Shown here piece by piece: positions 1 to 64,000 of a stretch of DNA of 64,000 nucleotides. The stretch is from assembly GCA_045591265.1 (NCBI GenBank), contig JAZNSQ010000019.1, positions 16,067 through 80,066 on the forward strand. The letters run 5' to 3'. A model generated the notes under the pieces. That model was not told the DNA's origin. It was given only the letters and a program-made list of their open reading frames with translations, and ran no database searches. This DNA is from Clostridia bacterium. GTDB lineage: Bacteria > Bacillota > Clostridia > UMGS1883. Made by a program: the position numbers and the translations under genes. Position 1 is the stretch's first letter, and each line of letters starts with the position of its first letter.

Positions 1-1
1 G

Positions 2-2164
2 ATGGAAAATAAATTAGCATTAGATGGTAAGACAATTGAATTATTTGAAAGATTTTCCGTGCGCGAAAAGGACATAAAAAGTCTTGTGAAATGCGATATG
101 AAAAGCCACAACCAGTATGGTAATGTGTATGTTTTACTGACGGACTCTTTTATCGCTACCATAGGCGAGGACGGAGAATTTTATAAAATAGAGGCAGATA
201 AGATAAAGGACATTTTTGTAAGAACGTATGTGTCCTCGGCAAGCCTTGTGCTTCTTTGTGATGAAGAGGAGATTGTGCTTGGTTACTTTTCTCTAAAATG
301 TGCAAAGGCAGTTGAAAAATTTGTTTTCGATGTTTTAAAAAGAAATGAAGAGAATCTACAAAAGTCCGCTTATATTCCGGAGGGTGACTCCGTAACAAAG
401 GGCAGGAAAAAGCTTTTTCTTCGCGTTCTTTCATACATCCCCAAATACAAAAAGGACCTGTTTTTAACAATACTCGTAATTCTTTCTTCAAGTCTTGTAA
501 ATATTGTTAATCCCTATCTTACCGGTACAGTCCTTTACGATAATGTATTAGGTGGAAAAGGACCTCTTTCAGGTAAAATATTTACACTTGTAGGGATGCT
601 TGTCATAATCTCCGCAGTAAGTGTGTTTTTAGGCATTATGCGCGGGCGAATCGGCGCAAACCTTTCGGGAAATATCGTTTACGATATAAAGACGGAGGTT
701 TTTGGTGCAATGCAAAAGCTCGGCATGCGCTTTTTTACCTCCAAAAGAACCGGCAATCTCTTAAATCGTGTAAACAGTGATGCGCTTGACATTCAGTACT
801 TTTTAAATGACGGATTGCCGATTTTTATAATTAATGCAATGACTATTTTAGGCGTGGGACTTGTTTTGTTTTTTACAAATCCGCTTCTTTCTGTCACGGT
901 TTTAGTGCCTGTTCCGCTTATAGCATTAATAATAAAGGCATCAACCCGCAAATTCAAAAAGCTTAAATGGCACACATGGCGCCGTAGCTCAAAGCTTAAT
1001 TCTCTTATAAACGATACACTTTTGGGAATAAGGGTTGTAAAGGCATTCGGCAGAGAAGAAAATGAGGTAAAGCGCTTTGAATATGCAAATGAAGAATTTT
1101 ACCAAAACAGACTTCGTGAGGGGATTGCGGCAGCAAAGGTATTTCCGTTTTTAAGCTGGATTATGTCATCGGCAGGCGTTATTGTCTGGGCACTTGGGGG
1201 TACTCAGGTACTTTCAGGCGCGCTTACTTTTGGTGAGCTTATGACTTTTGCAGGCTATCTTACTCTTCTTTACGAACCGGTAAACTTTATGGTAAGAACC
1301 TTTGACTGGTGGACAAATTGTATGAACAGTGCCCAAAGAATTTTTGAGGTGATTGACAGAACCCCCGATGTTCCGGAATCGGAAACTCCGGTGCATCTTG
1401 AAAAAATACGCGGTGAAATAGAACTTAAAAACGTCACCTTCGCGTATGAGCCGAACAGAAACGTGCTTAAAAATGTATCTTTAAAAATAAATGAGGGCGA
1501 AATGATTGGCCTTGTCGGGCACAGCGGTGCAGGGAAAAGCACTATTACAAACATCATAACAAGGCTTTATGATGTAAATGAGGGTGATGTACTGCTTGAC
1601 GGAGTAAACGTAAAAGACATTAAAAAGGATGACCTCCACTCAAATATCGGTATGGTACTTCAGGATACGTTTTTATTTTCAGGCACAATCCGTGAAAACA
1701 TCTCCTACGGAAAGCCTGACGCCACTTATGAAGAAATTGTGCAGGCTGCAAAAAGTGCATATGCGCATGAATTTATTATAAGACTTCCCGAGGGGTATGA
1801 AACAAAAATCGGGAAAAGAGGTATTAACCTTTCAGGCGGTGAAAAGCAAAGAATTTCAATCGCGCGTGCAATTCTTATGAATCCCAGAATTCTTATTCTG
1901 GATGAGGCGACTTCCTCGCTCGATACTGAAACGGAAAAGAAAATTCAGGATGCACTCGATAAACTAATTGAGGGCAGAACAACAGTTGCGATAGCACATC
2001 GTCTTTCCACTCTCCGTAATGCAGACCGCCTTGTAGTTGTCGAAAACGGAGAAATTGTTGAAAGCGGAACTCACGAGGAGTTATTTAATAAAGTAGACGG
2101 AGTGTATCAGCGTATGGCAAAAAAACAGCTTGAGGCACTTCATCTTTACAGTGAGGTAGATTAA
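2..2164 (+). CDS. ABC transporter permease/ATP-binding protein (exporter half-transporter) with ~150-aa N-terminal cytoplasmic extension
   Basis: Walker A GHSGAGKST, ABC signature LSGGEKQRISIARA, Walker B ILILDEATS, and a six-helix TMD precede them. The N-terminal ~150 aa is homologous to the N-terminus of the downstream ABC protein. The ATG is at nt 2, so the gene could be 5'-truncated by the window edge. Confidence 0.85.
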   Translation: MENKLALDGKTIELFERFSVREKDIKSLVKCDMKSHNQYGNVYVLLTDSFIATIGEDGEFYKIEADKIKDIFVRTYVSSASLVLLCDEEEIVLGYFSLKCAKAVEKFVFDVLKRNEENLQKSAYIPEGDSVTKGRKKLFLRVLSYIPKYKKDLFLTILVILSSSLVNIVNPYLTGTVLYDNVLGGKGPLSGKIFTLVGMLVIISAVSVFLGIMRGRIGANLSGNIVYDIKTEVFGAMQKLGMRFFTSKRTGNLLNRVNSDALDIQYFLNDGLPIFIINAMTILGVGLVLFFTNPLLSVTVLVPVPLIALIIKASTRKFKKLKWHTWRRSSKLNSLINDTLLGIRVVKAFGREENEVKRFEYANEEFYQNRLREGIAAAKVFPFLSWIMSSAGVIVWALGGTQVLSGALTFGELMTFAGYLTLLYEPVNFMVRTFDWWTNCMNSAQRIFEVIDRTPDVPESETPVHLEKIRGEIELKNVTFAYEPNRNVLKNVSLKINEGEMIGLVGHSGAGKSTITNIITRLYDVNEGDVLLDGVNVKDIKKDDLHSNIGMVLQDTFLFSGTIRENISYGKPDATYEEIVQAAKSAYAHEFIIRLPEGYETKIGKRGINLSGGEKQRISIARAILMNPRILILDEATSSLDTETEKKIQDALDKLIEGRTTVAIAHRLSTLRNADRLVVVENGEIVESGTHEELFNKVDGVYQRMAKKQLEALHLYSEVD

Positions 2165-2671
2165 ATGAGTGAATTGAACTACATAAATAAAGAAGATGCC
2201 CACTTTTACGAAAATGAAAGCGGACTTCTGATGCTTAAATATAAGGGTGAGGATTTTGGTCGCGTCAGCATAAGAAGAATATTCCCCCTGAAATTTTCGG
2301 AGGAGTACCTATCCGTTGCCCGCGAAAATTATGCAAGAACGGATAAAAATGACGAGATTGGGATTATCCGTGACCTTAAGGAATTTGATACGGAGCAGTC
2401 AGAAATTGTAAGAAGGGAACTTGACAGGCGCTACTTTCTTCCCGAAGTTACAAAGGTTATAAGTGTTACCGAGGAATTCGGAAACACTACCTGGAAAGTA
2501 GAAACAACGGCAGGCAGTACCGATTTTACGGTTGAGGATATGTCTGCAAACATAATAAAGCTGAGCGAAAACACAGTAATTCTCATTGACGTGTTCTCAA
2601 ACAGATATCTTTTTAAGGACATCAAAAAGCTTGGCGACAAAACGGTGCAGGCACTGGAAATCTGGATATAA
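2165..2671 (+). CDS. small soluble protein sandwiched between the two ABC half-transporter genes (possibly a DUF1854-type ABC-associated protein)
   Basis: 168-aa ORF starting 1 nt after the upstream stop. Its end overlaps the region just before the next ABC gene's start. There are no TM segments. The family assignment is from memory only. Confidence 0.55.
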   Translation: MSELNYINKEDAHFYENESGLLMLKYKGEDFGRVSIRRIFPLKFSEEYLSVARENYARTDKNDEIGIIRDLKEFDTEQSEIVRRELDRRYFLPEVTKVISVTEEFGNTTWKVETTAGSTDFTVEDMSANIIKLSENTVILIDVFSNRYLFKDIKKLGDKTVQALEIWI

Positions 2672-2684
2672 AGAAGGGAAAAAT

Positions 2685-4904
2685 ATGAAACGCGGTTTTC
2701 TTACAACTGAATATGAAAGTCAAATTAACCGCGTTTTATGTGGCGAAAAAATCATCTTTAACTGCGAGTATGATTTGACTAACAACGATAAATACACAGA
2801 GGGCATATTTATAGTAACTAAAAAAAGCATTGCCGTTTTTGAAAATGGCGAAATTAAAGTTCTTGCTTCTCTTAAAAACATTCAGAAAATCTGTGTGGGC
2901 GAATTAATAGGCTGCGGAATTTTAGAGGCTTTTATAAACGAAGAAAGAAAGATGCTTGCACGCTTTTCTATGCGTCATATTGAAGCCTTCAGTGCAGCGG
3001 CAGAGGTAATAAACAGTCTTATAAACGGCGAAACCGTAGGCGAGATAGAGTTTGAAGAGGAAGAGAAAATCTGCCCCAAATGCGGCGGCACCTTTATCCA
3101 CGGAACTAAAGTGTGCAGAAAATGCACAAGCAGATTCAGTATGATAAAAAGGCTCTGGCAACTTTCAAAGTCCTGCAAGGGGATATATGCCTTTTTGGTT
3201 ATATTCTTTTTGGTGGCAAGCGTTATAAATATACTTACGCCTCACCTTAAAAAGAATCTTGTAAATGACGTTTTGACAGTTAAAAACGCAAGCAAGGAAG
3301 CACTTTTAGGCGTTGTTTTATTTATGTTTGTGCTGGGGGTAATCACATATCTTTTAAATGTTTTAAGAGATATCGCGTCATCCAAGGCAAGTAATCTTTT
3401 AGTTAAAAATTTGCGTGGTGCAATATACGAAAAACTGCAAAGAATGCCGCTTGGCTATATAGAAGAAAAAAACGCCGGCGACCTTATGCAGCGTATAAAT
3501 AATGACACACAGCGTATACAAAGCTTCATTCAGGATATTTTTATTCTCGCCGTGGGCGAAGTTATTATGGCAGTGGCAATCGGGATAATAACCTTTTCCA
3601 TAAACTATGTTATGGCGCTTTTAATCTTTGTGCCGATTCCCCCGTCAATTTATATGATTTATAAAATCCGTCTCAGCATCGGCAGGCGCTACAGAAAACA
3701 GTGGCGCGTGATGGATGTTTTAACAAGCAGACTTACCGATGTTTTAAACGGAATTAATGTTGTAAAGGTCTTCGGGCGTGAAGATGACGAGACAAGAAGA
3801 TTTAAGGATACTGCCCGAAATGTTAGAAACCTGACCTGCAAAAACGAAAAATATGTGTATACAATCTTTCCTATAATTAAATTTATTATGGGTTTTGGCA
3901 GTTATTTTGTTCTCCTTTACGGCGGAAGCAAGGTAATAGACGGCTCTCTTTCAGTAGGTGAGCTTGTGCAGTTTTCGGCATACGGAAGCTATCTTTACAG
4001 TAAGCTTGAGTGGTTTAGTATGGTTCCCCGCCACTTTACTATGGCGATGGCAAGCTCAAGCCGTGTGTTTGAAATACTTGATGCGCCGGAGCCTGAGGAA
4101 AAAGAAACAATAAGCGATATAGAAAACATAAACGGCGAATTTGAATTTGACAATGTGTCTTTTGGATATAAAAGCTACAGAAGAGTGTTGCGCGGGATTA
4201 ATGAAAGCGTAAAAAAAGGCGAGATGATAGGTCTTGTCGGTCACAGCGGTGCAGGAAAAAGCACACTTATAAATCTTATTATGAAGCTTTATTCTCCAAA
4301 CAAGGGGAAAATTATGCTTGACGGAAAAAATCTTGATTCCTATAGCGATAAGGACTACAAAAGCACGCTTGGAATTGTCCTGCAGGAAAACTATCTGTTT
4401 AGCGGAACGATACTTGATAATATTGCTTACGCTGCACCTAATGCCACGTATGAAGATATTATTCTCGCTGCAAAAAAGGCAAGTGCACATGACTTTATAG
4501 TAAATCTTCCCGATGGATATAATACCTATGTCGGCGAAAAGGGGCACCGTCTTTCAGGCGGAGAAAGGCAAAGAATTTCAATAGCACGTGCAATCGCGGC
4601 AAACCCTAAAATTATAATTCTTGATGAGGCAACTGCCTCGGTAGATACGGAAACGGAAATAAAAATACAAGAGGCGCTTTTAAATGTAACGCGTAATAAA
4701 ACAGTTTTCGCGATAGCGCATCGCCTTTCTACCCTTAAAAATGCAGACAGACTTTTTGTGCTTGACGAAGGAAGGGTAAAGGAAAAAGGCACTCATAAAG
4801 AGCTGGAGGAGAGTGGCGGAATATATTCATCACTTCTTCGTGCACAGCAGGATATGGTAAAATCAAAAATAACGATAGACAATATAAGCTTAAAGGAGTT
4901 CTGA
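2685..4904 (+). CDS. ABC transporter permease/ATP-binding protein with N-terminal cytoplasmic domain and Cys4 zinc ribbon
   Basis: Start chosen at ATG 2685 (RBS GAAGGGAAAAAT). Motifs: CPKCGG...CRKC ribbon, TMD, Walker A GHSGAGKST, LSGGERQRISIARA, IILDEATAS. Confidence 0.85.
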   Translation: MKRGFLTTEYESQINRVLCGEKIIFNCEYDLTNNDKYTEGIFIVTKKSIAVFENGEIKVLASLKNIQKICVGELIGCGILEAFINEERKMLARFSMRHIEAFSAAAEVINSLINGETVGEIEFEEEEKICPKCGGTFIHGTKVCRKCTSRFSMIKRLWQLSKSCKGIYAFLVIFFLVASVINILTPHLKKNLVNDVLTVKNASKEALLGVVLFMFVLGVITYLLNVLRDIASSKASNLLVKNLRGAIYEKLQRMPLGYIEEKNAGDLMQRINNDTQRIQSFIQDIFILAVGEVIMAVAIGIITFSINYVMALLIFVPIPPSIYMIYKIRLSIGRRYRKQWRVMDVLTSRLTDVLNGINVVKVFGREDDETRRFKDTARNVRNLTCKNEKYVYTIFPIIKFIMGFGSYFVLLYGGSKVIDGSLSVGELVQFSAYGSYLYSKLEWFSMVPRHFTMAMASSSRVFEILDAPEPEEKETISDIENINGEFEFDNVSFGYKSYRRVLRGINESVKKGEMIGLVGHSGAGKSTLINLIMKLYSPNKGKIMLDGKNLDSYSDKDYKSTLGIVLQENYLFSGTILDNIAYAAPNATYEDIILAAKKASAHDFIVNLPDGYNTYVGEKGHRLSGGERQRISIARAIAANPKIIILDEATASVDTETEIKIQEALLNVTRNKTVFAIAHRLSTLKNADRLFVLDEGRVKEKGTHKELEESGGIYSSLLRAQQDMVKSKITIDNISLKEF

Positions 4905-4905
4905 A

Positions 4906-5790
4906 ATGAAGGATTTTAAAATCATTACCGACAGTAACTGTGACATCCCCGTAGAAACAGTTGAAAAATTAGGAATAAGGGTACTTCCTATTTCATTTAC
5001 ATTTGACGGAGAAAACTACTATCGTGACGGGATTGATATAACCCACGAGGAGTTTTATGAAAAGCTTACACAAAACGCTCAAATCCCGAAAACAACGCAG
5101 GTTACTCCAATAGAATATTTGGACGCTTATAACGAAGAATACGATAACGGGAATGATAACTTACTTGTAATTACCATTTCCTCACGCGGAAGCGGAATGC
5201 ACAGTAACGCCGTAATGATGGCAAATGAGATAATGCAGGAACGCGGTGGAAATATTACGGTTGTTGATTCCATGGGCTTTTCGTGCATTACGGGCGCAGG
5301 CGTTATAAAAGCCGTTAAAATGAAAAATGAGGGTAAAAGTAAAGAAGAAATCGTAGAATTTTTAAATGATTTCTTCACAACAGTTCACGCATATTTCCTT
5401 GTAGGTGACCTTGAGCATCTTAAAAAAGGCGGAAGAATAAACACTGCAACGCTTGTTTTAGCTAATATGCTTGACATTAAGCCAATTCTTACAATTAAAG
5501 ACGGCATAGTAGTACAAAAAGATAAAATCCGCGGAAGTAAGCGTATCCTTAAAAAGCTTATAGAAAATATTGAAGATGACGGCTACGAGCTTGACGGAAA
5601 AGCAGTGATGGTGGCAAGTGCGGGAAACAAGGAAAAATTTGAAGAGCTTAAGGAAGAGCTTACAAAGCTTTTCCCAAATGTAAAGGTAAACAGATGCTCT
5701 ATCGGGCCTATCGTTGGATGCCACGGCGGACCTGACCTTTGCGGAGTTATTTTTTCCGATAAATACGATTTAGATGACTTTGAGGAATAA
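4906..5790 (+). CDS. DegV family fatty-acid-binding protein
   Basis: N-terminus MKDFKIITDSNCDIP and overall DegV pattern; 294 aa. Confidence 0.8.
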   Translation: MKDFKIITDSNCDIPVETVEKLGIRVLPISFTFDGENYYRDGIDITHEEFYEKLTQNAQIPKTTQVTPIEYLDAYNEEYDNGNDNLLVITISSRGSGMHSNAVMMANEIMQERGGNITVVDSMGFSCITGAGVIKAVKMKNEGKSKEEIVEFLNDFFTTVHAYFLVGDLEHLKKGGRINTATLVLANMLDIKPILTIKDGIVVQKDKIRGSKRILKKLIENIEDDGYELDGKAVMVASAGNKEKFEELKEELTKLFPNVKVNRCSIGPIVGCHGGPDLCGVIFSDKYDLDDFEE

Positions 5791-5792
5791 TT

Positions 5793-6647
5793 ATGTGGAT
5801 AGCAGAAAACTGGAAAGACTACGAGTGTATAGATACTGCAAGCGGTGAAAAGCTTGAGCGTTGGGGTAGCATTATCCTCCGCCGTCCTGACCCGCAGGTA
5901 ATCTGGGACGAAAAGTCAGTGCCAAAAAAATGGGAAAGTGCTGATGCATGGTATCACCGTTCACAAAGCGGTGGCGGAAAATGGGAATATAAAAAGGAAA
6001 TCCCTCAAAAATGGCAGATAAAATATAAAGACCTGACCTTTAATATTACTCCCACAGGCTTTAAGCATACAGGCCTTTTTCCCGAGCAGGCAGTAAACTG
6101 GGACTATATGATGGAAAAAATTAAAAAAGCACAAAGACCGATAAAGGTGCTTAACCTTTTTGCCTATACGGGCGGTGCAACTATCGCATGCGCCAAGGCA
6201 GGAGCAATGGTAACACACGTTGACGCGTCTAAAGGCATGGTTTTATGGGCAAAGGAAAATGCACAATCAAGCAATCTGGGGAATGCGCCTATCCGCTACC
6301 TTGTTGACGACTGTATGAAATTCGTTGAACGCGAAATAAGAAGGGGGAATAAGTATGATGCTATACTTATGGACCCACCGTCATACGGGCGCGGACCCGG
6401 GGGAGAAGTGTGGAAAATGGAGGACTCCATAGCGTCCTTTGTAAAAAGAACAGCGCTTCTTTTAAGTGATAATCCCCTTTTCTTTATAATTAACTCATAC
6501 ACAACGGGGCTTTCCCCTACAGTACTTACAAACCTTATGAAAATAAGCCTCCCTAAAGGGCGTGTGGAGGCAAGCGAAATAGGACTTAACATTACAGGCT
6601 CATCCATGGTGCTCCCTTGCGGTGCAACGGGAAGATGGGAAGGATAA
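5793..6647 (+). CDS. class I SAM-dependent methyltransferase (RlmI/YwbD-like catalytic domain)
   Basis: Motifs LNLFAYTGGATIACAKAGA (SAM binding) and DPPSYGRG (motif IV). Confidence 0.7.
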   Translation: MWIAENWKDYECIDTASGEKLERWGSIILRRPDPQVIWDEKSVPKKWESADAWYHRSQSGGGKWEYKKEIPQKWQIKYKDLTFNITPTGFKHTGLFPEQAVNWDYMMEKIKKAQRPIKVLNLFAYTGGATIACAKAGAMVTHVDASKGMVLWAKENAQSSNLGNAPIRYLVDDCMKFVEREIRRGNKYDAILMDPPSYGRGPGGEVWKMEDSIASFVKRTALLLSDNPLFFIINSYTTGLSPTVLTNLMKISLPKGRVEASEIGLNITGSSMVLPCGATGRWEG

Positions 6648-6648
6648 A

Positions 6649-7512
6649 ATGAACATTATCGAAGCAGAAAACCTTTTCTTTAAGTATGATGAGGAGGGAA
6701 ACTCCTACGTGCTTAAGGATTTAAACTTAAATATAGAAAAAGGAAGCTTTACCGCAATAATCGGTCATAACGGAAGCGGGAAAAGCACCTTTGCAAAGCA
6801 TCTTAATGCAATACTGCTTCCAAGTGGCGGAAGTGTGACGGTTTGCGGGATAGATACTTCCGACAAAAAGAAAATCTACGAGCTTCGCAAAAATGCAGGG
6901 ATGGTATTTCAAAACCCCGACAACCAAATTGTTGCAACTATTGTAGAAGAAGACGTTGCTTTCGGTTTAGAGAATATCGGTATTGAAAGAGAAGAAATGC
7001 ATTCGCGCGTTAAAGAAGCACTTACGGCAGTTGATATGTATGAATTTCGCACTCGCGCACCGCATCTTCTTTCAGGCGGGCAAAAGCAGCGCGTTGCAAT
7101 AGCAGGAATTCTTGCGATGAACCCCATGTGCATTATTCTTGATGAGCCAACCGCAATGCTTGACCCTCTTGGTCGCCGTGAGGTGCTTTCAACCATAAAA
7201 AAGCTAAATCGGGAAAAAGGCATAACGATAGTACTCATCACTCACTATATGGATGAAGCGTGCAGTGCCGACAGGGTGGTTGTGATGAATAAGGGGGAAA
7301 TTTCGCTTGACGCATCCCCAAAAGAAATATTTAAGGACGAGGAAGCACTTAAAAAACTCGGGCTTGACGTTCCGCAGAGTGTTGCTCTTTTAAACAGACT
7401 TAAGGAAGAAGGATTTAATCTTTCAGATAGTGCGCTTACTCCCGAAGAATGTGCACAGGAGATACTAAAGCTTTTTAAGAAAAATTCCGAAGGTAAGGAA
7501 AACCCAAAATGA
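6649..7512 (+). CDS. ecfA1: energy-coupling factor transporter ATPase EcfA1
   Basis: Walker A GHNGSGKST, LSGGQKQRVAIAGILA, ILDEPTAMLD. Start at ATG 6649 after GGAAGGA. It lies in the conserved ecfA1-ecfA2-ecfT-truA order. Confidence 0.9.
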   Translation: MNIIEAENLFFKYDEEGNSYVLKDLNLNIEKGSFTAIIGHNGSGKSTFAKHLNAILLPSGGSVTVCGIDTSDKKKIYELRKNAGMVFQNPDNQIVATIVEEDVAFGLENIGIEREEMHSRVKEALTAVDMYEFRTRAPHLLSGGQKQRVAIAGILAMNPMCIILDEPTAMLDPLGRREVLSTIKKLNREKGITIVLITHYMDEACSADRVVVMNKGEISLDASPKEIFKDEEALKKLGLDVPQSVALLNRLKEEGFNLSDSALTPEECAQEILKLFKKNSEGKENPK

Positions 7513-8351
7513 TAAAACTTAAGAATATATCACATTTATATAATAACGGGCCTGATATGACTCCTTCCGTAACAGATATAAACCTTGAAATTAAAGAGGG
7601 CGAATATATCGGAATTGCGGGCCACACGGGAAGCGGAAAAACAACAGTTGCCCAAATTCTTGCAGGGCTCATTTTGCCACAGAGCGGTGAAATAGAAGTA
7701 AGCGGCGAGGCATCTTGCGATTTTAAAAAAACTGCAAGAATGCTGCGTGAAAAGGTTGGCATCGTTTTTCAGTATCCCGAGCATCAGCTTTTTGAAGAAA
7801 CGGTTTATAAAGATATTGCCTTTGGACCTAAAAATAAAAAGCTTTCGGAAAAAGAAATTGACGAATGTGTCAGAGAAAGTGCGCGTCTGACTCATCTTGA
7901 CGAATCACTTTTTGACAAGTCCCCGTTTGAGCTTTCGGGCGGTCAGAAAAGGCGCGTTGCAATAGCAGGCGTGCTTGCAACTAAACCTAAGGTTCTTATT
8001 TTAGATGAGCCTGCTGCAGGACTTGACCCATTAGGCAGAAAAAAGCTTTTTTCGGAGCTTAACCAGATACGAAAATTAAATAACACCGCGATTGTCCTTA
8101 TCTCTCACAGTATGGAGGATTTGGCGGAAAATGTTGAAAGAATAGTAGTTTTAAATAAAGGTAAAAAGGTGGCAGATGCACCGGTAAAAGAGATTTTTTC
8201 AAACTATTCTCTTTTAAAGGAGAGCGGGCTTGATGTGCCTGAAATTACCCGCATTGCGCACCTTATCCGTAAAGGCGGAGTAGATTTAGGCCACGATATC
8301 TATACAATAAATGATGCCGTGCGCGAAATAAAAAAGGTGCTGGGGGTGTAG
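7509..8351 (+). CDS. ecfA2: energy-coupling factor transporter ATPase EcfA2
   Basis: GHTGSGKTT, LSGGQKRRVAIAGVLA, ILDEPAAGLD. ATGA overlap with ecfA1. Confidence 0.9.
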   Translation: MIKLKNISHLYNNGPDMTPSVTDINLEIKEGEYIGIAGHTGSGKTTVAQILAGLILPQSGEIEVSGEASCDFKKTARMLREKVGIVFQYPEHQLFEETVYKDIAFGPKNKKLSEKEIDECVRESARLTHLDESLFDKSPFELSGGQKRRVAIAGVLATKPKVLILDEPAAGLDPLGRKKLFSELNQIRKLNNTAIVLISHSMEDLAENVERIVVLNKGKKVADAPVKEIFSNYSLLKESGLDVPEITRIAHLIRKGGVDLGHDIYTINDAVREIKKVLGV

Positions 8352-8354
8352 AGT

Positions 8355-9161
8355 ATGCTAAAGGACATTACAATCGGTCAGTATTATAATTCAAATTCCC
8401 CCATTCACGCTCTTGACGCGCGCACAAAAATTCTGTGGACCATTTTTTACATGGCGCTCCTCTTTATGATTAATTCGCCTTTAATGTATGCAGTGATAAT
8501 TCTTTTTACGCTTTTTGTGATAAAGCTTTCAAAAATACCTTTAAAGTTTATTTTAAGAGGAATAAAGCCTATTATGGTGCTTGTAGTATTTACCGCAGTC
8601 ATAAATCTTTTTATGACCCCGGGCGAAAATGTGCTTCTTTCCTTCGGGATATTTAAAATAACAACGCAAGGCGTGCTTCTCGCAATAAAAATGGTTGTAA
8701 GGGTGGTGCTTCTCATTGTCGGAACTTCACTTCTTACTCTTACCACAACGCCCACAGTTCTTACAGGCGCGATAGAGGTTTTGCTTTCTCCTTTAAAAAA
8801 ATTAGGCGTTCCCGTAAGCATTTTTGCTATGATGATGGGGATTGCACTTCGATTTATCCCTACTTTAATGGACGAGATAGACAAAATAATGAAAGCGCAG
8901 ATTTCCAGAGGTGCAGATTTTGAAAGCGGGAATATGCTTGCAAGGGTAAAAGCCATAATTCCTATACTTATACCGCTTTTTGTAAGTGCGTTTCGGCGCG
9001 CGGATGAGCTTTCGGTTGCAATGGAATCAAGATGCTATAACAGTGAAGCTCAAAGAACAAGCTACAGAAGTTATGAATTCAGAAAAAACGATTATATATC
9101 CTTTTTGGTTTCGTTCTTACTTATCGGGGTTATGATAATTATAAAGGTTGTGCAAAGATGA
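8355..9161 (+). CDS. ecfT: energy-coupling factor transporter transmembrane subunit EcfT
   Basis: Polytopic membrane protein immediately after ecfA2; synteny. Confidence 0.85.
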   Translation: MLKDITIGQYYNSNSPIHALDARTKILWTIFYMALLFMINSPLMYAVIILFTLFVIKLSKIPLKFILRGIKPIMVLVVFTAVINLFMTPGENVLLSFGIFKITTQGVLLAIKMVVRVVLLIVGTSLLTLTTTPTVLTGAIEVLLSPLKKLGVPVSIFAMMMGIALRFIPTLMDEIDKIMKAQISRGADFESGNMLARVKAIIPILIPLFVSAFRRADELSVAMESRCYNSEAQRTSYRSYEFRKNDYISFLVSFLLIGVMIIIKVVQR

Positions 9162-9892
9162 AATATAAGCTGACGTTATCTTATGACGGCACCAATTACC
9201 ACGGGTGGCAGTTTCAGAAAAACGGAATAACAATTCAGGAAGTTTTGGAAAATGCTCTTTCCAAAATCTTTAACTGCAATATAGCCGTTACGGGCTGTTC
9301 ACGCACCGATGCAAGAGTTCACGCAGAAAAATACGTGTGCTCTTTTGAAGGGGAAACCACAATTCCCACTTCGAAAATTGCAACCGTCATAAACACAAAA
9401 CTACCCGAGGATATCCGCGCGTATCACTGTGAAGAAGAAAAAGAAGACTTTAACGCAAGGTTTGACACCAAAAAAAAGGCGTATGAATACAGAATTTTAA
9501 ACAGGGAGGTAGCCGACCCCATTCTTCGCAACTACGTCTGGCACTATCCTATAAAGCTTGATGTAAAAAAGATGCAAAAAGCCGCGAAAATAATTCAGGG
9601 CAAGCGTGATTTTGCCTGCTTTTGCGCGGCAGGATCAAGTGCTAAAACAACGGTGAGAAATCTTATGCACCTAAGCGTAAAAAAAGAGGGGGATATAATC
9701 ACCATTCGTGCCGAGGCAGATGGGTTTTTATATAATATGGTGCGCATAATTGTAGGCACTCTTATCTATATTGGTAACGGCAAGCTAAAAGTGCAGGACC
9801 TTAAAGAACTTATGGAAAATAAAGACCGGCGTCTTATGGGCGTTACAGCACCGCCCGAGGGACTTAGGCTGGTGGAGGTTTGCTATGAATAA
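9158..9892 (+). CDS. truA: tRNA pseudouridine(38-40) synthase TruA
   Basis: MKYKLTLSYDGTNYHGWQFQ N-terminus and catalytic RTDARVHA motif; follows ecfT as in Firmicutes. Confidence 0.9.
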   Translation: MKYKLTLSYDGTNYHGWQFQKNGITIQEVLENALSKIFNCNIAVTGCSRTDARVHAEKYVCSFEGETTIPTSKIATVINTKLPEDIRAYHCEEEKEDFNARFDTKKKAYEYRILNREVADPILRNYVWHYPIKLDVKKMQKAAKIIQGKRDFACFCAAGSSAKTTVRNLMHLSVKKEGDIITIRAEADGFLYNMVRIIVGTLIYIGNGKLKVQDLKELMENKDRRLMGVTAPPEGLRLVEVCYE

Positions 9893-11012
9893 GGAAAAAA
9901 TTTTGAAGGTATTAAAAAATACTGCAGTAATAATTGTAATAATTTCTCTGTTTACAATCATATACTATCAGAACAGAGACAGGGCAATCGGAAAAATCTT
10001 AAGTGGAGAAAACCAAAAAAGCAAAGAAGAGCAAAGCATTATGGATGGCCTTGTAGACGCCGGCATATGCAAAATTGGAGAAAAGATAGGTATAATTACA
10101 ACTCACAGCTACAGTGTAATTGATGAAAATGCAAAGACAACGGATAGCGAAATAGCTCTTTCGGAACCAGTAATTTATTCAGACAGTGACTATGCAGTTT
10201 TTTATTCTGCTGATTCAAAAGAGGCAACAGTTTCTAAAAATGAGAGAGTCCACTATACAATAAATGCCGAAAACCGCATTATAAAGGCAAAGGTGAACAG
10301 AAACGGCTATGGCATAATTGTAACTGAAAAAGAGGGCTACACCAGTGAAATAGTAGTCTACAACAGACTTGGTGAGGCGATTTTCAGGTGGGACTTAAGC
10401 AGCAGTGAGCTAATTGATGCAGACCTTAATTCAGATAATAACAAGCTTATTTTAAGCGTGCTCGAGTCAAATGAAAAGAAAATGTGCACAAAAGTAATGC
10501 TTATAGACATTACAAGCGCAAAGGTGGAAAACAGCGAGTATTTTGATAATGAGGCGATATATAAGGTTGAATTTAACAGAAATTCAACGTGCTATGGCCT
10601 TGGAAGCAGTAAGCTTTTTTACTTTAATTCTGACGGAACGGTTAAATGGGAAAAAAGCTACAAAGGGAAAACTCTTCTCAAGGCAGATTTAACAAATCCC
10701 GATATGGTAGTTTTAGCTTATTCAGGCGCGGGAAGCGGAATTAAGGGAAACTCAACAGAGCTTGAGGTTGTATCAAGACTTGGAAAGGTCACAGCCTCAA
10801 AAACGATTGACGGCCTTGTAGAAGACATCAGCGTCAACAAAGCAAAAATTGCCGTGGCAATAGGAAAAAATGTTGAAATATACACGCAGGCACTTAAGCT
10901 TAAGGAAACACTTATGTCAAAGTCCGTTATAGAAAAAATAGAGTTTTTTGAAAATGATAACTATTTATTTGTGCTGGGAAACACCGGCGGAGATATTTTA
11001 AAGGTTAAATAA
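9885..11012 (+). CDS. membrane-anchored hypothetical protein (N-terminal TM helix, ~340-aa extracytoplasmic beta-rich domain)
   Basis: Hydrophobic segment AVIIVIISLFTIIYY; repetitive beta-strand-like segments; no recognisable catalytic motif. Confidence 0.5.
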   Translation: MNKEKILKVLKNTAVIIVIISLFTIIYYQNRDRAIGKILSGENQKSKEEQSIMDGLVDAGICKIGEKIGIITTHSYSVIDENAKTTDSEIALSEPVIYSDSDYAVFYSADSKEATVSKNERVHYTINAENRIIKAKVNRNGYGIIVTEKEGYTSEIVVYNRLGEAIFRWDLSSSELIDADLNSDNNKLILSVLESNEKKMCTKVMLIDITSAKVENSEYFDNEAIYKVEFNRNSTCYGLGSSKLFYFNSDGTVKWEKSYKGKTLLKADLTNPDMVVLAYSGAGSGIKGNSTELEVVSRLGKVTASKTIDGLVEDISVNKAKIAVAIGKNVEIYTQALKLKETLMSKSVIEKIEFFENDNYLFVLGNTGGDILKVK

Positions 11013-11022
11013 GGGGTGTAAA

Positions 11023-11568
11023 ATGGGCGATATCATTATCCTTCTGGTTATTGTTTTAAGCAGTTTTATAGGGATGAAAAGAGGTCTCTTAAAAACACTC
11101 ACGGGCGTACTTTCAACCGTAATGAGTGTAGTTTTAAGTATGGTTTTTTACAGACCTGTTTCAAAAATCCTCGAAAGCTCGCCTCTTATGCTCGTTATAG
11201 AAAAAAAGACGGAGGAATTTTTCTTAAGAGGAGATGCTTCAATTCTTTCAAAGGTAGGGGAGCTTACAAAGGATAAGGCAAGCGCTCTTGTAATGGATGC
11301 AATAAGCTTTATTTTAGTAATTGTGCTTGTAAAAATAATTCTTCTGTTTCTTATAAAAGCAGTTAGATTTACCGCAAAATTACCCGTAATCAAAGAGTTA
11401 AATGCCCTTTTGGGCGGTGTATTGGGTTTTGTTGGCGGAGTCATAATTTGCTACATATTAATTGAGGTTTCAGATGCCTTGTCAGTAGGCGGAATTCTTA
11501 AGGAGCTTGACGGTGCATTTGATAAATCCATCCTCGCCTCGTTTTTCTACAAAATAGATATTATTTAG
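11023..11568 (+). CDS. cvpA: CvpA family membrane protein
   Basis: MGDIIILLVIVLSSFIGMKRGLLKTL N-terminus typical of CvpA; 4 TM helices. Confidence 0.65.
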   Translation: MGDIIILLVIVLSSFIGMKRGLLKTLTGVLSTVMSVVLSMVFYRPVSKILESSPLMLVIEKKTEEFFLRGDASILSKVGELTKDKASALVMDAISFILVIVLVKIILLFLIKAVRFTAKLPVIKELNALLGGVLGFVGGVIICYILIEVSDALSVGGILKELDGAFDKSILASFFYKIDII

Positions 11569-11581
11569 GAAGTGACATTTT

Positions 11582-11979
11582 ATGATAAAGGTGGACAAGA
11601 CCATAAAAAAAGAGACAAGCTATATAATAGTTGTATCAGGAATTTTAAGTGTGCTTATGCAAGCTGTCTTTTTAATTATAAATAAATGGGATTACACAGT
11701 TTTACTCGGAAATATTTTATCTCTTTGTATATCCGTTTTAAATTTCTTTTTTATGGGAATAACAATACAAAAAGCACTGGATATGGAAGAAGGGGACGCA
11801 AAAAAACTTATGCGCGCTTCGCAAAGCATAAGAAATCTTTTAATGTTTGCCATATTAGCCGTGGGAGTAATACTTCCTATGTTTAATACGGTGGCACTCA
11901 TTGTTCCTTTGTTCTTCTCAAGAATAGCCGTCTTTTTAAGACCGCTTATAAAAAAGGACGGAAAGGATGTGAATAAAAA

Positions 11980-11983
<4 letters not shown>
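11582..11983 (+). CDS. atpI: ATP synthase protein I (AtpI/AtpZ-like small membrane protein)
   Basis: 133-aa hydrophobic protein directly upstream of atpB, overlapping its start. Confidence 0.6.
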
Positions 11984-13169
<1,186 letters not shown>

Positions 13170-13187
13170 TAGCGAAAGGAATTTGTT

Positions 13188-13694
13188 ATGCAGTCATTAG
13201 AGGTTATTTCTGTCAATTTGTGGCAGATAGTGATTTCACTGTTAAACTTAGTAATTCTTTTTGTCCTCGTAAAAATGTTTTTGTTTAAGCCCGTAAACAA
13301 GATGCTTGAAAAACGTCAAAGCGAAATTGACGAGAGATACAATCAGGCGGATGAGGCAAAACGCATCGCTGAAGAGGACAGACTTTTATGGGATGAAAAG
13401 ATGAGCGCAGTTAAGAGTGAATCGGAAGAAATACTTAAAAAAGCTCACTCTAGTGCTATAAAGAAAAGTGATGCAATCGTTTCTAAAGCAAAGGAAGAGG
13501 CAGAGGGTCTTCTTCGTCAGGCTGAAAATGAGATAAATCTCGAAAAGAAAAAAGCCCGCGAAGAAATGAAAAAGGAAATTGTTGACGTTTCAGTATCCTT
13601 AACCAATAAGCTACTGGAAAGAGAAATAAACGAAGAGGATCATCACAAGCTTATAGATTCGTTTATAGGGAAAATAGGTGAAAGCGATGAGTGA
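13188..13694 (+). CDS. atpF: F0F1 ATP synthase subunit b
   Basis: N-terminal TM helix followed by a long charged coiled coil; operon position. Confidence 0.85.
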   Translation: MQSLEVISVNLWQIVISLLNLVILFVLVKMFLFKPVNKMLEKRQSEIDERYNQADEAKRIAEEDRLLWDEKMSAVKSESEEILKKAHSSAIKKSDAIVSKAKEEAEGLLRQAENEINLEKKKAREEMKKEIVDVSVSLTNKLLEREINEEDHHKLIDSFIGKIGESDE

Positions 13695-14217
13695 GATAAG
13701 CACTGAATATGCAAAGGCTTTATTTATGCTGGCACTTGAAAATGATAAAAAGGAAAACTATCTTCAGGATTTATGCACTGTAAACGAAGTTTTACTTGAT
13801 AATCCCGAATATAAGGACTTTTTATCCTCGCCAAAGATTCCGCTTAATGAAAGACTTGGCGCACTTGAGAAGGCGTTCGGAGAAACGCTTTCGCGCGATG
13901 TTCTTTCCTTTCTGAAGCTTCTTTGCGAAAAGAAATATATTAAGTATTTTAAAGAATGTAAAGAAGAATATGAAACCTTATTTGAAAGAAGCAAAAGGGT
14001 TTCAAACGCAAGTGTAAAAAGCGCTGTAAGCCTCAGCGAAAAGGAAAAATCAGCAATAAAAGAAAAACTTGAAAAAATCAGTGGACACACAGTTAATCTT
14101 AACTGCGTTGTTGACGAAGGTGTCTTGGGCGGATTAATTATTGAACTTGACGGGAAAATAATAGATTCAAGCCTTAAAAGACAGCTAAAGGATATAGAGG
14201 GTGTGATAATTAAATGA
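13678..14217 (+). CDS. atpH: F0F1 ATP synthase subunit delta
   Basis: OSCP-like, 179 aa, position between b and alpha. Confidence 0.85.
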
Positions 14218-15707
14218 GTTTAAGACCTGATGAGATTAGTCAAATAATAAAAGAACAAATAAAAAACTACGAATCCAAAATTGAAATGCAGGAAACCGGA
14301 AGCGTAATACTCGTTGGTGACGGAATTGCAAGGGTGTACGGCATCAAGGCTTGTATGTCAAGCGAGCTTTTGGAGTTTGAGGACGGAAGCTTTGGCATGG
14401 CGCAAAATCTCGAGAACGAAACTGTTTCCGTTGCGCTTTTGTCAGACACTAACGATATCCGTGAGGGTACAAAGGTTAAAAGAACAGGGCGCGTTGTATC
14501 TGTCGGCGTTGGCGAGGCGCTTTTAGGAAGAGTTGTTGATGCGCTTGGTAACCCCATCGATGGAAAAGGCCCCGTAAACACAACGGAGACAAGACCGATT
14601 GAGTCTGATGCCCCCGGAATTATTGAAAGAAAGAGCGTGTCTGTTCCTCTCCAGACGGGAATTAAGGCTATTGACAGTATGATTCCTATTGGCAGAGGCC
14701 AAAGAGAGTTAATCATTGGTGACAGGCAGACAGGTAAAACAGAAATTGCCATAGATACAATTATAAACCAGAAAAACACAGATGTAATTTGTATTTATGT
14801 TGCAATAGGGCAAAAAAATACTGCAGTAGTTCAGCTTGCAAATGAGCTTGCGCGCGCCGGTGCGATGGATTACACAATCATTGTTTCTGCATCAGCATCG
14901 GAAACTGCACCGCTTCAGTATATTGCTCCGTATTCAGGCTGTGCGATGGCAGAGTATTTTATGCAAAAGGGTAAGGACGTTCTTATTATCTATGACGATT
15001 TATCCAAGCACGCTATAGCATACCGTGCGCTTTCGCTTCTTATCCGTCGTCCTCCGGGACGAGAGGCGTACCCCGGTGACGTATTCTACCTTCATTCAAG
15101 ACTTCTTGAAAGGGCAGCCTGCGTTGCTCCCGAATACGGCGGTGGCTCAATAACCGCGCTTCCTATTATTGAAACACAGGCGGGTGACGTTTCGGCGTAC
15201 ATTCCCACAAACGTTATTTCAATAACAGACGGGCAGATTTTCCTTGAAACAGAGCTTTTCCATGCGGGTATTATGCCTGCAATAAACCCGGGTATCTCAG
15301 TAAGCCGAGTTGGCGGCTCTGCACAGCTTAAGGCTATGAAGAAGGTTTCAGGTGAGCTAAAGCTCCTTTACGCGCAGTATCGTGAGCTTCAGTCGTTTGC
15401 CCAGTTTGGAAGCGACCTTGACGAAGACACCAAAAAGCGTCTTGCACTCGGTGAGCGTATAGTTGAGGTGTTAAAGCAAAAGCGTAATTCTCCCGTAAGG
15501 GTAGGGTGTCAGGTTGCAATTGTATATGCGGTTACAAAAGGATATCTAAATGAAGTTCCGGTAGATAAGGTAAAAGATTACGAAGAAAAGCTCTTTGACC
15601 TTTTAGAGAGCGAATATGGTGAGCTTCTTAATAGGTTTGAAAATAACTACTACGAGGAAGAAGACGTAGCGCTTCTTAAAAAAGCCCTTGAAGAAATGAG
15701 GGGTTAA
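14214..15707 (+). CDS. atpA: F0F1 ATP synthase subunit alpha
   Basis: P-loop GDRQTGKT, 497 aa, strong alpha-subunit conservation. Confidence 0.95.
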
Positions 15708-15708
15708 A

Positions 15709-16512
15709 ATGGGAGTAGATACAAAAAGCCTGAAAAATCGCATAAAGAGTGTTGACTCCACACTGCATCTTACAAAGGCGATGGGGCTTGTTGCATCCGC
15801 CAAGATAAGAGGCGCAACAAAAGCCATGCAAAAAAGCCGTGAGTACTATGGGGCTATGGAAGAAACCATTGGTATGCTCACAAGCTCCAAAGCTTGCGAG
15901 AAAAGTGAGTATATGAAAAGAAATGAAAACGGCAAAATTCTTCTTATAGTAATTGCAGGTGACCGAGGTCTTGCGGGCGGATATAACTCAAATGTCTTTA
16001 AAATGGCAGAAGGTATAAAAGCCGACAAGATAATTGCTATAGGGAAAAGGTCGTGTGACAGATACTCCGGCGCACTTATAAAGGCAGAAACCTTTACGTA
16101 TGAGGATGCAATTAAAATTTCAAAAACCCTTTGCGAAGAATTTAAAAACGGGGAGTATGAAAGGATAGGCATAGTTTCAACAAAATATGTTTCAATGCTT
16201 ACCCAGACGCCCCAAACACAGTGGATTCTTCCTCTTTCAAAAGGTGAAAAGAAGTCCCGTGGAGATATGCTTTTTGAGCCTGATGAAAAAACTGTGCTTG
16301 AATCTATTATAGAAGAGTATGTTGCTTCTTGCATTATTTCATCAGTGCGTGAGAGCTTTACTTCCGAAGTAGTTGCAAGGCGTTTTGCAATGGATTCTGC
16401 AGGCAAAAATGCAGGAGAGATGATAGAGTCACTCCGTCTTGAATACAACCGCGCAAGGCAGGGCGCAATTACGCAGGAAATTACAGAAATAGTAGCCGGA
16501 AGCGGTATATAA
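15709..16512 (+). CDS. atpG: F0F1 ATP synthase subunit gamma
   Basis: MGVDTKSLKNRIKSV N-terminus and C-terminal ARQGAITQEITEIVAG typical of gamma. Confidence 0.9.
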   Translation: MGVDTKSLKNRIKSVDSTLHLTKAMGLVASAKIRGATKAMQKSREYYGAMEETIGMLTSSKACEKSEYMKRNENGKILLIVIAGDRGLAGGYNSNVFKMAEGIKADKIIAIGKRSCDRYSGALIKAETFTYEDAIKISKTLCEEFKNGEYERIGIVSTKYVSMLTQTPQTQWILPLSKGEKKSRGDMLFEPDEKTVLESIIEEYVASCIISSVRESFTSEVVARRFAMDSAGKNAGEMIESLRLEYNRARQGAITQEITEIVAGSGI

Positions 16513-17921
<1,409 letters not shown>

Positions 17922-17922
<1 letters not shown>

Positions 17923-18185
17923 TGAATACCTTTAAGCTTATAATTTCAACGCCTGACGGTAACCTCTTTAGTGATGAGGTTTATAAGATATCGCTTCGCG
18001 GAACTGAAGGTGACCTTGCCATTATGGCAAATCACATTCCGTTTGCAACGAGCGTTAAGCCGTGTGTATGCCACATAGAAACGAAGGATGAAAAGAACCT
18101 ATCACTTGAGGTTGAAAGAGGTCTTTTAAGCGTTTCCGGAGATAAGACAACATTAATGTCAGGCAGTGCCAGATGGATAGATTAA
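17922..18185 (+). CDS. atpC: F0F1 ATP synthase subunit epsilon (short form lacking the C-terminal helical domain)
   Basis: 87-aa N-terminal beta-sandwich only. The stop is followed directly by a terminator, and no downstream ORF continues it. Confidence 0.8.
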
Positions 18186-18209
18186 ATGCAAAGTGCAAAA
18201 TGCAAAATA

Positions 18210-18252
18210 AAAAATCCTGTGAGGGTTACAATCTCACAGGATTTTTTTTTTA
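18210..18252. terminator. bidirectional rho-independent terminator between atpC and mscL
   Basis: Perfect hairpin ATCCTGTGAG-GGTTACAAT-CTCACAGGAT flanked by an A-tract and a T10 tract. Confidence 0.85.
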
Positions 18253-18642
18253 TTTGTTTTTTAATTCTTCGAGGATTTGTTCTAAAAGAACTGTCTCATC
18301 GCTTTTAGTAGGAGCAGGCTCTCCTTCTTCTTCCTTCTTTTCGTAGAGTGATTTAATTTTATTCATCATCTTTACTACAAGGAAAAGGCAGAATGCAATA
18401 ATTAAGAAGTTAATGATTGCCTGAATTAAAAGTCCGTAATTAATTGAAGCGTCACCAACTTTAACTGCAAGTTTTGAAAAGTCCTTTCCACCGAGAATTA
18501 TACCAAAGATTGGCATAAGCACGTCATTTACAATAGATGTTACGATGGCGTTGAATGATGTAGCAATAATAACACCAATTGCTAAATCAAGCATATTGCC
18601 CTTGAGTGCAAAGCTTTTGAATTCTGCAAAAAATTTTTTCAT
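18250..18642 (-). CDS. mscL: large-conductance mechanosensitive channel MscL
   Basis: [30 protein letters not shown]...MPIFG conserved N-terminus. Confidence 0.9.
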
Positions 18643-19481
18643 CAGTTTTCTCCTTTAATTATATTTTTTATATTTTCTACCGCCTCTTTATAATTTGCAA
18701 GCGGTATTTCATCTAAAATAAGCTCGGGAAGTTTTTTAAGGCCGGAAAGCTTTTTAAAGAGATAACCTATATCATAAAGCCCCGTTCCCGCAACGGCAAA
18801 GTACTTTTCACCATCAACTAATTTAAAGTCTTTAATGTGAACGGCGTAGATGTCGTCTCCCAATAGATTAAAGGCATCGTCTAAAATCTTATACTGCTCC
18901 TTTGTATTATCTTTAGTAATAAGATTTGAAAGGTCAAAAATGACTTTAAGGTTCTCTGAACCCACGTCATCAAGAAGCCTTCTCATAATCTGCGGGGAAT
19001 AGATTGTGAACTGGTAAACAGGCTCAATCGCCATAATTACCCTCTCTTTTTCAGCAACGGAAACAAGACGTTTTACATTTTTTAATAAATATTGATAGTT
19101 TTCCTCACTTCTTGTCTCTTCCATAGTAGAAAGACAGCCCGTCTCGGTACCGATAACTGTTGCGCCGAAGTCTTTAGCGTAACGGATAAAATTTTCAAAT
19201 CTTGTAAGCTGAGCCTCAAGTGATGCTTCATTTCTGTCTATTGGGTTTATGTAGCAACCAAGGACTGACACATGAAGATTATTTTCCTTAAGCGAAGAGA
19301 GAATTCCCTTTGAAATTTCACTGTCATAGCCAACTTCATCAAACTTAACCTCACTTACGGTTTTTGCAAGCGCAAACTGAAGATTAGGAACACCGTATTC
19401 TTTCGCATTTTTAATCATTTCACTAAAAGAATTTCCAACGTCATGCCCGCGCATACCAAATTTTAATGTATCAAAATTCAT
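18642..19481 (-). CDS. sugar phosphate isomerase/epimerase (xylose-isomerase-like TIM barrel)
   Basis: 279 aa with AP-endonuclease-2/TIM-barrel pattern (HxKD, EPV segments). Confidence 0.6.
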
Positions 19482-19600
19482 ATGAACACTCCTATAAATA
19501 TTTATCTATATTTTACATTAAAAAGCAAATTATGTCAAACAAAAAAATGCGTTATGAAACCCCATAACGCATTTATGTGCTGTAAACAATTAAACGTCAA

Positions 19601-19870
19601 TTATTTGTTTTTAGCAAAGCATTCACTACAGTAAATAGGTCTGTCGTTCTTAGGAACGAAAGGAACCTTTGCTTCACCGCCACATTCTGCACATACAGTT
19701 GTATACATCTCTCTGTTCTCTCTAAGTGATGCTTTCTTTGCAGCTCTGCAGTCCTTACATCTCTGAGGCTCATTCTGGAAGCCCTTCTCAGCGTAGAATT
19801 CCTGTTCGCCTGCTGTGAACACGAATTCCTGTCCACAATCTTTGCAGACGAGTGTCTTGTCTTCGTACAT
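19601..19870 (-). CDS. double zinc-ribbon protein (two CxxC...CxxC modules)
   Basis: The 89-aa ORF has CKDCG...CKDCR and CAECG...CSECF modules; highly charged. The overlapping ORF at 19597..19836 is rejected. Confidence 0.6.
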   Translation of the reverse strand: MYEDKTLVCKDCGQEFVFTAGEQEFYAEKGFQNEPQRCKDCRAAKKASLRENREMYTTVCAECGGEAKVPFVPKNDRPIYCSECFAKNK

Positions 19871-19952
19871 TTTCGATCTCCTTATCTTTACCTATAAATA
19901 TATTTTTTTACTCCTTACGGATGTTTCCCGTAAGTGAGCATATAGCAAAATT

Positions 19953-20027
19953 GTGGAGCGGGTGACGGGAATCGAACCCGCGTTGCCTGCTTGGGAAGCA
20001 GGTACTCTGCCATTGAGCTACACCCGC
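19953..20027 (-). tRNA. tRNA-Gly (anticodon CCC)
   Basis: Reverse complement GCGGGTGTAGCTCAATGGCAGAGTACCTGCTTCCCAAGCAGG...GGTTCGATTCCCGTCACCCGCTCCA. It has a cloverleaf with a TTCCCAA anticodon loop and an encoded CCA. Confidence 0.85.
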
Positions 20028-20030
20028 GAT

Positions 20031-20666
20031 TTAATCATGCGCGGCTGAAATTTTTTCCATCTTCTTTTTAATACGCTGAAGCGCATTATCAATGGATTTG
20101 GAATCCCTACCGATTTTTTCGCCAATACTTACATAGTCATAGCCCTGCAGGAAGTAGGATAATACCAATAGCTCAAAATCTGACAAAGCCTCACTCATCT
20201 TGGTTCCAAGCGAGTTTGCTTTTTCCTTGTTTAAAACAATCTGTTCAGGATTTATGTTTTCGCTCCCCTCGATATATTCAAGCAGGGTCGCGTCACCACC
20301 ATCATTTTCTGACACGGACTTATTTAAAGAAACATAAGAATTAAGCGGAGCATGTTTATTTCGGGAGGCATTTTTAACAGCTGTTAGAATATGCCTTGTA
20401 ATGCACAAATCCGCGAATGTTTTAAAAGAAACGCCGCGCTCGACACTAAAATCCCTGACTGCTTTAAACAGCCCTATCATACCTTCCTGAATTATGTCAT
20501 CACGGTCGGCACCGGCAATAAAATAGGAAAGAGACTTGTTTCTGACAACGACACGGTATTTTTCACACAAAAATTCAAAAGCACTGTTATCACCCTTTTG
20601 TGCAATAACAACAAGCTTTTCATCACTTAAAGAGGAGAAGCCATCTAATGAATGATTTGTTTTCAT
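20031..20666 (-). CDS. sigH: RNA polymerase sporulation/transition-state sigma factor SigH
   Basis: Near-identical blocks to B. subtilis SigH: GADRDDIIQEGMIGLFKAVRDF, FADLCITRHILTAVKNASRNKHAPLNSYVSL, SIDNALQRIKKK. Start at the internal ATG preceded by GGAGG. Confidence 0.85.
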   Translation of the reverse strand: MKTNHSLDGFSSLSDEKLVVIAQKGDNSAFEFLCEKYRVVVRNKSLSYFIAGADRDDIIQEGMIGLFKAVRDFSVERGVSFKTFADLCITRHILTAVKNASRNKHAPLNSYVSLNKSVSENDGGDATLLEYIEGSENINPEQIVLNKEKANSLGTKMSEALSDFELLVLSYFLQGYDYVSIGEKIGRDSKSIDNALQRIKKKMEKISAAHD

Positions 20667-20771
20667 TTCAGCGCCTCCATTCCATTTAATTATAACGCTT
20701 TCATATAGGGTTGTCAAGAAAAAAGTTCTTACAAATACCAAATTTTAGCATTTATAAGAACTTTTGTAAAT

Positions 20772-23210
20772 TTATTCATCATCAGAAGAAAGCATCATTT
20801 CCTGATACTCTGTCCGTGACATAAGGACATTTCTTGGCTTGCTTCCCTCATGCGGACCTATAATTCCGCGTTCTTCGAGCTGGTCAATTAGTCTTCCGGC
20901 TCTTGAATAGCCGACCTTAAGCTTTCTTTGAAGAAGTGAGGCACTTGCCTGACCAAGCTCTACCACTATTTCAATAGCCTGAGGAAGAAGGTCATCGGCA
21001 TCGGAGTCATCTGTGCCGCGCTGATTTTCTTCAACGCCGTTATCAATATGCTCAATAATATCCTCATTATAGTGTGCAGAGGATTTTTCCTTTACGAATT
21101 CAACGATTCTTTCTACTTCCTTATCAGAGATAAACGCACCCTGAATACGTTTGGGCTTACTTGCACCCATCGGTAAAAACAGCATATCGCCCTTGCCGAG
21201 AAGCTTTTCTGCACCACCCATATCAAGTATGGTACGGCTGTCTATCTGGCTTGAAACGGAGAAAGCTATTCGGCTTGGTACATTTGCCTTGATAAGACCT
21301 GTAATAACGTCAACAGACGGGCGCTGTGTTGCAATAACAAGGTGCATTCCTGCAGCTCTTGCCATCTGTGCAAGTCGGCAGATGGAATCTTCAACATCGT
21401 GTGGGCTTACCATCATAAGGTCTGCAAGCTCGTCTATTATAATAATAATCTGCTCAAGCTCATGCTCGCCTGACATTTGCGCATATTCGTTATATCCCTT
21501 GATGTCGCGCACATTGGAATCTGCAAAAAGGCGGTAACGCTTAACCATTTCCTGAACTGCCCAGTTAAGTGCACCTGCCGCACGCCTCGGATCAGTTACA
21601 ACGGGGATAAGAAGATGAGGGATGCCATTATATACGCCAAGCTCAACAACCTTGGGGTCAATTAAAATAAGCTTTACCTGATTAGGATCTGCCTTATAAA
21701 GAATACTTGTAATAAGTGAATTTATGCACACACTCTTACCGCTGCCTGTAGCACCCGCAATAAGCATATGTGGCATTTTGGATATGTCTGAAATAACGGG
21801 TTCGCCCGCAATATCCTTACCCATAGCAAATGCAGTTTTTGACTTGAATTTAGTAAATGCATCGCTGTCAATAACATCGCGAAGGCATACCATAGAGGTT
21901 GTCTTATTCGGAATTTCTATTCCAACGGCTGCCTTCCCCGGAATGGGCGCTTCAATTCTTACACCGAAAGCCGCAAGGTTAAGCGCGATATCGTCTGCAA
22001 GATTTACGATTTTACTTACCTTTACGCCGGCTGATGGCTGAAGCTCAAACCTTGTTACAGACGGGCCCTTGCTGACTTCAAGGACTTTAGCCTCAACCCC
22101 GAAGGAATGAAGCGTTTCAACAAGCTTTTTAGCTTGCGTGCGAAGGTCATCGGGACGGTCTTCGCTTTGTGAGGAAGATTTATCCTTATTAAGAAGCTCG
22201 ATAGGGGGGAAGGTGTATTCTATATAGTCGTTTGATATTTCATCCTCTGTTACGTCAATAGGAGTAGTATCAACCTTTTCTTCCTCCACACCGCCCGACT
22301 CTGAAAGGGCAAGCTCCTTGATATCTTCGGGAATATCAACCTTTTCTATCTTTTCGGGAGAGGGGGGAGCGTCTTCCTCTTTTTTATCAAACAGGTTAAT
22401 TTTAAAGTCGATATCATCTTCGCTGTTTTCTTCGACTTCACTCTTTTCAGGCGTGCGATTAATTTTCTTTTTAGGCGTTTTCTCGGGAGTAGCTTTACCT
22501 TCGGCATCCTCCTTTTCGCCTGCAATCTTTCTCTCCTCACCCATATCATTTATGAGATTTTTTATCTTGGATGATATAAATGAAATTACTCTTGTTATAG
22601 GCTCTGTTCCTGTTGCAGTAACAAAGCAAACAAGTGAAATGCACGAAAGAAGCACTGCCGTACCCGCGTTTGAAACAACTGCACGGAGAGGAAGCGACAA
22701 AAGCGCACCAACAAGCCCGCCTGATTCGCCCGATTTTCCGCTTAAGAAGGCAGTTTCTATAACTGAAAGAAATCTTGCATTACTTCCCGTAAAAAGCACG
22801 GCATCGACAGTTGAATAGTAAAGCGTGTGAAGACCGCTTAAGGAAATTATACCAAGGGAAGAAAAAACATATCGGTGCTTGTGCGGAGAAAGTGTTCCCT
22901 TAATAAAGTAATGAACTGTTGCAATAATAAGTATTACAGGCGCGGCGTAGCTGCAAAGACCGAAAACACCGCCACACAAATTTTTAATTAATCTGCCTAA
23001 AAAGCCAAAGGAATTAAGATAAAAAGACAGCACAAAAACAATTGATAAGAATATAAGCCCGATAGTAATAAGCTCCTTACGGGGATAAATAACCGAAGAA
23101 GACTTTTTTGTTGCGCGCGTCTCAGTTTTTTGGGAGGTGCTTCGGTTTTTAAGCGCTTTTCCTGAGGGAGACTTCTTTTTACTTGCTTTTTTTGTTTTAG
23201 CTTTATTCAT
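20772..23210 (-). CDS. ftsK: DNA translocase FtsK/SpoIIIE
   Basis: N-terminal TM domain, acidic linker, Walker A GATGSGKS in the motor domain, C-terminal gamma winged helix. Confidence 0.9.
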   Translation of the reverse strand: MNKAKTKKASKKKSPSGKALKNRSTSQKTETRATKKSSSVIYPRKELITIGLIFLSIVFVLSFYLNSFGFLGRLIKNLCGGVFGLCSYAAPVILIIATVHYFIKGTLSPHKHRYVFSSLGIISLSGLHTLYYSTVDAVLFTGSNARFLSVIETAFLSGKSGESGGLVGALLSLPLRAVVSNAGTAVLLSCISLVCFVTATGTEPITRVISFISSKIKNLINDMGEERKIAGEKEDAEGKATPEKTPKKKINRTPEKSEVEENSEDDIDFKINLFDKKEEDAPPSPEKIEKVDIPEDIKELALSESGGVEEEKVDTTPIDVTEDEISNDYIEYTFPPIELLNKDKSSSQSEDRPDDLRTQAKKLVETLHSFGVEAKVLEVSKGPSVTRFELQPSAGVKVSKIVNLADDIALNLAAFGVRIEAPIPGKAAVGIEIPNKTTSMVCLRDVIDSDAFTKFKSKTAFAMGKDIAGEPVISDISKMPHMLIAGATGSGKSVCINSLITSILYKADPNQVKLILIDPKVVELGVYNGIPHLLIPVVTDPRRAAGALNWAVQEMVKRYRLFADSNVRDIKGYNEYAQMSGEHELEQIIIIIDELADLMMVSPHDVEDSICRLAQMARAAGMHLVIATQRPSVDVITGLIKANVPSRIAFSVSSQIDSRTILDMGGAEKLLGKGDMLFLPMGASKPKRIQGAFISDKEVERIVEFVKEKSSAHYNEDIIEHIDNGVEENQRGTDDSDADDLLPQAIEIVVELGQASASLLQRKLKVGYSRAGRLIDQLEERGIIGPHEGSKPRNVLMSRTEYQEMMLSSDDE

Positions 23211-23225
23211 TGGTTAACCCCCGAT

Positions 23226-24056
23226 TTATAAAGTAAAATTGAGAATAATCGAAACTATGCCTGCAAAAATGCAGTAGTATGAAAAATAGGAAAGCTTACT
23301 TTTTTCGACAAGCTTTGTAAGAAATTTTATTGAAAAGTACCCGCTTACCGCGGCAGTAACCATACCCACTATAACACAAGGAATAGTAAAAATTTGCTCT
23401 CCCACAGAGAAGATATCCTTTAAGTCAAGAAGGAGTGCGCCAAGGATTGCGGGAATGGAAAGAAGAAACGAAAATCTTACGGCAGCGTTTCTGTTTAGCC
23501 CTGAAAAAAGTCCGCCGACAATCGTGCTTCCGCTTCGGCTTATGCCGGGAAGCACCCCGAACGCCTGAAAAATACCAACGCAAAGCGCGTTACGTGCGCC
23601 TAAATTTTCGATTTCGGTTTTTCCCGAAAACTTCTGACTGATGTAAAGAAAAATTGCAGTAATAAAAAGGAATATTCCAATCTGCCACAGCGCAGGGTTT
23701 TCAATAATATCCCCAAATAAAAGGGCAGAAACAACTGCTGGAAGTGTGCCTAAAATAAGCATAAGGATAAGCTTGCGGTAAGGGTTTTTTGAAAGCTTAA
23801 GTCCCTTTCCTTTAAAAACATCTCCAATCATTGAGAAAAAAGCGCATATAAGCTCATAAATATCCTTTTTAAAGGCAATAAAAACTGCAACAAGAGTTGC
23901 GATATGTAAAAGAATATTAAAGGATAAAAGGGAAGAGGCTTCCGCATCTATTCCCATAACTTTTCCAAGTATTGCAAGGTGGCCCGAGCTTGAAATGGGC
24001 AAAAATTCGCTAAGCCCCTGCACAAGCCCAAGTATAAAAGCATTAAAAATAGTCAT
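23226..24056 (-). CDS. uppP: undecaprenyl-diphosphate phosphatase UppP/BacA
   Basis: LGLVQGLSEFLPISSSGHL and PGISRSGSTI motifs. Confidence 0.9.
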   Translation of the reverse strand: MTIFNAFILGLVQGLSEFLPISSSGHLAILGKVMGIDAEASSLLSFNILLHIATLVAVFIAFKKDIYELICAFFSMIGDVFKGKGLKLSKNPYRKLILMLILGTLPAVVSALLFGDIIENPALWQIGIFLFITAIFLYISQKFSGKTEIENLGARNALCVGIFQAFGVLPGISRSGSTIVGGLFSGLNRNAAVRFSFLLSIPAILGALLLDLKDIFSVGEQIFTIPCVIVGMVTAAVSGYFSIKFLTKLVEKSKLSYFSYYCIFAGIVSIILNFTL

Positions 24057-24121
24057 TTTAACCTCCTAAAAGACATATATAGTATATTTTATCATAGAAA
24101 TAAAAAAAAATCTACTATTTT

Positions 24122-24170
24122 TAGAAAAATAAAGAAAAACTTTGGTCGTATCAAAAACCAAAGTTTTCTT
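24122..24170 (-). terminator. rho-independent terminator after cysE
   Basis: Hairpin GAAAACTTTGGT...ACCAAAGTTTTC with a T-tract on the minus strand. Confidence 0.7.
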
Positions 24171-24175
24171 AATGG

Positions 24176-25066
24176 TTATTTTATTATCTCGAGTTCGGGA
24201 TTCTTAGCCACAACCTTTGCTTTTGCCTCGATTGAGCTTACTATAAACGCGTTACCGCCGATTGTTGCACCCTCACCGATTACGGTGTCGCCTCCAAGAA
24301 TTGTTGTGCCTGAATATACGGTTACGCCGTCTTTAAGGGTGGGATGCCTTTTAACACCGCGAAGTGCCTGCCCCTTTCTTGTAGAAAGCGCGCCGAGTGT
24401 AACGCCCTGATATATCTTTACGTTGTTACCGATATTTGTTGTTTCACCAATTACAATGCCTGTACCGTGGTCAATAAAAAAGTATTTGCCAATACTTGCG
24501 CCGGGGTGAATATCAATGCCCGTAAGGCCATGGGCGTATTCCGTCATAATTCTTGGAATCATCGGAACATTTAAAAGATAAAGCTCATGCGCAATTCTGT
24601 AGACCGTTACCGCAAAAAGTCCGGGATAAGATAAAATAATCTCATCAAAGCTTGTAGCCGCAGGGTCACCGGAAAGGGCGGCTTCCACGTCAGTTGCAAG
24701 ATACTCGCGGATTTTCGGGATTTTTTCTAAAAATTCGCGCGTAAGTTTTTCAGCTTTTTCAAGAAGAACGCTCTTTTCGCAGTTTATGCAATTTTCACCG
24801 CAACCGATTACGCCTGCAATCTGCTTTTTCAGATTGTATTCGACAAACTCAATCTTTTCGCCGATTACGTACTTTACGTATTCGCTTGAAATTTTGTTTG
24901 AACTGAAAAAACCAGGGAAAAGAATTTCGCGAAGAGTTTCAACGATTTCTATGATAAGACTTTTATTAAGCACCCTGTCAGAATCAAGCTTTGTCATAAA
25001 GGAGCTTTCTTCGTAGCCACTTACTATCTTATCAATTAACTTTTCAGTGTTATTCATATAGATCAA
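24176..25066 (-). CDS. cysE: serine O-acetyltransferase
   Basis: Hexapeptide-repeat C-terminus with GIDIHPGASIGKYFFIDHGTGIVIGETTNIGNNVKIYQGVTLGA. The start may be the internal Met 9 nt downstream. Confidence 0.85.
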   Translation of the reverse strand: MIYMNNTEKLIDKIVSGYEESSFMTKLDSDRVLNKSLIIEIVETLREILFPGFFSSNKISSEYVKYVIGEKIEFVEYNLKKQIAGVIGCGENCINCEKSVLLEKAEKLTREFLEKIPKIREYLATDVEAALSGDPAATSFDEIILSYPGLFAVTVYRIAHELYLLNVPMIPRIMTEYAHGLTGIDIHPGASIGKYFFIDHGTGIVIGETTNIGNNVKIYQGVTLGALSTRKGQALRGVKRHPTLKDGVTVYSGTTILGGDTVIGEGATIGGNAFIVSSIEAKAKVVAKNPELEIIK

Positions 25067-26388
25067 ACCTTCTTTACAGGCTCAAGCTTGGTTTTTCCTC
25101 CCATATATGGACGAAGCGCCTCGGGGATATTAACAGTGCCGTCCTCACAGTAGTTGTTTTCCAAAAATGCAATAAGCATACGGGGAGGAGCAACAACAGT
25201 GTTATTAAGAGTATGCACAAACTGATTTTTGCCGTCAATACGACTGCGGATTTTAAGTCTTCTTGCCTGTGCATCGCCAAGGTTAGAGCAGCTGCAAACC
25301 TCAAAATATTTTTGCTGACGCGGACTCCACGCCTCGATATCGCAAGACTTAACCTTAAGGTCGGCAAGGTCGCCCGAGCAACACTCAAGCTGTCTTACGG
25401 GGATATCCATATTTCTGAAAAGCTCAACAGAAAGCTTCCACATCTTTTCAAACCATTCTTTGCTTTCTTCAGGCTTACAAATTACAATCATTTCCTGCTT
25501 TTCAAACTGGTGGTTTCTGTAAATACCTCTTTCTTCAATGCCGTGAGAACCGATTTCTCTTCTAAAGCACGGTGAGTAAGAGGTGAGAGTAAGGGGCAGA
25601 TTTTCTTCAGGAATAAGCTGGTCAACATACTTACCAATCATACTATGCTCTGAAGTGCCGATAAGATAAAGGTCTTCACCCTCAATTTTATACATCATAG
25701 CTTCCATTTCTTCAAAGCTCATAACACCCTTAACAATGTTTGAACGAATCATAAAGGGCGGGATGCAATAAAGAAATCCTTGGTCAATCATAAAGTCACG
25801 CGCATAAGCCAAAATCGCCTCATGAATACGTGCAACGTCACCCATTAAGTAGTAAAAGCCTGCGCCCGACACTCTGCCTGCAGCTTCCTTGTCAAGTCCT
25901 CCAAGGGCTTGCATAATATCTGCGTGATAAGGAATTTCGTAGTCTGGAACTATCGGCTCACCAAAACGCTCAACCTCAACGTTTTCACTGTCATCCTTAC
26001 CAATCGGAACGGACGGGTCAATTATATTTGGAATGATCATCATTATTTTATTAATTTCTTCTTCAAGAGAGACTTGCTTTTCCTCAAGCTCCTTAAGTTT
26101 AGCTTCGTTACTCTTAACAGCAGCTTTTCCTTTTTCGATTTCTGCTTCTATTTCAGAAATTTCAGCACTATCCTGTGCCTTTTTAAGCTTGCCGAAAAGC
26201 ATACCATTAGCCTTTGAGATTGCGTTACGCTCTGCCTTTAAGCTTTCCGCCTCGGAAATGCATGCCTTACGCGCAGTGTTAAGCTCAATAACCTCATCCA
26301 CGAGCTTTATCTTTTTGTCCTGAAATTTCTTTTTGATGTTTTCCTTTACTAAATCAGGGTTGTTCTGAAGAAAATTAATATCAATCAT
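25063..26388 (-). CDS. serS: serine--tRNA ligase
   Basis: N-terminal coiled coil and class II motifs (FRRE, GSG, TLNNT). Its stop overlaps the cysE start. Confidence 0.9.
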   Translation of the reverse strand: MIDINFLQNNPDLVKENIKKKFQDKKIKLVDEVIELNTARKACISEAESLKAERNAISKANGMLFGKLKKAQDSAEISEIEAEIEKGKAAVKSNEAKLKELEEKQVSLEEEINKIMMIIPNIIDPSVPIGKDDSENVEVERFGEPIVPDYEIPYHADIMQALGGLDKEAAGRVSGAGFYYLMGDVARIHEAILAYARDFMIDQGFLYCIPPFMIRSNIVKGVMSFEEMEAMMYKIEGEDLYLIGTSEHSMIGKYVDQLIPEENLPLTLTSYSPCFRREIGSHGIEERGIYRNHQFEKQEMIVICKPEESKEWFEKMWKLSVELFRNMDIPVRQLECCSGDLADLKVKSCDIEAWSPRQQKYFEVCSCSNLGDAQARRLKIRSRIDGKNQFVHTLNNTVVAPPRMLIAFLENNYCEDGTVNIPEALRPYMGGKTKLEPVKKV

Positions 26389-26532
26389 GGCCGTCTCCTT
26401 AATCTAACTTTTGTAAATAATATTTCTTATTATTATGACATAATTTAAAAAAAATGTCAATGAAATACAAGGAAAAAGTCAGTCCCTTGCATAATTTAAG
26501 TTAAAATGCTACAATGTAAAAGAGGTGGGAGT

Positions 26533-27084
26533 ATGAGTTTTTTAGTTAACCTTGAATTTACGATACTTAATTTTTTGCAAAACGCATTTAAAAACCCTGT
26601 GATAGATAGCGTTATGACCTTTATTACAAAGCTTGGAAATAACGGATTTATATGGATTTTAATTGCGCTTATATTTCTTTTTACAAAAAAACATAAAAAA
26701 ACGGGAATAATAATTTTAGCAGGGCTTTTAGCGGGCCTTGTAATAGGAAATCTGTTTTTAAAAAATATTTTTGCAAGATTGCGCCCGTTTGAAGTGGTGG
26801 ACGGAGTAAAGCTCCTTATCCCTGCACCGACTGACTTTTCGTTCCCGTCAGGGCATACGCTGTCTTCCTTTATAGCGGCAACAATTCTTTATAAAAGGTA
26901 TAAAAAGGTGGGAAGGTGGGCAATCTTACTTGCAGTTTTAATAGCTTTTTCAAGGCTTTATCTGTATGTGCATTTTCCAACCGATGTGCTTTTTGGGGCG
27001 CTACTTGGAATTTTTATCGGCATAGGTACAAATAAAATTTTTACAAAGAATAATAAATTAAAATCTCCTAATAATAGTATTTGA
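26533..27084 (+). CDS. PAP2-family phosphatase (phosphatidic acid/undecaprenyl-PP phosphatase-like)
   Basis: PAP2 motifs KxxxxxxRP (KNIFARLRPF), PSGH (FPSGHT) and SRLYLYVHFPTDV. Start at ATG 26533 after AAAGAGGTGGGAG. Confidence 0.8.
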   Translation: MSFLVNLEFTILNFLQNAFKNPVIDSVMTFITKLGNNGFIWILIALIFLFTKKHKKTGIIILAGLLAGLVIGNLFLKNIFARLRPFEVVDGVKLLIPAPTDFSFPSGHTLSSFIAATILYKRYKKVGRWAILLAVLIAFSRLYLYVHFPTDVLFGALLGIFIGIGTNKIFTKNNKLKSPNNSI

Positions 27085-27099
27085 AGGAGGGGGATTTTG

Positions 27100-27273
27100 A
27101 TGTTTGGATGCAAAGGTGGTTTTGTAAAAGGACTTGTTTCAGGCATGATAATAGGCTCTGCAGCCTCAATGATGTGCGAAACGGACAGTCAAATGATGCG
27201 CAAAATGAAAAAGAAAGCCGGCAGACTCGTAAAAAGAATGGAATACACTCTTGAGGACCTGCTTGGGAAATAA
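27100..27273 (+). CDS. small unannotated protein (57 aa), hydrophobic N-terminal half and basic C-terminus
   Basis: RBS GGAGGGGG 7 nt upstream of ATG 27100; the stop is followed directly by a perfect terminator hairpin. Absent from the ORF track because it is under 60 aa. Confidence 0.5.
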   Translation: MFGCKGGFVKGLVSGMIIGSAASMMCETDSQMMRKMKKKAGRLVKRMEYTLEDLLGK

Positions 27274-27275
27274 AG

Positions 27276-27310
27276 AAAATCCATCTCTTATGAGATGGAT
27301 TTTCTTTATT
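27276..27310. terminator. bidirectional terminator (small ORF / pdxK)
   Basis: AAAATCCATCTC-TTAT-GAGATGGATTTT hairpin flanked by A and T tracts. Confidence 0.8.
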
Positions 27311-28133
27311 CATGCAGTAAATGCAAGCTTTTCTCAAAGTTAAGTCCGTACCAGTATTTTTCGCGCTCGTGCATTGAGTTTTCGATGCAGTCATTTACAA
27401 AAAATGACGCTTTTTTGACTGACTCCGTAAAGGAGTTTCCCTTAAGCAAATACCCCATAAAGGAGCTTGAGAATAAATCGCCCGAGCCGTAGAATATTCC
27501 CTCTTTTAAGGGATAGCTGTTTATTGAAAACTTACCTGTTTCTTTTTCGTAAGAGGCAGTTGAAACCGTGTCTTCCCCAAAAATTCCCGTAACAATGGGG
27601 TTAGGGGATATGCGTGAAAGCTCCTTTAAAAGCTTTTGTGAATCCTTTTCGTCAAAGTCTTTAAATTCACACCCGAAATCCGTTAAAATCAGCGCCTCGG
27701 TAAGATTTGGGGATATAAAATCCGCTTTTTTGCAAAGCGATTTGAGTGCGAGGGCATAGTTTTTATCAAGCCCCGAATAAAATTTTCCGTTATCCGCCAT
27801 TGCAGGGTCAATAAAAACGATTGTGTTTTCATTTTTAAATTCATCAATAAATTCGCTGACAAAATCAATAAGCTCAACAGAGCCTATGTAACCTACATAA
27901 ATAGCGTCAAACATTATATTAAGTTTTTTCCAGTGTGAGGATATCTCCTTAAATTGAGAGCTTAAGGAATGGAAGGAATACCCCTCGAACTCACCTGTAT
28001 GTGTTGAAAGAATTGCTGTCGGAAGTACCACAGTTTCAATCCCTGCAGAAGAAATTACGGGAAGTGCCACAGAAAGTGAGCATTTGCCAAAGCAGGAAAG
28101 GTCCTGAATACTTACAAGACGTTTAAAATCCAT
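27306..28133 (-). CDS. pdxK: pyridoxal/pyridoxamine kinase (PfkB ribokinase superfamily)
   Basis: N-terminus MDFKRLVSIQDLSCFGKCSLSVALPVISSAGIETVVLPTAILSTHTG typical of PdxK/PdxY. Confidence 0.8.
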   Translation of the reverse strand: MDFKRLVSIQDLSCFGKCSLSVALPVISSAGIETVVLPTAILSTHTGEFEGYSFHSLSSQFKEISSHWKKLNIMFDAIYVGYIGSVELIDFVSEFIDEFKNENTIVFIDPAMADNGKFYSGLDKNYALALKSLCKKADFISPNLTEALILTDFGCEFKDFDEKDSQKLLKELSRISPNPIVTGIFGEDTVSTASYEKETGKFSINSYPLKEGIFYGSGDLFSSSFMGYLLKGNSFTESVKKASFFVNDCIENSMHEREKYWYGLNFEKSLHLLHE

Positions 28134-28135
28134 AT

Positions 28136-28801
28136 TTATAGCCCCTTATTTTTTTCAATAATGCGGAGTATCTCGCTTGGGTGAGAGACGATGGCGTCTG
28201 CACCCTCTCTTTCAAGCTCATCCCTTTTTCTAAAGCCCCACAAAACTCCGATAGTATACAGACCTCCGTTTTTGCCTGTTTTCATATCGGTAGAGGTGTC
28301 ACCAATATAGAGGCACTCCTCCTTTTTAAGATTAAGCTTGTCAAGAATATACATAAGGCCGTCAGTACACGGTTTAAGCCTCATACCGTCTACTCCGCCA
28401 AGGCAGATGTCAATAAGCTCATCCCCAAAAAGTGCGTTTGAAATCTTTTTTGTCGTACCGTCAGGCTTGTTTGAAAGGATGGCAACCTTTATGCCTCTTT
28501 GTTTAAGCTCTTTAAGTAACTCCATTACTCCCTCATAAGGCTTTGCAAGATACAAAAAGTCGTTATCATAGGTAGAGCTATACTCTTTAAAAACAAGGTC
28601 AGTTTTTTCTGTGTTGCCACCTGTTTCCTTAATCATACGCTCTATAAGCACCCTTGCGCCGTCACCTACAAGCTCTTTATATTTTTCGGTGTCGATAGAG
28701 GGGAGAGAGTGTTTATTTAGTGCCTTATTTGCAAAATAGGCGATTGAATTTATGGTATCTACGGTAGTTCCGTCCATATCAAAGATGCATGCTTTAATCA
28801 T
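28136..28801 (-). CDS. HAD-family hydrolase (phosphoglycolate phosphatase-like)
   Basis: HAD motif I FDMDGT at residues 7-12; 221 aa. Confidence 0.8.
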   Translation of the reverse strand: MIKACIFDMDGTTVDTINSIAYFANKALNKHSLPSIDTEKYKELVGDGARVLIERMIKETGGNTEKTDLVFKEYSSTYDNDFLYLAKPYEGVMELLKELKQRGIKVAILSNKPDGTTKKISNALFGDELIDICLGGVDGMRLKPCTDGLMYILDKLNLKKEECLYIGDTSTDMKTGKNGGLYTIGVLWGFRKRDELEREGADAIVSHPSEILRIIEKNKGL

Positions 28802-28814
28802 TGTGGGGTCCTTT

Positions 28815-29222
28815 CTATCTGAGAATTTTTATAATTCTGCTTGTAAACCTTGTCGATTTGTGCGGAAGCTTGTCTATTATAAAGAAAATAAGGAGTGTAA
28901 CAACTATCGACAAAATCGCTAAAACATCGGATAAAATGATGTTATCGGTAAGGTTAAGCGTTATAAAGTAAGTAGCTATGCAAATTATAATAGGAAGTAT
29001 GTAACCAATAAATGCCAGAAACAAAAACGCGGGCGAATTCATTTCAAGCTTTACGGTGTCACCAACCTTTGCCGAAAGACCGTTTACCGCAGTAACGAGG
29101 CTTGCGGTGGGCTTACATTCACCACTGCAACTCGCGCAGTTTTCCCCGCAGGACGAGGTTCTTTTTATTCTTACTGTTGCGAGCCTTCCTTTAAGCTCAA
29201 CAACTTCTCCAATCTGTTGCAT
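28815..29222 (-). CDS. RseC/MucC-family protein (SoxR-reducing system / sigma-E positive regulator-like)
   Basis: N-terminal soluble Cys-rich segment (CGENCASCSGEC) followed by two TM helices, 135 aa. Confidence 0.6.
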   Translation of the reverse strand: MQQIGEVVELKGRLATVRIKRTSSCGENCASCSGECKPTASLVTAVNGLSAKVGDTVKLEMNSPAFLFLAFIGYILPIIICIATYFITLNLTDNIILSDVLAILSIVVTLLIFFIIDKLPHKSTRFTSRIIKILR

Positions 29223-30890
29223 TTAATTTTTATTTCTCCTTTCATTAAAGAAACCAAGAAGGTCACGCGCGTTTTCTATTGCAGTATCGTTTATCTTATC
29301 ACCGCTTATAATGCGCGCAATTTCAATTTCCCTTGATTTTTCGTCAAGCGTTTTAATTTCCGATTTAAATAAATCAGACTCCGTATTTTTTTCTACTAAA
29401 ATGTGATTATCCGCTGCCGCCGCAATAATGGGAAGATGAGTAATACTGATTAACTGAAAATGCTTTGAAAGCTCACTCATCTTGTGCGCAATCTTTTCTG
29501 CGGCACGCCCCGAAACTCCCGTGTCAATTTCATCAAAGACAAGGGTTGAGGATGAGTAAAAATCAGAAAATACCGATTTTATCGCAAGCATAACACGGCT
29601 TATTTCACCGCCTGATGCAATCTTTGTAAGCGGTTTTGGCGCGTCCTGAGGATTTGTGGAGATTAAAATTTCTACATTATCCATGCCAAGTGGGGAAAGG
29701 GGGCAAGTTTCAAACGAAAACTCCACCTTGCACCTTGGCATATCAAGGTCTTCAAGCTCCTTTGAAAGCTTTTCTGAAAGAATAAGCGCATTTTCTCGTC
29801 TTACGCGCGAAAGCTCTTTTGCAGTTTCAAGCGCCCTTTTTTCAAGACCATTTACTTTTTCTTCAAGAGCACCGGAGTTTTCCTCACAATTTAAAAGAAA
29901 GCTGAGGCGCCCAGTCGCCTCATCATAAAAATTAAGTATGTCCGAAACGCTTTTATTATATTTGCGCTTAAGATTACTTATTAAAGAAAGTCTGTCGTTT
30001 ATCTCCTCAAGTGCTGACGGACTAAACTCAATACTGTCACGATAAGAAGATATATCGCGCGAAAGCTCATCTATATCATAATAGATGCTCTGTATTTTAT
30101 CTGAAAAAGTGGCACTTCTTTCATCAAATGAAGAAATGCTTTCCGCCTCACGCTTTGCACTATACAAAAGGTCACGCGCTGCCCCGTCAGAAAAGAGTGC
30201 ATTATACAAAGCATTTGCACTTTTCTTAAGCGTTTCAGCGTTATTTAAGACGTTGCGCCTTGAGATTAGCTCGTCCTCTTCATCTAAAGAGAGGCGGGCA
30301 TTTTTTATTTCCTCCGTTTGATATTTAAGGTAGTCAATTTCATTTTTCCTCGACTCCTCACTCATACTGATGCTTTCAAGCTCTTTTTTGAGTAGCTTGT
30401 ACTCGCTGTATTCAGAAGTGTATTTTTCAAAAAGCTCACCATTTCCTGAAAAACTGTCAAGAAATTTAACGTGAGAGGAAGTATTAAAGATTTCTGCACT
30501 GTCACGCTGCCCGTGGCTTGTAACAAGCTTTTCGCCAATAGCCTTAAGCGTGGAAACACTGACGCTTTCTCCGTTAACCTGGCATATATTTCGCCCGTCA
30601 GGATAAATCTTTCTGTTTATCAAAATATTTCCGTCATCTGAAGAAATATCAAAATCCTCTAAAACAGAGTCAATATTTTTATCAAAGAAAGAGGCGCTTA
30701 CCTTTAAAAAAGGAGCACCCTCACGTATAAGCTCACGCGGGGTGCGAAGCCCTAAAATAATGCCGATTGAATTAATAAGAAGGGATTTACCCGCCCCTGT
30801 CTCACCGCTTATTGCGTTAAAGCCTTTCTCAAAATCAACGGAGGCTTTTTCAATAACGGCGATATTCTCAATATCAATATGAGTAATCAT
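29223..30890 (-). CDS. recN: DNA repair protein RecN
   Basis: Walker A GETGAGKS at the N-terminus, long coiled coil, C-terminal signature/Walker B (LVFDEIDTGVSG). Confidence 0.9.
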   Translation of the reverse strand: MITHIDIENIAVIEKASVDFEKGFNAISGETGAGKSLLINSIGIILGLRTPRELIREGAPFLKVSASFFDKNIDSVLEDFDISSDDGNILINRKIYPDGRNICQVNGESVSVSTLKAIGEKLVTSHGQRDSAEIFNTSSHVKFLDSFSGNGELFEKYTSEYSEYKLLKKELESISMSEESRKNEIDYLKYQTEEIKNARLSLDEEDELISRRNVLNNAETLKKSANALYNALFSDGAARDLLYSAKREAESISSFDERSATFSDKIQSIYYDIDELSRDISSYRDSIEFSPSALEEINDRLSLISNLKRKYNKSVSDILNFYDEATGRLSFLLNCEENSGALEEKVNGLEKRALETAKELSRVRRENALILSEKLSKELEDLDMPRCKVEFSFETCPLSPLGMDNVEILISTNPQDAPKPLTKIASGGEISRVMLAIKSVFSDFYSSSTLVFDEIDTGVSGRAAEKIAHKMSELSKHFQLISITHLPIIAAAADNHILVEKNTESDLFKSEIKTLDEKSREIEIARIISGDKINDTAIENARDLLGFFNERRNKN

Positions 30891-30894
30891 AAAA

Positions 30895-31347
30895 CTACCC
30901 CCGAAGATTTTTTAGTTTACTGCAAAGGCTTTGTGCCGCACTTTCACTGCGGGTAATTACAAAAATCGTATCGTCCCCTGCGATTGAGCCTAAAAAGTCT
31001 GGATTATGAAATGAATCAAGCACAGCTGCAGCACCCTGCGCCATACCGGTTAAGGTTTTTATAACAACTGTGTTTAAGGCATAATCAATCTCCGTCACAC
31101 TTTTTGAAAATATAAGACTCATATTATCAGCAGTGCTTTTTTCGTGATGAGGTGAATTTTCGGTGTAAGAGTATCTTCCGTTTTGGTTAAGCTGCTTAAG
31201 AAGACGAAGCTCTTTAATATCACGCGAAACAGTTGCCTGTGTAACATTAAAGCCAAGACTTGAAAGCGCCTCGGTTAATTCCTGCTGGGTCTCAATATTC
31301 TTGTCTTTTATTAATTTTAAAATAGCGTCATGTCTTTTATTTCTCAT
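30895..31347 (-). CDS. argR: arginine repressor
   Basis: MRNKRHDAILKLIKDKNIETQQEL winged-helix N-terminus; C-terminal GTIAGDDTIFV oligomerisation/arginine-binding motif. Confidence 0.9.
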   Translation of the reverse strand: MRNKRHDAILKLIKDKNIETQQELTEALSSLGFNVTQATVSRDIKELRLLKQLNQNGRYSYTENSPHHEKSTADNMSLIFSKSVTEIDYALNTVVIKTLTGMAQGAAAVLDSFHNPDFLGSIAGDDTIFVITRSESAAQSLCSKLKNLRG

Positions 31348-31361
31348 AATTAACCACTCCG

Positions 31362-32207
31362 TCAGTTAAGTTTCTTTTGCAGAATATCGTAAAAGCTTAA
31401 TTCTTTGCTGTGGGCAAGAAAGGCGTATTCCGATGATTTTTCAACAGTTATGTAGTCGCCCTCAAGTAAATTTATATTTATGCTTCCGTCAATCGAAAGC
31501 TGGCAGGGCTTATCCGCCTTTATAAGAATTTTTTTAGGCGGAAGCACAATACTTCTCGATTTTAGCATATGCGGGCAAATGGGCGTTAGAATAAGCGCAT
31601 CTGCATCAGGTGATACAATGGGCCCCCCCGCCGCCAACGAATACGCGGTAGAGCCTGTAGGAGTTGAAGCAATAATCCCATCTGCACGGTAAGAGCAGAT
31701 TGTTTTTTCATTTGAGTAGGCATTAAAGTTAATAAGCTTTGATGAATCTCCACGGCTTAAAACCGCCTCATTTAATGCATTGTGGGTAGAAACGAGCTTG
31801 CCCTCTTTATATACGCCGACATTTAGCATATAACGCGCATCATAATGAATGTCGTCAGAAACCAACAGGTCTGCCGCATAAGAAAGGTTTGACGCCTCCA
31901 CAGTAGATAAATAGCCAAGTCTGCCCGTATTTATTCCAAGCAGAATATTTTTGTAACGCGCACATTTTTTAGCAGTGGAAATTATCGTTCCGTCACCGCC
32001 AAGTACCGCCACGACCTTACATTCTGAAAAAAGCTCACTTTCAGAAAGCGGGGTAGCGCCTTTAAGAAAAGAAGCATCATCGCACAAACAAAAAATCTCT
32101 GCACGGCCTTTTAAAAGCTCTATAAGATTAAGAGAAATTGAAAGTGCATTTTCCTTTTCAAAGTTAGTTATTATTGCAATTTTTTTCAAGAACGCCGCCC
32201 CTTTCAT
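31362..32207 (-). CDS. nadK: NAD kinase
   Basis: GGDGT motif and NE/D short motif; conserved nadK-argR-recN order. Confidence 0.9.
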   Translation of the reverse strand: MKGAAFLKKIAIITNFEKENALSISLNLIELLKGRAEIFCLCDDASFLKGATPLSESELFSECKVVAVLGGDGTIISTAKKCARYKNILLGINTGRLGYLSTVEASNLSYAADLLVSDDIHYDARYMLNVGVYKEGKLVSTHNALNEAVLSRGDSSKLINFNAYSNEKTICSYRADGIIASTPTGSTAYSLAAGGPIVSPDADALILTPICPHMLKSRSIVLPPKKILIKADKPCQLSIDGSININLLEGDYITVEKSSEYAFLAHSKELSFYDILQKKLN

Positions 32208-32265
32208 AAAACATTAATTACTGTGTATAATTATACATCAATATTTATAGAACGTCAATATTTAA

Positions 32266-32940
32266 TTAAGGTATAATCCTGACGGGAGTGCCTACATTTA
32301 CTAAATTAAAAAGAGACTCAACATCTTCGTTATACATTCTTATGCATCCGTTTGATGATGCCGTGCCGATAGATGCGGGGTTATTCGTCCCGTGAATGCC
32401 GTAGCCAAGCGCCGAAAGTCCAAGCCATCTTGTGCCATAGGGCCCCCCGGGGTCAAGCTCTTTATTTATTATTTCAAAGTTTCCCGTAGGGGTGGGGGAC
32501 TCGGGCGCACCGGTAGCGATAATGTATTCACGATAAATGCGCCCGTCTCTAAATACAATAAGACGTTTATTTGATACATTTATTAAAATTTCAACAGGGG
32601 AAAAAGGAGACGGAATGCATATTCTTTGCCCTGGCGTAAGATTATTTGGGTTAAGGCTCGGGTTTTCATTTAGAATGTCACTGACCTCTACAGAAAATCT
32701 TTGTGCAATAGACGCTAAGGTATCCCCGCGGTTAATGTTATAGGCTATTGTGCCAAGCGGGCAGTTTACAGGCTGAAATGTCCCTGAAATAACGCATATT
32801 TCCTCTCCAACAGACAAATTGTTAGCATCTAATCCCGGGTTAAGCCTTAAGATTTTTTCGGGCGTGACATTAAACATGGCGGAAATTGAAAAAAGCGAGT
32901 CCCCGGGCTTTATAACATAAGACTGTGTGCACTCAATCAT
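32266..32940 (-). CDS. LysM-domain L,D-transpeptidase (YkuD family)
   Basis: Two LysM repeats (YVIKPGDSLFSISAMF, YNINRGDTLASIAQRF) plus YkuD catalytic motif SNGCIRM. Confidence 0.85.
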   Translation of the reverse strand: MIECTQSYVIKPGDSLFSISAMFNVTPEKILRLNPGLDANNLSVGEEICVISGTFQPVNCPLGTIAYNINRGDTLASIAQRFSVEVSDILNENPSLNPNNLTPGQRICIPSPFSPVEILINVSNKRLIVFRDGRIYREYIIATGAPESPTPTGNFEIINKELDPGGPYGTRWLGLSALGYGIHGTNNPASIGTASSNGCIRMYNEDVESLFNLVNVGTPVRIIP

Positions 32941-33593
32941 AAAATGCTCACCTCCGTACCAATCGGGATAAGGTTAAAGAGTGTGTCCATATCCTTGTCA
33001 GACAAAATAATACTTCGTCTTGAGCACCTTGCTCTTTCGCCGCAGATTGATATATCGCGCTCGGAAAGGTCAAGCCACTTGCTTCCGCCAACGGGATTAT
33101 CAAGCCTTTTTCTTATTACATAGGAATTAAGCTTTTCAGGCGGATAAAGAGCATCAAAGGAAACCTCGTCCCCGTTATCAAATTTTACGAAAAGCTTTCC
33201 GTCTGTTACAACAATTTGCGCGGGGGACGGGGCAATCGGAATGCATAAAATAAGACCGCGGTAAATGTTTTTTTCGTCTACACCGATATTATGGTAAAGA
33301 ATTTGATTTACGCTTACACCAAAATAGCGAGAGATTGAATAAAGCGTGTCATTTTCCTGTACGACATAGTAATTTGTCGTGCGGCAATATGGATAATACT
33401 GCGCAGTAAGAGGCACGCAAATAGTGCTTCCAATCTGCAGATTATAAACCTCCACCTCGGGATTTAACTCCAACAAACGCTTAACACTTGTTGAAAATTT
33501 TACGGAAATAGAATAAAGCGTGTCGCCCCTTCTTATTTTATAGGGGAAACACCCGGGTTTGCATATTTTATTGTTGCAAGACATAATTTTCAC
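32937..33593 (-). CDS. LysM-domain protein with L,D-transpeptidase-like C-terminal domain (catalytic motif divergent)
   Basis: Two LysM repeats (YKIRRGDTLYSISVKF, YVVQENDTLYSISRYF) and a YkuD-like fold whose catalytic segment reads ICGERARCSRRS rather than the canonical HGC/SxGC. Confidence 0.65.
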   Translation of the reverse strand: MKIMSCNNKICKPGCFPYKIRRGDTLYSISVKFSTSVKRLLELNPEVEVYNLQIGSTICVPLTAQYYPYCRTTNYYVVQENDTLYSISRYFGVSVNQILYHNIGVDEKNIYRGLILCIPIAPSPAQIVVTDGKLFVKFDNGDEVSFDALYPPEKLNSYVIRKRLDNPVGGSKWLDLSERDISICGERARCSRRSIILSDKDMDTLFNLIPIGTEVSIL

Positions 33594-33722
33594 CTCACTT
33601 CATTTGTATTCATAATTATATAAACAGGTGAAAATAGTTCCTCAAATTTTGTCGAAAAGAGGGGTAGTGGCATATTATAAAAAGGGGGCAGTCCCCGAAA
33701 TTTGACGAAAGGCAGGATATAT

Positions 33723-33965
33723 ATGCGAGATTTATTAGATTTTGATATATTCACTGATAAAGATATGTGTCCTTTAAAAAAGGAAGATAACTGTCAGTGC
33801 TTAGAGGATTTACCGCTTGCATATTCATACGTTCCTTATCAGCGCTTTGAAGAGCCGTACTCAAAACAAAAAGCGCTCGAGCGCGGAACGGCATATGCAT
33901 CACTTGACAAGCCATACGGCGTGTATGGAAACGAATTTAAGGTGAGGGGAGTGTATGATTTATGA
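33723..33965 (+). CDS. cotJA: spore coat-associated protein CotJA
   Basis: LPLAYSYVPYQ motif characteristic of CotJA; precedes cotJB/cotJC. The track ORF begins at an upstream TTG; ATG 33723 is preferred. Confidence 0.8.
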   Translation: MRDLLDFDIFTDKDMCPLKKEDNCQCLEDLPLAYSYVPYQRFEEPYSKQKALERGTAYASLDKPYGVYGNEFKVRGVYDL

Positions 33966-34231
33966 TGGAAAAAGAAAATATGTCACGGGCAGAAATGCTT
34001 AAAAAGGTACAGCAGGCAGATTTTCTGGCGTATGACCTCCAGCTTTATCTTAACACTCACCCAAACTGCAAAAGAACACTCAATATGTATACAAACGCAG
34101 TAAAAGAAGCAAAAAAAATAAGGGAAGAATTTGAAAAGGCTTATGGCCCGCTTACGGCAGGGGCTTCATCCTCACTTCCCCCGTGGCAGTGGATAAACAA
34201 TCCGTGGACATGGGAATATGAAAGGAGTTAA
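33962..34231 (+). CDS. cotJB: spore coat protein CotJB
   Basis: LLKKVQQADFLAYDLQLYLNTHPN motif typical of CotJB; overlaps the cotJA stop. Confidence 0.85.
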   Translation: MMEKENMSRAEMLKKVQQADFLAYDLQLYLNTHPNCKRTLNMYTNAVKEAKKIREEFEKAYGPLTAGASSSLPPWQWINNPWTWEYERS

Positions 34232-34236
34232 GATAT

Positions 34237-34821
34237 ATGTGGGTTTATGAAAAAAAGCTTCAGTATCCGGTAAAAATAAAAAATCCTGACCCCAGAATGG
34301 CGCAGGTAATTCTTTCACAATATGGTGGACCTGATGGTGAGCTTGGCGCATCGCTTCGCTACCTCAGTCAACGTTTTTCAATGCCAAACGAAATCTGTAA
34401 AGCAACACTAAATGATATCGGCAGTGAAGAGCTTGGGCACCTTGAAATGATTGGAACGATAGTCTATCAGCTTACAAGAAATTTAACTGAAAAACAGCTT
34501 AAGGAAGCAGGCTTTGACAAGTATTTTGTTGACCACTCGACTGCAATTTACCCTGCTTCTGCAGCAGGTGTGCCCTTTAATGCCTCATATATTCAGTCTA
34601 AAGGTGACGTAATAGCAGACCTCACCGAAGACCTTGCAGCAGAGCAAAAGGCACGTGCAACGTATGATAATATCTTAAAGCTTGCTGATGACCCTGATGT
34701 AATTGACCCGATTAAGTTTCTCCGTCAGCGCGAGGTAGTTCACTTCCAGCGCTTTGGCGAGGCACTTCGCACAGTTCAGGATATGAGTGACAGAAAGTAC
34801 TACCCGACAAAAATGAGATAA
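34237..34821 (+). CDS. cotJC: spore coat protein CotJC (manganese catalase family)
   Basis: Ferritin-like di-metal motifs (ELGHLEMIG, REVVHFQRFGEAL). The 3' ~75 nt is duplicated at 39231-39310. Confidence 0.9.
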   Translation: MWVYEKKLQYPVKIKNPDPRMAQVILSQYGGPDGELGASLRYLSQRFSMPNEICKATLNDIGSEELGHLEMIGTIVYQLTRNLTEKQLKEAGFDKYFVDHSTAIYPASAAGVPFNASYIQSKGDVIADLTEDLAAEQKARATYDNILKLADDPDVIDPIKFLRQREVVHFQRFGEALRTVQDMSDRKYYPTKMR

Positions 34822-34883
34822 ATTATAAGGAAATCTAAAAAAGTCCAGAGCAAAAGACAAATACTGTAATTGATATAAAAATA

Positions 34884-34920
34884 ATAAACCCGTTTATTGA
34901 GCTTCAATAAACGGGTTTAC
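34884..34920. terminator. bidirectional terminator (cotJC / XRE gene)
   Basis: AAACCCGTTTATTGA-GCT-TCAATAAACGGGTTT perfect hairpin. Confidence 0.8.
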
Positions 34921-35123
34921 TTATCTGTGCCTAAAATGTAATCTGCACTAACGTCATAATACTTACAAAGACTAATAAGATGATGTAAGGGCAATTCGTT
35001 TGCACCCCTTTCGTATCGTGCATACATGGTTTGCGATGTTCCCAAAATTTTTGCTATTTCGGCTTGCGTTTTATCATGGTCTTCCCTCAGGTCGCGTATC
35101 ATTTTAACATAATACGAGCTCAT
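34917..35123 (-). CDS. XRE-family helix-turn-helix transcriptional regulator
   Basis: 68 aa; HTH segment QAEIAKILGTSQTMYARYERG; divergent from the giant surface-protein gene. Confidence 0.8.
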   Translation of the reverse strand: MSSYYVKMIRDLREDHDKTQAEIAKILGTSQTMYARYERGANELPLHHLISLCKYYDVSADYILGTDK

Positions 35124-35243
35124 AAAAACACCTCATTACGCGTTATATACATATATTATACCAAGTAAACAAGTTTACTATTGACTTTAGTAAATATTTG
35201 TACTATAATCGCATTACGATAAATCAGGAAAGAGGAAATATAA

Positions 35244-38200
35244 ATGAAGAAATTTTTAAGCTTATTATTAATAACTATAATGTTATTTTCAACATTGATT
35301 AATATACTGCCAAGTACCGCTTTCGCGGAAAGTAGCGGGGCTTACTGGTACTATGGAGATTACTATGAAGGTAGTCCTTACACTATTTACCTATGCGGTA
35401 ATGGGACAATAGATCTCCGCGAGATTGATTGGGAAAGTTACCAATCCATTGTGATAGAGGATGGGGTTACTGTTGTAGGTGAGGCGGGGGTAAATGCCAT
35501 ATACTCATTTAACAGGGGCGTTCTGACAATTAGTGGAACGGGATCGACCTATTTTTTCCACGGACACTGGCAGGATTGGTCACGATGGAGTGATAAAATA
35601 ACAAAATATGTTTTCAACGAGGGCATTACTGAAATTGAAGAAGATACTGTAATAGGAGAAAATGTAACAAGCGTAGTTTTGCCAAGAAGTCTGGCAGTTA
35701 TGGACACAGCCTGGAACGGCGTTTTTAACTTAACACCTAACCTAACCGATGTTTATTATAGAGGAACGGAAGAAGAATGGAATAACGTAAAAATGGGAGC
35801 GGGCAGTGCACATATTGAAGGAGTGACAATGCATTATAATTATGGTTCAACAAACACAACTAACTCTACCTCTGATATGAAATCATATGCGCAAGAAGCG
35901 GGAATATCATATGGCGACTATTATTATAATATTTTTACACAATATGCCACAATAGCAAAGGACGATTCTACAGAAATGATGTTTTCCGCGAATGTTATTA
36001 CTAATGGTGAAAGTCATAGCAATTTAAAAATGTATCTTACTCAAGGTCCAGACAAGATGTTGCCTGTTGATACCTGGGCTAAGACCCCTATAAAACCAGG
36101 GGAATTTTTTGAAGCAGATAGAAAAATCTATTTGCTTTTACAAAATACCGCTACAGGTCAATCATCCTCAAAACTCACAAAATTAAAGGTTGTTTCTGAA
36201 AATATTAAAAATGACGTTATATGGGAACAAGATGATGTTGACGAGAAATTTTCTTTCAAATTGGGAAATATGATAAGCTTTACTATACCAGATACAGTGC
36301 CTGTGTTTGGTGGAGCTGAGGTTGGAATGGATTTGGACTTTATTCCCATATCTGTTGAATATGCACATCCTGATAAACTAAATATAGTTTTTGGCACTGA
36401 AATAGCGAGTCAAAAAGGTGAAAAAGACAGGGTGTGGGGTGATGTGAAATACTTTAAAGATTTCTCTTTCGAAAATTATAAAAAGGATTTTAAAAAAGCC
36501 ATTTCTAAGAGTAATCGTTCAATAAAGCAGCTTAGAAATGATTATAAAATGACAAATAAAGTTCCGTTGAAAAGTTTTAAAAATATAAGCGGAAATGTTG
36601 ATGTTGCTGGTTATGCAGAAATGAAATACATAAATGGCCAATGGCGATTTGTTGAAGGTATGCTTGGTCTTGATGCAGAAATCGGCTACAAATATCAGGG
36701 CAATAATGTTATTTATTTTATTCCCATCACATACAGTATAGGTGGAAACGTTGGTGCAGGTATTGATGGTGTTATGAAAAATCTTAGTGCGGATACATTT
36801 ACACCACAATTTGAGGGTTATTTAAATGGTAGAATATCTGCTACTATTGGTGGGGGTATAGGTGCAAGCTTTGCTAAACTTGTATATGCCGATGGCACAG
36901 GAACTCTTAATGTAAGAAAGTCGCTTAATGACGAATACTTAAAAAGTTGGGTAGATGCTCACGCTGACTTTGTTGTATGTGAGGTAGGTTTCTTTGCCCT
37001 CTTAAGAAAGACTTTTGCGCAAGGAGAGTGGTTAATATACGAAACGGGTAATCCTGATGGTCTTATACCATATAATACTATGTCTTTAATGAGTATTAAT
37101 GATATTTATTCAAATTATGATAAAGATACGGTTTACGAATTTACTCCACGAAACGAAGAAGAGACTACCTGGCTTGGCGATTCAGCACCAATTTCATTAT
37201 TCGAAGCTGAATATACAGGGCAAGATGCAAAACTTTTAAGTGAAAATGTCTATTATAGTGCAGAACCACAAATAGATTTTATTAATGGAAAAAAGGTTAT
37301 GGTATGGGTGTCTGATAACAAAGATAGAGATATCTATAATAAAACCATGCTTGTATATTCCATATATGACGAATCAAGCGATACATGGTCTGCACCCTTG
37401 GCTGTAAGTGATGATGGAACCTCAGATACATATCCTAATTTTAATAATGGATATGTTGTATGGCAAAACAATAACTCTATGATGGACGAAAACACTACTA
37501 TTTCAGGATACGCTAAAGACTGTGATATTTGTATTGCAAAATTTAATGGAACAGGCTTTGATGAAGCTATAAAAGTAACAGATAATCAGATAATGGATTC
37601 AATGCCTATGGTCTTTGCTGATGAAAATGGTGTTAATGTGGTGTGGATTACCAATACCGAAAATGATATATTGGGGACAACTGGAAAAAATAGTATTTAT
37701 TTTAAGAAACTTGGTGAGACAGAACAAATTATAGAAGATAATCTTAATGCTATTACAAGTTTATCTTTAGGAAATATTAATAATGAAGTAAGCATTGCAT
37801 ATTCATTTGATGAAGATAATGATTTGGCTACAATTGATGACAGAGATATTTATGTGTATAGTGATGGAAACACAATAAACTTAAATAATGATGACATTAT
37901 TAATTCAAATCCTTTGTTCTCTGGGAATAAGTTGTATTGGTATAGCGATAATAATATAGAATACACTTCGGACTTGAGTACGGTAAACCAAATGTTTAAC
38001 TCTACAGGCATCTCTACTGACCAATTTAATGTGTATACAAATAATAATGGTAAAAGTGCTGTTTTTTGGACAGAATCAGATGAAACGGCTACTGAGGTCT
38101 ATGTATCATTATTTGAAAATAATAAATGGAGCAATCCGATAAAATTAACTGATTTAAATATTAAAATAAAATCTCCTCATGGTATTTTAGATGGAAATGG

Positions 38201-39230
38201 AAATATAGCAGTTTCATTTACTGATATTGCAGTAGATGGTGAAAATATTATTGCAAACTTGTACGTGCTTGATGCAATTCCATCTTATGATATATCAGTT
38301 GCAAATGTGGAATTTAATGAAAACAACTTAGTTGAAAATTCGGATTTTCCAATTTCTGTTGACGTCGTAAATGATGGGGAAAAAGATATAAATGAATATC
38401 AAATAACTATTTCTGACGGACATGGAGTAAATAATACATATACTTTTAGTGATAAACTAAAGGCTGGTACTGCAGTAACACAAACCATACAATACAGTGT
38501 TCCAACTACAATGAGCAAACAAACAATAAGCATAAGTGTTACAATAACTGATGGTGAAGAATTTGATGTTTCAAATAATAGTTGTGATTTGATTTTGGGT
38601 AATGAAAGAATATCCCTTTCTAAAATTGAATTACATGAAGCGGGAGAAAGGTATCAAATAATATCTGAAATTATAAATGAAGGCTTTGCAGACTCTCCTG
38701 ATATTACTGTTAATTTAAGAAAAGACTCCGTAGATGGAACTATCATACACAAAAGATATATTTCTTCCTTATCTTCACAAGGCAGTAGCGAAATTGTTTT
38801 TGATGAGCCAATAGCTGGTATAGAATACGAGGATGGAATAAAGAAACTCTATGTAACTGTTGAATGTAATGATTCAGTAGAGGACTCTGAATATGTTTTA
38901 TTACAAGAAATGCAGGCAGATAAAGAATTTGAGCAAATGATTGTCTTAACCAACTATAATTCTGATACTAAAATTCTTAACAGTAATGCTATCGTAACGA
39001 ATAATACTGATACAAAACAAGATTTTGTAATGATTTTCGCTGTGTATGACGGGGATAGATTGCTCGGCATAGATTATAGTGACGGCAGTGTTTTGCCATA
39101 TAATGAAACATCTGTAGATGGATTTGTTAGTTTAAGTGATTATAAAACTCAATATACAGTACGTTCGTTTTTGTGGCAGGATTTAGAAAAAATTATGCCA
39201 CTATGTGAAAAAGATGAATATTTACAATAA
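35244..39230 (+). CDS. large secreted cell-surface protein (signal peptide, BspA-type LRR-like N-terminal module, CARDB-like repeats)
   Basis: Signal peptide MKKFLSLLLITIMLFSTLINILPSTAFA. The LRR_5/BspA-like block ends in YYRGTEEEWNNVKM. C-terminal Ig-like CARDB-type segments read ISVDVVNDGEKDINEYQITISDG. There is no LPxTG. The gene looks more AT-rich than its flanks by eye. Confidence 0.75.
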   Translation: MKKFLSLLLITIMLFSTLINILPSTAFAESSGAYWYYGDYYEGSPYTIYLCGNGTIDLREIDWESYQSIVIEDGVTVVGEAGVNAIYSFNRGVLTISGTGSTYFFHGHWQDWSRWSDKITKYVFNEGITEIEEDTVIGENVTSVVLPRSLAVMDTAWNGVFNLTPNLTDVYYRGTEEEWNNVKMGAGSAHIEGVTMHYNYGSTNTTNSTSDMKSYAQEAGISYGDYYYNIFTQYATIAKDDSTEMMFSANVITNGESHSNLKMYLTQGPDKMLPVDTWAKTPIKPGEFFEADRKIYLLLQNTATGQSSSKLTKLKVVSENIKNDVIWEQDDVDEKFSFKLGNMISFTIPDTVPVFGGAEVGMDLDFIPISVEYAHPDKLNIVFGTEIASQKGEKDRVWGDVKYFKDFSFENYKKDFKKAISKSNRSIKQLRNDYKMTNKVPLKSFKNISGNVDVAGYAEMKYINGQWRFVEGMLGLDAEIGYKYQGNNVIYFIPITYSIGGNVGAGIDGVMKNLSADTFTPQFEGYLNGRISATIGGGIGASFAKLVYADGTGTLNVRKSLNDEYLKSWVDAHADFVVCEVGFFALLRKTFAQGEWLIYETGNPDGLIPYNTMSLMSINDIYSNYDKDTVYEFTPRNEEETTWLGDSAPISLFEAEYTGQDAKLLSENVYYSAEPQIDFINGKKVMVWVSDNKDRDIYNKTMLVYSIYDESSDTWSAPLAVSDDGTSDTYPNFNNGYVVWQNNNSMMDENTTISGYAKDCDICIAKFNGTGFDEAIKVTDNQIMDSMPMVFADENGVNVVWITNTENDILGTTGKNSIYFKKLGETEQIIEDNLNAITSLSLGNINNEVSIAYSFDEDNDLATIDDRDIYVYSDGNTINLNNDDIINSNPLFSGNKLYWYSDNNIEYTSDLSTVNQMFNSTGISTDQFNVYTNNNGKSAVFWTESDETATEVYVSLFENNKWSNPIKLTDLNIKIKSPHGILDGNGNIAVSFTDIAVDGENIIANLYVLDAIPSYDISVANVEFNENNLVENSDFPISVDVVNDGEKDINEYQITISDGHGVNNTYTFSDKLKAGTAVTQTIQYSVPTTMSKQTISISVTITDGEEFDVSNNSCDLILGNERISLSKIELHEAGERYQIISEIINEGFADSPDITVNLRKDSVDGTIIHKRYISSLSSQGSSEIVFDEPIAGIEYEDGIKKLYVTVECNDSVEDSEYVLLQEMQADKEFEQMIVLTNYNSDTKILNSNAIVTNNTDTKQDFVMIFAVYDGDRLLGIDYSDGSVLPYNETSVDGFVSLSDYKTQYTVRSFLWQDLEKIMPLCEKDEYLQ

Positions 39231-39310
39231 GAAACAGCGCTTCGGTGAGGCACTTCGCACTGTTCAGGATATGGCAGACAGAAAGTACTACCCAACAAAA
39301 ATGAGATAAA
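39231..39310 (+). repeat. displaced duplicate of the cotJC 3' end (encodes ...QRFGEALRTVQDMADRKYYPTKMR-stop)
   Basis: About 68/75 nt identical to 34747-34821, starting immediately after the stop of the giant gene; followed by a terminator. Confidence 0.85.
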
Positions 39311-39344
39311 AAAAAGGGATGCAAATTGCATCCCTTTTTTATTT
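39309..39344. terminator. bidirectional terminator (ancestral cotJC terminator / GH3 gene)
   Basis: AAAAAAGGGATGCAA-TT-GCATCCCTTTTTT perfect hairpin. Confidence 0.8.
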
Positions 39345-41053
39345 TAGCAATAAACTTGTCTGAGCTTTGGTGTGGTATCAACAGGTGATTTTCCTACAAT
39401 CGGAATTTCGCCGTAAACTGCTTTTACAAAAGCTTTTTGCGCTTCTTCGCTTGGGTTATAAATGTTAAAGTATGTATTTGCACCGGGCATGACGTCATGA
39501 CCAATGTAAGGATAACCTAAAGATACACCGATAGATTTATCCGTCGCCTTACTAAAGGTGAACATAAACGGAAGAAGCTTATCCCCCGCGAAGTGTGGCA
39601 TACCTGACGGACGATGTCCTGCAAGGTGTGCCGCATGGATAATAAGGTCACATTCATTTACGAATTTATTGTAGATAGCAAGCATATCAAAATAATCAGT
39701 ACCATTTTCGGCAAAGTTATTTGTAAGTATAACCTCTGCACCGCGCTTTTCAAATTCCGCCTTCATAACCTTAAGAGATTCAAAGAAGTCATCAGAATAT
39801 GAAGAGAATGAAATAGCAACCTTCTTAATATTTTCTTTCTTAACAGGAACAATATTTGAAGTATTTCTTAGCATTGTAACTGATTTTTCGGAAAGCTGTC
39901 TGTTAATTTCTGCGGTTTCCTTTGCAAGCTCCTCAATTTCTATATCTTCGTCATAGAAAGAACCATCAAAAAGACCCATTTTTTCTTTAAGGTCAAGCAC
40001 TCTCTGGCATGAGTCATCAATTCTTGACATAGGAATTCTGCCGTCCTTAACAGCATTGCAGAGAGTATCTAGAGCGTTTAAGTCAGCTGCTAAAAGAAGG
40101 TCATTACCAGCATTTATCATACGGATAAGCTTTTCTTCTTCAGAACACATTGTTGAAAGTGCACCCATAGTAATAGCATCAGTAACAATAACACCTTCAA
40201 AACCAAGCTCTTCACGAAGAAGACCAGTGATAATCTTCTTTGAAAGTGTGGCAGGTACGTACTGACCGTTAAGCTTTTCATCATCAACTGCGGGGAAGGA
40301 AGTATGACCAACCATTACTGTCCATACACCATTATCAATTGCATGCTTAAAGGTTTTTGCCTGAGTTTCTTTCCATTCTTCATAGCTATAAAGCATTGAT
40401 GTAGAAACATAGTGGCTGTCGCGGAATTCATAGGGGTCACATCCCGGGAAGTGCTTTGCACAAGCGGGGATATGCGCTGACTGCATACCCTTGATTGCTG
40501 CAACAGAGTGCTTTTTGATTAATTCTATATCATCATCAGAAAATGATCTTCCCTGGCTTATACCATTAAATCTGTTACACAAGTCAACAACGGGTCCCCA
40601 GCGCCATGTTGCACCGCCGGATTTTATTTCGCGGGCAATATTTCTTGAAATCTTGAATGTAAGGTCTTCATCATCAGCCGCACCGATAGCATAGCCTGAT
40701 GCAGTTTTTGTAGCATCACAAAAAGTATATCCTGCGCCATTTTCGCAGTCCACACCTACAAGCATGGGTATACGCGCCTTTTTACCAACTCTGTCTAAAA
40801 AGTCCTTACTCTCTCTTGTGGTAAGGGGGTTAAGTCCGCCTATTTCTGCCATGTTAGCTGTTTGCATTCTTATTCTGCCACAGTACCACATACCCGAAAA
40901 CTGCTGTTTTTCCATAATTTCGTCCATTTCTTCGTAAGTGCGGGCAACCTGTTTTCCATCAACTTCTTTATCAAAGAAGTCAAGCTGATTTACCAAAAGA
41001 AGCTGGGAGACTTTTTCTTCCAAAGTAAGCTCATTTAAAGCCGGTTTTTTCAT
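39344..41053 (-). CDS. glycoside hydrolase family 3 (NagZ-like beta-N-acetylhexosaminidase / beta-glucosidase)
   Basis: GH3 N-terminal domain pattern (GVDCENGAGY, KHFPG, GHTSF). Start at MKKPAL, preceded by GGAGGTATAT. Confidence 0.75.
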   Translation of the reverse strand: MKKPALNELTLEEKVSQLLLVNQLDFFDKEVDGKQVARTYEEMDEIMEKQQFSGMWYCGRIRMQTANMAEIGGLNPLTTRESKDFLDRVGKKARIPMLVGVDCENGAGYTFCDATKTASGYAIGAADDEDLTFKISRNIAREIKSGGATWRWGPVVDLCNRFNGISQGRSFSDDDIELIKKHSVAAIKGMQSAHIPACAKHFPGCDPYEFRDSHYVSTSMLYSYEEWKETQAKTFKHAIDNGVWTVMVGHTSFPAVDDEKLNGQYVPATLSKKIITGLLREELGFEGVIVTDAITMGALSTMCSEEEKLIRMINAGNDLLLAADLNALDTLCNAVKDGRIPMSRIDDSCQRVLDLKEKMGLFDGSFYDEDIEIEELAKETAEINRQLSEKSVTMLRNTSNIVPVKKENIKKVAISFSSYSDDFFESLKVMKAEFEKRGAEVILTNNFAENGTDYFDMLAIYNKFVNECDLIIHAAHLAGHRPSGMPHFAGDKLLPFMFTFSKATDKSIGVSLGYPYIGHDVMPGANTYFNIYNPSEEAQKAFVKAVYGEIPIVGKSPVDTTPKLRQVYC

Positions 41054-41194
41054 AAAATATACCTCCAAATCAGTATTCAGGTTCATTATAGCATTACCAA
41101 ATTAAAAGTCAATACAATTTTGTAATTTTTCTGGCTAAATTGACAAAAATCATTTTAGCATATATAATGCTTTTTATAGAAATGGAGATAGATT

Positions 41195-42748
41195 ATGAGT
41201 ATACTTAATGCAGAAAATATAACACACGGATTTGGAGGAAGGCAGATACTTGAGGATGCAAGCTTTCGCCTTTTAAAAGGGGAACATATTGGTCTTATCG
41301 GTGCAAACGGTGAGGGTAAGTCTTCTTTTTTAAAAATTATTACAGGTGAAATTCAGCCTGACCAGGGAACAGTTGAGTGGTGCAGGCATATTACGTATGG
41401 ATACCTTGACCAGTATTCTTCTCTCGGCAAGGGTAAAACCATTATGGATGTTCTTCGTGATGCGTTTTCTAATCTTAATAGGCTGGAAAAGGAAATGCTT
41501 TCTTTATACGAAAAAATGGCAGACGCCACGGAAGAAGAGCTTCCTCTTATGATGGAAGAGGTGGGGGAGATTCAGGAGGTGTTAGAGTCTTCCGGCTACT
41601 ACACGATTGATGCCAAAATTTCAGAATATGCAAATGGACTCGGCCTTGGCGATATCGGACTTGACCGCGATGTTTCAGAACTTAGCGGCGGGCAAAGGGC
41701 GAAGGTGCTGCTTGCAAAGGTGCTTCTTGAAAATCCGATGATACTTATTTTGGACGAGCCGACAAACTTCCTTGACGAAAACCACATAAACTGGCTTACG
41801 GAGTTTCTTTTAAATTACGAAAACGCGTTTATACTTGTATCGCACGACATCCCTTTTCTTACAAAGGTAACAAATGTAATATATCATCTTGAAAACTGCG
41901 TTCTCACAAGATACAAAGGCACTTATGAAGACTTTTTGAGAATGTATGATATAAAGAAGCAACAAATTGAGCAAGCTTATAAAAAGCAACAAAAAAAGAT
42001 TGCCGACTTAGAAGAATTTGTTGAAAGAAATAAGGCAAGGGCGGCAACTGCAACGCTTGCGCGTTCAAGACAAAAGGAGCTTGATAAGATAGACAGAATA
42101 AGTCTTATGCAAGAAAAGGTTAAGCCCACATTTAATTTCCAGACGGACAGAGCGCCCGGAAGAGTAGTAATCTCTGCGGAAAATTTAGTTATAGGCTACG
42201 ATAGTCCGCTTACCAAAAAGATTGATATTAAGATTGAACGCAACAAAAAGATAGCCATTAAAGGAGTAAACGGTCTTGGAAAATCAACGCTTCTTAAAAC
42301 CCTTCTTAAATTAATCCCGCCCATTGAAGGCGAAATCGAGCATGACCAGTTTATAAATATAGGTTATTTTGAACAAGAGGAAATAACAAGCGACAAAACG
42401 GCGCTTCAGGAAATGTGGGACGAATTCCCGTCATACACCAATGCGCAGGTAAGGGCAGCACTTGCAAAATGCGGACTCACCACCGAGCATATCACAAGTC
42501 AGATGAAGGTGCTTTCAGGCGGAGAAAATGCAAAGGTAAGGCTGTGTAAAATAATGCAAAATCCGTCAAACATTTTAGTTCTTGACGAGCCGACAAATCA
42601 CCTCGATATTGATGCAAAGGAAGAGCTTATGCGCGCAATAAAGGAATACAAGGGCACTGTCCTTTTAGTAAGCCATGAGCCTGAATTTTACACTGCCGTT
42701 GCAGACGAGGTTTGGGACGTGTCTGACTGGAGCACAAAAATAGTGTGA
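41195..42748 (+). CDS. ABC-F family ATPase (tandem ABC domains, no TMD)
   Basis: Two Walker A motifs (GANGEGKSS, GVNGLGKST), two signatures (LSGGQRAKV, LSGGENAKV) and a charged linker between the domains. Confidence 0.85.
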   Translation: MSILNAENITHGFGGRQILEDASFRLLKGEHIGLIGANGEGKSSFLKIITGEIQPDQGTVEWCRHITYGYLDQYSSLGKGKTIMDVLRDAFSNLNRLEKEMLSLYEKMADATEEELPLMMEEVGEIQEVLESSGYYTIDAKISEYANGLGLGDIGLDRDVSELSGGQRAKVLLAKVLLENPMILILDEPTNFLDENHINWLTEFLLNYENAFILVSHDIPFLTKVTNVIYHLENCVLTRYKGTYEDFLRMYDIKKQQIEQAYKKQQKKIADLEEFVERNKARAATATLARSRQKELDKIDRISLMQEKVKPTFNFQTDRAPGRVVISAENLVIGYDSPLTKKIDIKIERNKKIAIKGVNGLGKSTLLKTLLKLIPPIEGEIEHDQFINIGYFEQEEITSDKTALQEMWDEFPSYTNAQVRAALAKCGLTTEHITSQMKVLSGGENAKVRLCKIMQNPSNILVLDEPTNHLDIDAKEELMRAIKEYKGTVLLVSHEPEFYTAVADEVWDVSDWSTKIV

Positions 42749-42755
42749 GGGAAAA

Positions 42756-43481
42756 ATGAAAAAAAGATATCCGCTACTTGATATAATTCGCGCAGTCGCC
42801 CTTATAAATATGATACTTTATCACACCCTTTGGGATATGAAATATATTTTTTCATTTAATTTAGGGTGGTTTTCAGAGGATAAGTTTTACTATTGGCAGC
42901 AAAGCATATGCATAACCTTTATTTTCCTTTCGGGCTTTTGTATTAGCCTTGGTAAAAATGCGCTTAAAAACGGAATAAAAGTATTTCTTTGCGGTGGGGG
43001 AGTCAGTGCAGTAACACTCATTTTTTCTTATGAATCGAGAGTTATATTTGGCATTCTTACTTTTTTGGGAACGTGTATGATTTTACATTTCTTCCTCTAT
43101 AAAGTGTGGGAAAGGCTAAATGCATCTTTTGGCTTTATAACCACATTGGCTTTATTTGTTGTTACAAAAACAGTCCCATTTGGGCGCATTTTTGGTGTGA
43201 AACTGCCTCAAACCATTTACAAAAACTTTTTCACGGCGTTTTTAGGCTTTCCGCAAAAGGAGTTTTATTCGTCTGACTATTTTTCAATTATTCCGTGGGC
43301 ATTTTTATTTCTGGCAGGGTATTTTCTATTTAGATTGTTTAAGGAAGAGGGTTTGCTTTCCCGAATTCCCGAGGTCAGAAATCCTCTTTTTGAGTGGATA
43401 GGAAAAAACTCATTGTTAATATACATGTTGCACCAACCAATTATATATTTTGTTTTAACAATAATAAAAAGGATGTGTTAA
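42756..43481 (+). CDS. DUF1624/heparan-alpha-glucosaminide N-acetyltransferase-like membrane protein
   Basis: YPLLDIIRAVALINMILYH N-terminus; polytopic. Confidence 0.55.
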   Translation: MKKRYPLLDIIRAVALINMILYHTLWDMKYIFSFNLGWFSEDKFYYWQQSICITFIFLSGFCISLGKNALKNGIKVFLCGGGVSAVTLIFSYESRVIFGILTFLGTCMILHFFLYKVWERLNASFGFITTLALFVVTKTVPFGRIFGVKLPQTIYKNFFTAFLGFPQKEFYSSDYFSIIPWAFLFLAGYFLFRLFKEEGLLSRIPEVRNPLFEWIGKNSLLIYMLHQPIIYFVLTIIKRMC

Positions 43482-43497
43482 CACATCCTTTTTTTAT
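43466..43497. terminator. bidirectional terminator (membrane protein / dagK)
   Basis: AAGGATGTGTTAACACATCCTT hairpin followed by T7; overlaps the stop codon. Confidence 0.75.
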
Positions 43498-44450
43498 ACT
43501 AAAACCAAGTCTTCTTTTTTTATTTCGCTTTCCTCGGGCAGTACAAAGTTAAATGCCTTGGGGCAAATCTCAAAGTGTGTTTTGCCCGCATCTGTAATTT
43601 CTCCGTCAATACAGATTTTAAGGTTTTTGCCAAGCGGTGTAATAGATATTTCCCGGCACTTTTCGCACAGTATTATCTTTTCTATATTTTTAAGCTTTAA
43701 AAAGCTACCCTTCATATAGCGGGGAAGAAGGGTTAAAAACCTTGTACGAGATATGTTCTTAATGATATTTACGCTTATAAGTCCATCACTTACAGAGGCT
43801 AGGGGGTTACTTTTAATTCCGCCCCCGCAAAATGACCCGTTTGCAACAGAAGTAAGAAGAAGACGCCCCGAGTGCTTTACTTTCCCGTCAAGCCTAATTT
43901 CAAGGTTTTCGCCTTTTTTAGTAATGAGCATAACTAAAATTGAAATAAAATATGCCAACGGCCCCGAAATAAAAGGCTTTTTCTTCATTTGAGCAGTAAG
44001 GTCAGCCACACGGCAGTCAAATCCGATGTTAAACATATTCGCCGAGTAGCCTGTAACAGTCTTTCCGCCTGATGTGGTAGTATATTTTATCGCATCGCAT
44101 TTCACGCTTTTGCCACAAATTTGATGAGTGATATCGCTAAAGGAGTATCTTTTATCAAAGTTACGGCAAAAGTCGTTACCCGTTCCTACTGGGATTACAC
44201 CAATTTCTGCATCTTCAAAGCCGATAGCCCCGTTTAACACCTCGTTTAGCGTTCCGTCACCACCGCAGGCAATAAACCTTGCCCCGCCAAAGCTTTTGCA
44301 AAAGTTTCTCACAAAGTCTGTCGCTTCGCCCGGGGCTTTCGTTATGTAAATCTGGGAGTTTGGATTATTTAAACTATTAATTTTTTTAATCAGGGAGTCT
44401 GCCCAGTTTCCCTGTCCTGCACAGGGGTTAACGATAAAAATTGTCTTCAT
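43494..44450 (-). CDS. dagK: diacylglycerol/lipid kinase (DagK/YegS family)
   Basis: ACGGDGTLNEV motif. Start at MKTIFIVNP, chosen over the longer track ORF. Confidence 0.8.
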   Translation of the reverse strand: MKTIFIVNPCAGQGNWADSLIKKINSLNNPNSQIYITKAPGEATDFVRNFCKSFGGARFIACGGDGTLNEVLNGAIGFEDAEIGVIPVGTGNDFCRNFDKRYSFSDITHQICGKSVKCDAIKYTTTSGGKTVTGYSANMFNIGFDCRVADLTAQMKKKPFISGPLAYFISILVMLITKKGENLEIRLDGKVKHSGRLLLTSVANGSFCGGGIKSNPLASVSDGLISVNIIKNISRTRFLTLLPRYMKGSFLKLKNIEKIILCEKCREISITPLGKNLKICIDGEITDAGKTHFEICPKAFNFVLPEESEIKKEDLVLV

Positions 44451-44575
44451 AAAATCTACCCTTGTCATTTTTTGACATATTTTATATATAACAATTATAT
44501 CACATAATAAAAACAATTCAATAAGGAAATAAAATCCACAGAAAACAATTAAAAGATTAATTAGTCTAAACTGTG

Positions 44576-44809
44576 TTAAAAATCATGACACCCCTCGACA
44601 AAAATATTATATTTTTCAAATAAGCATACAATTTCTTCGACCATTTCAAAATCGGAGTATTTATCGTTTTCAATTATTTTTTGTATTTCGGATAATAGCT
44701 CAAGAGCAGTAGAATTAACTATCTCATTTGCATCAATTTCAAAATCCTGGATATGATATTTTACATAGTTAGAAATATATTTGTTTAATAATTGAGTTTT
44801 AATAAGCAT
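44576..44809 (-). CDS. small acidic hypothetical protein (77 aa)
   Basis: ATG preceded by GGAGGTGATAAA; divergent from the XRE gene; AT-rich. Confidence 0.5.
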   Translation of the reverse strand: MLIKTQLLNKYISNYVKYHIQDFEIDANEIVNSTALELLSEIQKIIENDKYSDFEMVEEIVCLFEKYNIFVEGCHDF

Positions 44810-44931
44810 TTTATCACCTCCTGAGACAAAATTTAATTTTGTCTCATTTTTACAACCAATTATAACATTCTTTGATAGTAAAATCAAGACAGAAGTGTAA
44901 AAAACGAGACAAATTTGATGTGGTGAATGCT

Positions 44932-45177
44932 ATGAAACAGAGAACTGAAGCAAATGGCAAAAATCTTATAGGAGAGAGACTTAAGGAGTTAAGAAGAAAT
45001 TCTAATCTATCTCAACGTGATTTGGCAAGGCAACTGCAACTTATTGGAATTGATATGGATAAGAATGTGATAACTCGAATTGAAACAAATAAGAGATACG
45101 TGACTGATTTTGAACTTCAGGCGCTTAAGGAGATTTTTAAAGTCAGCTATGATTACTTAATCGACGGAGAAAAATAA
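44932..45177 (+). CDS. XRE-family HTH transcriptional regulator
   Basis: LKELRRNSNLSQRDLARQLQLIG HTH; 82 aa from ATG 44932. Confidence 0.75.
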   Translation: MKQRTEANGKNLIGERLKELRRNSNLSQRDLARQLQLIGIDMDKNVITRIETNKRYVTDFELQALKEIFKVSYDYLIDGEK

Positions 45178-45195
45178 AATAATATGTTTAGATAA

Positions 45196-45236
45196 GGAAA
45201 AGAGACGATTTACGGATGGTAAATTGTCTCTTTTTT
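45196..45236 (+). terminator. terminator hairpin H1 (copy of a repeated ~40-bp hairpin element)
   Basis: GAGACGATTTAC-GGAT-GGTAAATTGTCTC followed by TTTTTT. Confidence 0.7.
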
Positions 45237-45407
45237 GCAAAATAGTAAATTTATTTGTCGCTATTATTCTTTGCAGTGTCAAGCATTTTATCATCTCCTG
45301 CGTATTATAGCATATAAATTTTAATTTTACAACAGAAATTTCTAATATATTTTAAAATCTAATTTTATCATATAATATAAATAAGATATGATATAAGGAT
45401 GATTGAT

Positions 45408-45575
45408 ATGGCATTTACACCCAGAGAAACGAAAAAGAAGGTCAAGGCAGGATATAAAACTTTGTATATCACTGATGAATTGGTTGAAAAAATTGATAAT
45501 CTTGCGAAAAAGCACGAGACAAGCTTTAACAATATTGTGATAAGCATTATAGAGGATTTTTTTAAAGAAAAATAA
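45408..45575 (+). CDS. small ribbon-helix-helix (CopG/Arc-like) protein, 55 aa, unannotated
   Basis: RBS AAGGATGA. It has a beta-strand KTLYITDELVEKI followed by two helices. It is followed by hairpin H2. Under 60 aa, so absent from the ORF track. Confidence 0.5.
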   Translation: MAFTPRETKKKVKAGYKTLYITDELVEKIDNLAKKHETSFNNIVISIIEDFFKEK

Positions 45576-45580
45576 ATAGA

Positions 45581-45622
45581 AGAGACAATTTTACCATCGG
45601 TAAATTGTCTCTTTTTTTCTGG
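45581..45622 (+). terminator. terminator hairpin H2 (second copy of the hairpin element)
   Basis: GAGACAATTTTACC-ATC-GGTAAATTGTCTC followed by TTTTTTT. Confidence 0.7.
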
Positions 45623-45645
45623 TGTCGGCGAGGGGGACAGATGCT
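45622..45645. repeat. degenerate partial copy of the tmRNA 3' end (candidate distal att remnant)
   Basis: CTGGTGTCGGCGAGGGGG versus the genuine 3' end CTGGTGGAGGCGAGGGGGG at 45825-45843. Confidence 0.5.
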
Positions 45646-45824
45646 ACGCATCTTGCCTGCTTGACGACCCAAATGCTTTGCATTTCGGTACCCGTCTGCG
45701 CACCAAAAAGCTAAAAAACTTGCCACAGGCAACTTTTTTAACGCTTTTTGCCCACTTTGGGTTCAACCCCCCTCTATAGTAAAAAAAGAAAGAGTATACC
45801 TTGCGGTACACCCTTTCTTTTTTT

Positions 45825-46171
45825 CTGGTGGAGGCGAGGGGGGTTGAACCCCTGTCCGAAAACATATTCACACAGGCATCTCCGAGCGCAGTCACTTAAT
45901 TAACATTCCCTCTGCCGTATGGCAAGTGACAGCCTCACGGTTTTAGTAGCTTCATTTGTCATGTATGGCGCAAAGCTTTGCCATATCACGTTCACCACTT
46001 TGTGACGCCCTTATCCAAGCCGTGGTCCTCCCGGTAAGGACGGCTACCTAATTAGGCAGCGTAAGCTAAATTTTTGTTAGCGTTTAATTTTAAAGTTTGG
46101 AATTTTAACGTAGTTTCCGCTACGGCTCGCTTCCCATGCTTCAACATCCCCGTCGAAACCGGAACGCCCCC
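45825..46171 (-). ncRNA. ssrA: tmRNA (SsrA)
   Basis: 5' end GGGGGCGTTCCGGTTTCGACGGGGATG. 3' tRNA-Ala-like end CGGACAGGGGTTCAACCCCCCTCGCCTCCACCA. An internal tag ORF ends ...AAC AAA AAT TTA GCT TAC GCT GCC TAA (..NKNLAYAA). It lies just downstream of smpB. Confidence 0.9.
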
Positions 46172-46209
46172 ATTTAGCTATGTTAGTATACTATAAAACA
46201 CCCTTTTGG

Positions 46210-46679
46210 TCAATAGGTATTTCTTTCCTTGAGGGTCCTTTCAATAGTTCTTTTTGCATCACGTTTTGCAGCGTCTTCACGCTTGTCATAAAGCTTTTTA
46301 CCGCGCGCAACGGCTACTGTCACCTTAACCCTTTGCCCGCGAAGATACATATCAAGCGGGATAATAGTCAGCCCCTTTTGCTTTACGTAACCTAAAAGGC
46401 GCATAATCTCACTTTTATGCATCAAAAGTCTTTTCGGGCGGAGCGGGTCACGGTTAAAGATATTTCCCTTTTCGTAAGGAGAAATATGCATTCCGTGAAT
46501 AAAAATCTGCCCCGCGTCAATTTCGCAGTAGCTTTCCTTAAGGTTAACCTTTCCCATACGGATAGATTTAACTTCTGTGCCGAAAAGCTCAATGCCTGCC
46601 TCTATTTTTTCTTCTATGAAATACTCGTGATGAGCTGTTTTGTTTTGCGCGAGTATTCTTCTTGCCGTTTTGTCTGCCA
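46210..46679 (-). CDS. smpB: SsrA-binding protein SmpB
   Basis: [36 protein letters not shown] conserved N-terminus; start at MADKTA. Confidence 0.9.
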
Positions 46680-48766
46680 TTAGAGTAACTTCCTCCTTGA
46701 GTAAGTTCAAAATCAATTTTGCCTGCCGATTTATCGCAAGACACAAGCCTTACCTTAACCACGTCCCCTAATTTAAAGGTACGGGCGGTTCGCTTTCCTG
46801 TAAGCGAAAAATCTCTTTCACTGTATACATAATAGTCACCGCGGATACTTTCTATGCGCACTAACCCTTCAACTGTATTAGGAAGCGCTACAAAAAAGCC
46901 AAATTCAGTAATGGAGGAGATAACCCCCTCAAATTCGCTGCCAATAAAGCTTTCCATATATTCTGCTTTTTTAATGTCGAGAGTGTCGCGCTCTGTAAGT
47001 GTTGCGGAGTATTCTCTTTCACTTGAGGCGTCTGATGCTTCCGAAACAAAAGAAGAAAGCTTTCTTAACATCTTTTCATCTTTTTCGATTATCGCCTTGA
47101 GCGCACGGTGGCACACAAGGTCAGGATATCGTCTTATAGGTGAAGTAAAGTGGCAGTAATCAGAAAGCGCAAGCCCGAAATGACCAAGATTGTCAGAAGA
47201 ATACTTTGCCTTTGCCATACTGCGAAGAAGCATTGTGGAAACCACGCTTTCAAGGGGAGTCGCCTTTGTAAGTGAAAGCATATTTTTAATTGTGCCAAGC
47301 TTTTTATACCCTGCATTATACAAAAATTTTCGCACGCTTTCAAGCTTTTGTTCATTAGGATTCTCGTGAACTCGGTAAATCGCAGGAGCTTCGTTTTCGC
47401 TTAAAAACTTTGCAACAGCGCTATTTGCAAGCACCATAAATTCCTCAATCATTTTATGCGCAAAGTTTGTTTCTCTTAAAACAATATCAACTGCTTTGCC
47501 GTCATCATTTAGGATTGCTTTTGCCTCGGGAATATTAAAGTCGATTGTACCGCGGTTTTGAGATTTCTTTTCAAGCTTTTTTGCAAGTGAGTAAAGTGAC
47601 TTAAGCGTAGGAAGTGCATCCTTGTATTTTTTGGATAAATCCTCGTTGCCATCACCCAAAATACTCCATACATCATCATATGTCATTTTATGCGCGCTTT
47701 TTATATATGATTTACAGAAACTGCTTTTTATAAGATTACCGTCTTTATCAATTTCCATAACAGCCGTCATCGTAAGACGAAGCTCACCTTCATTCAGCGA
47801 ACAAAGTCCGTTTGAAAGCTTAACGGGAAGCATTGGCAAAACGCGGTCTGCAAGATACACACTTGTCCCGCGTGAAAATGCCTCGCAATCAAGCACGTCA
47901 TCCATTTTGACATAGTTACTTACATCTGCAATATGAACACAAAGCGTGTAGGAATTTTCATTTTCTCTTATTGAAACGGCGTCATCAATATCCTTCGTGT
48001 CGGCACCGTCAATAGTTATGACTAAATCATCTAAAAACGAGATTCTTCCCTCAAGATCGCTTTCATTTATGTCCTCAAGTGAATTTGCGCTCTTTAAAAC
48101 CTTTTTGGGAAACTCCGTCTCAAATCCGTACTTCTTTATGACCGACAGAATATCAACGCCAAAGTCGTTTGGAAAGCCCAAAATCTCCTTAACTCTTCCC
48201 GTAAGAGAAGTGGTGGGGCTTTCATACTCTATTATTTCACACGTTACCTTTTGTCCGTTAAGCGCACCGCAAAAATTATTTGATGACACAAAAATTTCAG
48301 GAAGCTTGTCACTGTCAGGAATAATTATGGCGTAATTTGCACCGGATTTAAACGTGCCCACAATGTTTCTCTTGGCACGCTTAAGTATCCTTACAACCTC
48401 ACCCTCGATTGTGCGATTTTGTTTTTTCTTGCTTTTTTTATCTGTACGGATAAGCACACTGTCTCCGTCTAAAGCGCCATACGTTTTTTCGCGGGGAATA
48501 AAAACGTCACCATTTTCCCCAAGCACAAAGCCAAAGCCACGTGAGGTGCTTTTAAAAATTCCGCTTACAAACCCAAGCTTTTTGGATGAAAATATGTGAT
48601 CCTTTTTTCCGACAATGATTACCCCGTCATCTTCTAAAGAAGAGAGTATTTTATAAAAATCATCGTAATTTTCGGGCGAAACCTTGAAATGTTCAGATAA
48701 TTTCTCAAATGACGCGGGAACATAATCATTACTTTCAATATATTTTGAAACAGTTTGTTTATCCAT
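46589..48766 (-). CDS. rnr: ribonuclease R
   Basis: RNB catalytic domain motifs ([11 protein letters not shown], RxxRR), C-terminal S1 domain and a basic tail. The C-terminus overlaps the smpB start by ~90 nt. Confidence 0.9.
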
Positions 48767-48814
48767 AATATAACTCCAATAAAAAAAGCGTTTTCATTGA
48801 AAACGCTTTTCGTC

Positions 48815-49051
48815 TTATTTAACCACATTAAGTGAAAGGAGAATTGATAAAACAAAGAAAACAACCGCCAAAACAGATGTTAACTTTTCAAGCATTCCTT
48901 CACGAGTGTTTGCCTTGTTCTTTGAGAAGAACGAATCACTTGATGTGCCCATAACAGCACCGGTGCTTTGATCCTTACCCTTCTGGAAGAGAACAATAGC
49001 AGTAAGCAAAAGCGCAATAACAATATAAATAATAGTCAATGCCAATTTCAT
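48815..49051 (-). CDS. secG: preprotein translocase subunit SecG
   Basis: 78 aa, two TM helices, LFQKGKDQSTGAVMG... motif; conserved secG-rnr-smpB-ssrA order. Confidence 0.85.
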   Translation of the reverse strand: MKLALTIIYIVIALLLTAIVLFQKGKDQSTGAVMGTSSDSFFSKNKANTREGMLEKLTSVLAVVFFVLSILLSLNVVK

Positions 49052-49274
49052 TTTCTACACCTCCGTAATAATGTCACATAAAGATACTTTAGCATAAGAA
49101 ATGAAAAAAATCAATACTTTTTTATAATTATTCCCATTTTTTTAGGTAGTATGAGTTTTTGTTGAAAGGAAAGAAATACATTTTTAATTTATGCTATATA
49201 AAAAAATCCAGAAATACGCCAGTATTACTGGATTTTTATTATCTTTCTTAAGCCATTAATCGCTTTTTTACTTC

Positions 49275-50012
49275 TTAAACGATGACCTTTCTTAACCATT
49301 CCAGCGTGCAGTTTACCATATGCTTGCCGGTTTCCTCACTTGCTTCTGTGGCGCTTTGGGCAAACCATTCTGTGTTACGTTCACAACGGCTAAGGTCTAC
49401 CAGCTCGGGATAGGTTCCCATCATAAGGCTCGTTTCCCATTTGCCTGCATGGTCAAAGCCACCGCACTTAATCTGTGCATCTGCTCCGATCAGGGGGAGA
49501 ACCTTGATGTAAGAGAAGGGATCATCTTCGCTACCCATATCCTCGTAATATGAGGCATAGTCATCGCTGCCCCACCAGCCTTTTCCAAGCTTTTCTTCCA
49601 TGTATTCCATGGTTACCTTTTTGGCAGCCTTATGGCAGGCAATTGTCATGGGCATCAAACCTGCGCCCTCTGTCTGATGATGAGCCACAAGGTATATGTT
49701 CTTATGACCAGCATTAATCATGGACTTCAGTATGTAGTACAAGTAGTTTGCATAAGCGTCCTCATCTACATGGAAATGGCTGGGCTTTGGAGCACATACT
49801 GCGTATGATGCCACACCGTACCAGATAGGAGGACAAACGACAATCTCCTTTTCCTTTTCAAGTTCTCTTAAGCAACCGGTAATAACAAGAGTATCCGTTC
49901 CGCAAGAAGCATGGCGGGCATGGTATTCCATAGTACCGATTGGAATAATAAATGGAACCTTTCTATCCACTGCATCTTGGATTTCATCATATAACATTTC
50001 AAGCATTTGCAT
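49275..50012 (-). CDS. creatininase-family amidohydrolase
   Basis: IIPIGTMEYHARHASCGTDT metal-binding N-terminal motif of the creatinine amidohydrolase family. Confidence 0.7.
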   Translation of the reverse strand: MQMLEMLYDEIQDAVDRKVPFIIPIGTMEYHARHASCGTDTLVITGCLRELEKEKEIVVCPPIWYGVASYAVCAPKPSHFHVDEDAYANYLYYILKSMINAGHKNIYLVAHHQTEGAGLMPMTIACHKAAKKVTMEYMEEKLGKGWWGSDDYASYYEDMGSEDDPFSYIKVLPLIGADAQIKCGGFDHAGKWETSLMMGTYPELVDLSRCERNTEWFAQSATEASEETGKHMVNCTLEWLRKVIV

Positions 50013-50363
50013 AATTTTTTCCTCCTATTTCTTTTAATTAATATAAATTATAAGCGAAATATCCGTAAAAGTCAAGGCACGTGGAGGATAAAAACTAAAG
50101 TACTGACTGTTATTACAGCAGGATTTGAGTTTAGAGTAAAAAGACTTTTTTACGAGAAAGCAGAACCATAGGAATATTTATATTTTAAATGGAATTGTTC
50201 GATTCTCTCACGATGAAATCCAAACAAGTTTTGATGAAATTAAATCCGTCTTTTATTCTTGCGAAGCAAGATTTCATCACGAAGTGATCTCATCTGCATA
50301 GCAGATTTATTCCGTCTTTGACGGATTTAGTAAAAAAACATCCACAAAGCAGATGCTATTTTT

Positions 50364-50545
50364 TGGTGGGCCTTTAGTTTGGGCGCAGGCAAACAATCCT
50401 GTGAATTGTTTGCCAGACCAAAGTCCCTGCGAGCTGAAAGCGAGTAGAAAACGAAGCTTGAAGCCGCCTTTAGGAAGGCCCCTTATAGGAATGCAGTCAC
50501 ACTGCAAAAAAAAACAGCACCCGCTAAAAAGCAGATGCTATTTTT
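50364..50545. repeat. 182-bp tandem-repeat unit copy 1 (begins with the 11-nt 3' end of tRNA-Met: TGGTGGGCCTT)
   Basis: Near-identical to 51397-51578. Contains a perfect 10-bp hairpin GGCAAACAAT-CCTGTGA-ATTGTTTGCC. Confidence 0.85.
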
Positions 50546-50575
50546 TGGAAGAGCCGAATGATTTAGATGCCAAAA

Positions 50576-50902
50576 TTAATATATATATGTAAATAAATTA
50601 CGAGCACCGCATTTCCTACAAATTTTTTCGCGGTTTTTTTCATTTGACCGTACTATACCAACAACTAATAAGTAAATAATCCCTGGGACAACACCTAACA
50701 AAAGTAGAACTAAACCGATAATAAAATCTATTCCTCTTAGTACCGGTCCCTTTTTCCATGGTGCTATATTACCACAACAAGTGCATTTTGGAATATCGTG
50801 TTCCTCTGGTTTTTCTTTTAATTCTGAACATGAACATCCACAGTTAGTACATACTATAGCCTCATCAATCATTTCTTTCCCACACTTTGAACAATACTTC
50901 AT
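50576..50902 (-). CDS. zinc-ribbon membrane protein (N-terminal CxxC...CxxC ribbon, one TM helix, C-terminal CxxC)
   Basis: CSKCG...CTNCGC, TM segment FIIGLVLLLLGVVPGIIYLLVVGIV, CRKCG; RBS AAGAGGTGAT upstream. Confidence 0.6.
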   Translation of the reverse strand: MKYCSKCGKEMIDEAIVCTNCGCSCSELKEKPEEHDIPKCTCCGNIAPWKKGPVLRGIDFIIGLVLLLLGVVPGIIYLLVVGIVRSNEKNREKICRKCGARNLFTYIY

Positions 50903-51020
50903 TTCAAATCACCTCTTAATATATTTCGTCGATATTTGTCAGTAGTATTTTATCCTACTTTATACTATTTGTCAATACTTTATAAGAAATAAGTATATAA
51001 TTATTTTTGAGGTGATTATT

Positions 51021-51179
51021 TTGAAACCATTAAAAGAGAAAATAAGTATAACCATTGATAGTGATATTTTGGAAAAATTACGAATCCTAGCTGAAAACGA
51101 TGATCGTTCGTTATCTCAATATATAAATATTATTCTAAAAGCGCATATAACCAAGGGAGTATCAAATTCTAATCATTAA
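51021..51179 (+). CDS. ribbon-helix-helix (CopG-like) DNA-binding protein, 52 aa, TTG start
   Basis: RBS GAGGTGAT 7 nt upstream of TTG 51021. ISITIDSDILEKLRILAENDDRSLSQYINIILKAHI fits the RHH beta-alpha-alpha fold; a terminator follows. Confidence 0.5.
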   Translation: MKPLKEKISITIDSDILEKLRILAENDDRSLSQYINIILKAHITKGVSNSNH

Positions 51180-51202
51180 AAAGATTCTAAATTGTTAAAT
51201 AT

Positions 51203-51245
51203 AAAAGCAGATTTATTTTAAAAAATAAATCTGCTTATTTTATTG
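51203..51245 (+). terminator. rho-independent terminator after the RHH gene
   Basis: AAAAGCAGATTTATTTT-AAAAAATAAATCTGCTT hairpin followed by a T-tract. Confidence 0.7.
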
Positions 51246-51396
51246 TCATTATAATTATTCTATTTGCCACAGTTCAAGTCTGGTTCAAAACTGCCTGTCA
51301 TCTACCCTTTTGGTTCAAAACTGATTTTTGCAAAAAGCCCTCAAATCATTGAAAAAAGCGAACAATTTAGATGTCATCTAAATCATTCGCTTCTTT

Positions 51397-51578
51397 TGGT
51401 GGGCCTTTAGTTTGGGCACAGGCAAACAATCCTGTGAATTGTTTGCCAGACCAAAGTCCCTGCGAGCTGAAAGCGAGTAGAAAACGAAGCTTGAAGCCGC
51501 CTTTAGGAAGGCCCCTTATAGGAATGCAGTCACACTGCAAAAAAAACAGCACCCGCTAAAAAGCAGATGCTATTTTTT
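51397..51578. repeat. 182-bp tandem-repeat unit copy 2, abutting the genuine tRNA-Met 3' end
   Basis: It differs from copy 1 at the sites that are visible by eye. It ends in AAAAGCAGATGCTATTTTTTGG, then runs directly into TGGGCC of the tRNA. Confidence 0.85.
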
Positions 51579-51654
51579 GGTGGGCCTTCAGGGACTCGAA
51601 CCCCGGACCGACCGGTTATGAGCCGGTTGCTCTAACCAACTGAGCTAAAAGCCC
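51578..51654 (-). tRNA. tRNA with CAT anticodon (elongator Met, or Ile2 if lysidinylated; sequence resembles Bacillus tRNA-Ile2)
   Basis: Reverse complement GGGCTTTTAGCTCAGTTGGTTAGAGCAACCGGCTCATAACCGGTCGGTCCGGGGTTCGAGTCCCTGAAGGCCCACCA. Confidence 0.85.
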
Positions 51655-51659
51655 TTATA

Positions 51660-51734
51660 TGGTGACCCGTACGAGATTTGAACTCGTGTTCCCGCCGTGA
51701 AAGGGCGGTGTCTTAACCGCTTGACCAACGGGCC
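51660..51734 (-). tRNA. tRNA-Glu (anticodon TTC)
   Basis: Reverse complement GGCCCGTTGGTCAAGCGGTTAAGACACCGCCCTTTCACGGCGGGAACACGAGTTCAAATCTCGTACGGGTCACCA. Confidence 0.85.
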
Positions 51735-51841
51735 ACAAATAAGACCGAATATTAGTATACATCATAGTTTTCCCTTTGTCAACGATTTTTTTCTCCCATA
51801 TTTAAAAAAATGCGGATATATTTTCATATACCCGCATCTTC

Positions 51842-52318
51842 TTATCGGTTCAAAAGATATACCCCAAAATTAAGATATGTTGCAAAGCTAACCCAGATTA
51901 AATATGGAATCTGAAGGTACGCGGCTAAAGGGCTGACCTTCTTGTAATTAAGAATAGTTGCAAGGATAAGTGCCCATAAAACGAGTATCCAAATAAACGC
52001 AAAGAAAAACGAGCGGAGGTTAAAGAAAATAATGCTCCACATAAAGTTAAAAAACAGGCTTATTGCGTATACTAAAAGACCGTCAGAGGAAGCCTTGGGG
52101 TTTACTTCTCTTTTTTTATAGACAAGAGCACTGCTTACTCCCATTAAAATAAAAAGAATTGACCACACAATCGGGAAAACTACGCCCGGCGGAGAAAACG
52201 GCGGCATTTTTATATCATTATAGATATCCATATTGTTTCTTGTCGAGAATGCCGAAAGTCCCCCAACCGCAAGTGCAATAAGTATCGAGATAATATAAGG
52301 CTTTGCTTTTTTTAACAT
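51842..52318 (-). CDS. tspO: TspO/MBR (tryptophan-rich sensory protein) family membrane protein
   Basis: Trp-rich 5-TM pattern (PPGVVFPIVWSILFILMG, WSIIFF). Start at MLKKAK after GGAGGG. Confidence 0.8.
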   Translation of the reverse strand: MLKKAKPYIISILIALAVGGLSAFSTRNNMDIYNDIKMPPFSPPGVVFPIVWSILFILMGVSSALVYKKREVNPKASSDGLLVYAISLFFNFMWSIIFFNLRSFFFAFIWILVLWALILATILNYKKVSPLAAYLQIPYLIWVSFATYLNFGVYLLNR

Positions 52319-52356
52319 ATTAAATCCCTCCATATATAATTTACAAATTTTTTTTA

Positions 52357-53085
52357 CTAAATATTCCTTGCTATATCTTTTTTAAGGCGCTTGATAATCT
52401 TTTTTTCAAGCCTTGATATGTAGCTTTGGCTTATTCCAAGCATATCGGCAACCTCTTTTTGAGTGCGTTCCTTTTTTCCGCCAAGACCGTAGCGCATTTC
52501 CATTATAATTCTCTCTCGTTCGCAAAGCTTATTCATAGCGGCAGTCAAAAGGTTTATTTCAACCTCCTCTTCAAGATGTCTGTCGACACTGTCTTCATCT
52601 GCACCTAAAATGTCACTGAGAAGTAACTCATTCCCGTCCCAGTCGGTGTTAAGTGGCTCATCAAGTGAGATTTCCGATTTTTTAGCGTTGTTTTTGCGAA
52701 GATACATAAGTATTTCGTTTTCGATGCATCTGCTTGCGTATGTTGCAAGCTTTATATTTTTATCAGCCTTAAAGGTGTTAATCGCCTTAATCAGCCCGAT
52801 TGTTCCCATTGACACAAGGTCATCAACACATATATTTGTATTTTCAAACTTTTTTGCTATGTAAACAACAAGCCTTAAATTATGCTCGATAAGCTTTTGA
52901 CGGCTGGCGTGCTCCGAAATAGTCGATATATAGTAAAGCTCATCTTCCATAGACAGTGGCGGGGGAAGATAGTCCCCGCTTCCTACGTAAAAGTTATAAT
53001 CACTTAAGTTAAGCTTGTTAAAAAGCCTTATGTAGCCTTCCTGCGCCTTGCTTTTCATAACATTTAGAATTTTCATTTTATACAC
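52357..53085 (-). CDS. sigE: RNA polymerase sporulation sigma factor SigE (pro-sigma-E)
   Basis: Near-identity blocks to B. subtilis SigE: [84 protein letters not shown]. Immediately downstream of spoIIGA. Confidence 0.9.
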
Positions 53086-53087
53086 TC

Positions 53088-53990
53088 CTATAAATATGGA
53101 TTAAATAACGCTGAATAGCTTTTGTCTTTTGACAGCTGATGAAAATACAGACCTATAACGCACTTATCTAAAACCCGCACTCCACAGTCATCGCGGATTT
53201 CTGCCTTATCGGGAACAAAGCCAAGAAGCATTCCGTTATCTTTACCGAGAGAATTAAATGGAATAAGTCTTGTGCGAAGTCCCATTTGTGAAACATCAGC
53301 CATAATCCAGTGGAGATTCTCCCCATGCATTCTGTCGAGGGAATTTTTGATTTCCTCGCTAAAAAGGTTTTTAATGCATCTGTATTCCGCAATTATAACG
53401 GGGGAGAGAGTTACGGGGTCTACAAGGGCGTTCCCTGTATCGAGCAGAGCAGTAATTTCAGCCGATTTATCTCCAAGACAAAGCCTTAAATGCTTTTTCA
53501 GATTTGCGTGGCGCCCGAATTTGTCCGATAAAAGAGAACAAAGCTTAAGCGAAAAATAAAAAAGCAGAGAGGAAAGAGCAAGCACAGTCCACGGAAGATT
53601 AAAATAAAATATTCCGTTAGAGTAAATTGCCCCAAGGTTTGCCCCGATACTGCTAAAGTAAAATACACCTAAAACGCATCCGCCAAAGCCAAAGGAAACC
53701 ATATAAAAAATAATCAGAGTTTTTATGTAGCTTCTTACAGAGTAAAAGGGGAAGGCGGCTCCTACAATCACCATTGATATAAGCATTTTTGAGATAGTTG
53801 TGTATATCACAGAAAAATCAGGGAAAAAGACAAGCACCGCATAGAGTGCACCTATAAATGCCCCGAAAAGAATTCGGAGTCTTTTACGCTTTACCTTTGA
53901 TAAAACCCCCGATGCCAAAAGTAAAACGTAATTAATAATTAAATTCACAACAAATAAAACATCTATGTAAACAGTCGGCATAATTATCAC
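53088..53990 (-). CDS. spoIIGA: sigma-E processing peptidase SpoIIGA
   Basis: Polytopic N-terminus, C-terminal aspartic protease motif [13 protein letters not shown]; position upstream of sigE. Confidence 0.85.
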
Positions 53991-54085
53991 CCAATAATAT
54001 TATAAATCCCCACGCGCAAAAATTTTGTCATATAATAGTTTAAACCTAAAAAAATTTACGACAAAATCAAATAAAACAAGCCAAA

Positions 54086-54120
54086 AACTTGACCTTTTTA
54101 TAATGTGTGATATAATAGAA
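54086..54120 (+). promoter_or_regulatory. candidate sigma-A promoter for the aminotransferase gene
   Basis: TTGACC, a 16-17 nt spacer, then TGaTATAAT (extended -10), ~30 nt upstream of the RBS AATGGAGG. Confidence 0.45.
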
Positions 54121-54145
54121 AGTAACTTAAAATGGAGGATTATTT

Positions 54146-55327
54146 ATGGATTTTCAGATTTCAGATAGAATGAGTAGCCTTAAAGGCTCCGCAATAAGAG
54201 AAATGTTTAAGCATATGGCAGATCCCGAGATGATTTCACTTGCAGGCGGAAATCCCGCGTCAGAGCTTTTTCCAAACGAAGAAATGGCGCAAATTTCCTT
54301 TGATGCACTCAAAAATACACCCGTTTCTGCTCTTCAGTACGGAATTTCAGAAGGGAACATCAGTCTCCGCGAAGAAATAGTTAAAATGCTTTCAGACCGC
54401 GAAAATATAAATACCACAATTGACGAAATAACTATTGTTTCAGGCGGTCAGCAGGCTATAGAAATTTGCTCTAAAATTATGCTTAATGAGGGTGATACAG
54501 TTTTAGTTGAAGAGCCTTCATTTGTCGGCGGATTAAATGCGTTTCGCTCATACGGGGCAAAGCTTGTAGGCGTGCCGATGGAGCATGACGGAATGAATCT
54601 TGATATCCTTGAAGAAAAAATTGCGGAAAATGAAAATATAAAGATGATTTATACCATTCCCAATTTCCAGAACCCATCAGCAATTACGATGAGTCTTGAA
54701 AAAAGAAAACGCCTGTATGAGATTGCAGTTAAAAATAAAATATTTATAATTGAGGATAACCCGTATGGTGAGCTTACATTTACCGGCGAAAAGCTTCCCA
54801 CAATAAAATCAATGGATAAAGAGGGCGTAGTTTTATACTCCGGCTCATTTTCAAAGGTGCTTGCGCCCGGTCTACGTCTTGGCTACCTCGTTGCACCCAA
54901 AAATGTAACGGAAAGAGTTGTTTTGGGAAAACAGGTTTCAGACGTTCACACTGCGCTTATCCCGCAGCTTATTGCGCTTGAATATTTAAAGCAGTATGAC
55001 CTTGAAGCACACATTGAAAAAATGCGCGCACTTTACAAAAGAAAATGCACTTGTATGATAGATGCGCTTGACAAATATCTTGGTGATAAAGTCACTCACA
55101 CTAACCCCGAGGGTGGACTTTTTGTATGGTGTGAGACGGATGGAATTGACACCTTAAAATTAAGTCAGGAAACGATAAAAGAAAAGGTTTTAATAGTTCC
55201 GGGAAATAACTTTATGGTAGATATGGAAAAAAAGTGCAGTGGCTTTAGACTTAACTTTTCAACGATGCCCGATGAAAAGATTACGGAGGGCGTAAAAAGA
55301 CTTAAAAAGGTGCTTGAAAACCAATAA
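54146..55327 (+). CDS. PLP-dependent aminotransferase (class I/II fold; 2-aminoadipate/MocR-core-like without HTH)
   Basis: N-terminus MDFQISDRMSSLKGSAIREMFK, SFSKVLAPGLRLGY PLP-lysine region. Confidence 0.75.
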   Translation: MDFQISDRMSSLKGSAIREMFKHMADPEMISLAGGNPASELFPNEEMAQISFDALKNTPVSALQYGISEGNISLREEIVKMLSDRENINTTIDEITIVSGGQQAIEICSKIMLNEGDTVLVEEPSFVGGLNAFRSYGAKLVGVPMEHDGMNLDILEEKIAENENIKMIYTIPNFQNPSAITMSLEKRKRLYEIAVKNKIFIIEDNPYGELTFTGEKLPTIKSMDKEGVVLYSGSFSKVLAPGLRLGYLVAPKNVTERVVLGKQVSDVHTALIPQLIALEYLKQYDLEAHIEKMRALYKRKCTCMIDALDKYLGDKVTHTNPEGGLFVWCETDGIDTLKLSQETIKEKVLIVPGNNFMVDMEKKCSGFRLNFSTMPDEKITEGVKRLKKVLENQ

Positions 55328-55339
55328 GGAGGACTTTTT

Positions 55340-55966
55340 ATGAGAGGTCGTTTTATTGTATTTGAAGGAATAGACGGTGCAGGCAAAAGCACGCAGATAG
55401 GATTACTTTCCCAAAAGCTTCAAAAAGAGGGAAGACGGGTTTTTCTCACGGCAGAGCCGACTGATTCTGTAACAGGCGGAATACTGCGTGATGCCTTAAG
55501 CGGCAACTATGAAAGAGAAAGCACGGAGCTTGCAGCTATGTTTCTTTCTGACCGCATTTTTCATAATGTAAATAAAAAGTGCGGGATAAAACAGGCACTT
55601 GAAAATGGATACGACGTTATTTGCGACAGATATTATTATTCTTCCTTTGCTTATCAGGGGATGGACAGTGATCTAAGTTGGGTAATGGATATGAACCTTA
55701 ATTGCCCTGATATTTTAAAGCCTGACGTATGCATTTTCCTTGATATTGATGCCGAAACCTCAAAAAAGAGGATTGACGAAAACCGCGCAACCGTAGAAAT
55801 ATTTGAGAACACAGAAACGCTAAACCGCATAAGACAGAAATTTTTTGAGGTTTTTAAGAAACTTGAAAACGAAAATATATATATCGTAAATGCGGGTGAC
55901 ACGGCAGAAAACGTGGCATCAGAAATATACAAAATTTTTGAGAAAGAAAATAAGTATGGAAACTAA
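55340..55966 (+). CDS. tmk: dTMP kinase
   Basis: MRGRFIVFEGIDGAGKSTQ P-loop and DRY motif. Confidence 0.9.
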   Translation: MRGRFIVFEGIDGAGKSTQIGLLSQKLQKEGRRVFLTAEPTDSVTGGILRDALSGNYERESTELAAMFLSDRIFHNVNKKCGIKQALENGYDVICDRYYYSSFAYQGMDSDLSWVMDMNLNCPDILKPDVCIFLDIDAETSKKRIDENRATVEIFENTETLNRIRQKFFEVFKKLENENIYIVNAGDTAENVASEIYKIFEKENKYGN

Positions 55967-56945
55967 AATTATTAAAATTGACCCTTTAAATATTGATTTA
56001 GACCTGATAAATGAGGCTGCCGAAGTTATTAAACGCGGCGGTCTTGTTGCCTTTCCGACTGAAACTGTTTACGGACTTGGTGCAGATTCTTTTAATGAAG
56101 AAGCTGTCAAAAATATATTTAAGGCAAAAGGCAGACCGCAGGATAACCCGCTTATTTCTCATATCGCAAGCGTTGATGACCTTTCTCTTTTTGCATCGGA
56201 AATTCCCGAAAATGCAAAAAAACTGGCAGAAGCCTTTTGGGGCGGACCTCTTACCATGATTTTAAAAAAGAAAGAGGGTATTCCAAACGCAGTAACTGCA
56301 GGTCTTGATACCGTTGCGGTAAGAATGCCCAGTCACAGCGTGGCAAATTTACTTATAAAGCAATCGGGCACCGCGATTGCCGCGCCGAGTGCAAATCTTA
56401 GCGGCAGCCCCAGTCCCACAACGGCAAAGCACTGTATTGATGACCTATTAGGGCGCGTTGATATGATTCTTGACGGCCAAAATTCAATGATAGGGATTGA
56501 ATCTACTGTGCTTGATTTAACAGGAGAAGTTCCAACTATTCTTCGTCCTGGCTTTATTACCCCTGAAGATTTAAAAGAAGTTATAGGGGACGTAATCTAT
56601 GGCGGTGAGGCAAAGGGCGCGCCAAAATGCCCCGGAATGAAATATAAGCACTACAGCCCCAAGGCAGAGGTTTACCTTGTCCGTGATATTAAAAATGCTC
56701 AAAAATACGTTGAAGATAAAACAAGTATAATTGCTAAAAATATAAGTAAGTTAAATTTTAGCGCTCACGCGCTTCTTGACGCGGGCGAAAATGACCGTGA
56801 CTTTGCAGCTCGTCTTTTCTACCTCTTAAGAACGGCAGATGAAAAGGGCGCAAAAAAAGTGCTTGTAGAAATGCCCGAAGAAAAGGGAATTGGAGTTGCG
56901 CTCATAAACAGACTTTTAAAATCTGCTTCCGGAAGGGTGATTTAA
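55956..56945 (+). CDS. tsaC: L-threonylcarbamoyladenylate synthase (TsaC/YwlC/Sua5 type)
   Basis: YrdC domain (GGLVAFPTETVYGLGAD) plus Sua5 C-terminal domain; start at METKII. Confidence 0.85.
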   Translation: METKIIKIDPLNIDLDLINEAAEVIKRGGLVAFPTETVYGLGADSFNEEAVKNIFKAKGRPQDNPLISHIASVDDLSLFASEIPENAKKLAEAFWGGPLTMILKKKEGIPNAVTAGLDTVAVRMPSHSVANLLIKQSGTAIAAPSANLSGSPSPTTAKHCIDDLLGRVDMILDGQNSMIGIESTVLDLTGEVPTILRPGFITPEDLKEVIGDVIYGGEAKGAPKCPGMKYKHYSPKAEVYLVRDIKNAQKYVEDKTSIIAKNISKLNFSAHALLDAGENDRDFAARLFYLLRTADEKGAKKVLVEMPEEKGIGVALINRLLKSASGRVI

Positions 56946-57788
56946 TTGGCACAAATCGTATTTGTTTGCACTGGAAACACCTGCCGAAGTCCAATGGCGG
57001 AGGTAATCTATAATAATATAAAAGGTGAAAAAAGTGCCATATCCCGCGGGATAAGTGTTTTTAGCGGGTCAGGCGCTTCGCTAAATTCAAAAAAAGCGGT
57101 TTTAAAATATGGATTAAATATTGAAAACCACATATCAAAGCAAATCACATATGACGATATAGAAAGCGCCCACCTTGTAATAACGATGACCATGGCGCAT
57201 AAATATATTTTACAAAATGCCTTTCCCCAATTTTCAGAAAAGATAATCACGCTTTCAGAATTTGCAGGAGAAACGGACGATGTAACTGACCCCTTTGGAG
57301 GGAATGAGTCCGTTTACGAGGAAACTGCCCAAATGATTTATGACTATATAGTTAAGGGCATCGGCAAAATAAGGCTTGCTAAAAACAAAGATGCAGAAGA
57401 AATATTTTTGCTTGAAAAGGAGATTTTTCCTGACTTCTGGAGTAAAAAGACGATAGAAGAAAAAATAGAAAAAGAAAGTGTTTTGATTTTTGAAAAAAAA
57501 GGCAAAACATTAGGCTACTGCATTTTTATGTGTGCAGCAGACGAGGGCGAAATTTTAAAGATTGCGGTAGATGTGGCGCATAGAAAAGATGGTATTGGAA
57601 ATGCGCTTTTAAAAGAAACGCTAAAAAAACTTTATTCTCTCGGCGCGAAAAATGTGTTTTTAGAAGTAAGAAGGTCAAATATAAATGCAATATCGCTCTA
57701 CGAAAAATCAGGCTTTAAAAAAATGGGCGAAAGAAAGAATTACTACCCTGACGGTGAAGATGCACTAATACTTATAAAGGAAAGATAA
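56946..57788 (+). CDS. fusion protein: low-molecular-weight protein tyrosine/arginine phosphatase (YwlE-like) + ribosomal-protein-alanine N-acetyltransferase (RimI)
   Basis: N-terminal half with CTGNTCRSPMAE P-loop and DP motif; C-terminal half GNAT fold (GIGNALLKETLKKL, VFLEVRRSNINAISLYEKSGF). One continuous 280-aa frame from TTG 56946. Confidence 0.75.
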   Translation: MAQIVFVCTGNTCRSPMAEVIYNNIKGEKSAISRGISVFSGSGASLNSKKAVLKYGLNIENHISKQITYDDIESAHLVITMTMAHKYILQNAFPQFSEKIITLSEFAGETDDVTDPFGGNESVYEETAQMIYDYIVKGIGKIRLAKNKDAEEIFLLEKEIFPDFWSKKTIEEKIEKESVLIFEKKGKTLGYCIFMCAADEGEILKIAVDVAHRKDGIGNALLKETLKKLYSLGAKNVFLEVRRSNINAISLYEKSGFKKMGERKNYYPDGEDALILIKER

Positions 57789-57790
57789 AA

Positions 57791-58801
57791 ATGGCTTATA
57801 TTCTTGGAATTGAAACATCCTGCGATGAAACGGCAGCCTCAATAACTAAAGACGGAAGAGAGGTTTTGTCAAACGTGATTTACACGCAAATACCCGTGCA
57901 CCAAATCTATGGCGGTGTTGTGCCTGAAATCGCGTCAAGAAACCATATTGAAAAAATTATCTATGTTATTGATGAGGCGATAAAGAAGGCAAACCTAACT
58001 AAAAAGGATATTGATGCAGTTGCGGTTACCTATAACCCCGGCCTTATCGGTGCGCTACTCGTTGGTGTATCGGTTGCAAAGGCGCTTTCGTACTCACTTG
58101 GTATTCCGCTTATACCGGTAAATCACATTCAAGGGCATATTGCCGCAAACTATATTGCATATAGTGATTTGAAGCCACCCTTTGTATGCCTTGTTGCATC
58201 AGGCGGGCACAGCCACATTCTTCATATAAAAGATTACAGAAGCTTTGAAATACTTGGACAAACAACAGACGATGCCGCAGGTGAGGCGTTTGATAAGGTC
58301 GCGCGCGTGCTGGGGCTTGAGTACCCGGGCGGGCCAAAGGTAAATGCTTTAGCCAAAGAAGGAAATCCCGAGGCGATTAAGTTCCCCCGCCCCCACAACG
58401 GATTTGACTTTAGCTTCAGCGGTCTTAAAACTGCAGTTATAAATTACGTTCACACAGAAACACAAAAGGGAATAGAAATAAATAAGGCAGATGTCGCGGC
58501 ATCATTTCAGCAGGCAGTGTGTGATGTACTGACGTCAAACACTGTTGAGGCGGCAAAAAGCGTAGGCTGTAACGCAATCGCGATTGCAGGCGGCGTTGCG
58601 GCAAATACCCACCTTCGCGCGCAGATGGAAAGCGATGCAAAGAAAAACAATATGGAATTTTACTGCCCGCCGATAAATCTTTGCACAGATAATGCGGCAA
58701 TGATTTCGTGCGCAGGGTACTATAATTATATTTCAGGCGTGAGGGGAGATTTAAGCCTTAACGCCATATCGCAATTAAGCATAGGTGATATTTATGAATA
58801 A
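57791..58801 (+). CDS. tsaD: tRNA N6-adenosine threonylcarbamoyltransferase TsaD
   Basis: MAYILGIETSCDETAASI N-terminus and His motif (HIQGH). Confidence 0.9.
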   Translation: MAYILGIETSCDETAASITKDGREVLSNVIYTQIPVHQIYGGVVPEIASRNHIEKIIYVIDEAIKKANLTKKDIDAVAVTYNPGLIGALLVGVSVAKALSYSLGIPLIPVNHIQGHIAANYIAYSDLKPPFVCLVASGGHSHILHIKDYRSFEILGQTTDDAAGEAFDKVARVLGLEYPGGPKVNALAKEGNPEAIKFPRPHNGFDFSFSGLKTAVINYVHTETQKGIEINKADVAASFQQAVCDVLTSNTVEAAKSVGCNAIAIAGGVAANTHLRAQMESDAKKNNMEFYCPPINLCTDNAAMISCAGYYNYISGVRGDLSLNAISQLSIGDIYE

Positions 58802-60542
58802 AATAGAGAGTCTTCGCCTCTTTATGAAAAAAGAAGGCGTATCAGCGTGTGTTATTCCAACCGATGACCCCCACCTAAGCGAATACACGTGTAGGCACTT
58901 TAAACTTCGCGAGTGGCTTTCAGGCTTTACAGGTTCAAATGGCACCTTGGTAGTAACTATGAATAAGGCAGGGCTCTGGACGGACGGAAGATACTACATC
59001 CAAGCCGAAAAGGAGCTTTCGGGAACAGGCATAACGCTTTTTAAAGCATCCGAAAAAGAAACCCAGAAGATAAGCGACTTCATTATAGAAAATGTGCCAA
59101 AAAGCTCACTTGTGGGACTTGATGGCACTCTTTTTTCAAAAAGAGTGCTTGACAACTTAAAACAAAAGCTTAAAGAAAATGAAATTATAATAAAAACAAG
59201 ATTTGACGCATCTGTATTATGGGAAAACAAACCCCCGATGCCTTCTGAAAAGGCATTTTTATTAGAAGACAGGTTCTCTGGCGAAAGTGCGGAGGAAAAA
59301 ATAAAAAGACTTCGCATAACTCTCAAGGGAAACGAAGTGGATTTTTACGCAACTGCACTCTCTGATAGTGTAATGTGGCTCTTAAATATAAGGGGCGGGG
59401 ATATTTTATATACCCCCGTAATGCTTTCATACCTTTTTGTGTCAGGCAGCCGCGTAATTCTTTTTGCACAAAAAGAAAAGGTAAGCGAGATTTCAGGCTA
59501 CCTTGAAAGTATAGGAGTAGAGGTTTGTGACTATAGTGCGGTTTACGAGTTTCTGGCGTCTTTAGATAAAGAAAAGCGTATGGCAGTTGATTTTGATAAA
59601 TCAAACTATGAAATGGTAAACAGTGCAAGCTGCCATATAGTAAATAAGCCTGATTTTATAGAAAATCTTAAAGCCGTTAAAAATAAAACGGAAATAAGTA
59701 ACATTAAAAAGGCATATATTAAGGAAAACATCGCTCTTCTAAAAAGCTTTTTTGAGATTTATAATACCAAAGAAGAAATAGACGAGTGTGATGTTCGGGA
59801 TATTATCGAGAAAAACCGAAAAAAACAAAAAGGGTATCTTTACCCCTCTTTTGAAACCATCGCGGCATATGGCATAAATGCGGCAATGATGCATTACTCT
59901 CCTAAAAGGGATAAATGCGCCATAATAAAAAAGGAAGAGATGCTTTTAATTGACACAGGCGCACAATATAGGGAAGGCACGACAGATACCACGCGCACGC
60001 TTGTATTTAAAATGCCAAATAAAGAAATGAGAAGGCTCTACACCCTGTGTTTAAAAGGAAATATCAATCTTTCAAAAGCTGTATTTAAGGAAAACACAAA
60101 GGGGAGTGAGCTTGACATTTTAGCAAGAGGGCCCCTTTTAAAAGAAAAAAAGGACTACCGATGCTCAACAGGGCATGGCGTAGGGTATCTTCTTTGTGTG
60201 CACGAAGGTCCGCAAAGGATTTCGCCGTCCTCCAGCGTCATTTTAAAACCCTATATGACAGTTACGAATGAACCGGGTGTATACGAAGAAAATAAATTCG
60301 GCATAAGAATTGAAAATCATCTTGCAGTAGTCTTAAAAGGCGAATCTGAATACGGCAAATTTTTAGGGTTTGAGGTATTAAATTACTGCCCAATCGGCAC
60401 AAACGTACTTCTTCCCGAGCTTTTAAATGAGGAAGAAAGGGCATTTTTAAACAGCTACAATAAAAAGTGCCAAAGTCTTTACAAAAAGAATCTGACTCAG
60501 GAGGAGTATAAATGGCTGATAAATTACACAAAAGAGATATAG
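58794..60542 (+). CDS. Xaa-Pro aminopeptidase (M24 family)
   Basis: N-terminal creatinase-like domain and C-terminal pita-bread fold (HGVGYLLCVHEGP, TNEPGVYEE). Start at ATG 58794. Confidence 0.8.
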   Translation: MNKIESLRLFMKKEGVSACVIPTDDPHLSEYTCRHFKLREWLSGFTGSNGTLVVTMNKAGLWTDGRYYIQAEKELSGTGITLFKASEKETQKISDFIIENVPKSSLVGLDGTLFSKRVLDNLKQKLKENEIIIKTRFDASVLWENKPPMPSEKAFLLEDRFSGESAEEKIKRLRITLKGNEVDFYATALSDSVMWLLNIRGGDILYTPVMLSYLFVSGSRVILFAQKEKVSEISGYLESIGVEVCDYSAVYEFLASLDKEKRMAVDFDKSNYEMVNSASCHIVNKPDFIENLKAVKNKTEISNIKKAYIKENIALLKSFFEIYNTKEEIDECDVRDIIEKNRKKQKGYLYPSFETIAAYGINAAMMHYSPKRDKCAIIKKEEMLLIDTGAQYREGTTDTTRTLVFKMPNKEMRRLYTLCLKGNINLSKAVFKENTKGSELDILARGPLLKEKKDYRCSTGHGVGYLLCVHEGPQRISPSSSVILKPYMTVTNEPGVYEENKFGIRIENHLAVVLKGESEYGKFLGFEVLNYCPIGTNVLLPELLNEEERAFLNSYNKKCQSLYKKNLTQEEYKWLINYTKEI

Positions 60543-61126
60543 ACGCAGACTTTAACAAAAGAATACAGTTTATTTCTGTGATAGATAAAATGAAAAGCAT
60601 CTACCGCCAAAATCTCCTGATTGATGCCTCGCGCGAAGAAACAGATGCCGAGCATTCGTGGCACCTTGCCGTGATGGCAATTCTTCTTTCAGATTACGCG
60701 CCCGAGGGGACTGATATACAAAAGGTTATAAAAATGGTTTTGGTGCATGACCTTATAGAAATCTACGCGGGGGACACCTTCTGTTACGATACAGAAGGAA
60801 TAAAGGATAAAAGAAAACGAGAGGAAGAGTCTGCTGACCGTCTTTTTAAAATTCTTCCCGAAAAAGATGGAAAAGAGCTTCGCGCACTTTGGGAGGAGTT
60901 TGATAAGGAAGAAACGAAGGAGGCGCTTTTTGCCGCCTCACTTGACAGACTTCAGCCCCTTATAAATAACTTTTTTACTAACGGCCACACCTGGAGAAAA
61001 GGCTCTGTTAAAAAGGAGTTGGTCCTAAAAAGAGAAGAAATTCTTAAAAAGGGACTCCCCAAAGCAATTCCGCTAGTAAACGAAATATTAGATGATTCGG
61101 AGAAAAAAGGTTACTTTAGTTCTTGA
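60512..61126 (+). CDS. HD-domain hydrolase (YfbR-like 5'-deoxynucleotidase family)
   Basis: H...HD motif (EHSWHLAVMA, VHDLIEIYAGD); RBS AGGAGGAG upstream. Confidence 0.75.
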   Translation: MADKLHKRDIDADFNKRIQFISVIDKMKSIYRQNLLIDASREETDAEHSWHLAVMAILLSDYAPEGTDIQKVIKMVLVHDLIEIYAGDTFCYDTEGIKDKRKREEESADRLFKILPEKDGKELRALWEEFDKEETKEALFAASLDRLQPLINNFFTNGHTWRKGSVKKELVLKREEILKKGLPKAIPLVNEILDDSEKKGYFSS

Positions 61127-61179
61127 CATATTAGCTAAAATAGTATAAAATTACAGATATTTTTTGTGGTGGTGAATTT

Positions 61180-62373
61180 ATGTATTTATCAAAAAAGTTT
61201 TCGTCAATTAATCCTTCAAGCACACTTGCCATTGACTCAAAATTCAAGGAAATGAAAGCCAATGGTATGGATGTTGTAGGATTTGGCGCGGGGGAGCCTG
61301 ATTTTGACACCCCCAAGCATATAAGAGATGCAGCAATTAAAGCTATAGAAGATGGCTTTACACGCTACACACCTGCATCAGGAACAGTTGAGCTTAAAAG
61401 CGCAATTGTGGAAAAATTTAAGCGTGATAACGGACTTTGCTATGAGAATGCAAATATCGTTGTTTCAAACGGCGCAAAGCATTCGCTTGTAAACGTGCTC
61501 GGCGCAATTCTTAATCCGGGGGATGAGGTTATTGTTCCGACTCCCTGCTGGGTAAGCTATGTTGAAATGATTAAGATTAATGACGGCGTGCCGGTACTTG
61601 TTAAGGCAGACGAAAGCGAGGGCTTTATCGTTTCTGCAGAGAAAATTGAAAAGGCAATTACTCCTAAAACACGTGCAGTTATTATAAACACACCTTCTAA
61701 CCCAACGGGTATGATTTATTCAGAGGAGGAGCTTCGTAAAATCGCCGATATCTGCGTTAAAAATAACATCTATGTTATTTCGGATGAGATTTATGAGCAT
61801 CTTATCTATGGCGACAAAAAGCACGTTTCAATCGCATCCTTTAATGAACAAATTAAAGACCTTACAATTATTGTAAACGGCGTAAGTAAAACATACGCTA
61901 TGACAGGGTGGAGAATTGGATACACTGCGTCAAATAAAACAATCGCAAAATTAATGGCAAATGTGCAGAGCCATTCTACAAGTAACCCTAACTCTATCGC
62001 GCAAAAGGCGGCAGTCGCTGCTCTTAACGGCTCTATGGATGAGGTAAAGGTAATGCGCGCCGAATTTGAAAAAAGAAGAAATTATATGGTTGAGCGCTTA
62101 AATAAGATTGATGGCGTTTCCGCTATTATGCCCCAAGGCGCGTTTTATGTTATGATGAACCTGTCAAAGCTTATCGGTAAGAGCTATGAGGGAACAGAGA
62201 TAAAAGGGTCAGACGATTTTGCAAATCTTTTCCTTGAAAAAGAGATGGTAGCAGTCGTTCCCTGCAGTGGCTTTGACAGTGACATTCACGTTCGCTGGAG
62301 CTATGCAACAAGCATGGAAAACATTAAAGAAGGTTTAGACAGACTCGAAAAGTTTGTAGCAAAACTTAAATAA
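61180..62373 (+). CDS. aspartate/aromatic aminotransferase (PLP-dependent, class I)
   Basis: SKTYAMTGWRIGY PLP-Lys motif, GAAIKAIEDGFTRYTPASG N-terminus. Confidence 0.85.
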   Translation: MYLSKKFSSINPSSTLAIDSKFKEMKANGMDVVGFGAGEPDFDTPKHIRDAAIKAIEDGFTRYTPASGTVELKSAIVEKFKRDNGLCYENANIVVSNGAKHSLVNVLGAILNPGDEVIVPTPCWVSYVEMIKINDGVPVLVKADESEGFIVSAEKIEKAITPKTRAVIINTPSNPTGMIYSEEELRKIADICVKNNIYVISDEIYEHLIYGDKKHVSIASFNEQIKDLTIIVNGVSKTYAMTGWRIGYTASNKTIAKLMANVQSHSTSNPNSIAQKAAVAALNGSMDEVKVMRAEFEKRRNYMVERLNKIDGVSAIMPQGAFYVMMNLSKLIGKSYEGTEIKGSDDFANLFLEKEMVAVVPCSGFDSDIHVRWSYATSMENIKEGLDRLEKFVAKLK

Positions 62374-62427
62374 TATATTAAATAAAAAATGCAAGCCGTA
62401 TGAGGTGTACTCTAAAGGACAGTAAGC

Positions 62428-62450
62428 GGAGCAGTGAAATTCACTGCTCC
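62428..62450. terminator. perfect 11-bp stem hairpin between aspAT and the transposase-like gene
   Basis: GGAGCAGTGAA-AT-TCACTGCTCC; overlaps the stop of the minus-strand gene. Confidence 0.6.
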
Positions 62451-62950
62451 GTTTCGCTATTATAAAAACAATCTAATTCCCATTTTAAAGGGTTAGTGTC
62501 TATGTATTTCCATATTTTCTGATAATCTTTTTCACCGCGAATTATGTGGTCGTGAAACGATTTCTGAAACAATCTCTTATTAAATGGTTTAAGAATACCT
62601 TTTTTAACACAGCGAATATATTCATTCGTAACCATTGTTTCAAACCATCGCATCACATCGTGTAGGGAACGACCTGCGTGTCGTTCCGTTATTGCGACAA
62701 TAATATGAATATGGTTAGGCATAATTACATATTTATCTATTTTTATGTTATCAAATTTGTTTTCTGTTTCTTTTAGCCATTTATGAATAATTCTGTTTTG
62801 TTCAGACGGAACGACACATAGGTCGTTCCCTACGTTTTCCATTTCAAATAACTGTTCTTTATTTTGCGTGCATATCGTAATAAAATATGCTCCCGGTGTG
62901 CTATAATCATATCCTTTTAATCTTGTTGGTTTTCGTCTTGGGACGTCCAT
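62441..62950 (-). CDS. HUH (Y1) transposase-like protein, IS200/IS605-RAYT superfamily
   Basis: GYDYSTPGAYFITICTQN N-terminal motif and HUH motif MPNHIHIIV. No IS terminal structures beyond the nearby hairpin, and no tnpB. Confidence 0.7.
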   Translation of the reverse strand: MDVPRRKPTRLKGYDYSTPGAYFITICTQNKEQLFEMENVGNDLCVVPSEQNRIIHKWLKETENKFDNIKIDKYVIMPNHIHIIVAITERHAGRSLHDVMRWFETMVTNEYIRCVKKGILKPFNKRLFQKSFHDHIIRGEKDYQKIWKYIDTNPLKWELDCFYNSETEQ

Positions 62951-62951
62951 A

Positions 62952-63182
62952 TTATTTTACTCCATAAAAGATTGAATCAAAATCTGTGCATAATATTTCT
63001 TTTATTAGCATAATTTCATCAGGATAAAGATGCCTTTGTCCTACCTCTATCTTTGCAATAGCACTTCGTGTTATATCACAACCTTTTAACTGTAATTTAG
63101 CTGAAAGTATATCTTGTGTCATTCCAACAGATTCTCTGATTTTTCTGATGTTATTACCTATTTCTTTTTCTATTATCTTATT
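62952..63182 (-). CDS. XRE-family HTH regulator, apparently co-transcribed with the Y1 transposase-like gene
   Basis: HTH IRESVGMTQDILSAKLQL. Its stop lies 1 nt before the downstream ATG. Confidence 0.7.
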   Translation of the reverse strand, partial: NKIIEKEIGNNIRKIRESVGMTQDILSAKLQLKGCDITRSAIAKIEVGQRHLYPDEIMLIKEILCTDFDSIFYGVK

Positions 63183-63300
63183 CATAAAATCAATCCTTTG
63201 CACTTAAATTAGAACAAACATCTTGACTTTATTATAGATTTAAATTATAATATCAATGCACTTGTATAGGTGCAATGATATTATATGGAGGTAAAACAAA

Positions 63301-64000
63301 ATGAAAAGGAGATTACAAGGATTAATTGCAGGCATGCTGATTGGTGCAATGCTGACAGGAGGGATTGCTATAGCAGCAAATACAACTACACTTTACAACG
63401 TACTTGCTAACGGAATTAAAATTGTTGTTGACGGGCAAAAGCTCAATCCAACTGATGCGAGTGGCAACAAGGTTGAGCCGATTATTTACAATGGAACTAC
63501 ATATTTACCCGTAAGAGCAGTTGCCAATGCACTTGGCAAAGCTGTATACTGGGATGGGCCCAATTATACTGTTTATCTTGGGAATATGAATGGTAAATTG
63601 GAATACCCGACCGTTGAACTTGAAGATCTAAAAAGTATAAACCATGTAGCAAAATCCACTAAAAGATTAACTGATAACTACGGAAATAAATACGGAAGGG
63701 CAATATACAATGCGCCAAATAATTATCAATTTCAATATTTACTTAATATGAAATACAGCCGATTTAAAGCAACCCTATATGTTCCCGAAGGCGAAACAGA
63801 CGAAAATGTTCGTTACTTGACAATTGTTGCTGACGGAAAAACAATATATACATCTCCCGAAATGACCAGAGCATCTGCCCCGGTAAAAATTGATGTAAAT
63901 GTTACAGGGTATAATGATGTTAGAATAGAATTCAATGATGATAATACAAATTTAGCAAGCTTTCATAAGTTGGAAGTTTGTCTTGGAGATGCAGGTTTTT
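63301..64000 (+). CDS. secreted protein, 3'-truncated by the window edge: copper-amine-oxidase N-terminal-like (stalk) domain followed by an NPCBM/F5/8-like carbohydrate-binding domain
   Basis: Signal/TM MKRRLQGLIAGMLIGAMLTGGIAIAA; stalk motif YNGTTYLPVRAVANALG. The frame stays open to the end of the window. Confidence 0.6.
   Translation, partial: MKRRLQGLIAGMLIGAMLTGGIAIAANTTTLYNVLANGIKIVVDGQKLNPTDASGNKVEPIIYNGTTYLPVRAVANALGKAVYWDGPNYTVYLGNMNGKLEYPTVELEDLKSINHVAKSTKRLTDNYGNKYGRAIYNAPNNYQFQYLLNMKYSRFKATLYVPEGETDENVRYLTIVADGKTIYTSPEMTRASAPVKIDVNVTGYNDVRIEFNDDNTNLASFHKLEVCLGDAGF

Follow-up and report, generated by a model that had tools for sequence, protein, structure and literature searches.

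DUF1854 is annotated by Pfam as linked or fused to ABC transporters, and Price et al. (bioRxiv 10.1101/072470) proposed that DUF1854 proteins are transporter subunits; in the same study the DUF1854, ABC transporter and cphA genes were cofit in Acidovorax and Cupriavidus. This cofitness with cphA-like genes is the sole functional hint for DUF1854-linked exporters, and Price et al. was the only work found when we searched the literature on DUF1854/PF08909, cyanophycin export and PH-like ABC domains. The cyanophycin-linked relatives, such as Ralstonia wenshanensis KOL96_03340/03345 and Cupriavidus RR42_RS04420 (Price et al.), belong to a subfamily modelled in NCBIfam as NF052233/NF052234 and named "cyanophycin metabolism-associated". 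DUF1854-linked ABC exporters are found in Clostridia, where many of the MAGs come from animal guts, and also in Betaproteobacteria and Armatimonadota. Given the Pfam link, the NCBIfam models of a sister subfamily and the subunit proposed by Price et al., we rejected the idea that the gene layout described below is an unrecognised one. It is a real member of a known, already catalogued, DUF1854-associated ABC exporter family, to which our analysis adds a predicted PH-like and zinc ribbon module, the ancestral status of that module in the family, an old putative heterodimer with a fixed gene order in Clostridia and canonical motifs at both ATP sites.

Results

Gene content and start sites

In the 64,000-nucleotide stretch of Clostridia DNA analyzed here (the window), a DUF1854 gene is flanked by two ABC half-transporter genes, ABC1 and ABC2 (Table 1), in keeping with a family whose members are encoded beside or fused to an ABC exporter. 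ABC1 is full length, as an equal-sized 720-aa gene in a related locus (L002) lies 120 nt downstream of a separate gene. The mechanical ORF for ABC2 opens at TTG 2586, which would overlap DUF1854 by 86 nt. We rejected this start in favor of ATG 2685, which has a GAAGGG ribosome-binding site 8 nt to its 5' side and whose equivalent Met is the start in 23/23 orthologues. The ABC1 stop codon TAA (2162–2164) abuts the DUF1854 ATG (2165) and GAGG lies upstream, so the sequence is compatible with translational coupling of the two genes. Promoter and terminator scans of positions 1–12000 returned sites no more numerous than in shuffled sequence, and operon boundaries are therefore drawn only from gene packing.

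Table 1. Coordinates of the ABC1–DUF1854–ABC2 genes, their domains and the neighboring degV gene in the window.
Feature	Positions	Strand	Description
ABC1 half-transporter, 720 aa	2..2164	+	N-terminal PH-like domain without zinc ribbon, then TMD, NBD
ABC1 N-terminal cytoplasmic domain, residues 1–125	2..376	+	Homologous to ABC2 PH-like domain (HHalign)
ABC1 TMD, type IV exporter fold, 6 TM helices	458..1279	+	PF00664, profile positions 1–273/274
ABC1 NBD, motifs canonical	1466..1915	+	PF00005, profile positions 1–137/137
DUF1854 protein, 168 aa, soluble	2165..2671	+	PF08909, E 1.6e-29
ABC2 half-transporter, 739 aa	2685..4904	+	PH-like domain, putative Cys4 zinc ribbon, TMD, NBD
ABC2 PH-like domain, residues 8–113	2706..3023	+	Predicted: N-terminal helix, seven strands, C-terminal capping helix
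ABC2 Cys4 zinc ribbon (putative), C130/C133/C144/C147	3066..3134	+	Directly precedes elbow helix
ABC2 TMD	3192..3998	+	PF00664, profile positions 3–271/274
ABC2 NBD, motifs canonical	4188..4637	+	PF00005, profile positions 1–137/137
DegV	4906–5790		E 3.6e-78

Transporter cores and ATP sites

A preliminary description of this locus had identified both large genes as half-transporters, and each indeed encodes a complete one of the type IV (B-family) class, with an ABC_membrane TMD (residues 153–426 in ABC1, E 1.9e-45; residues 170–438 in ABC2) followed by an ABC_tran NBD (residues 489–638 in ABC1, E 4.2e-36; residues 502–651 in ABC2). TM_0288 is the best match among solved half-transporters (E 1.5e-97), and the nearest solved cores are ABCB1, TM287/288, Sav1866, TmrAB and BmrA. 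MsbA models also score high for the core, as is generic among B-family exporters. Type IV exporters have their N-terminus in the cytoplasm, a topology established for Sav1866/MsbA-type exporters, which are the closest solved cores. In an alignment of the two NBDs the Walker A, Q-loop, LSGGE signature, Walker B glutamate and H-loop are canonical in both, with the motifs GHSGAGKST, LSGGE(K/R)QR, I(L/I)ILDEAT and AHRLST. Neither NBD has the degenerate site of the BmrCD/TM287-288 type, as Walker B glutamate, H-loop histidine and signature are intact in each. Judged from these motifs, both ATP sites look catalytically competent.

N-terminal domains and the putative zinc ribbon

The N-terminal domains of ABC1 and ABC2 (N1 and N2) had been described as mutually alignable, and this holds at two levels. 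Pairwise BLAST aligned them at 26% identity over 69 aa (E 0.004), the aligned strings being those already paired in the preliminary description, and HHalign comparison of family profiles built from 23 orthologues each placed N1 residues 19–120 onto N2 residues 17–119 (probability 96%, E 3.9e-9, 99 columns). We predicted the structure of ABC2 with an alignment made of matches from the representative-sequence search. In the model the N-domain forms an antiparallel beta-sandwich of seven strands, with a C-terminal alpha-helix closing it off, which is the PH-like fold known from the TFIIH p62/Tfb1 PH domain, GRAM/myotubularin and bacterial PH domains such as PDB 3b77. The best structural match is the TFIIH p62 PH domain, which is peptide-binding. 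The concern that these regions might be foldless linkers is thus answered by the model, while the proposed bacterial PH-like identity stands in its fold and finds no counterpart in Pfam sequence matches: the ABC2 N-domain did not match bPH_1 to bPH_6 or the YokE-like family, the full-length window proteins matched no PH-type Pfam family at E<=0.1, and for 20 ABC2 N-domains no PH-type family appeared at E<=1 in the table for the first member or among the 25 most often matched families. Peptidase_C39 likewise had no match in ABC1 or ABC2, so neither carries a C39 or C39-like domain of the PCAT kind; the N-domain fold is PH-like. No solved chain matched residues 1–150, and the N2 profile gave chance-level zinc-ribbon matches only against PDB sequences.

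A word-indexed search with the isolated N-domains recovered a single fragment when N1 was the query and no homologue when N2 was. With phmmer, the N-domain gave 183 matches at E<=1e-3 among 1.84 billion representatives. Among the 150 matches listed, alignments start within about 135 residues of the protein N-terminus with few exceptions. These exceptions were multi-stretch matches confined to the ribbon segment. CxxC...CxxC is present in all 25 full-length matches, and a Walker A motif in 23 of the 25.

The CPKC...CRKC motif of ABC2 comprises C130, C133, C144 and C147, all invariant in 20/20 aligned orthologues and at least 90% conserved across 60 distant homologues. Its spacing is CxxC-10-CxxC, weak DZR_2/Zn_ribbon Pfam matches were obtained in 20/20 orthologues, and the segment is modelled with little regular secondary structure at a pLDDT of 78–92. 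The N-terminal module is thus predicted to consist of a PH-like domain and a zinc ribbon. The ribbon was reported as something that the second ABC adds. The motif is present there as described, and the addition is what we revise: the motif is absent from the ABC1 N-domain in all 23 orthologues and is carried by the first ABC of 4/5 distant loci and by the single Ralstonia ABC, which argues that it was lost from ABC1 of this clade. By this comparison of homologues the PH-like and zinc ribbon module is ancestral to the family and the ribbon is not a gain of ABC2.

The DUF1854 protein

The protein between the two transporters had been suspected to be DUF1854, and it matches PF08909 at 102.8 bits (cut-off 26.8) over profile positions 3–128/130. 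Its AF2 model (pLDDT 79) has two beta-rich halves, and 47 positions are invariant over 13 homologues that are each 53–75% identical to the window protein. No relative was found among PDB sequences. HHalign comparison with N1 and N2, and of its two halves with each other, was negative (probability <1%), and we rejected both the view that it is a diverged N-terminal PH-like domain and the view that it is an internal duplication. In Armatimonadota DUF1854 is paired with an ABC exporter that has no PH/Zn domain, and the DUF1854 and PH/Zn elements are therefore separable.

Gene order and neighbors

The three genes had been expected to co-occur in other genomes, and they do so across very distant ones. 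Every Clostridia MAG locus whose sequence extends far enough, 19 in all, has the complete ABC1–DUF1854–ABC2 order. The order is consistent with the sequence of 8 truncated loci, and kept in 5/6 distant homologues with N-domain identities of 20–38%; the sixth has one fused PH-Zn-TMD-NBD-DUF1854 protein, with DUF1854 C-terminal to the NBD. In all five distant triads the position-1 ABC scores higher to ABC1 and the position-3 ABC to ABC2, marginally so in one of them (L034, 398 vs 394 bits), indicating that the ABC1/ABC2 duplication is old. The Clostridia transporter is a putative heterodimer of old standing, with a gene order that is fixed around DUF1854.

Flanking genes are variable and housekeeping, and the flanks of the distant loci have nothing in common. 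DegV follows ABC2 by 1 nt, as had been noted, and does so in 22/22 close loci with downstream sequence. It is absent beside the triad in 5/5 distant loci and in Ralstonia, so its adjacency is lineage-specific and we rejected it as a component of the module. No cyanophycin-synthetase domain was found in the 10 large ORFs scanned in the 59 kb downstream, and the regions around related loci showed no cphA.

NF052233/NF052234 are the top-scoring NCBIfam models for all three window proteins, yet every score is under cut-off: ABC1 reaches 581.8 and ABC2 538.6 bits with NF052233 (cut-off 880), and DUF1854 65.7 with NF052234 (cut-off 150). These scores lie well below the equivalog cut-offs, and function is therefore not transferred from the cphA-linked subfamily. 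The ABC2 alignment to NF052233 runs from residue 16 and includes the N-domain. ABC2 also shares the mark of NF052233, an N-terminal domain followed by a Cys4 ribbon ahead of the TMD, while ABC1 is without the ribbon. In the reverse direction, the Ralstonia ABC adjoining cphA/cphA' matches the N2 HMM (E 2e-9) and has the motif CPTC...CPQC.

Discussion

We propose that positions 2–4904 are a self-contained module of three genes for a DUF1854-associated type IV (B-family) ABC exporter, which would be heterodimeric and use its accessory parts as a cargo adaptor, a reading to which we give an even chance. Each half-transporter would open with a cytoplasmic PH-like domain, that of ABC2 being tied to the elbow helix by the Cys4 ribbon, and DUF1854 would be a third, cytoplasmic subunit, probably synthesized together with ABC1, given that the stop and start codons abut. 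We infer that the proteins form a complex and that transport is outward: the two PH-like domains and DUF1854 would build a cytoplasmic platform beneath the transporter, which would recognize cargo and couple cargo binding to ATP-driven export. Such a platform would play a role akin to that of the C39 or C39-like domains in PCAT/HlyB or the Wzt C-terminal domain in O-antigen export. If the cphA-linked relatives in proteobacteria are a guide, the cargo would most plausibly be a peptide-like or poly-amino-acid polymer made in the cytoplasm; the downstream scan returned no cphA or biosynthetic gene and the distant flanks are unshared, so this cargo is unsupported at the window. If the accessory parts do recognize cargo, this would be a novel way for ABC exporters to select their substrates. 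A bolder version, which we regard as improbable, is that the PH-like/zinc-ribbon domains and DUF1854 are a new cargo platform defining a distinct exporter class for non-ribosomal amino-acid or similar cytoplasmic polymers, with the gut Clostridia heterodimer placing such a polymer in the envelope and the synthetase encoded elsewhere.

The same accessory parts might instead form a regulatory gate, in which the PH-like domains together with DUF1854 would respond to a cytoplasmic metabolite or signal by turning the ATPase on or off, with no cargo handling, as the C-terminal regulatory domains of MalK, MetN or ModC do. Known regulatory domains of ABC ATPases sit C-terminal to the NBD, which is where the fusion protein has its DUF1854; variable housekeeping flanks would suit a general, regulated pump, and DUF1854 is not always accompanied by the PH/Zn domain. 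Set against this, no ligand-binding family was detected in the accessory parts, genetic evidence in beta-proteobacteria links the pair to a polymer synthetase rather than a regulator, and most known trans-inhibition domains belong to importers. We consider a gate unlikely; the preliminary description had conjectured "regulated or substrate-gated" export, and the transporter may be either.

A role as a flippase for lipids or lipid-linked substrates, with the PH-like domains docking on anionic head groups of the inner leaflet and feeding lipid to the core, is suggested by the presumably co-transcribed DegV, a fatty-acid-binding protein and thus a hint at lipid metabolism that is constant in the close loci, and by the MsbA scores. 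The gene is missing from the distant loci and Ralstonia, the MsbA scores do not discriminate among B-family exporters, and the best structural match of the N-domain binds peptide, which together make a flippase improbable. The resemblance of the core to multidrug-type ABCB1, TM287/288, Sav1866, TmrAB and BmrA might also mean that the two are simply a pair for multidrug or peptide efflux, with dispensable N-terminal domains and DUF1854 and a gene order that is inherited synteny. This we find very improbable, as order, PH-like domain, Cys4 motif and DUF1854 are all retained at N-domain identities as low as 20–30%, amid unrelated flanks and also in fused form, and DUF1854 retains its 47 invariant positions.

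TM287/288, BmrCD, TmrAB, EfrCD and YheIH share with the window two adjacent type IV half-transporter genes. They are without an N-terminal soluble domain or a third subunit, both of which the window has, and they typically have one degenerate ATP site whereas both are canonical here; the layout is, as first described, unlike that of BmrCD/YheIH-type pairs. PCAT1 and bacteriocin exporters (C39 peptidase) and HlyB (C39-like) also place a cytoplasmic N-terminal domain before the type IV TMD. Theirs is papain-like, in contrast to the predicted PH-like fold and zinc ribbon of the window, which unlike these systems has no adjacent cargo, membrane-fusion-protein or outer-membrane-factor gene. The Ralstonia-type relatives adjoin cphA/cphA', a linkage not found at the window. 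Like the window, the Ralstonia pair combines an N-terminal PH-like domain and Cys4 ribbon with a type IV exporter core, and has its DUF1854 gene directly downstream of the ABC. The Ralstonia type has one ABC gene, presumed to form a homodimer, whereas the window has two old paralogues that flank DUF1854.

Gene organisation of the ABC1-DUF1854-ABC2 module

Three closely packed plus-strand genes within window 1-4904 encode the ABC exporter half-transporters ABC1 and ABC2 and, between them, a small protein that Pfam assigns to DUF1854, as the preliminary description had suspected (Table). ABC1 is complete: in a near-identical metagenomic contig (L002) a 120-nt spacer separates the same 720-aa gene from a different gene upstream. 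The DUF1854 gene starts at the base directly after the ABC1 TAA stop, with GAGG upstream. The longest, mechanically called ORF would begin ABC2 at TTG 2586, with an 86-nt overlap into the DUF1854 gene. ATG 2685, however, is preceded at 8 nt by a GAAGGG site, and the equivalent Met is the start in 23/23 ABC2 orthologues; the orthologue starts and the ribosome-binding site thus identify ATG 2685 as the true start and show the extension to be non-coding.

Table. Features of the module and its surroundings
Feature	Position	Strand	Remarks
ABC1	2-2164	+	720 aa
DUF1854 gene	2165-2671	+	168 aa; Pfam E 1.6e-29
Extension upstream of ABC2	2586-2684	+	non-coding
ABC2	2685-4904	+	739 aa; true start ATG 2685
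TackOD1 match	2925-3134		ABC2 residues 81-150; E 2.8e-4, 20.9 bits, below cut-off of 32
DegV	4906-5790	+	next gene after ABC2
SAM methyltransferase	5793-6647	+	
ecfA1	6649-7512	+	
ecfA2	7509-8351	+	
ecfT/CbiQ	8355-9161	+	
truA	9158-9892	+	
DUF5711	9885-11012	+	
CvpA	11023-11568	+	
Unannotated ORF	35244-39230	+	1328 aa

Both ABC1 and ABC2 contain complete ABC_membrane and ABC_tran domains (Pfam), and their cores share 39% identity over 557 aa. Walker A, the Q-loop, LSGGE(K/R)QR, Walker B with its Glu and the H-loop His are retained in both NBDs, and neither of the two ATP sites is degenerate. The core belongs to the type IV exporters and has two canonical ATP sites; the closest solved cores are Sav1866/MsbA-type exporters.

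The N-terminal domains and the putative zinc ribbon

The N-terminal domains of the two half-transporters (N1 and N2) had been described as mutually alignable. BLAST bears this out with 26% identity over 69 aa (E 0.004), the strings quoted earlier being among the aligned residues, and comparison of profiles built from 23 orthologues per protein, taken from related loci, gives a probability of 96% (E 3.9e-9, 99 columns). The profile match indicates that N1 and N2 are homologous rather than low-complexity linkers, and a fold is predicted for ABC2. No Pfam family spans these domains, which draw only weak zinc-ribbon matches, and a PDB sequence search returned no chain matching residues 1-150. For ABC2 residues 1-175, AF2 modelling on 60 distant homologues (pLDDT 91.8, pTM 0.74) predicts a helix, seven strands (23-95), a capping helix (96-113), the Cys-rich segment and elbow helices in that order. 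The model supports a PH-like N-terminal domain in ABC2, so that the earlier suggestion of a bacterial PH-like domain holds as a predicted fold, while assignment to a named PH sequence family is not supported. The sub-threshold Pfam match to TackOD1 (Thaumarchaeal output domain 1), present in 5/20 orthologues, covers the last predicted PH strands together with the capping helix and the putative zinc ribbon.

The cysteines of the putative zinc ribbon of ABC2 (C130, C133, C144 and C147) are invariant in 20/20 orthologues and at least 90% conserved in the 60 distant homologues, with CxxC...CxxC at the same position in every full-length distant match. The motif was not found in ABC1 among the orthologues of this clade. 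Because it is also present in the first ABC of 4/5 distant triads and in the single ABC of Ralstonia wenshanensis, the ribbon is ancestral and was lost from ABC1, rather than added to ABC2 as previously proposed.

The DUF1854 protein was modelled by AF2 on 13 sequences (pLDDT 79, pTM 0.51) as two beta-rich halves with a helix at the end of each. Its homologue at one distant locus (L033 6593-7354) reaches 253 aa owing to K/E/D-rich low-complexity insertions in the N-terminal half, at about residues 40-65 and 105-155.

Conservation of the module and its neighbourhood

Scanning one genome per species yielded 28 related loci at 48-75% DUF1854 identity; most belong to Clostridia/Oscillospiraceae MAGs, several of which come from ruminant guts. 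The 19 Clostridia loci whose sequence suffices all show the order ABC1-DUF1854-ABC2, and 8 truncated loci are compatible with it. An exhaustive phmmer search of 1.84 billion representatives with ABC2 residues 1-160 gave 183 matches at E<=1e-3; among the 150 listed, it sits at the protein N-terminus or close to it save for a few multi-stretch ribbon-only matches. Six distant full-length matches were examined at their loci, and five are triads of ABC (749-795 aa)-DUF1854 (176-253 aa)-ABC (712-759 aa) whose flanks are unrelated, so the co-occurrence of the three genes extends to very distant relatives. By bit score the position-1 genes group with ABC1 in 5/5 distant triads and the position-3 genes score higher to ABC2 in 5/5, marginally in L034 (398 vs 394 bits), so the duplication, like the gene order, is old.

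The sixth locus (L032 7779-10571) encodes a 930-aa PH-Zn-TMD-NBD-DUF1854 fusion protein with no second ABC gene nearby. DUF1854 is obligately linked to the transporter and able to occur fused after the NBD, and this natural fusion argues that it acts physically on the transporter. In two Armatimonadota MAGs (L027 3151-5564 and L028 2310-4720) the gene ahead of DUF1854 encodes a single ABC exporter, with an ORF beginning about 35 residues before the TMD and without PH-like or zinc-ribbon domain; an N-domain HMM had no match anywhere in these two loci. There are therefore at least four DUF1854-ABC architectures.

DegV does directly follow ABC2, as first noted, and is next in 22/22 close loci with downstream sequence. 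A methyltransferase comes after it in all of these except L013, L019 and L023, short contigs ending within DegV, and most close loci then run into two ABC-ATPase genes, counterparts of ecfA1/ecfA2. However, DegV is absent from all distant triad loci looked up, so we regard it as a lineage-specific neighbour outside the module. At 4906-11568 the junctions whose sequence was read have spacers of 1-3 nt or overlaps, with no terminator-like site above chance, and the exporter module may be the first part of a long operon of housekeeping genes. Its neighbours in the window are housekeeping genes (ecfA1A2T, truA, ATP synthase, ftsK and RNase R). No Pfam family matches the unannotated ORF, which is the window's largest, at E<=1e-3.

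Possible function of the module

The N-termini of type IV exporters are cytoplasmic, as in the established Sav1866/MsbA-type topology, so the PH-like domains, together with the ribbon, lie next to the elbow helices on the cytoplasmic side. There, with DUF1854, they could form a platform that chooses cargo and ties it to the ATPase cycle. We favour such a cargo adaptor because relatives are linked to a polymer synthetase, and give this mechanism, together with the module identity, about an even chance. That the added domains instead form a regulatory gate is a possibility we hold at a distinctly lower level. A lipid flippase, hinted at by DegV, is improbable, the hint being weakened by the lack of conservation of this adjacency, and a plain efflux pump with merely decorative domains seems less probable still.

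Relationship to cyanophycin-associated transporters

The preliminary observation of this gene set is confirmed and most of its structural guesses proved right, but the layout does not represent a new type of system: the module belongs to a family that is already catalogued, comes with functional hints and is uncharacterised experimentally. In NCBIfam the three proteins score best against "cyanophycin metabolism-associated ABC transporter" and "...DUF1854 family protein", far under the equivalog cut-offs. DUF1854, ABC transporter and cphA genes are cofit in Acidovorax and Cupriavidus, and DUF1854 was proposed to be a subunit of an amino-acid-polymer exporter (Price et al., bioRxiv 10.1101/072470); the same authors remarked on DUF1854 fusions pointed out by Pfam. 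Our literature search found DUF1854 mentioned nowhere else. Of the large ORFs that were scanned in the window 3' of the module, none is a cyanophycin synthetase. This analysis contributes the predicted PH-like fold of the N-terminal domain, shows that the ribbon is ancestral and was lost in ABC1 and that the heterodimer and its gene order are old, and leaves DegV and cphA outside the conserved module. On the Ralstonia chromid, the cyanophycin synthetase genes cphA and cphA' are divergent from one 768-aa ABC gene plus DUF1854. The Ralstonia ABC resembles ABC2 in having a PH-like domain and ribbon, whereas this cphA-linked subfamily has one ABC gene beside cphA/cphA' and the window has two ABC genes.

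Follow-up and report, generated by a model that had tools for sequence, protein, structure and literature searches.

In the window, by which we mean the whole 64-kb stretch of DNA analysed here, a foreign cassette stands between an intact cotJC gene and a second, non-coding copy of the cotJC 3' end. The two sides of this cassette differ in ancestry: the sequence is native through the cotJC stop codon and divergent for the remnant, the terminator behind it and most of the neighbouring GH3 gene. With slightly better than even confidence, we read the locus as the fossil of a site-specific integration into cotJC that was later reshaped by homologous recombination.

The cassette and its cargo

The cotJ operon comprises cotJA (33702-33965, forward strand; Pfam CotJA, 2.8e-13), cotJB (33962-34231, forward; Pfam CotJB, 1.5e-25) and cotJC (34237-34821, forward; Pfam Mn_catalase, 3.3e-57), which is intact, encodes a 194-aa protein of the Mn-catalase family and is of the native type for the species. 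Foreign DNA begins one base past the cotJC stop. A bidirectional terminator hairpin with a perfect 16-bp stem (34885-34919) now serves both cotJC and the XRE gene of the cassette. In two conspecific contigs, L001 (Logan SRR24653631) and L083 (ENA ERZ28436054), the site is empty and cotJC runs directly into the GH3 gene, which bears out the preliminary description of this DNA in calling the cassette an insertion. By blastn of L001 and L083 against the window, the 4,412 bp from 34823 to 39234 are absent from both. This cargo, which by eye had seemed AT-richer than its surroundings, is indeed compositionally foreign, with a GC content of 0.334 against 0.39-0.40 in the flanks; GC3 is 0.244 in its giant gene and 0.33-0.41 in 20 other window genes.

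The shorter of its two genes encodes a 68-aa XRE-family HTH regulator (34917-35123, reverse strand; Pfam HTH_3, 9.9e-14), which matches the RstR-like family of NCBIfam at 6e-11, under the cut-off of that family. Divergent from it lies the predicted promoter and operator region of the giant gene (35164-35209, forward strand), where a palindrome, AGTAAAC-AA-GTTTACT (35164-35180), and an imperfect copy of it (35188-35204) bracket a -35 element, TTGACT (35181), and overlap a -10 element, TATAAT (35204-35209). From these motifs we infer that the palindromes are operators for the XRE protein, and the layout is that of an XRE-controlled gene pair, with a divergent HTH_3 gene and palindromic predicted operators over the target promoter. 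The cargo would then form a two-gene module, in which an XRE repressor diverges from a sigma-70-type promoter with flanking predicted operators that drives a Sec-secreted protein of 1328 aa.

The gene for this secreted protein (35244-39230, forward strand) is a full-length ORF beginning with a signal peptide, followed by about 200 aa of variable head and a conserved all-beta body, about 1100 aa long, made of beta-propeller and Ig-like domains. No sequence match to the protein was found in Pfam (E up to 10), NCBIfam or the PDB. Its 26 homologs are 31-41% identical and share the conserved body, with LRR_5, CARDB, DUF6273 or lectin domains as heads, and we judge the giant ORF complete because their alignments end only 1-20 residues from their C-termini. 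The annotation of the homologs as BspA-type LRR/CARDB surface proteins was rejected for the window protein, which has neither LRR_5 nor CARDB Pfam domains. An AF2 model (pLDDT 78) gave Foldseek matches to integrin-alpha, sialidase and alpha-2-macroglobulin architectures, all at low TM. We regard this beta-propeller/Ig-like protein as a probable surface or adhesion factor specific to the strain. A second copy of the cassette was absent from every collection searched, the giant protein being unique, with its next relative at 40% identity; the cargo had no match in phage and plasmid collections, and exact-protein look-ups with the giant protein, the XRE regulator, GH3 and ABC-F returned no further contig. 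MITE-like repeats surround a homolog of the giant gene in L082 and have no counterpart within the window.

The two sides of the cassette differ in ancestry

The last 75 nt of cotJC (34747-34821) and the sequence at 39235-39309 agree at 68 of 75 nt (90.7%), and the A that follows each (34822 and 39310) is shared as well, so the recurrence of the cotJC terminus at about 90% identity with some seven mismatches, as first described, stands. The match lies far above chance (blastn-short, E = 6.6e-24 for 650 x 650 nt), chance matches elsewhere reaching only about 9-11 nt. The proximal copy (34747-34822, forward strand) starts at the QRFGE codons and is identical to L001 at 74 of 75 positions. The distal copy (39235-39310, forward strand) is a non-coding remnant of a divergent cotJC allele, covering its last 25 codons and the stop, and has the form of an attR-type scar. 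It does follow the giant gene, but 4 nt past the stop codon and not directly at 39231 as proposed, and its 5' edge is the CGN codon for Arg in the conserved RFGE motif. The seven mismatches are scattered across all 75 nt, and the longest exact run is 17 nt. Four of them are synonymous third-position changes and the other three form a single codon change, AGT to GCA (Ser to Ala), which argues that the distal copy diverged as coding sequence. Directly behind it, a bidirectional terminator with a perfect 15-bp stem (39310-39340) represents a divergent allele of the ancestral cotJC/GH3 type; it is the ortholog of the L001 cotJC/GH3 terminator, as its placement had suggested, and the changes in its stem are compensatory.

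The left flank is 97.8% identical to the conspecific contigs over 9.1 kb, and cotJB/cotJC 99.4%, up to position 34822; cotJC differs from that of L001 at 3 of 585 nt and the CotJC proteins are identical. On the right, identity drops to 89-91% across the remnant; it is 78% for the terminator and 83% for GH3 as far as about 40.9 kb, and then 99.6%, the last figure resting on only 280-400 comparable nt, where the contigs of the relatives end. The full GH3 gene (39344-41053, reverse strand) encodes 569 aa, and its 3' part (39344-40943, reverse strand) is a divergent allele with about 83% nucleotide identity to both L001 and L083. The maximum-likelihood change point falls at 40880-40944, with 283 mismatches in 1,711 nt to the left and 1 in 280 to the right. 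In the GH3 block dS is 0.84 and dN 0.08; outside it the values are 0.02-0.08, with a dS of 0.024 for cotJC. Ancestry changes abruptly at 34822 and again at 40880-40944, the pattern of an import by recombination.

Judged by nucleotide identity, the divergent copy is the distal one, part of a block that continues through the terminator and about 1.5-1.6 kb of GH3. Because the two sides differ in ancestry, we take the seven mismatches between the repeats as allelic differences from homologous exchange at the cassette borders. Three elements of the preliminary description have to be given up on these figures. The insertion did not bring the 3' end that completes cotJC, as this end is of the native type; no foreign allele replaced cotJC, the foreign sequence being the cotJC-remnant/GH3 block while the functional gene is native; and the mismatch of about 10% does not measure the divergence of an att copy borne by an element, since it reports allele exchange by homologous recombination instead.

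The donor lineage of the divergent block was absent from all databases searched, the nearest GH3 being that of L001 itself at 87% amino acid identity. A scan of GTDB species representatives returned no genome of the window's species (best cotJC match, 74% nucleotide identity), a degenerate cotJC-end pattern had no match in JGI metagenomes, and an ABC-F homolog search, by which the right flank of L001-like strains was to be extended, returned no relative above 90% amino acid identity. Outside the species, the nearest relatives of GH3 are 71-74% identical and do not adjoin cotJC, so that they provide no outgroup for the locus. The possibility that the empty sites of L001 and L083 arose by deletion between the two repeats was ruled out, as their GH3 allele is 17% different from that of the window; carrying this different allele, they are not excision products of the window chromosome.

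Junctions at other cotJC loci and the origin of the cassette

The best 80 cotJC loci were examined for remnants and recombinases. In L115, a 4.3-kb element splits cotJC and is bounded by a duplicated 13-nt core, CGGTTTGGGGAAG, at attL (9323-9335) and attR (13656-13668); its removal in silico restores the canonical CotJC C-terminus, and it encodes a 495-aa protein with Resolvase, Recombinase and Zn_ribbon domains. In L167, a large serine recombinase (LSR) 48% identical to that of L115 lies about 300 nt after the RFGE junction. The suggested search of other genomes for a cognate integrase was rewarded in this way, with an LSR at the RFGE site in L115 and adjacent to it in L167. These two loci are the only RFGE-site insertions retained, L115 with both ends seen and L167 with the recombinase adjacent. 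Recombinases were found in L154 and L115. Odd CotJC C-termini in L031, L072, L131, L154 and L167 were considered as attL junctions and are doubted, as they could be natural tail variants, and the ORFs beside the 5' junction of L092 are no recombinases and hold Mrr_cat and a polyvalent protein. In 48 loci, large serine recombinases adjoin a junction at another position, a 5' GGPDGE site.

The proximal copy in the window begins at the position of the L115 att core, and the gene reads through this core to its normal stop. The switch from foreign to cotJC sequence falls in the same alignment column in the distal copy of the window, the distal copy of L076 and attR of L115, and 3 nt later in L058. 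The distal copy of the window thus starts, at the Arg codon of RFGE, on the very junction nucleotide of L115 attR. Within the 13-nt region that matches the L115 core the two window copies differ at 2 positions (CGCTTTGGCGAGG versus CGCTTCGGTGAGG), and their 17-nt identical run lies elsewhere in the repeat. The arrangement of an intact cotJC, cargo and a cotJC 3' remnant is also present in three further species (L032, L058 and L076), each with unrelated cargo; in L032 the distal copy is no att-type scar but a second cotJC with an internal deletion that joins residues 63-82 to 185-201. The element-side sequences beside the distal copies have little in common, GAAACAG being shared by the window and L076 only.

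Site-specific integration, as first proposed, gains plausibility from this agreement of edges to the nucleotide, and it fits less well at the left side, where the window has no attL junction of a split gene: cotJC is whole, with foreign DNA after its stop. The statement that no integrase is present holds for the cassette, which consists of the XRE and 1328-aa genes only, and for the whole 64 kb, where tblastn with two cotJC-associated LSRs revealed no large serine recombinase. An LSR origin rests on one junction position and on analogy with other species, because the window contains neither attL nor a recombinase remnant.

By comparison with these loci, the history that we favour would have begun with an LSR element integrating into cotJC at an att core on the RFGE codons, some 75 nt ahead of the stop codon. 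Its attR side would survive as the distal copy, where the right end of the element was joined to the rest of cotJC and the original terminator. The split gene would later have been restored on the left side, with loss of the recombinase and attL, leaving an intact cotJC and, behind it, 4.4 kb of cargo with the 75-nt remnant at its end. The seven mismatches then arose through homologous exchange with a different lineage, the extent of which was limited by the heterology of the cassette. Several points weigh against an LSR history: L115 is the only locus that shows both ends of an RFGE-site element, the element-side sequences at the distal copies share little, and LSR integration alone makes no 75-nt duplication, so that an additional, unobserved step is required.

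A history of recombination with no site-specific step is possible, though rather unlikely. It would consist of homology-facilitated illegitimate capture, with one end of the incoming DNA anchored by homology in either cotJC (left) or GH3 (right), the other joined illegitimately, and the cotJC 3' end, of the resident or of the donor, pushed downstream as an orphan. The coincidence of one cassette border with an ancestry switch, the other end of the divergent block lying inside GH3, agrees with such a capture, as do the position of both junctions just past stop codons, the L032 distal copy with its lack of an att-type scar and the unrelated cargoes of the four loci; both the mechanism and such orphan 3' ends have been described (PMC5361080 and its references). 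Nevertheless, the three independent remnants of the window, L076 and L058 have starts that lie within 6 nt, and two of these fall exactly at the junction of the L115 recombinase element. By a rough estimate, with junctions uniform over the last 200 nt, such a coincidence of edges would arise by chance at about 1e-3. Precision of this kind is unexpected of illegitimate joints.

A wider and more doubtful proposal is that the cotJC RFGE codons are a platform for cassette acquisition in gut Oscillospirales, where cassettes without a recombinase of their own (defence helicases, giant adhesins, transporters) are inserted by serine recombinases encoded elsewhere and a copy of the cotJC 3' end carried in the system keeps the gene intact. 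Were this true, the site would be a slot comparable to those of SCC or integrons, linked to a sporulation gene, and the 75-nt repeats would also allow RecA-dependent spread between lineages.

It is very improbable that the cassette is a mobilisable integrase-less element, similar to CIMEs or psi-SCC, which carried its own cotJC-like 3' end in attP, entered an empty site like that of L001 and is open to mobilisation in trans by a recombinase from elsewhere. Elements with att sites at their borders and no recombinase form a known class (PMC5704250, PMC6323972), and the locus recalls them in its foreign cargo between direct repeats of a gene 3' end, in the existence of an empty site and in the presence of the att site and cognate recombinases in other genomes. 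However, the gene-completing copy is of the native and not the element type, the 1.6 kb to the right of the distal copy are not of the L001 type, the repeats have mismatches over their whole 75 nt and no identical run longer than 17 nt, and the 64-kb window is without a recombinase; furthermore, the L115 element supplies no cotJC-like end, and the cassette was not found at the same site in other genomes with unchanged flanks. Least credible of all is a chimera of two co-occurring strains or species made by the metagenome assembler, which the abrupt ancestry switches and the origin of the window in a 172.6-kb metagenome-derived NCBI contig might suggest, but which is disfavoured by the lack of shared sequence at the left junction, a longest exact repeat match (17 nt) under usual k-mer sizes, the same architecture in three independent assemblies of other species and the position of the right switch inside a continuous, intact GH3 ORF.

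The reading that we favour remains a decayed integration followed by allele exchange. With no recombinase, no attL and no exact repeat run longer than 17 nt, the cassette is probably immobile and fixed in place. If this reading is correct, the locus shows how a site-specific integration into a sporulation gene can decay to an accessory cassette that is fixed and has no recombinase, with the target gene restored, and how later allele exchange can make an integration scar look like an att repeat that has diverged. In genome scans, duplication of a gene terminus is insufficient for calling an integrative element, and the ancestry of both flanks needs checking. In gut Clostridia, the cotJC 3' end would join the 5' site as a recurrent spot for strain-specific surface and defence genes.

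Comparison with known systems

SCCmec and psi-SCC cassettes sit at the 3' end of rlmH (orfX) in staphylococci. The likeness to the window locus lies in a serine-recombinase att site inside the 3' end of a conserved gene that stays functional, in variable cargo including surface and defence genes, and in recombinase-less cassettes bounded by direct repeats of the site. SCC repeats, however, are about 15-18 bp and near-identical, whereas that of the window is 75 nt with seven mismatches, and neither trans mobilisation nor cassette arrays are evidenced for the window cassette.

CIMEs, cis-mobilisable elements derived from ICEs (PMC5704250; ICEberg 2.0, PMC6323972), resemble the cassette in lacking integrase and transfer genes and in having attL/attR-like repeats at a gene 3' end. 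They keep functional att sites for the integrase of a related ICE, usually a tyrosine recombinase, whereas the window has no attL and its flanks show allele exchange, not clean integration.

At rhs, CDI and T6SS effector loci, C-terminal displacement by homology-facilitated illegitimate recombination leaves orphan 3' ends (PMC5361080). As in the window, the upstream gene has a displaced 3' fragment beyond the acquired DNA, no recombinase is present and junction ancestry differs between the two sides. Those loci swap toxin tips together with immunity genes, whereas the CotJC product is unchanged and the cargo functionally unrelated to it; moreover, the edge of the window remnant falls on a recombinase att core.

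In a passage of a bioRxiv paper (10.1101/2021.11.22.469490, citing Abe et al. 2013), cotJC is listed among the sporulation genes used for phage or transposon integration. Gene-intervening elements of this kind (skin in sigK, SPbeta in spsM, vfbin in spoVFB, gin in gerE) share with our locus a mother-cell spore-coat gene as target, LSRs adjoining the junctions in cotJC-related loci (L115 and L167 at RFGE, and the 48 loci at the 5' GGPDGE site), a short att core and a range from prophages to small decayed cassettes. They differ in that cotJC of the window is uninterrupted and has its 3' end present twice, that the remnant comes from another allelic lineage than the gene, and that, the window being without a recombinase, developmental excision is neither needed nor possible. 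Taken against these systems, the cassette looks like a decayed, no longer active form of an element of a known kind.

The duplicated cotJC terminus and the DNA it encloses

The 3' end of the intact cotJC gene (ORF 34237-34821) occurs twice in the window, as a 75-nt repeat in which 68 of 75 positions are identical between 34747-34821 and 39235-39309, the base following the stop codon also being equal in both copies. The terminal duplication of about 75 nt and 90% identity reported in the preliminary description is well above chance, given that in a 650 x 650 nt comparison this match has E = 6.6e-24 and no other match exceeds 9-13 nt. Of the seven mismatches, four fall at third positions and are synonymous, and the other three amount to a single Ser-to-Ala codon change (dS ~0.43 and dN 0.04, from few sites), which indicates that the distal copy diverged while still coding. 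This copy starts 4 nt past the stop codon of a 1328-aa ORF and is directly followed by the terminator that had been noted there, a perfect hairpin (39310-39340), and then by the convergent GH3 gene.

The cassette between the two copies is compositionally foreign. As had been judged by eye, it is AT-richer than its surroundings (GC 0.334, versus 0.39-0.40 in the flanks), and the GC3 of its large gene is 0.244, versus 0.33-0.41 in 20 other window genes; no similarity to known phages or plasmids was found. It contains a bidirectional terminator (34885-34919), a minus-strand gene for an XRE/HTH_3 protein of 68 aa (34917-35123), a control region of 120 nt where a near-consensus promoter (TTGACT - 17 nt - TATAAT) is flanked on one side by the palindrome AGTAAAC-AA-GTTTACT and on the other by an imperfect repeat of it, and the gene encoding the 1328-aa protein (35244-39230).

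A typical signal peptide is present in the 1328-aa protein, whose sequence matched nothing in Pfam, NCBIfam, PADLOC or PDB. Its relatives are proteins of 1300-1800 aa from uncultured Clostridia, an uncharacterised family whose members share a body of ~1100 aa and vary in their N-terminal heads (annotated as LRR_5, DUF6273, C-type lectin or CARDB). An AlphaFold model of residues 200-1328 (pLDDT 78) is all-beta, and the best Foldseek matches of this predicted model were beta-propeller plus Ig-like architectures (integrin alpha, trans-sialidase, alpha-2-macroglobulin-like), with the low TM-scores expected for a multidomain chain. Since alignment of the C-terminus with 25 homologs stops no more than a few residues short of their ends, the junction 4 nt past the stop codon did not truncate the protein. 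GC content drops along the gene, from ~0.38-0.40 over the first 700 nt, where the variable head is encoded, to 0.28-0.31 over the final 1.7 kb, and head and body may differ in origin. Two homologs (L086 6001-10218 and L088 6001-10269) are single genes directly after the housekeeping genes azlD and valS, in unrelated contexts with neither an XRE neighbour nor flanking repeats; it seems that members of this family travel as accessory units of one gene each, whose N-terminal heads can be exchanged. On another metagenome contig (L082), two 99%-identical MITE-like units of ~200 nt (7416-7617 and 12502-12703) surround a 38% identical homolog (P0003), the contig ending just past the second unit; their 17-nt terminal inverted repeat, GACAAGGGGACGGTTCT, is not present in the window.

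Elsewhere in the window, the interval from a lipid-kinase-like gene to the 3' end of the tmRNA gene (45826-46171, minus strand) is occupied by an AT-rich islet of ~1.3 kb (44520-45842, GC 0.27-0.32), whose ORFs are a second XRE-type one (44872-45177), one of 103 aa and an RHH-like one of 58 aa. A partial duplicate of the tmRNA 3' end and its upstream T-run (45820-45842) stands at 45614-45636 and resembles an att scar left by an old integration at ssrA; an integrase was not observed.

Empty sites and the ancestry of the flanks

The CotJC protein is identical on an 11-kb conspecific Logan contig (L001, SRR24653631), and a relative from its 90% cluster is encoded on an ENA contig (L083, ERZ28436054). 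On both, as the preliminary description had anticipated, the site is empty: cotJC runs through its terminator straight into GH3, and on this basis the window represents the derived, insertion-bearing state.

On the left side of the insert, the window and L001 share 97.8% identity over 9.1 kb, and 99.4% across cotJB/JC, up to the base past the stop codon. Identity to both L001 and L083 drops at the first base of the distal copy, to 89-91% for the remnant, 78% for the terminator, where the differences include compensatory stem changes, and 83% for GH3. Maximum likelihood places the end of this divergence at 40880-40944, with 283 mismatches in 1711 nt to the left and 1 in 280 to the right. Within the divergent block GH3 has dS 0.84 and dN 0.08, versus dS 0.024 for cotJC compared with L001. 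Between L001 and L083 the difference is 3-6%, and both carry the other GH3 allele. These profiles indicate that the proximal, gene-completing copy is the native one, contrary to the proposal that the insertion brought its own cotJC-like 3' end, and that the distal copy lies in a divergent allele block together with most of GH3. The donor lineage of this block was absent from all databases searched.

Three histories fit: the whole 6-kb block of cargo, remnant and GH3 may have been imported into an L001-like background; an L001-like tract may have been imported on the left, ending at the heterology; or a 1.65-kb divergent tract may have been imported later, its left end halted by the heterology found at the cassette's right junction. 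As each would be a homologous exchange bounded by the cassette, the seven mismatches are allelic differences rather than divergence of an element-borne att site. Between the window (34237-34821) and L083 (294-878), cotJC shows dS 0.33 and dN 0.002; alleles so strongly diverged at synonymous sites within one species, when L001 is near-identical to the window, indicate that the cotJC region is a mosaic of recombined alleles. On L083, a contig of ~2x coverage, an ABC-F gene gives way ~90 nt from its start to a D-Ala-D-Ala carboxypeptidase-like gene on the opposite strand (2855-3395), through either rearrangement or chimeric assembly.

cotJC junctions and recombinase elements in other genomes

Among 160 cotJC loci screened from other species, three have an intact cotJC followed by cargo and a cotJC 3' remnant. 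Their inserts are of 5.7 kb (L032; a 209-aa ORF and a 1614-aa DpdF/PsyrT-plus-GajB-like helicase), 2.7 kb (L058; an 801-aa UvrD-like protein) and 0.6 kb (L076; a small membrane ORF). The remnants in the window and L076 share their first nucleotide, which is the C of the Arg codon within the invariant motif HFQRFGE, and that of L058 starts 3 nt later. The L032 remnant, unlike the others, is an internally deleted second cotJC, so the cases need not all share one origin.

A pattern search for orphan RFGE-to-end fragments identified an IMG/VR contig (L115) in which cotJC is actually split at RFGE by a 4.3-kb element with the 13-nt sequence CGGTTTGGGGAAG at either end; the joined halves give a canonical C-terminus. 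This element encodes an Amt-PII transporter and a 495-aa large serine recombinase (LSR), whose gene ends ~260 nt before attR, and on L167 a recombinase 48% identical to it is found ~300 nt after the RFGE junction. At the L115 attR, the switch from foreign DNA to cotJC falls in the same column as in the window and L076.

The same L115 gene is interrupted twice (7442-13750), with another serine-recombinase element at the 5' GGPDGE motif. In ~45 distinct viral or proviral contigs (L092-L167, IMG/VR) and the nearest GTDB species (L005), cotJC homology starts exactly at GGNGGNCCNGAYGG, at codon ~29 between SQY and GGPDGE, with foreign DNA before it. An LSR gene ends 6-60 nt before this junction in 48 loci (for example L154 8562-10016 and L115 7442-8900), and together these make up a large family of elements and prophages by which cotJC is interrupted close to its 5' end. 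On L117 (10498-10700), the last 31 nt of cotJC and a hairpin form a 60-nt unit present in ~4 tandem copies directly 3' of the gene, another sign that this end is structurally unstable.

Origin of the distal copy and comparison with known systems

Because the L115 attR switches at the same column as the window and L076, we read the distal copy as an attR-type scar, which serine-recombinase integration at the RFGE site would leave on the right. Such integration does not duplicate 75 nt, and neither an attL nor a recombinase was found in the 64-kb window, in line with the earlier remark that the insert has no integrase. We therefore infer an extra step that restored the gene on the left; candidates for it are a copy made from the distal side, recombination on one side with an intact allele, and an end supplied by the element. 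The mechanism is assembled from known parts, and the main steps of the history are inferred.

Pure homology-facilitated illegitimate recombination, in which the old 3' end is displaced as described for T6SS and rhs loci (PMC5361080), would explain both the ancestry switch and the unrelated cargoes, but leaves unexplained why remnant edges coincide, to the nucleotide, with a recombinase att core. An assembly chimera is unlikely, as an assembler would have had no repeat of sufficient length to be misled by, the right switch lies within an unbroken GH3 ORF and the same architecture recurs in independent assemblies. The integrase-less element of the preliminary description, taken here as mobilisable in trans, conflicts with the native type of the proximal copy, with the divergence of the right flank and with the lack of any identical core longer than 17 nt; the preliminary observation is confirmed and its interpretation partly supported. 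Returning to serine-recombinase integration followed by restoration, we classify the locus as an accessory cassette, probably fixed now, that sits on an old att scar, its target gene having been restored and the allele of the scar exchanged.

cotJC is among the sporulation genes cited as integration sites of phages and transposons (bioRxiv 10.1101/2021.11.22.469490, citing Abe et al. 2013), and serine-recombinase gene-intervening elements are well described in sigK, spsM, spoVFB and gerE (PMC4191935, PMC5595907). The window locus lacks two defining features of such an element, a recombinase and an attL or split gene, and acts like a decayed member of the group, resembling the recombinase-less psi-SCC and CIME-type cassettes. 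It is a clear case of integration scars and allele exchange combined, at a 3' end that is a recurrent home of strain-specific defence and surface genes in gut Clostridia.

What the first reader, a model, noticed from the sequence alone, without database searches (positions are those of the whole stretch)
35244..39230. 1328-aa secreted protein combining BspA-type LRR-like and CARDB-like modules without a cell-wall anchor
A clear signal peptide is followed by a module ending in YYRGTEEEWNNVKM, typical of BspA-like leucine-rich repeats. Next comes a ~700-aa beta-rich region of unknown function. Near the C-terminus are at least two Ig-like CARDB-type segments. There is no LPxTG, SLH or choline-binding anchor. 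As the sole cargo (with an XRE regulator) of an inserted segment, it is a candidate adhesin or host-interaction factor.
Basis: partly seen in the sequence, partly recalled or inferred. Interest (0 to 1): 0.5.

Follow-up and report, generated by a model that had tools for sequence, protein, structure and literature searches.

The report
Inserted secreted surface protein, new chassis
The gene is real and encodes a secreted 1328-aa protein brought in on a 4.4-kb two-gene insertion; it belongs to a large, undescribed family of clostridial surface proteins in which a fixed ~1100-aa body, including a porin-like β-sheet domain absent from Pfam, carries interchangeable binding heads.

Summary
The ORF (35244-39230, +) is confirmed, with a Sec signal peptide and no recognisable anchor. 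Pfam and NCBIfam find neither LRR_5 nor CARDB in it.

Sandwich, module, propeller and two CARDB-like domains form a fixed chassis. The module matches 1225 50%-identity clusters, almost all in secreted proteins of 1000-5000 aa. Heads vary (LRR_5, DUF6273, C-type lectin, M23, GLUG, Big_6). Some relatives have C-terminal SLH, dockerin or Listeria-Bacteroides repeats.

The insertion claim is confirmed. Two related contigs have cotJC abutting GH3. In the window an 85-nt duplicate of the cotJC 3' end brackets the XRE gene plus this gene, and GC is 0.33 against 0.39.

Most likely it is a non-enzymatic, adhesin-like binding protein. A membrane-active role for the new module is not excluded.

The parts
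34747..34831 (+). Left copy of the 85-nt direct repeat. It forms the 3' end and stop codon of the intact cotJC gene (left junction of the insertion).
   Evidence: repeat D1, 87% identity between copies, spacing 4488 bp; the window sequence diverges from the empty site of L028 right after the TAA.
34823..39234 (.). Inserted DNA of about 4.4 kb, GC 0.334 against 0.38-0.40 in the flanks. It contains only the XRE gene and the 1328-aa gene.
   Evidence: empty sites in L028 and L029; junction alignment; ORFs; GC.
34883..34921 (-). Perfect 16-18-bp hairpin followed by a T-run; terminator of the XRE gene.
   Evidence: (inverted repeat I11).
34917..35123 (-). 68-aa HTH_3 (XRE/Cro-type) regulator, divergent from the large gene.
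   Evidence: PF01381, E 1e-13; phrog_8, transcriptional regulator.
35181..35209 (+). Sigma-70-type promoter TTGACT-17-TATAAT (11 of 12 matches), ending 35 nt before the ATG, in the 120-bp divergent intergenic region.
   Evidence: It is the best match in the region, but it is a consensus match only.
35244..35327 (+). Sec signal peptide, aa 1-28, with predicted cleavage AFA|E.
   Evidence: Among family members with complete N-termini, 152 of 169 have similar signal-peptide-like starts.
35328..35870 (+). Short, degenerate BspA-type LRR head, aa 29-209. It contains the LTISGTG cap motif (aa 93-101) and the DVYYRGTEEEWNNV C-cap (aa 171-184).
   Evidence: aligns only to LRR_5 proteins; family consensus; Pfam HMM itself negative.
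35871..36194 (+). Beta-sandwich 1 of the chassis, aa 210-317.
   Evidence: pLDDT 80-90; conserved in most family members.
36195..37229 (+). Middle module, aa 318-662, with no Pfam model. It has a conserved FTIPDxVPVFGG segment, two short helices, and seven 15-25-residue beta-strands (aa 448-600, nt 36585-37043) with one strictly uncharged face.
   Evidence: strands at pLDDT 85-95; fold searches; 1225 clusters; dyad pattern; no Pfam match.
37230..38339 (+). Seven-bladed beta-propeller, aa 663-1032, with a conserved DxDxD..T..D loop at aa 856-866 (nt 37809-37841).
38340..38879 (+). Two CARDB-like beta-sandwiches, aa 1033-1121 and aa 1122-1212. The conserved residues N1043, G1045 and N1145 lie here.
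   Evidence: (CARDB in homologues at the aligned positions).
38880..39230 (+). C-terminal beta-sandwich, aa 1213-1328, followed by the stop codon. It is present in about a third of family members and carries no known anchor motif.
39235..39319 (+). Right copy of the 85-nt repeat: a remnant of the cotJC 3' end, starting 4 nt after the stop codon of the large gene.
   Evidence: collinear with the empty site of L028.
39310..39340 (.). Resident bidirectional terminator hairpin shared by the original cotJC and GH3 genes, now also lying downstream of the large gene.
   Evidence: inverted repeat I19; conserved in L028.

Best explanation
This is a Sec-secreted, non-enzymatic, modular binding protein that resembles an adhesin or surface-display protein. 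It belongs to a large, so far undescribed family from gut and rumen Clostridia.

The family is defined by a fixed chassis of about 1000-1100 aa. In order, the chassis is a beta-sandwich, a long-strand beta-sheet module, a 7-bladed beta-propeller with one Ca-loop-like motif, and two CARDB-like Ig domains. Some members add a further beta-sandwich at the C-terminus.

Variable ligand-binding heads sit N-terminal to the chassis. Here the head is a minimal, degenerate BspA-type LRR. Anchors, when present, are C-terminal, so the head points away from the cell.

This copy has no recognisable anchor. It is therefore either released or held non-covalently.

The gene arrived with a divergent XRE-type regulator as a 4.4-kb cassette. 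The cassette integrated at the 3' end of cotJC and duplicated about 80 nt of it. It is probably transcribed from its own strong promoter, under control of the XRE protein.

Shown here: the ORF, the signal peptide, the family and its chassis, the head swapping, the anchors in relatives, and the insertion.

Inferred: the binding function, the orientation on the cell, and regulation by the XRE protein.
For: - ORF and signal peptide.
- Family: 27 full-length homologues at 32-41% identity.
- Chassis: conserved in most of the 141 representative proteins examined, in the same domain order.
- Heads: LRR_5, DUF6273, Lectin_C, M26_N/GLUG, M23 plus LRR_5, and Big_6.
- C-terminal anchors in relatives: SLH in P0138, dockerin in P0149 and the P0029 group, Flg_new repeats in P0142.
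- Secretion: 152 of 169 members with complete N-termini have signal-peptide-like starts.
- Non-enzymatic: family-wide conserved residues are only Gly, Pro, Trp, the CARDB N-x-G motif and one DxDxD..T..D loop. No catalytic constellation is present.
- Propeller: its best fold matches include sugar-binding PLL-type lectins and integrin alpha propellers.
- No partner gene: no neighbouring gene family recurs across 27 loci.
- Expression of similar proteins: LRR_5-dockerin proteins of a Ruminococcus MAG were detected in a secreted rumen metaproteome (PMC7480376; a lead only).
- Insertion.
- Promoter and regulator.
Against: - No binding partner or cellular location has been shown.
- The query has no anchor, so surface display is not demonstrated for this copy.
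- The chassis is far better conserved than the heads. This suggests the chassis carries the main, still unknown, activity and is not a passive stalk.
- A seven-strand sheet with a completely uncharged face (0.8% charged residues) is not explained by a stalk role.
- Some relatives carry M23 peptidase heads, which points to action on bacterial cell walls and not on host ligands.
Confidence: 0.55

Rival explanations
1. The protein is membrane-active. The long-strand module would insert into a membrane or oligomerise into a beta-barrel. It would work either as a pore-former aimed at host, protist or bacterial membranes by the variable heads, or as a new kind of membrane anchor.
For: - The weak Foldseek list holds TonB-dependent receptors and gasdermin, hemolysin and pneumolysin pores.
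- The strands show a clean dyad pattern with an uncharged face over 8-10 alternate positions per strand in 186 sequences.
- There are glycine-rich hairpins (GGGxG).
- No neighbouring immunity or partner gene recurs.
Against: - The hosts are Clostridia such as Monoglobus, Oscillospiraceae and Blautia. From general knowledge these have no outer membrane and no BAM machinery.
- The apolar face is 32% Gly plus Ala. This fits a tightly packed buried interface at least as well as a lipid-facing surface (inference).
- Relatives are tethered by SLH or dockerin, which is unusual for diffusible pore-forming toxins.
- The module is internal and has no C-terminal beta-signal.
- I could not inspect model coordinates to see which face is exposed.
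Confidence: 0.12
2. The protein is a carbohydrate-active enzyme. The propeller would be a divergent polysaccharide lyase or glycosidase, with the CARDB and LRR modules as accessory binding domains.
For: - Some relatives carry dockerins and sit beside cohesin genes.
- The family comes from fibre-degrading gut and rumen Clostridia.
Against: - Identities are 8-12%, and lectin and WD40 propellers score equally well.
- Family-wide conserved polar residues are limited to one Asp-rich loop typical of Ca binding. No conserved Arg, His, Tyr or Glu constellation is present.
- Pfam and NCBIfam give no enzyme family hit.
Confidence: 0.1
3. The protein is a structural cell-envelope or cellulosome-associated component, for example a spacer or an S-layer-associated scaffold, with no specific external ligand.
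For: - The chassis is conserved and rich in beta-sandwich and propeller domains.
- Relatives carry SLH or dockerin anchors.
- The protein is very acidic (net charge about -103), as is common for envelope and cellulosomal proteins (general knowledge).
Against: - The heads are typical ligand-binding or lytic modules (LRR, lectin, M23) and are swapped frequently.
- This copy is strain-specific and recently inserted, so it is dispensable.
- It has no anchor.
Confidence: 0.1
4. The protein is an interbacterial antagonism factor. The chassis would dock onto competitor cell walls, as it does in the relatives that carry M23 peptidoglycan endopeptidase heads.
For: P0149 and P0199 combine Peptidase_M23, LRR_5 and the chassis. 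No immunity gene is needed for exolytic enzymes (general knowledge).
Against: The query has no M23 or other lytic domain. Most heads in the family are LRR_5 only.
Confidence: 0.06

Closest known systems
BspA-like LRR surface proteins (Pfam LRR_5, PF13306), e.g. Tannerella BspA and LRR_5-dockerin cellulosomal proteins of Ruminococcus
   Same: - The protein is secreted.
- The N-terminal region (aa ~65-200) is homologous to LRR_5 regions and carries the LTISGTG and DVYYxG..W cap motifs.
- Close homologues have bona fide LRR_5 arrays (14 of the 22 sequences in A2).
- Dockerin-bearing relatives match the 'LRR_5-dockerin' outline reported in PMC7480376.
   Different: - The query's own LRR is too short and degenerate for the Pfam HMM.
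- The LRR is not the defining part of the family. It is replaced by a lectin, DUF6273, GLUG or Big_6 in relatives that share the same chassis.
CARDB-containing cell-surface proteins (PF07705)
   Same: Two Ig-like beta-sandwiches with the conserved N-x-G motif. CARDB is detected by Pfam in 18 of the 22 sequences of A2 at the aligned positions.
   Different: There is no Pfam hit in the query itself. CARDB is only about 15% of the protein.
Seven-bladed beta-propeller lectins and Ca-binding propellers (PLL, BP39L and CV39L lectins; integrin alpha FG-GAP propellers; CylK)
   Different: Identity is 8-12%. No Pfam propeller family is matched. Ligand binding has not been tested.
Outer-membrane beta-barrel proteins (porins, TonB-dependent receptors, autotransporter and Omp85 barrels)
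   Same: The module has a long antiparallel beta-meander of 15-25-residue strands with dyad hydrophobicity. These proteins are its top fold matches.
   Different: - The hosts are presumably monoderm.
- The module is internal to a soluble multidomain protein.
- It has only seven long strands, an odd number.
- There is no significant Foldseek match and no sequence similarity.
Gene-3'-end-targeting integrative elements and Campbell-type insertions
   Same: The insertion sits at the 3' end of a gene and restores the reading frame. It is flanked by direct repeats of the target, and relatives show empty sites.
   Different: There is no integrase, transposase or other mobility gene in or near the insert. 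The repeats are long (85 nt) and only 87% identical.

Membership tests
BspA-type LRR (Pfam LRR_5, PF13306) | Match to the PF13306 HMM at or above the gathering score | tested here: not met
   the query gives no LRR_5 hit even at E<=1.
BspA-type LRR (Pfam LRR_5, PF13306) | Sequence homology to bona fide LRR_5 regions, with the characteristic cap motifs | tested here: met
   aa 65-201 align to LRR_5 proteins P0003, P0044, P0047 and P0048 (30-35% identity, E to 2e-13); the family consensus LTISGTG...DVYYxGxxxxW is present in the query at aa 93-101 and 171-184.
BspA-type LRR (Pfam LRR_5, PF13306) | LRR solenoid fold | not tested
   The head (aa 29-209) was not included in either structure prediction.
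CARDB (PF07705) | Match to the PF07705 HMM | tested here: not met
   no hit in the query; only a weak choice_anch_U match (E 0.04) at aa 1052-1108.
CARDB (PF07705) | Homology to CARDB domains and an Ig-like beta-sandwich fold | tested here: met
   CARDB is detected at the aligned positions in 18 of the 22 sequences of A2 and in distant members; the query matches the family cardb1 and cardb2 HMMs at about 1e-28; beta-sandwiches at pLDDT 85-90.
Sortase-anchored (LPXTG) surface proteins | C-terminal LPXTG motif, hydrophobic segment and positively charged tail | tested here: not met
   the only LP.T match lies inside the signal peptide (aa 22), and there is no C-terminal hydrophobic segment. Only 2 of 182 family members have an LPXTG-like C-terminus.
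SLH-, dockerin- or choline-binding-anchored proteins | Presence of SLH, Dockerin_1 or CW_binding repeats | tested here: not met
   none in the query. They are present in relatives: SLH in P0138, dockerin in P0149 and P0029.
Transmembrane beta-barrel (outer-membrane protein type) | Amphipathic dyad-repeat beta-strands with an uncharged face | tested here: met
   66 apolar columns with 0.8% charged residues across 186 sequences.
Transmembrane beta-barrel (outer-membrane protein type) | Closed barrel with an even number of strands and a lipid-exposed apolar face | not testable with these tools
DSSP shows seven long strands. That 155-169 residues superpose on 12-14-strand barrels suggests an open half-barrel (inference).
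Transmembrane beta-barrel (outer-membrane protein type) | Host with an outer membrane, and a C-terminal beta-signal | tested here: not met
   Family members come from Monoglobus, Oscillospiraceae, Blautia and other Clostridia. The module is internal. That these taxa are monoderm is general knowledge and was not tested here.
Known beta-pore-forming toxin families (aerolysin/ETX-MTX2, leukocidin, CDC/MACPF) | Sequence or fold match to one of these families | tested here: not met
   no Pfam hit; only non-significant Foldseek matches (E 0.3-1.4, TM about 0.1).
Integrative mobile element | Flanking direct repeats and an empty site in relatives | tested here: met
Integrative mobile element | Element-encoded integrase or transposase | tested here: not met
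   the insert holds only the XRE gene and the large gene, and the neighbouring genes are housekeeping.
Polysaccharide lyase or glycosidase propellers | Conserved catalytic residues | tested here: inconclusive

The most novel reading that the evidence does not exclude
The ~345-aa middle module would be a new kind of membrane-type beta-sheet used by bacteria without an outer membrane. It would be a half-barrel that oligomerises or inserts into a target or vesicle membrane. On this reading the whole family is a modular, head-targeted pore-forming or membrane-docking system, widespread in gut and rumen Clostridia.
Probability: 0.12. Interest if true: 0.8.

Novelty: new variant of a known kind. Interest (0 to 1): 0.5.

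Why it matters
Gut and rumen Clostridia are mostly uncultured, and how they touch their surroundings is poorly known.

This gene leads to a family of more than a thousand 50%-identity clusters of large secreted proteins. They share a fixed body invisible to current domain databases and swap binding heads. That is a natural candidate for strain-specific adhesion to, or recognition of, fibre, mucus, host cells or other microbes.

The un-annotated module deserves a Pfam entry and a structure. If its porin-like sheet really meets a membrane, that would be an unexpected use of the fold in bacteria that lack an outer membrane.

The locus is also a clean natural example of strain-level gain of a surface protein with its own regulator, at a defined junction.

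Tried and rejected
- Direct Pfam, NCBIfam, PDB-sequence and PHROG searches of the query gave nothing useful.
- A profile search of the word-indexed protein database with the middle-module alignment returned a single hit and was wasted. The exhaustive HMMER search worked instead.
- The genome scan with the broad alignment A1 failed for lack of conserved stretches. A2 worked, but the window's own genome was not recovered.
- A 90-sequence full-length alignment failed, so I trimmed the segments locally.
- AFDB fold libraries were unavailable.
The host species therefore remains unnamed.
- A sporulation link through the adjacent cotJABC genes is rejected. The adjacency is created by the insertion, and homologues elsewhere have unrelated neighbours.
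- A conserved partner gene is rejected. The recurrent ORF clusters are antisense ORFs inside the gene itself.
- Phage origin is rejected.
- An enzyme role is not supported by the conservation pattern.
- No integrase or transposase was found in or near the insert.
- Literature searches found no description of the chassis.
Full report
OBSERVATION. The window holds a single 1328-codon ATG ORF at 35244..39230 on the + strand. A ribosome-binding site (AGGAAAGAGGA) precedes it. The best sigma-70-like promoter in the region is TTGACT-17-TATAAT at 35181-35209. The N-terminus MKKFLSLLLITIMLFSTLINILPSTAFA|E is a typical Sec signal peptide and is the only strongly hydrophobic stretch in the protein. There is no C-terminal LPXTG, no lipobox and no second hydrophobic segment. 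Pfam finds no SLH, dockerin or choline-binding repeats.

DIRECT DOMAIN SEARCHES FAIL; HOMOLOGUES RESCUE THE CALLS. Pfam and NCBIfam give no LRR_5 or CARDB hit on the query even at E<=1. There is no PDB sequence relative. A search of 5.8 billion proteins found the identical protein once, on an NCBI contig of 172,617 bp. It also found about 27 full-length homologues at 32-41% identity and more distant ones at 22-27%. BLAST mapping shows that aa ~205-1325 are the conserved core. Residues ~65-200 align only to BspA-type LRR_5 regions, at 30-35% identity and E down to 2e-13. Pfam run on the homologues places CARDB at the positions aligned with query aa ~1030-1120. Among the 22 sequences of alignment A2 (the query core plus 21 close homologues), CARDB is detected in 18 and LRR_5 in 14. 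The family consensus contains the LRR_5 cap motifs LTISGTG and DVYYxGxxxxW, and the query retains both.

ANATOMY. An AlphaFold2 model of aa 201-1328 was built with 39 sequences and has mean pLDDT 78. Local HMMs of its blocks complete the picture:
- aa 1-28: signal peptide.
- aa 29-209: short, degenerate LRR head.
- aa 210-317: beta-sandwich.
- aa 318-662: a middle module.
- aa 663-1032: a 7-bladed beta-propeller at pLDDT ~90.
- aa 1033-1121 and 1122-1212: two CARDB-like sandwiches.
- aa 1213-1328: a C-terminal sandwich.

THE MIDDLE MODULE. A profile of this module has no PDB sequence hit. It has no recurrent Pfam hit among 40 diverse members at E<=1. An exhaustive HMMER search of 1.84 billion cluster representatives found 1225 clusters at E<=1e-3 and 874 at E<=1e-10. 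Almost all are proteins of 1000-5000 aa with a single internal copy. I re-predicted the module with 40 non-redundant sequences. The region aa 448-600 then became confident (pLDDT 85-95) as seven antiparallel strands of 15-25 residues, preceded by two short helices and a less certain N-terminal part. That N-terminal part carries the most conserved motif, FTIPDxVPVFGG.

Across 186 family members the strands show a clean dyad pattern. In the 66 apolar columns only 0.8% of residues are charged; the composition is G 19, L 14, V 13, A 13, I 11, F 8 and Y 5%. The other face is rich in E, K, S, T and D. The only residues conserved family-wide in the module are G357, G384, G456, E459, P494, G538 and G540. 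The module is therefore a structurally distinctive, un-annotated domain.

Because about 155-169 residues superpose on 12-14-strand barrels, and 8-strand barrels are absent from the top hits, I infer an open, half-barrel-like sheet. I could not inspect the coordinates. Whether its apolar face is buried against the N-terminal part of the module, forms a hydrophobic groove, or meets a membrane or another protomer remains open. The high Gly and Ala content of that face fits close packing at least as well as lipid exposure (inference).

THE FAMILY. Among the 141 representative proteins from the exhaustive search, the domain order sandwich, module, propeller, CARDB, CARDB (sometimes followed by the C-terminal sandwich) is almost invariant. 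Everything N-terminal to it varies. Head length runs from 0 to 3657 aa, with a median of 448. The query's 209 aa is among the shortest. The heads are LRR_5 arrays, DUF6273, a C-type lectin, M26_N/GLUG, Big_6, and M23 peptidase plus LRR_5. Tails, when present, include SLH (P0138), dockerin (P0149 and the P0029 group), Listeria-Bacteroides repeats (P0142) and Big_2. Of the 169 members with complete N-termini, 152 have signal-peptide-like starts.

The loci recovered from species-representative genomes are all MAGs of gut or rumen Clostridia: Monoglobus, Ornithomonoglobus, Ructibacterium, Fumia, Oscillospiraceae and Blautia. No neighbouring gene family recurs across 27 loci. One relative sits beside cohesin and dockerin genes, another among housekeeping genes. 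The family is absent from PHROGs and from viral contigs.

Conservation across the family is structural: Gly, Pro, Trp, the CARDB N-x-G motif, and a DxDxD..T..D loop at aa 856-866 in the propeller. From memory, that loop resembles integrin FG-GAP Ca2+ loops. No catalytic constellation is seen.

THE INSERTION. In the window the gene lies between cotJA-JB-JC (a Mn-catalase-type CotJC) and a convergent GH3 gene. A contig from a close relative, L028, is 94.4% identical over cotJB-JC and 86.5% over the GH3 side. It has cotJC followed after 36 bp by GH3, with no XRE gene and no large gene. A second, longer contig, L029, has a GH3 that is 87% identical at the protein level. It shares synteny over more than 9 kb (GH3, cotJC, JB, JA, LysM, LysM-YkuD, NAD kinase, ArgR, RecN and beyond) and has the same empty junction.

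In the window an 85-nt direct repeat (87% identity) brackets the extra DNA. One copy is at 34747-34831 and forms the end of the intact cotJC. The other is at 39235-39319 and starts 4 nt after the stop codon of the large gene. The right copy, the terminator hairpin at 39310-39340 and the GH3 3' end are collinear with the empty site. The left copy diverges from it directly after the cotJC stop codon.

The insert (about 34823-39234) has GC 0.334 against 0.38-0.40 in the flanks. It contains only the 68-aa HTH_3/XRE gene, with its own terminator at 34883-34921, and the large gene. No integrase or transposase lies in or near it. The structure fits integration at the 3' end of cotJC that restored the reading frame. 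This could have been site-specific integration by a recombinase acting in trans, or a Campbell-type single crossover of a circular fragment carrying a diverged copy of the cotJC end. Which of the two occurred is not decided. In 15 billion proteins this exact protein occurs once, and its nearest relative is 40% identical. The donor is therefore unknown.

MECHANISM. The best-supported reading (confidence about 0.55) is a secreted, non-enzymatic binding protein of the surface-display type. The variable N-terminal head gives ligand specificity. The chassis acts as a rigid body that may add a Ca-dependent, lectin-like propeller site. In relatives the C-terminus is tied to the wall or to a cohesin. 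This copy is a minimal, anchor-less version under its own promoter, probably controlled by the XRE regulator.

Shown: the architecture, the family, secretion signals, anchors in relatives, and the insertion. Inferred: binding, orientation and regulation.

The rivals are:
- a membrane-active role for the long-strand module (0.12);
- an enzymatic propeller (0.10);
- a purely structural envelope component (0.10);
- an antibacterial docking factor, as suggested by the M23-bearing relatives (0.06).

COMPARISON AND NOVELTY. The protein is related to BspA-type LRR proteins and CARDB-containing surface proteins, but those modules are peripheral. The defining chassis has no Pfam model apart from CARDB, and I found no description of it in the literature. 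A rumen metaproteome lists secreted 'LRR_5-dockerin' proteins of a Ruminococcus MAG (PMC7480376). These could be family members, because the chassis is invisible to Pfam; this is a lead only. A large survey of transmembrane beta-barrels attributes Firmicutes barrels to the diderm members of the phylum (PMC10629564).

I rate it a new variant of a known kind (modular clostridial surface proteins) that contains a probably new domain. Interest is 0.5. The protein is ordinary in outline. It is notable for the size of the unrecognised family, for the porin-like module in presumably monoderm hosts, and for the very clean insertion junction.

Noticed in passing
window 34747-34831 and 39235-39319: The two copies of the cotJC 3' end differ at 11 of 85 positions. 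Over the ~75 aligned coding positions (my count from the alignment), the left, functional copy is closer to the empty-site relative L028 (about 95%) than the right remnant is (about 91%). This mirrors the identity of the left flank (94.4%) and the right flank (86.5%). It may reflect relaxed selection on the remnant or a recombination breakpoint.
   Followed up: partly
window 45826-46171 (-): A full-length tmRNA gene (Rfam RF00023, 162 bits). tRNA genes lie at 19957-20027, 51581-51654 and 51663-51734, all on the minus strand.
   Followed up: no
window 32266-33593 (-): Two adjacent LysM-domain genes, one fused to a YkuD L,D-transpeptidase domain, lie divergent from the cotJABC operon. This arrangement is conserved in the relative L029.
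   Followed up: no
L026 367-5442: Next to a distant family member (P0129) lie a 1438-aa protein combining Peptidase_M23 and dockerin (with a faint cohesin hit) and a 248-aa cohesin protein. This echoes the M23-plus-LRR_5-plus-chassis fusions (P0149, P0199) and hints at a link between the family and cell-wall-lytic cellulosome-like assemblies.
   Followed up: no
window 36195-36470 (aa 318-410): The most conserved sequence motif of the whole family, FKLGxxxGFTIPDSVPVFGGTE...DFIPISVEY, lies in the part of the middle module that AlphaFold predicts with the lowest confidence. pLDDT is 36-50 in the full-core model and 50-86 in the module model. High conservation with poor prediction may indicate an interface or a segment that changes conformation.
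   Followed up: partly
window 39344-41086 (-): The mechanical ORF of the GH3 gene is 580 aa. The database protein (P0265) and all close relatives are 568-569 aa, so the true start is probably an internal ATG 11 codons downstream.
   Followed up: no

What the first reader, a model, noticed from the sequence alone, without database searches (positions are those of the whole stretch)
45180..45830. Decayed integrated islet at the 3' end of ssrA: partial tmRNA-end copy, inverted stem copy, small XRE/RHH/hypothetical genes
tmRNA 3' ends are classic integration sites. Here the genuine 3' end (45825-45850) has a degenerate direct copy at 45622-45645. The 16-nt T-stem segment GAGGGGGGTTGAACCC also recurs in inverted orientation at 45759-45774. 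Between dagK and ssrA lie only AT-rich small genes: a 77-aa acidic protein divergent from an XRE repressor, then a 55-aa RHH protein. They resemble a prophage or island regulatory remnant, or a toxin-antitoxin-like module. No integrase remains.
Basis: partly seen in the sequence, partly recalled or inferred. Interest (0 to 1): 0.6.

Follow-up and report, generated by a model that had tools for sequence, protein, structure and literature searches.

The report
Structured mini-insertion at the tmRNA gene end
Just downstream of the tmRNA gene lies a 205-base, protein-free insertion bounded by a copy of the gene's 3' end; it carries a conserved multi-hairpin element, absent from RNA family libraries, whose two ends change together with the tmRNA across related gut Clostridia, while the neighbouring small regulator genes are unrelated to it.

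Summary
Both repeats are real. The tmRNA 3' end (45826-45842) recurs at 45620-45636 with 2 mismatches (0.03 matches expected by chance). The 16-nt T-arm segment recurs perfectly inverted at 45759-45774.

They enclose a 205-bp non-coding unit: terminator A (45781-45824), then a 155-nt element I call X (45620-45774, ssrA strand). X starts with the reverse complement of the T arm and ends with the tmRNA-end copy.

X is conserved. There are 13 full-length and 5 truncated copies in related uncultured Clostridia. Twelve full-length copies lie downstream of ssrA, or of an element inserted at ssrA. One lies at a tRNA-type 3' end.

X has a five-helix fold with strong covariation: 31 of 49 pairs show double changes. 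Rfam, the phage records and the plasmid records have no match. X is present or absent between strains with identical SmpB. Its arm and its 3' copy track tmRNA T-loop, T-stem and acceptor variants.

The acidic-protein/XRE and RHH genes lie outside the repeats. They belong to conserved small-gene modules found at non-ssrA loci in relatives. No toxin or phage signature was found.

Best reading: a miniature, non-autonomous, ssrA-targeted integrative module. The role of X is unresolved.

The parts
45826..46171 (-). ssrA (tmRNA), one-piece, tag ANKNLAYAA. The T arm and 3' end at 45826-45856 are the source of both repeats.
   Evidence: ARAGORN; Rfam RF00023, 162 bits, E 1.3e-65
45836..45851 (-). T-arm segment GGGTTCAACCCCCCTC (sense strand). 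It forms a perfect 16-nt inverted repeat with the 5' arm of X.
   Evidence: I9, 100% complementary, 61 nt between arms
45781..45824 (.). Terminator A: a bidirectional hairpin with A and T runs directly after the tmRNA ACCA. It is the left part of the inserted unit. Its GTACC-GCAA-GGTA core is shared by the X-bearing relatives.
   Evidence: I3, 20-nt arms, 90% complementary; homologous terminators in L005, L007, L010, L012, L026, L093 and L113
45620..45774 (-). Element X, 155 nt, read on the ssrA strand. P1 pairs 45768-45774 with 45630-45636. The 5' arm, antisense to the T arm, is 45759-45774. P2 is 45751-45761. P3, a long terminator-like hairpin, is 45704-45750. The GGUGCGCAG junction and P4 lie in 45658-45702. 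The AAGCAG junction and P5 lie in 45637-45657. The 3' tail GCCGACACCA is 45620-45629.
   Evidence: Fold -64 kcal/mol, z -4.4; covariance model R1 scores 157 bits, E 1e-38; covariation 31 of 49 pairs; no Rfam family
45620..45636 (-). Direct copy of the tmRNA 3' end (T-stem 3' strand, acceptor 3' strand, ACCA), with 2 mismatches. This is the attR-like or displaced end.
   Evidence: 2 matches, 0.03 expected; D1
45575..45618 (.). Terminator B, bidirectional. It is homologous to the terminator that follows ssrA directly in the X-less relative L009, and to the terminator after XRE81.
   Evidence: I11; blastn to L009, 81% over 57 nt; alignment A8
45408..45575 (+). RHH-like 55-aa gene. It lies outside the repeat-bounded unit and belongs to a conserved ~57-aa family.
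   Evidence: PHROG 582 Arc-like, 4.3e-6; Pfam RHH_1 below cutoff; 126 homologues at 61-91% identity; other loci
45198..45236 (.). Terminator after XRE81, a near-duplicate of terminator B.
   Evidence: D3, 86% over 28 nt; I1, I15; A8
44932..45177 (+). XRE-family 81-aa regulator, convergent with ssrA. It is not part of the insert.
   Evidence: Pfam HTH_19 4.4e-10, HTH_3; 2638 homologues, the best at 85-91% identity; 94% identity to the L011 copy, also downstream of ssrA
44576..44809 (-). 77-aa acidic protein, the divergent partner of XRE81. It belongs to a conserved family with no Pfam model.
   Evidence: 69% identity to the partner of the XRE homologue in L096; family alignment A7
44822..44846 (.). 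Perfect palindrome TGAGACAAAAT-T-TAATTTTGTCTCA in the acid77/XRE81 intergenic region. It is a candidate operator (inference).
   Evidence: Sequence; listed as a terminator-like hairpin; I13

Best explanation
The DNA between the two tmRNA-end copies is one discrete, protein-less insertion unit of about 205 bp. It sits at the T-loop/3'-end integration site of ssrA. I read it as a miniature, non-autonomous integrative element: the att-flanked, gene-less end state that is called a CIME for ICEs and IMEs and a MITE for insertion sequences.

Its left part supplies, or retains, a complete ssrA 3' end and a terminator (A). Its right part is X, a ~135-nt five-helix module. The displaced ssrA end and its original terminator (B) lie beyond X.

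X starts with 14-16 nt antisense to the T arm. That arm pairs with the distal copy (helix P1). In a continuous single strand it pairs with the proximal T arm instead. The fold therefore rebuilds a duplex with the sequence of the target site, and it brings the two junctions together.

Shown: the anatomy, the conservation, the structural covariation, the insertion polymorphism, the tandem arrays, and the concerted change with the tmRNA.

Inferred: that a recombinase supplied in trans moves or moved the unit. Tyrosine integrases and large serine recombinases both occupy ssrA in these relatives. Also inferred: that X is the cis-acting part, possibly acting as a folded single strand.

The XRE, RHH and acidic-protein genes are neighbours, not cargo.
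For: Insertion signature.
- An 18-nt direct repeat starts at the last two T-loop bases.
- Empty sites exist: L009 against the window; L094 against L093, which have identical SmpB and tmRNA 3' end.
- The closest relatives L002, L084 and L085 lack the unit.

Unit character.
- All 13 full-length copies have the same boundaries: terminator, a 5-18-nt spacer, the antisense arm, the body, then the 3'-end copy.

Behaves like an island in an array.
- An LRR-protein gene lies between ssrA and the unit in L024 and L074, and a serine-recombinase prophage does in L082.
- In L093 an island with GTAATCGTT repeats and restriction-modification genes follows the copy at the end of X.

Retargeting.
- In L083, X sits at a tRNA-type 3' end without G3:U70. 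Its arm (GGGGAATCGAACCC) and its 3' copy (TTCCCCGATGGGTCACCA) match that gene, and a second, truncated copy follows in tandem.

Decay.
- Truncated copies occur in L006, L010, L111/L112 and L083.

Selection on structure.
- 92.4% of cells are paired. 31 of 49 pairs have double changes, against 17.3 +/- 2.3 in shuffles and 10-11 when the partner is slid.
- Conserved imperfections (a GGU bulge, an A.G and a G.G mismatch) and conserved junctions (GGUGCG, RAGCAG) are kept.

Precedent.
- Dehalococcoides ssrA islands insert in the tmRNA T loop, leave a 20-bp repeat, form tandem arrays and use a serine recombinase (PMC3146451).
- CIME definition: PMC5704250.
Against: - No recombinase lies in or next to the unit. 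No autonomous parent carrying X was found. X is absent from the phage and plasmid collections. In viral contigs it occurs once, as host flank.
- There is one copy in the window. It is not at the window's three tRNA genes, nor at about 16 tRNA genes in the held loci.
- Divergence of the X body tracks tmRNA divergence (r = 0.81; L113 against L007 and L012: X 89-91%, tmRNA 93-94%). That fits long residence with loss better than frequent transfer.
- A 205-bp double-stranded circle is an awkward recombination substrate.
- Integrase arm regions are not known to need intrastrand pairing, so the structure of X is not explained by the dsDNA model.
- The concerted change of arm, copy and tmRNA needs an extra mechanism: correction or selection.
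Confidence: 0.45

Rival explanations
1. X is a functional RNA made by read-through of terminator A, or processed from an ssrA-X precursor. It acts on or with tmRNA. Its 5' arm anneals to the T arm. Its 3' end is a spare acceptor 3' strand with ACCA. X could therefore strand-swap into the tRNA-like domain, as a regulator, a decoy for 3'-end enzymes, or a spare part.
For: - The arm and the 3' copy follow the resident tmRNA in each genome. T-loop position R57 matches in 10 of 10 genomes. The T-stem double change AGGAG/CTCCT in L113 is mirrored in both. The acceptor variants CGGTTCC (L093) and CGGCTCC (L039) are mirrored.
- The X body co-diverges with tmRNA, so re-insertion is not the obvious cause.
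- G.U pairs outnumber A.C by 18 to 7 on the ssrA strand.
- Orientation is fixed, and X ends in ACCA followed by a terminator.
- The continuous strand folds at -117 kcal/mol, z -10.6. In that fold the tmRNA T-stem 5' strand pairs with the distal copy, and the arm sequesters the proximal end.
- The helices stay intact in the window although the acceptor part of the copy has 2 changes.
Against: - No conserved promoter lies between terminator A and X.
- X sits behind a 16-20-bp terminator with a U run, and it contains a terminator-like P3.
- X is missing or truncated in close relatives and in a strain with identical SmpB, so it is dispensable.
- One copy is at a tRNA-type gene.
- 28 of 44 predicted loops are triloops, several of the C(GNA)G type. 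From my own knowledge, that type is noted for stability in DNA hairpins rather than typical of structured RNAs.
Confidence: 0.2
2. Passive scar. A gene-bearing island or prophage integrated at ssrA and was later deleted. That left attL and attR with arm fragments. The small XRE/RHH genes are its regulatory remnant.
For: - A direct repeat of the tmRNA end is present and no integrase remains.
- ssrA is a busy integration site in relatives.
- XRE-type genes lie convergent to ssrA in the window, L011, L094 and L083.
Against: - The genes are outside the repeat pair.
- The same boundaries occur in 13 copies from different species.
- Structural covariation and conserved junctions show constraint.
- The acid77/XRE81 and acidic/RHH modules are conserved families at non-ssrA loci.
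- XRE81 is 85-91% identical across many clusters, unlike phage repressors.
- There is no toxin or phage hallmark.
Confidence: 0.1
3. Host-generated palindromic structure with no mobility. Template switching at the ssrA terminator hairpin created inverted and direct copies of the gene end and keeps correcting them. The block persists as a multi-terminator insulator next to a very strongly transcribed gene.
For: - In L094 and L046 the ssrA terminator is extended into a perfect palindrome that includes 17 or 8 nt of the tmRNA end.
- There are three terminator-like hairpins in 250 nt.
- Hairpin-templated correction would give concerted change and apparent compensatory changes without selection. 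That mechanism is known from work on quasipalindrome and template-switch mutation (my own knowledge).
Against: - The inverted arm is not contiguous with the terminator stem: a 10 x 7 nt internal loop separates them.
- Conserved mismatches and bulges would be erased by such correction.
- This does not explain the X body, its conserved junction sequences, or the copy at a tRNA-type gene with a tandem second copy.
Confidence: 0.12
4. Chance similarity caused by shared terminator T-tracts and the self-complementarity of the T stem.
For: The GGGG/CCCC T stem makes part of any inverted match automatic. Both copies are next to T runs.
Against: - 0.03 matches are expected and one extra is found.
- The inverted match includes the asymmetric 7-nt T loop.
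- The same arrangement recurs in 13 full-length copies (12 distinct sequences) with co-varying ends.
Confidence: 0.01

Closest known systems
Genomic islands in tRNA/tmRNA genes (Islander-type tDNA islands; tandem arrays at ssrA)
   Same: An intact target gene plus a displaced 3' fragment in direct orientation. Identity starts inside the T loop and runs to CCA. The unit is present or absent among relatives, and it lies in tandem with other inserts (PMC4383910 abstract).
   Different: 205 bp, with no integrase and no cargo gene. It carries a conserved, covarying multi-hairpin module whose first 16 nt are the inverse of the target T arm.
Dehalococcoides ssrA-specific genomic islands (DsiB serine recombinase)
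   Same: Insertion in the middle of the tmRNA T loop. [quoted passage not shown] Tandem arrays. A conserved motif just upstream of the repeat (PMC3146451). Large and small serine recombinases abut ssrA in relatives L092 and L082.
   Different: Those islands are 10-30 kb and carry a six-gene integration module. No such module is linked to X, and no inverted T-arm copy or structured element is described there.
CIMEs (cis-mobilizable elements) and MITE-like non-autonomous derivatives
   Same: Retains att-type repeats but has no recombination or transfer genes. It can sit in accretion with other elements at the same site (PMC5704250).
   Different: No related autonomous element is known. The unit is far smaller than described CIMEs. 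It is single-copy, unlike MITEs. It has no transposase-type terminal repeats or short target duplication.
Folded single-strand recombination sites (integron attC; CTX-phage attP(+) hairpin used by XerCD). Resemblance recalled from my own knowledge, not tested.
   Same: An inverted copy of target-like sequence inside the element lets a single strand fold into a duplex that mimics the target. Structure is conserved more than sequence. The signal is strand-specific (G.T 18 against A.C 7). Loops are short.
   Different: In the free form only 8 bp of the site would be duplex. No integron integrase or Xer link is seen, and no ssDNA life stage is known. This is a lead, not a membership.
Curated RNA families (Rfam 15), including tmRNA_permuted and two-piece tmRNA
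   Same: A weak sub-threshold hit of tmRNA_permuted (21.8 bits against a gathering score of 47) spans T arm, terminator A and X arm. X ends like an acceptor piece.
   Different: No family reaches its threshold on X. The resident tmRNA is a complete one-piece gene. X lacks a T loop and a 5' acceptor strand.

Membership tests
tDNA/tmRNA-integrated genomic island | Intact target gene plus a displaced 3' fragment of it in direct orientation at the far end | tested here: met
   45826-45842 against 45620-45636, 15 of 17 identical, 0.03 expected. The same holds in the 11 other copies whose ssrA-side flank is visible.
tDNA/tmRNA-integrated genomic island | Integrase or recombinase gene inside the island | tested here: not met
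   No ORF with a family hit lies within 45620-45825. All 13 full-length copies lack coding capacity between terminator A and the 3'-end copy.
tDNA/tmRNA-integrated genomic island | Occupied and empty sites among relatives | tested here: met
   L009 against the window. L094 against L093, which have identical SmpB. L002, L084 and L085 lack it.
CIME (att-flanked element without recombination or transfer genes) | attL and attR retained, recombination and transfer genes lost | tested here: met
   Direct repeat present; no genes
CIME (att-flanked element without recombination or transfer genes) | Derived from, and mobilizable by, a related autonomous element with the same att sites | tested here: inconclusive
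   No element carrying X together with a recombinase was found in 118 loci, the phage and plasmid collections, or the viral and metagenome pattern scans. Recombinase elements do use ssrA in relatives.
MITE | Terminal inverted repeats, a short target-site duplication and many copies per genome | tested here: not met
   One copy in 64 kb and none at other sites in about 0.9 Mb of loci. The repeat is an 18-nt gene end, not a short duplication.
Known RNA family (Rfam 15) | Score at or above a family's gathering threshold | tested here: not met
   Only ssrA passes. The best hit touching X is 21.8 bits against a threshold of 47.
Structured functional RNA (generic) | Conserved secondary structure supported by compensatory changes | tested here: met
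   31 of 49 pairs have double changes and 92.4% of cells are paired; 0 of 500 shuffles reach this; slid controls give 10-11 pairs. The alignment is fitted to the model, so it leans towards the structure.
Structured functional RNA (generic) | Own promoter, or evidence of transcription | tested here: not met
   No conserved -10/-35 between terminator A and X in 12 loci. Expression cannot be tested with these tools.
Type II toxin-antitoxin module (XRE or RHH antitoxin plus toxin) | Adjacent co-directional toxin gene with a family match | tested here: not met
   XRE81 and RHH55 are each followed by a terminator. acid77 is divergent and matches no toxin family above cutoff (PIN, E 0.021, below cutoff). 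PADLOC gives nothing for acid77 or RHH55.
Prophage or island regulatory remnant | Linkage to an att site or phage genes, with patchy, fast-evolving repressors | tested here: not met
   The genes lie outside the repeat pair. The same modules occur at loci free of tRNA and ssrA, or among housekeeping genes. XRE81 is 85-91% identical across many clusters. XRE81-like genes are nevertheless next to ssrA in L011 and L094 as well.

The most novel reading that the evidence does not exclude
X is a nucleic-acid device that reads its own target by base pairing. Its 5' arm pairs with the sense strand of the T arm. Its 3' end is identical to the target from the T loop to CCA, and so is complementary to the other strand. 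Two forms are not excluded. (a) X is an RNA that strand-swaps into the tRNA-like domain of tmRNA: it sequesters the native T loop and 3' end and offers a spare acceptor strand with ACCA. That would make it a natural regulator or spare part of trans-translation. (b) X is the guide or substrate of a miniature integrative element that recombines as a folded single strand mimicking the ssrA site. Either would be a new kind of system.
Probability: 0.15. Interest if true: 0.9.

Novelty: new variant of a known kind. Interest (0 to 1): 0.62.

Why it matters
ssrA is a classic landing site for mobile DNA, but islands are catalogued only when they carry an integrase and genes. This case shows a gene-less, 205-bp occupant of that site that is conserved across species. 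It has a covarying five-helix fold, and its two ends change in step with the tmRNA T arm and acceptor strand.

If it is a mobile mini-element, it extends the MITE/CIME idea to tDNA integration. It would also explain some 'orphan' tmRNA-end fragments.

If it is an RNA that pairs with tmRNA, it would be the first dedicated partner RNA of the trans-translation system.

In practice, annotation pipelines should not read the XRE/RHH genes beside it as island cargo. The covariance model built here can be used to map the element.

Tried and rejected
- Rfam at E <= 10 over 44300-46400 gave nothing on X.
- blastn of X against the phage and plasmid records gave no match.
- Pattern scans found little. Two viral scans hit only L082, where X is host flank beyond a serine-recombinase prophage. 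The single metagenome scan gave one contig, L083.
- Exact-protein look-ups for the window's SmpB and RHH55 gave one short contig and nothing.
- The covariance model found no second X in the window or at tRNA genes in the loci.
- A third tmRNA-end copy that would enclose the small genes does not exist.
- dagK synteny with ssrA is absent in all relatives.
- A coding reading of X was rejected. The basic ORF running through X in the window (45644-45895) is closed by the conserved TTTTTAGC in L007.
- A group I intron or intervening sequence was considered. X is too small, has no conserved terminal G and no Rfam hit, and the upstream tmRNA is already complete.
- An IS200/IS605 PATE or a TnpB guide RNA was considered. 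The end hairpins are dissimilar, such elements leave no gene-end duplication, and there is no Rfam IS605 hit.
- A retron ncRNA was considered. No reverse transcriptase is adjacent.
- An IS110 bridge RNA was considered. No DEDD recombinase is nearby.
- A decayed second acidic-protein gene upstream of RHH55 is weakly supported at best. Only a 20-nt RBS/start match exists (D5), and tblastn gives nothing significant.
- GC skew, tried for replication direction, follows gene orientation and was uninformative.
Full report
OBSERVATION.
The window carries a standard one-piece tmRNA gene on the - strand at 45826-46171 (ARAGORN; Rfam 162 bits). smpB and an RNase R-family (RNB) gene lie upstream of it.

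The last 17 nt of the tmRNA recur once, at 45620-45636, with two mismatches. Shuffles of the window give 0.03 such matches. The similarity continues through the adjoining T-run and terminator (62 nt at 71%, D1).

The 16-nt T-arm segment at 45836-45851 recurs as a perfect inverted copy at 45759-45774 (I9). Only the right end of the direct copy needs a small correction.

ANATOMY.
Read on the ssrA strand, the order is as follows.
- tmRNA ending in ACCA.
- Terminator A (45781-45824).
- A 6-nt spacer.
- A 155-nt segment I call X (45620-45774).
- Terminator B (45575-45618).

X begins with GAGGGGGGTTGAACCC, which is antisense to the T arm. It ends with CCCCCTCGCCGACACCA, the tmRNA-end copy. X folds far better than shuffled sequence on either strand (z about -4.4). 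No Rfam family covers it.

Beyond terminator B lie four genes.
- RHH55 (45408-45575, +).
- XRE81 (44932-45177, +), with a terminator that is a near-copy of terminator B (D3).
- The divergent 77-aa acidic gene (44576-44809, -).
- A DAG-kinase/YegS-family gene.

X IS A CONSERVED ELEMENT.
A genome scan with SmpB returned 80 loci from uncultured Clostridia and Oscillospiraceae. I then inspected the DNA after each tmRNA. I also ran an nhmmer search and a covariance-model search. I fetched further contigs through SmpB homologues.

Full-length X copies (13): the window, L007, L012, L026, L093, L113, L115, L025, L024, L039, L074, L082 and L083. L113 and L115 carry the same sequence.

Truncated copies (5): L006, L010, L111, L112, and a second copy in L083.

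Every full-length copy has the same boundaries: a terminator, a 5-18-nt spacer, the antisense T-arm, the body, then the copy of the gene's 3' end followed by another terminator.

On the model-based alignment of 11 copies, 92.4% of cells are paired. 31 of 49 pairs show changes on both sides. Shuffles give 17.3 +/- 2.3, and sliding the partner gives 10-11. This alignment is fitted to the model, so it leans towards the structure.

Individual helices change sequence outright.
- P3 base: CAAAAAGC/GCUUUUUG, UUUUUGC/GCAAAAA, GCAAGGC/GCCGUGC.
- P4 base: GACG/CGUC, GAUG/CAUC, GCCG/CGGC, GUCG/CGAC.

Junction sequences (GGUGCG, GGGUAC, RAGCAG), a GGU bulge, and A.G and G.G mismatches are kept.

G.U pairs outnumber A.C by 18 to 7 on the ssrA strand. 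28 of 44 predicted hairpin loops are triloops.

INSERTION BEHAVIOUR.
The copy at the end of X shares the gene's sequence from the last two T-loop bases to ACCA. That is the geometry reported for T-loop insertion of Dehalococcoides ssrA islands, which leave a 20-bp repeat (PMC3146451).

Empty sites exist.
- In L009 the tmRNA is followed directly by a terminator homologous to the window's terminator B.
- L093 and L094 encode the same SmpB protein and the same tmRNA end. Only L093 has terminator A and X.
- The three closest relatives of the window (SmpB 90-92%) lack X.

The unit sits in arrays like any island.
- An LRR-protein gene lies between ssrA and the unit in L024 and L074. In L024 this insert carries its own CGCCTCCACCA repeat.
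- In L082 a prophage with a 522-aa serine recombinase lies between them.
- In L093 an island with direct repeats and restriction-modification genes follows the copy at the end of X.

In L083 the element is attached to a different gene end, TTCCCCGATGGGTCACCA. That end lacks G3:U70, so it is a tRNA-type gene, probably tRNA-Lys by my own recollection of such sequences. The T-loop part of the arm is adapted to it, and a truncated second copy lies in tandem.

CONCERTED CHANGE WITH THE tmRNA.
Across ten genomes the arm is complementary to the resident T loop at the variable R57 position in 10 of 10 cases, with two states.

In L113/L115 the tmRNA T stem has the double change AGGAG/CTCCT. The arm reads GAGGAGAGTTGAACTC and the copy reads CTCTCCTCGCC.

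The acceptor variants CGGTTCC (L093) and CGGCTCC (L039) are mirrored in the copy.

Identity of the X body nevertheless tracks tmRNA identity (r = 0.81). L113 against L007 and L012 gives X 89-91% and tmRNA 93-94%. One discordance stands out: L093's X is closest to the window's X. The element therefore looks long-resident in this clade, with frequent loss. Its repeats are kept in step either by correction or by selection.

When the whole stretch is folded as one strand, the energy is -117 kcal/mol (z -10.6). In that fold the arm sequesters the proximal T loop and 3' end, and the tmRNA T-stem 5' strand pairs with the distal copy.

THE SMALL GENES.
XRE81 belongs to a very large, tightly conserved family: 2638 hits, the best at 85-91% identity.

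In L096-L103 a 91%-identical XRE gene is paired divergently with a 77-aa protein that is 69% identical to acid77. That locus has no tRNA or tmRNA within 5 kb.

L104 has acidic protein, XRE and RHH in a row among mnmE, murJ, mazG, hup and gatB.

L105-L109 have acidic/RHH pairs at yet other loci. All the acidic partners are homologous (A7). RHH55 has 126 homologues at 61-91% identity.

No toxin, defence or specific phage family is matched.

These genes are thus conserved small regulatory modules, not cargo of the repeat-bounded insert. They are, however, neighbours of ssrA in L011 (94%) and L094 (85%) too. That may be local ancestral synteny.

INTERPRETATION.
The best-supported reading (0.45) is a miniature, non-autonomous integrative unit at the ssrA T-loop/3'-end site, analogous to a CIME (PMC5704250). 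X would be its cis-acting part.

The main rival (0.2) is a read-through RNA that pairs with tmRNA. It explains the concerted change best. It conflicts with the lack of a promoter, the strong upstream terminator, the internal terminator-like hairpin and the dispensability of X.

What X does is not settled by computation. The decisive data are excision-junction reads, transcript mapping and a wider covariance-model census.

Noticed in passing
window 44576-45575; L096 4644-5252; L104 4340-5174; L105-L109: A modular small-gene system is conserved in uncultured Clostridia. A ~78-aa acidic protein (conserved C-terminus ..EKYNI..GGRHDF, no Pfam family) is transcribed divergently from a small DNA-binding protein, which is either XRE (81 aa) or RHH (57 aa). 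L104 has all three in a row. Function unknown.
   Followed up: partly
window 44822-44846; also 45198-45236 and 45578-45617: A perfect 11+11 palindrome TGAGACAAAAT-T-TAATTTTGTCTCA lies between acid77 and XRE81. GAGACAAWTT-like half-sites recur in the two near-identical terminators that flank the RHH55 segment (spacing 381 bp). That suggests the RHH segment was inserted or duplicated at a terminator.
   Followed up: partly
L094 1100-1170; L046 just after the tmRNA: The ssrA terminator is extended into a perfect palindrome that contains an inverted copy of the tmRNA 3' end (17 nt in L094, 8 nt in L046). In L094 a convergent two-HTH gene, whose first domain is 85% identical to XRE81, ends 11 nt from it.
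   Followed up: partly
L082 5151-6719; L092 1525-3204 and 5071-5622: Large serine recombinase genes abut the ssrA 3' end in relatives. In L082 the ORF has no stop codon until it has run through terminator A into X. L092 pairs a 559-aa recombinase with a 183-aa resolvase, like the Dehalococcoides DsiB/DsiA module, and ARAGORN finds no tmRNA after smpB there.
   Followed up: partly
L003, L030, L035, L047, L048, L057, first ~70 nt after the tmRNA: A shared motif, GAACACCTWCT followed by a GCGGCGG..GCCGC hairpin, lies directly downstream of ssrA in several more distant relatives. It may be another conserved ssrA-flank element or an island arm.
   Followed up: no
L007 ~7120-7210; L009, L011, L054, L082 ~6870-7050: Arrays of short hairpins, each preceded by GTGAAAT (or GTGATGT), lie downstream of ssrA or of X.
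   Followed up: no
L020, L023, L085 and L093 (1385-1600): A terminator with a TTGATACAAT-type loop, followed by GTAATCGTT direct repeats that look like integrase arm sites, marks one island family at ssrA. In L093 it starts at the copy at the end of X, and an HTH gene plus a methyltransferase/MjaI-like restriction pair follow.
   Followed up: no
L013, L014, L016, L017: The tmRNA lies 1.0-1.4 kb further from smpB than in the other loci, so something is inserted between smpB and ssrA in this rabbit-gut group.
   Followed up: no
L002, L004, L084, L087, after the tmRNA: Direct repeats TGCACGA(A/T)TTT follow the ssrA terminator. In L004 and L087 the 3' end of a tyrosine-integrase-like gene lies on the opposite strand (read by eye, not scored). 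This would be a classical integrase island at the same site.
   Followed up: no
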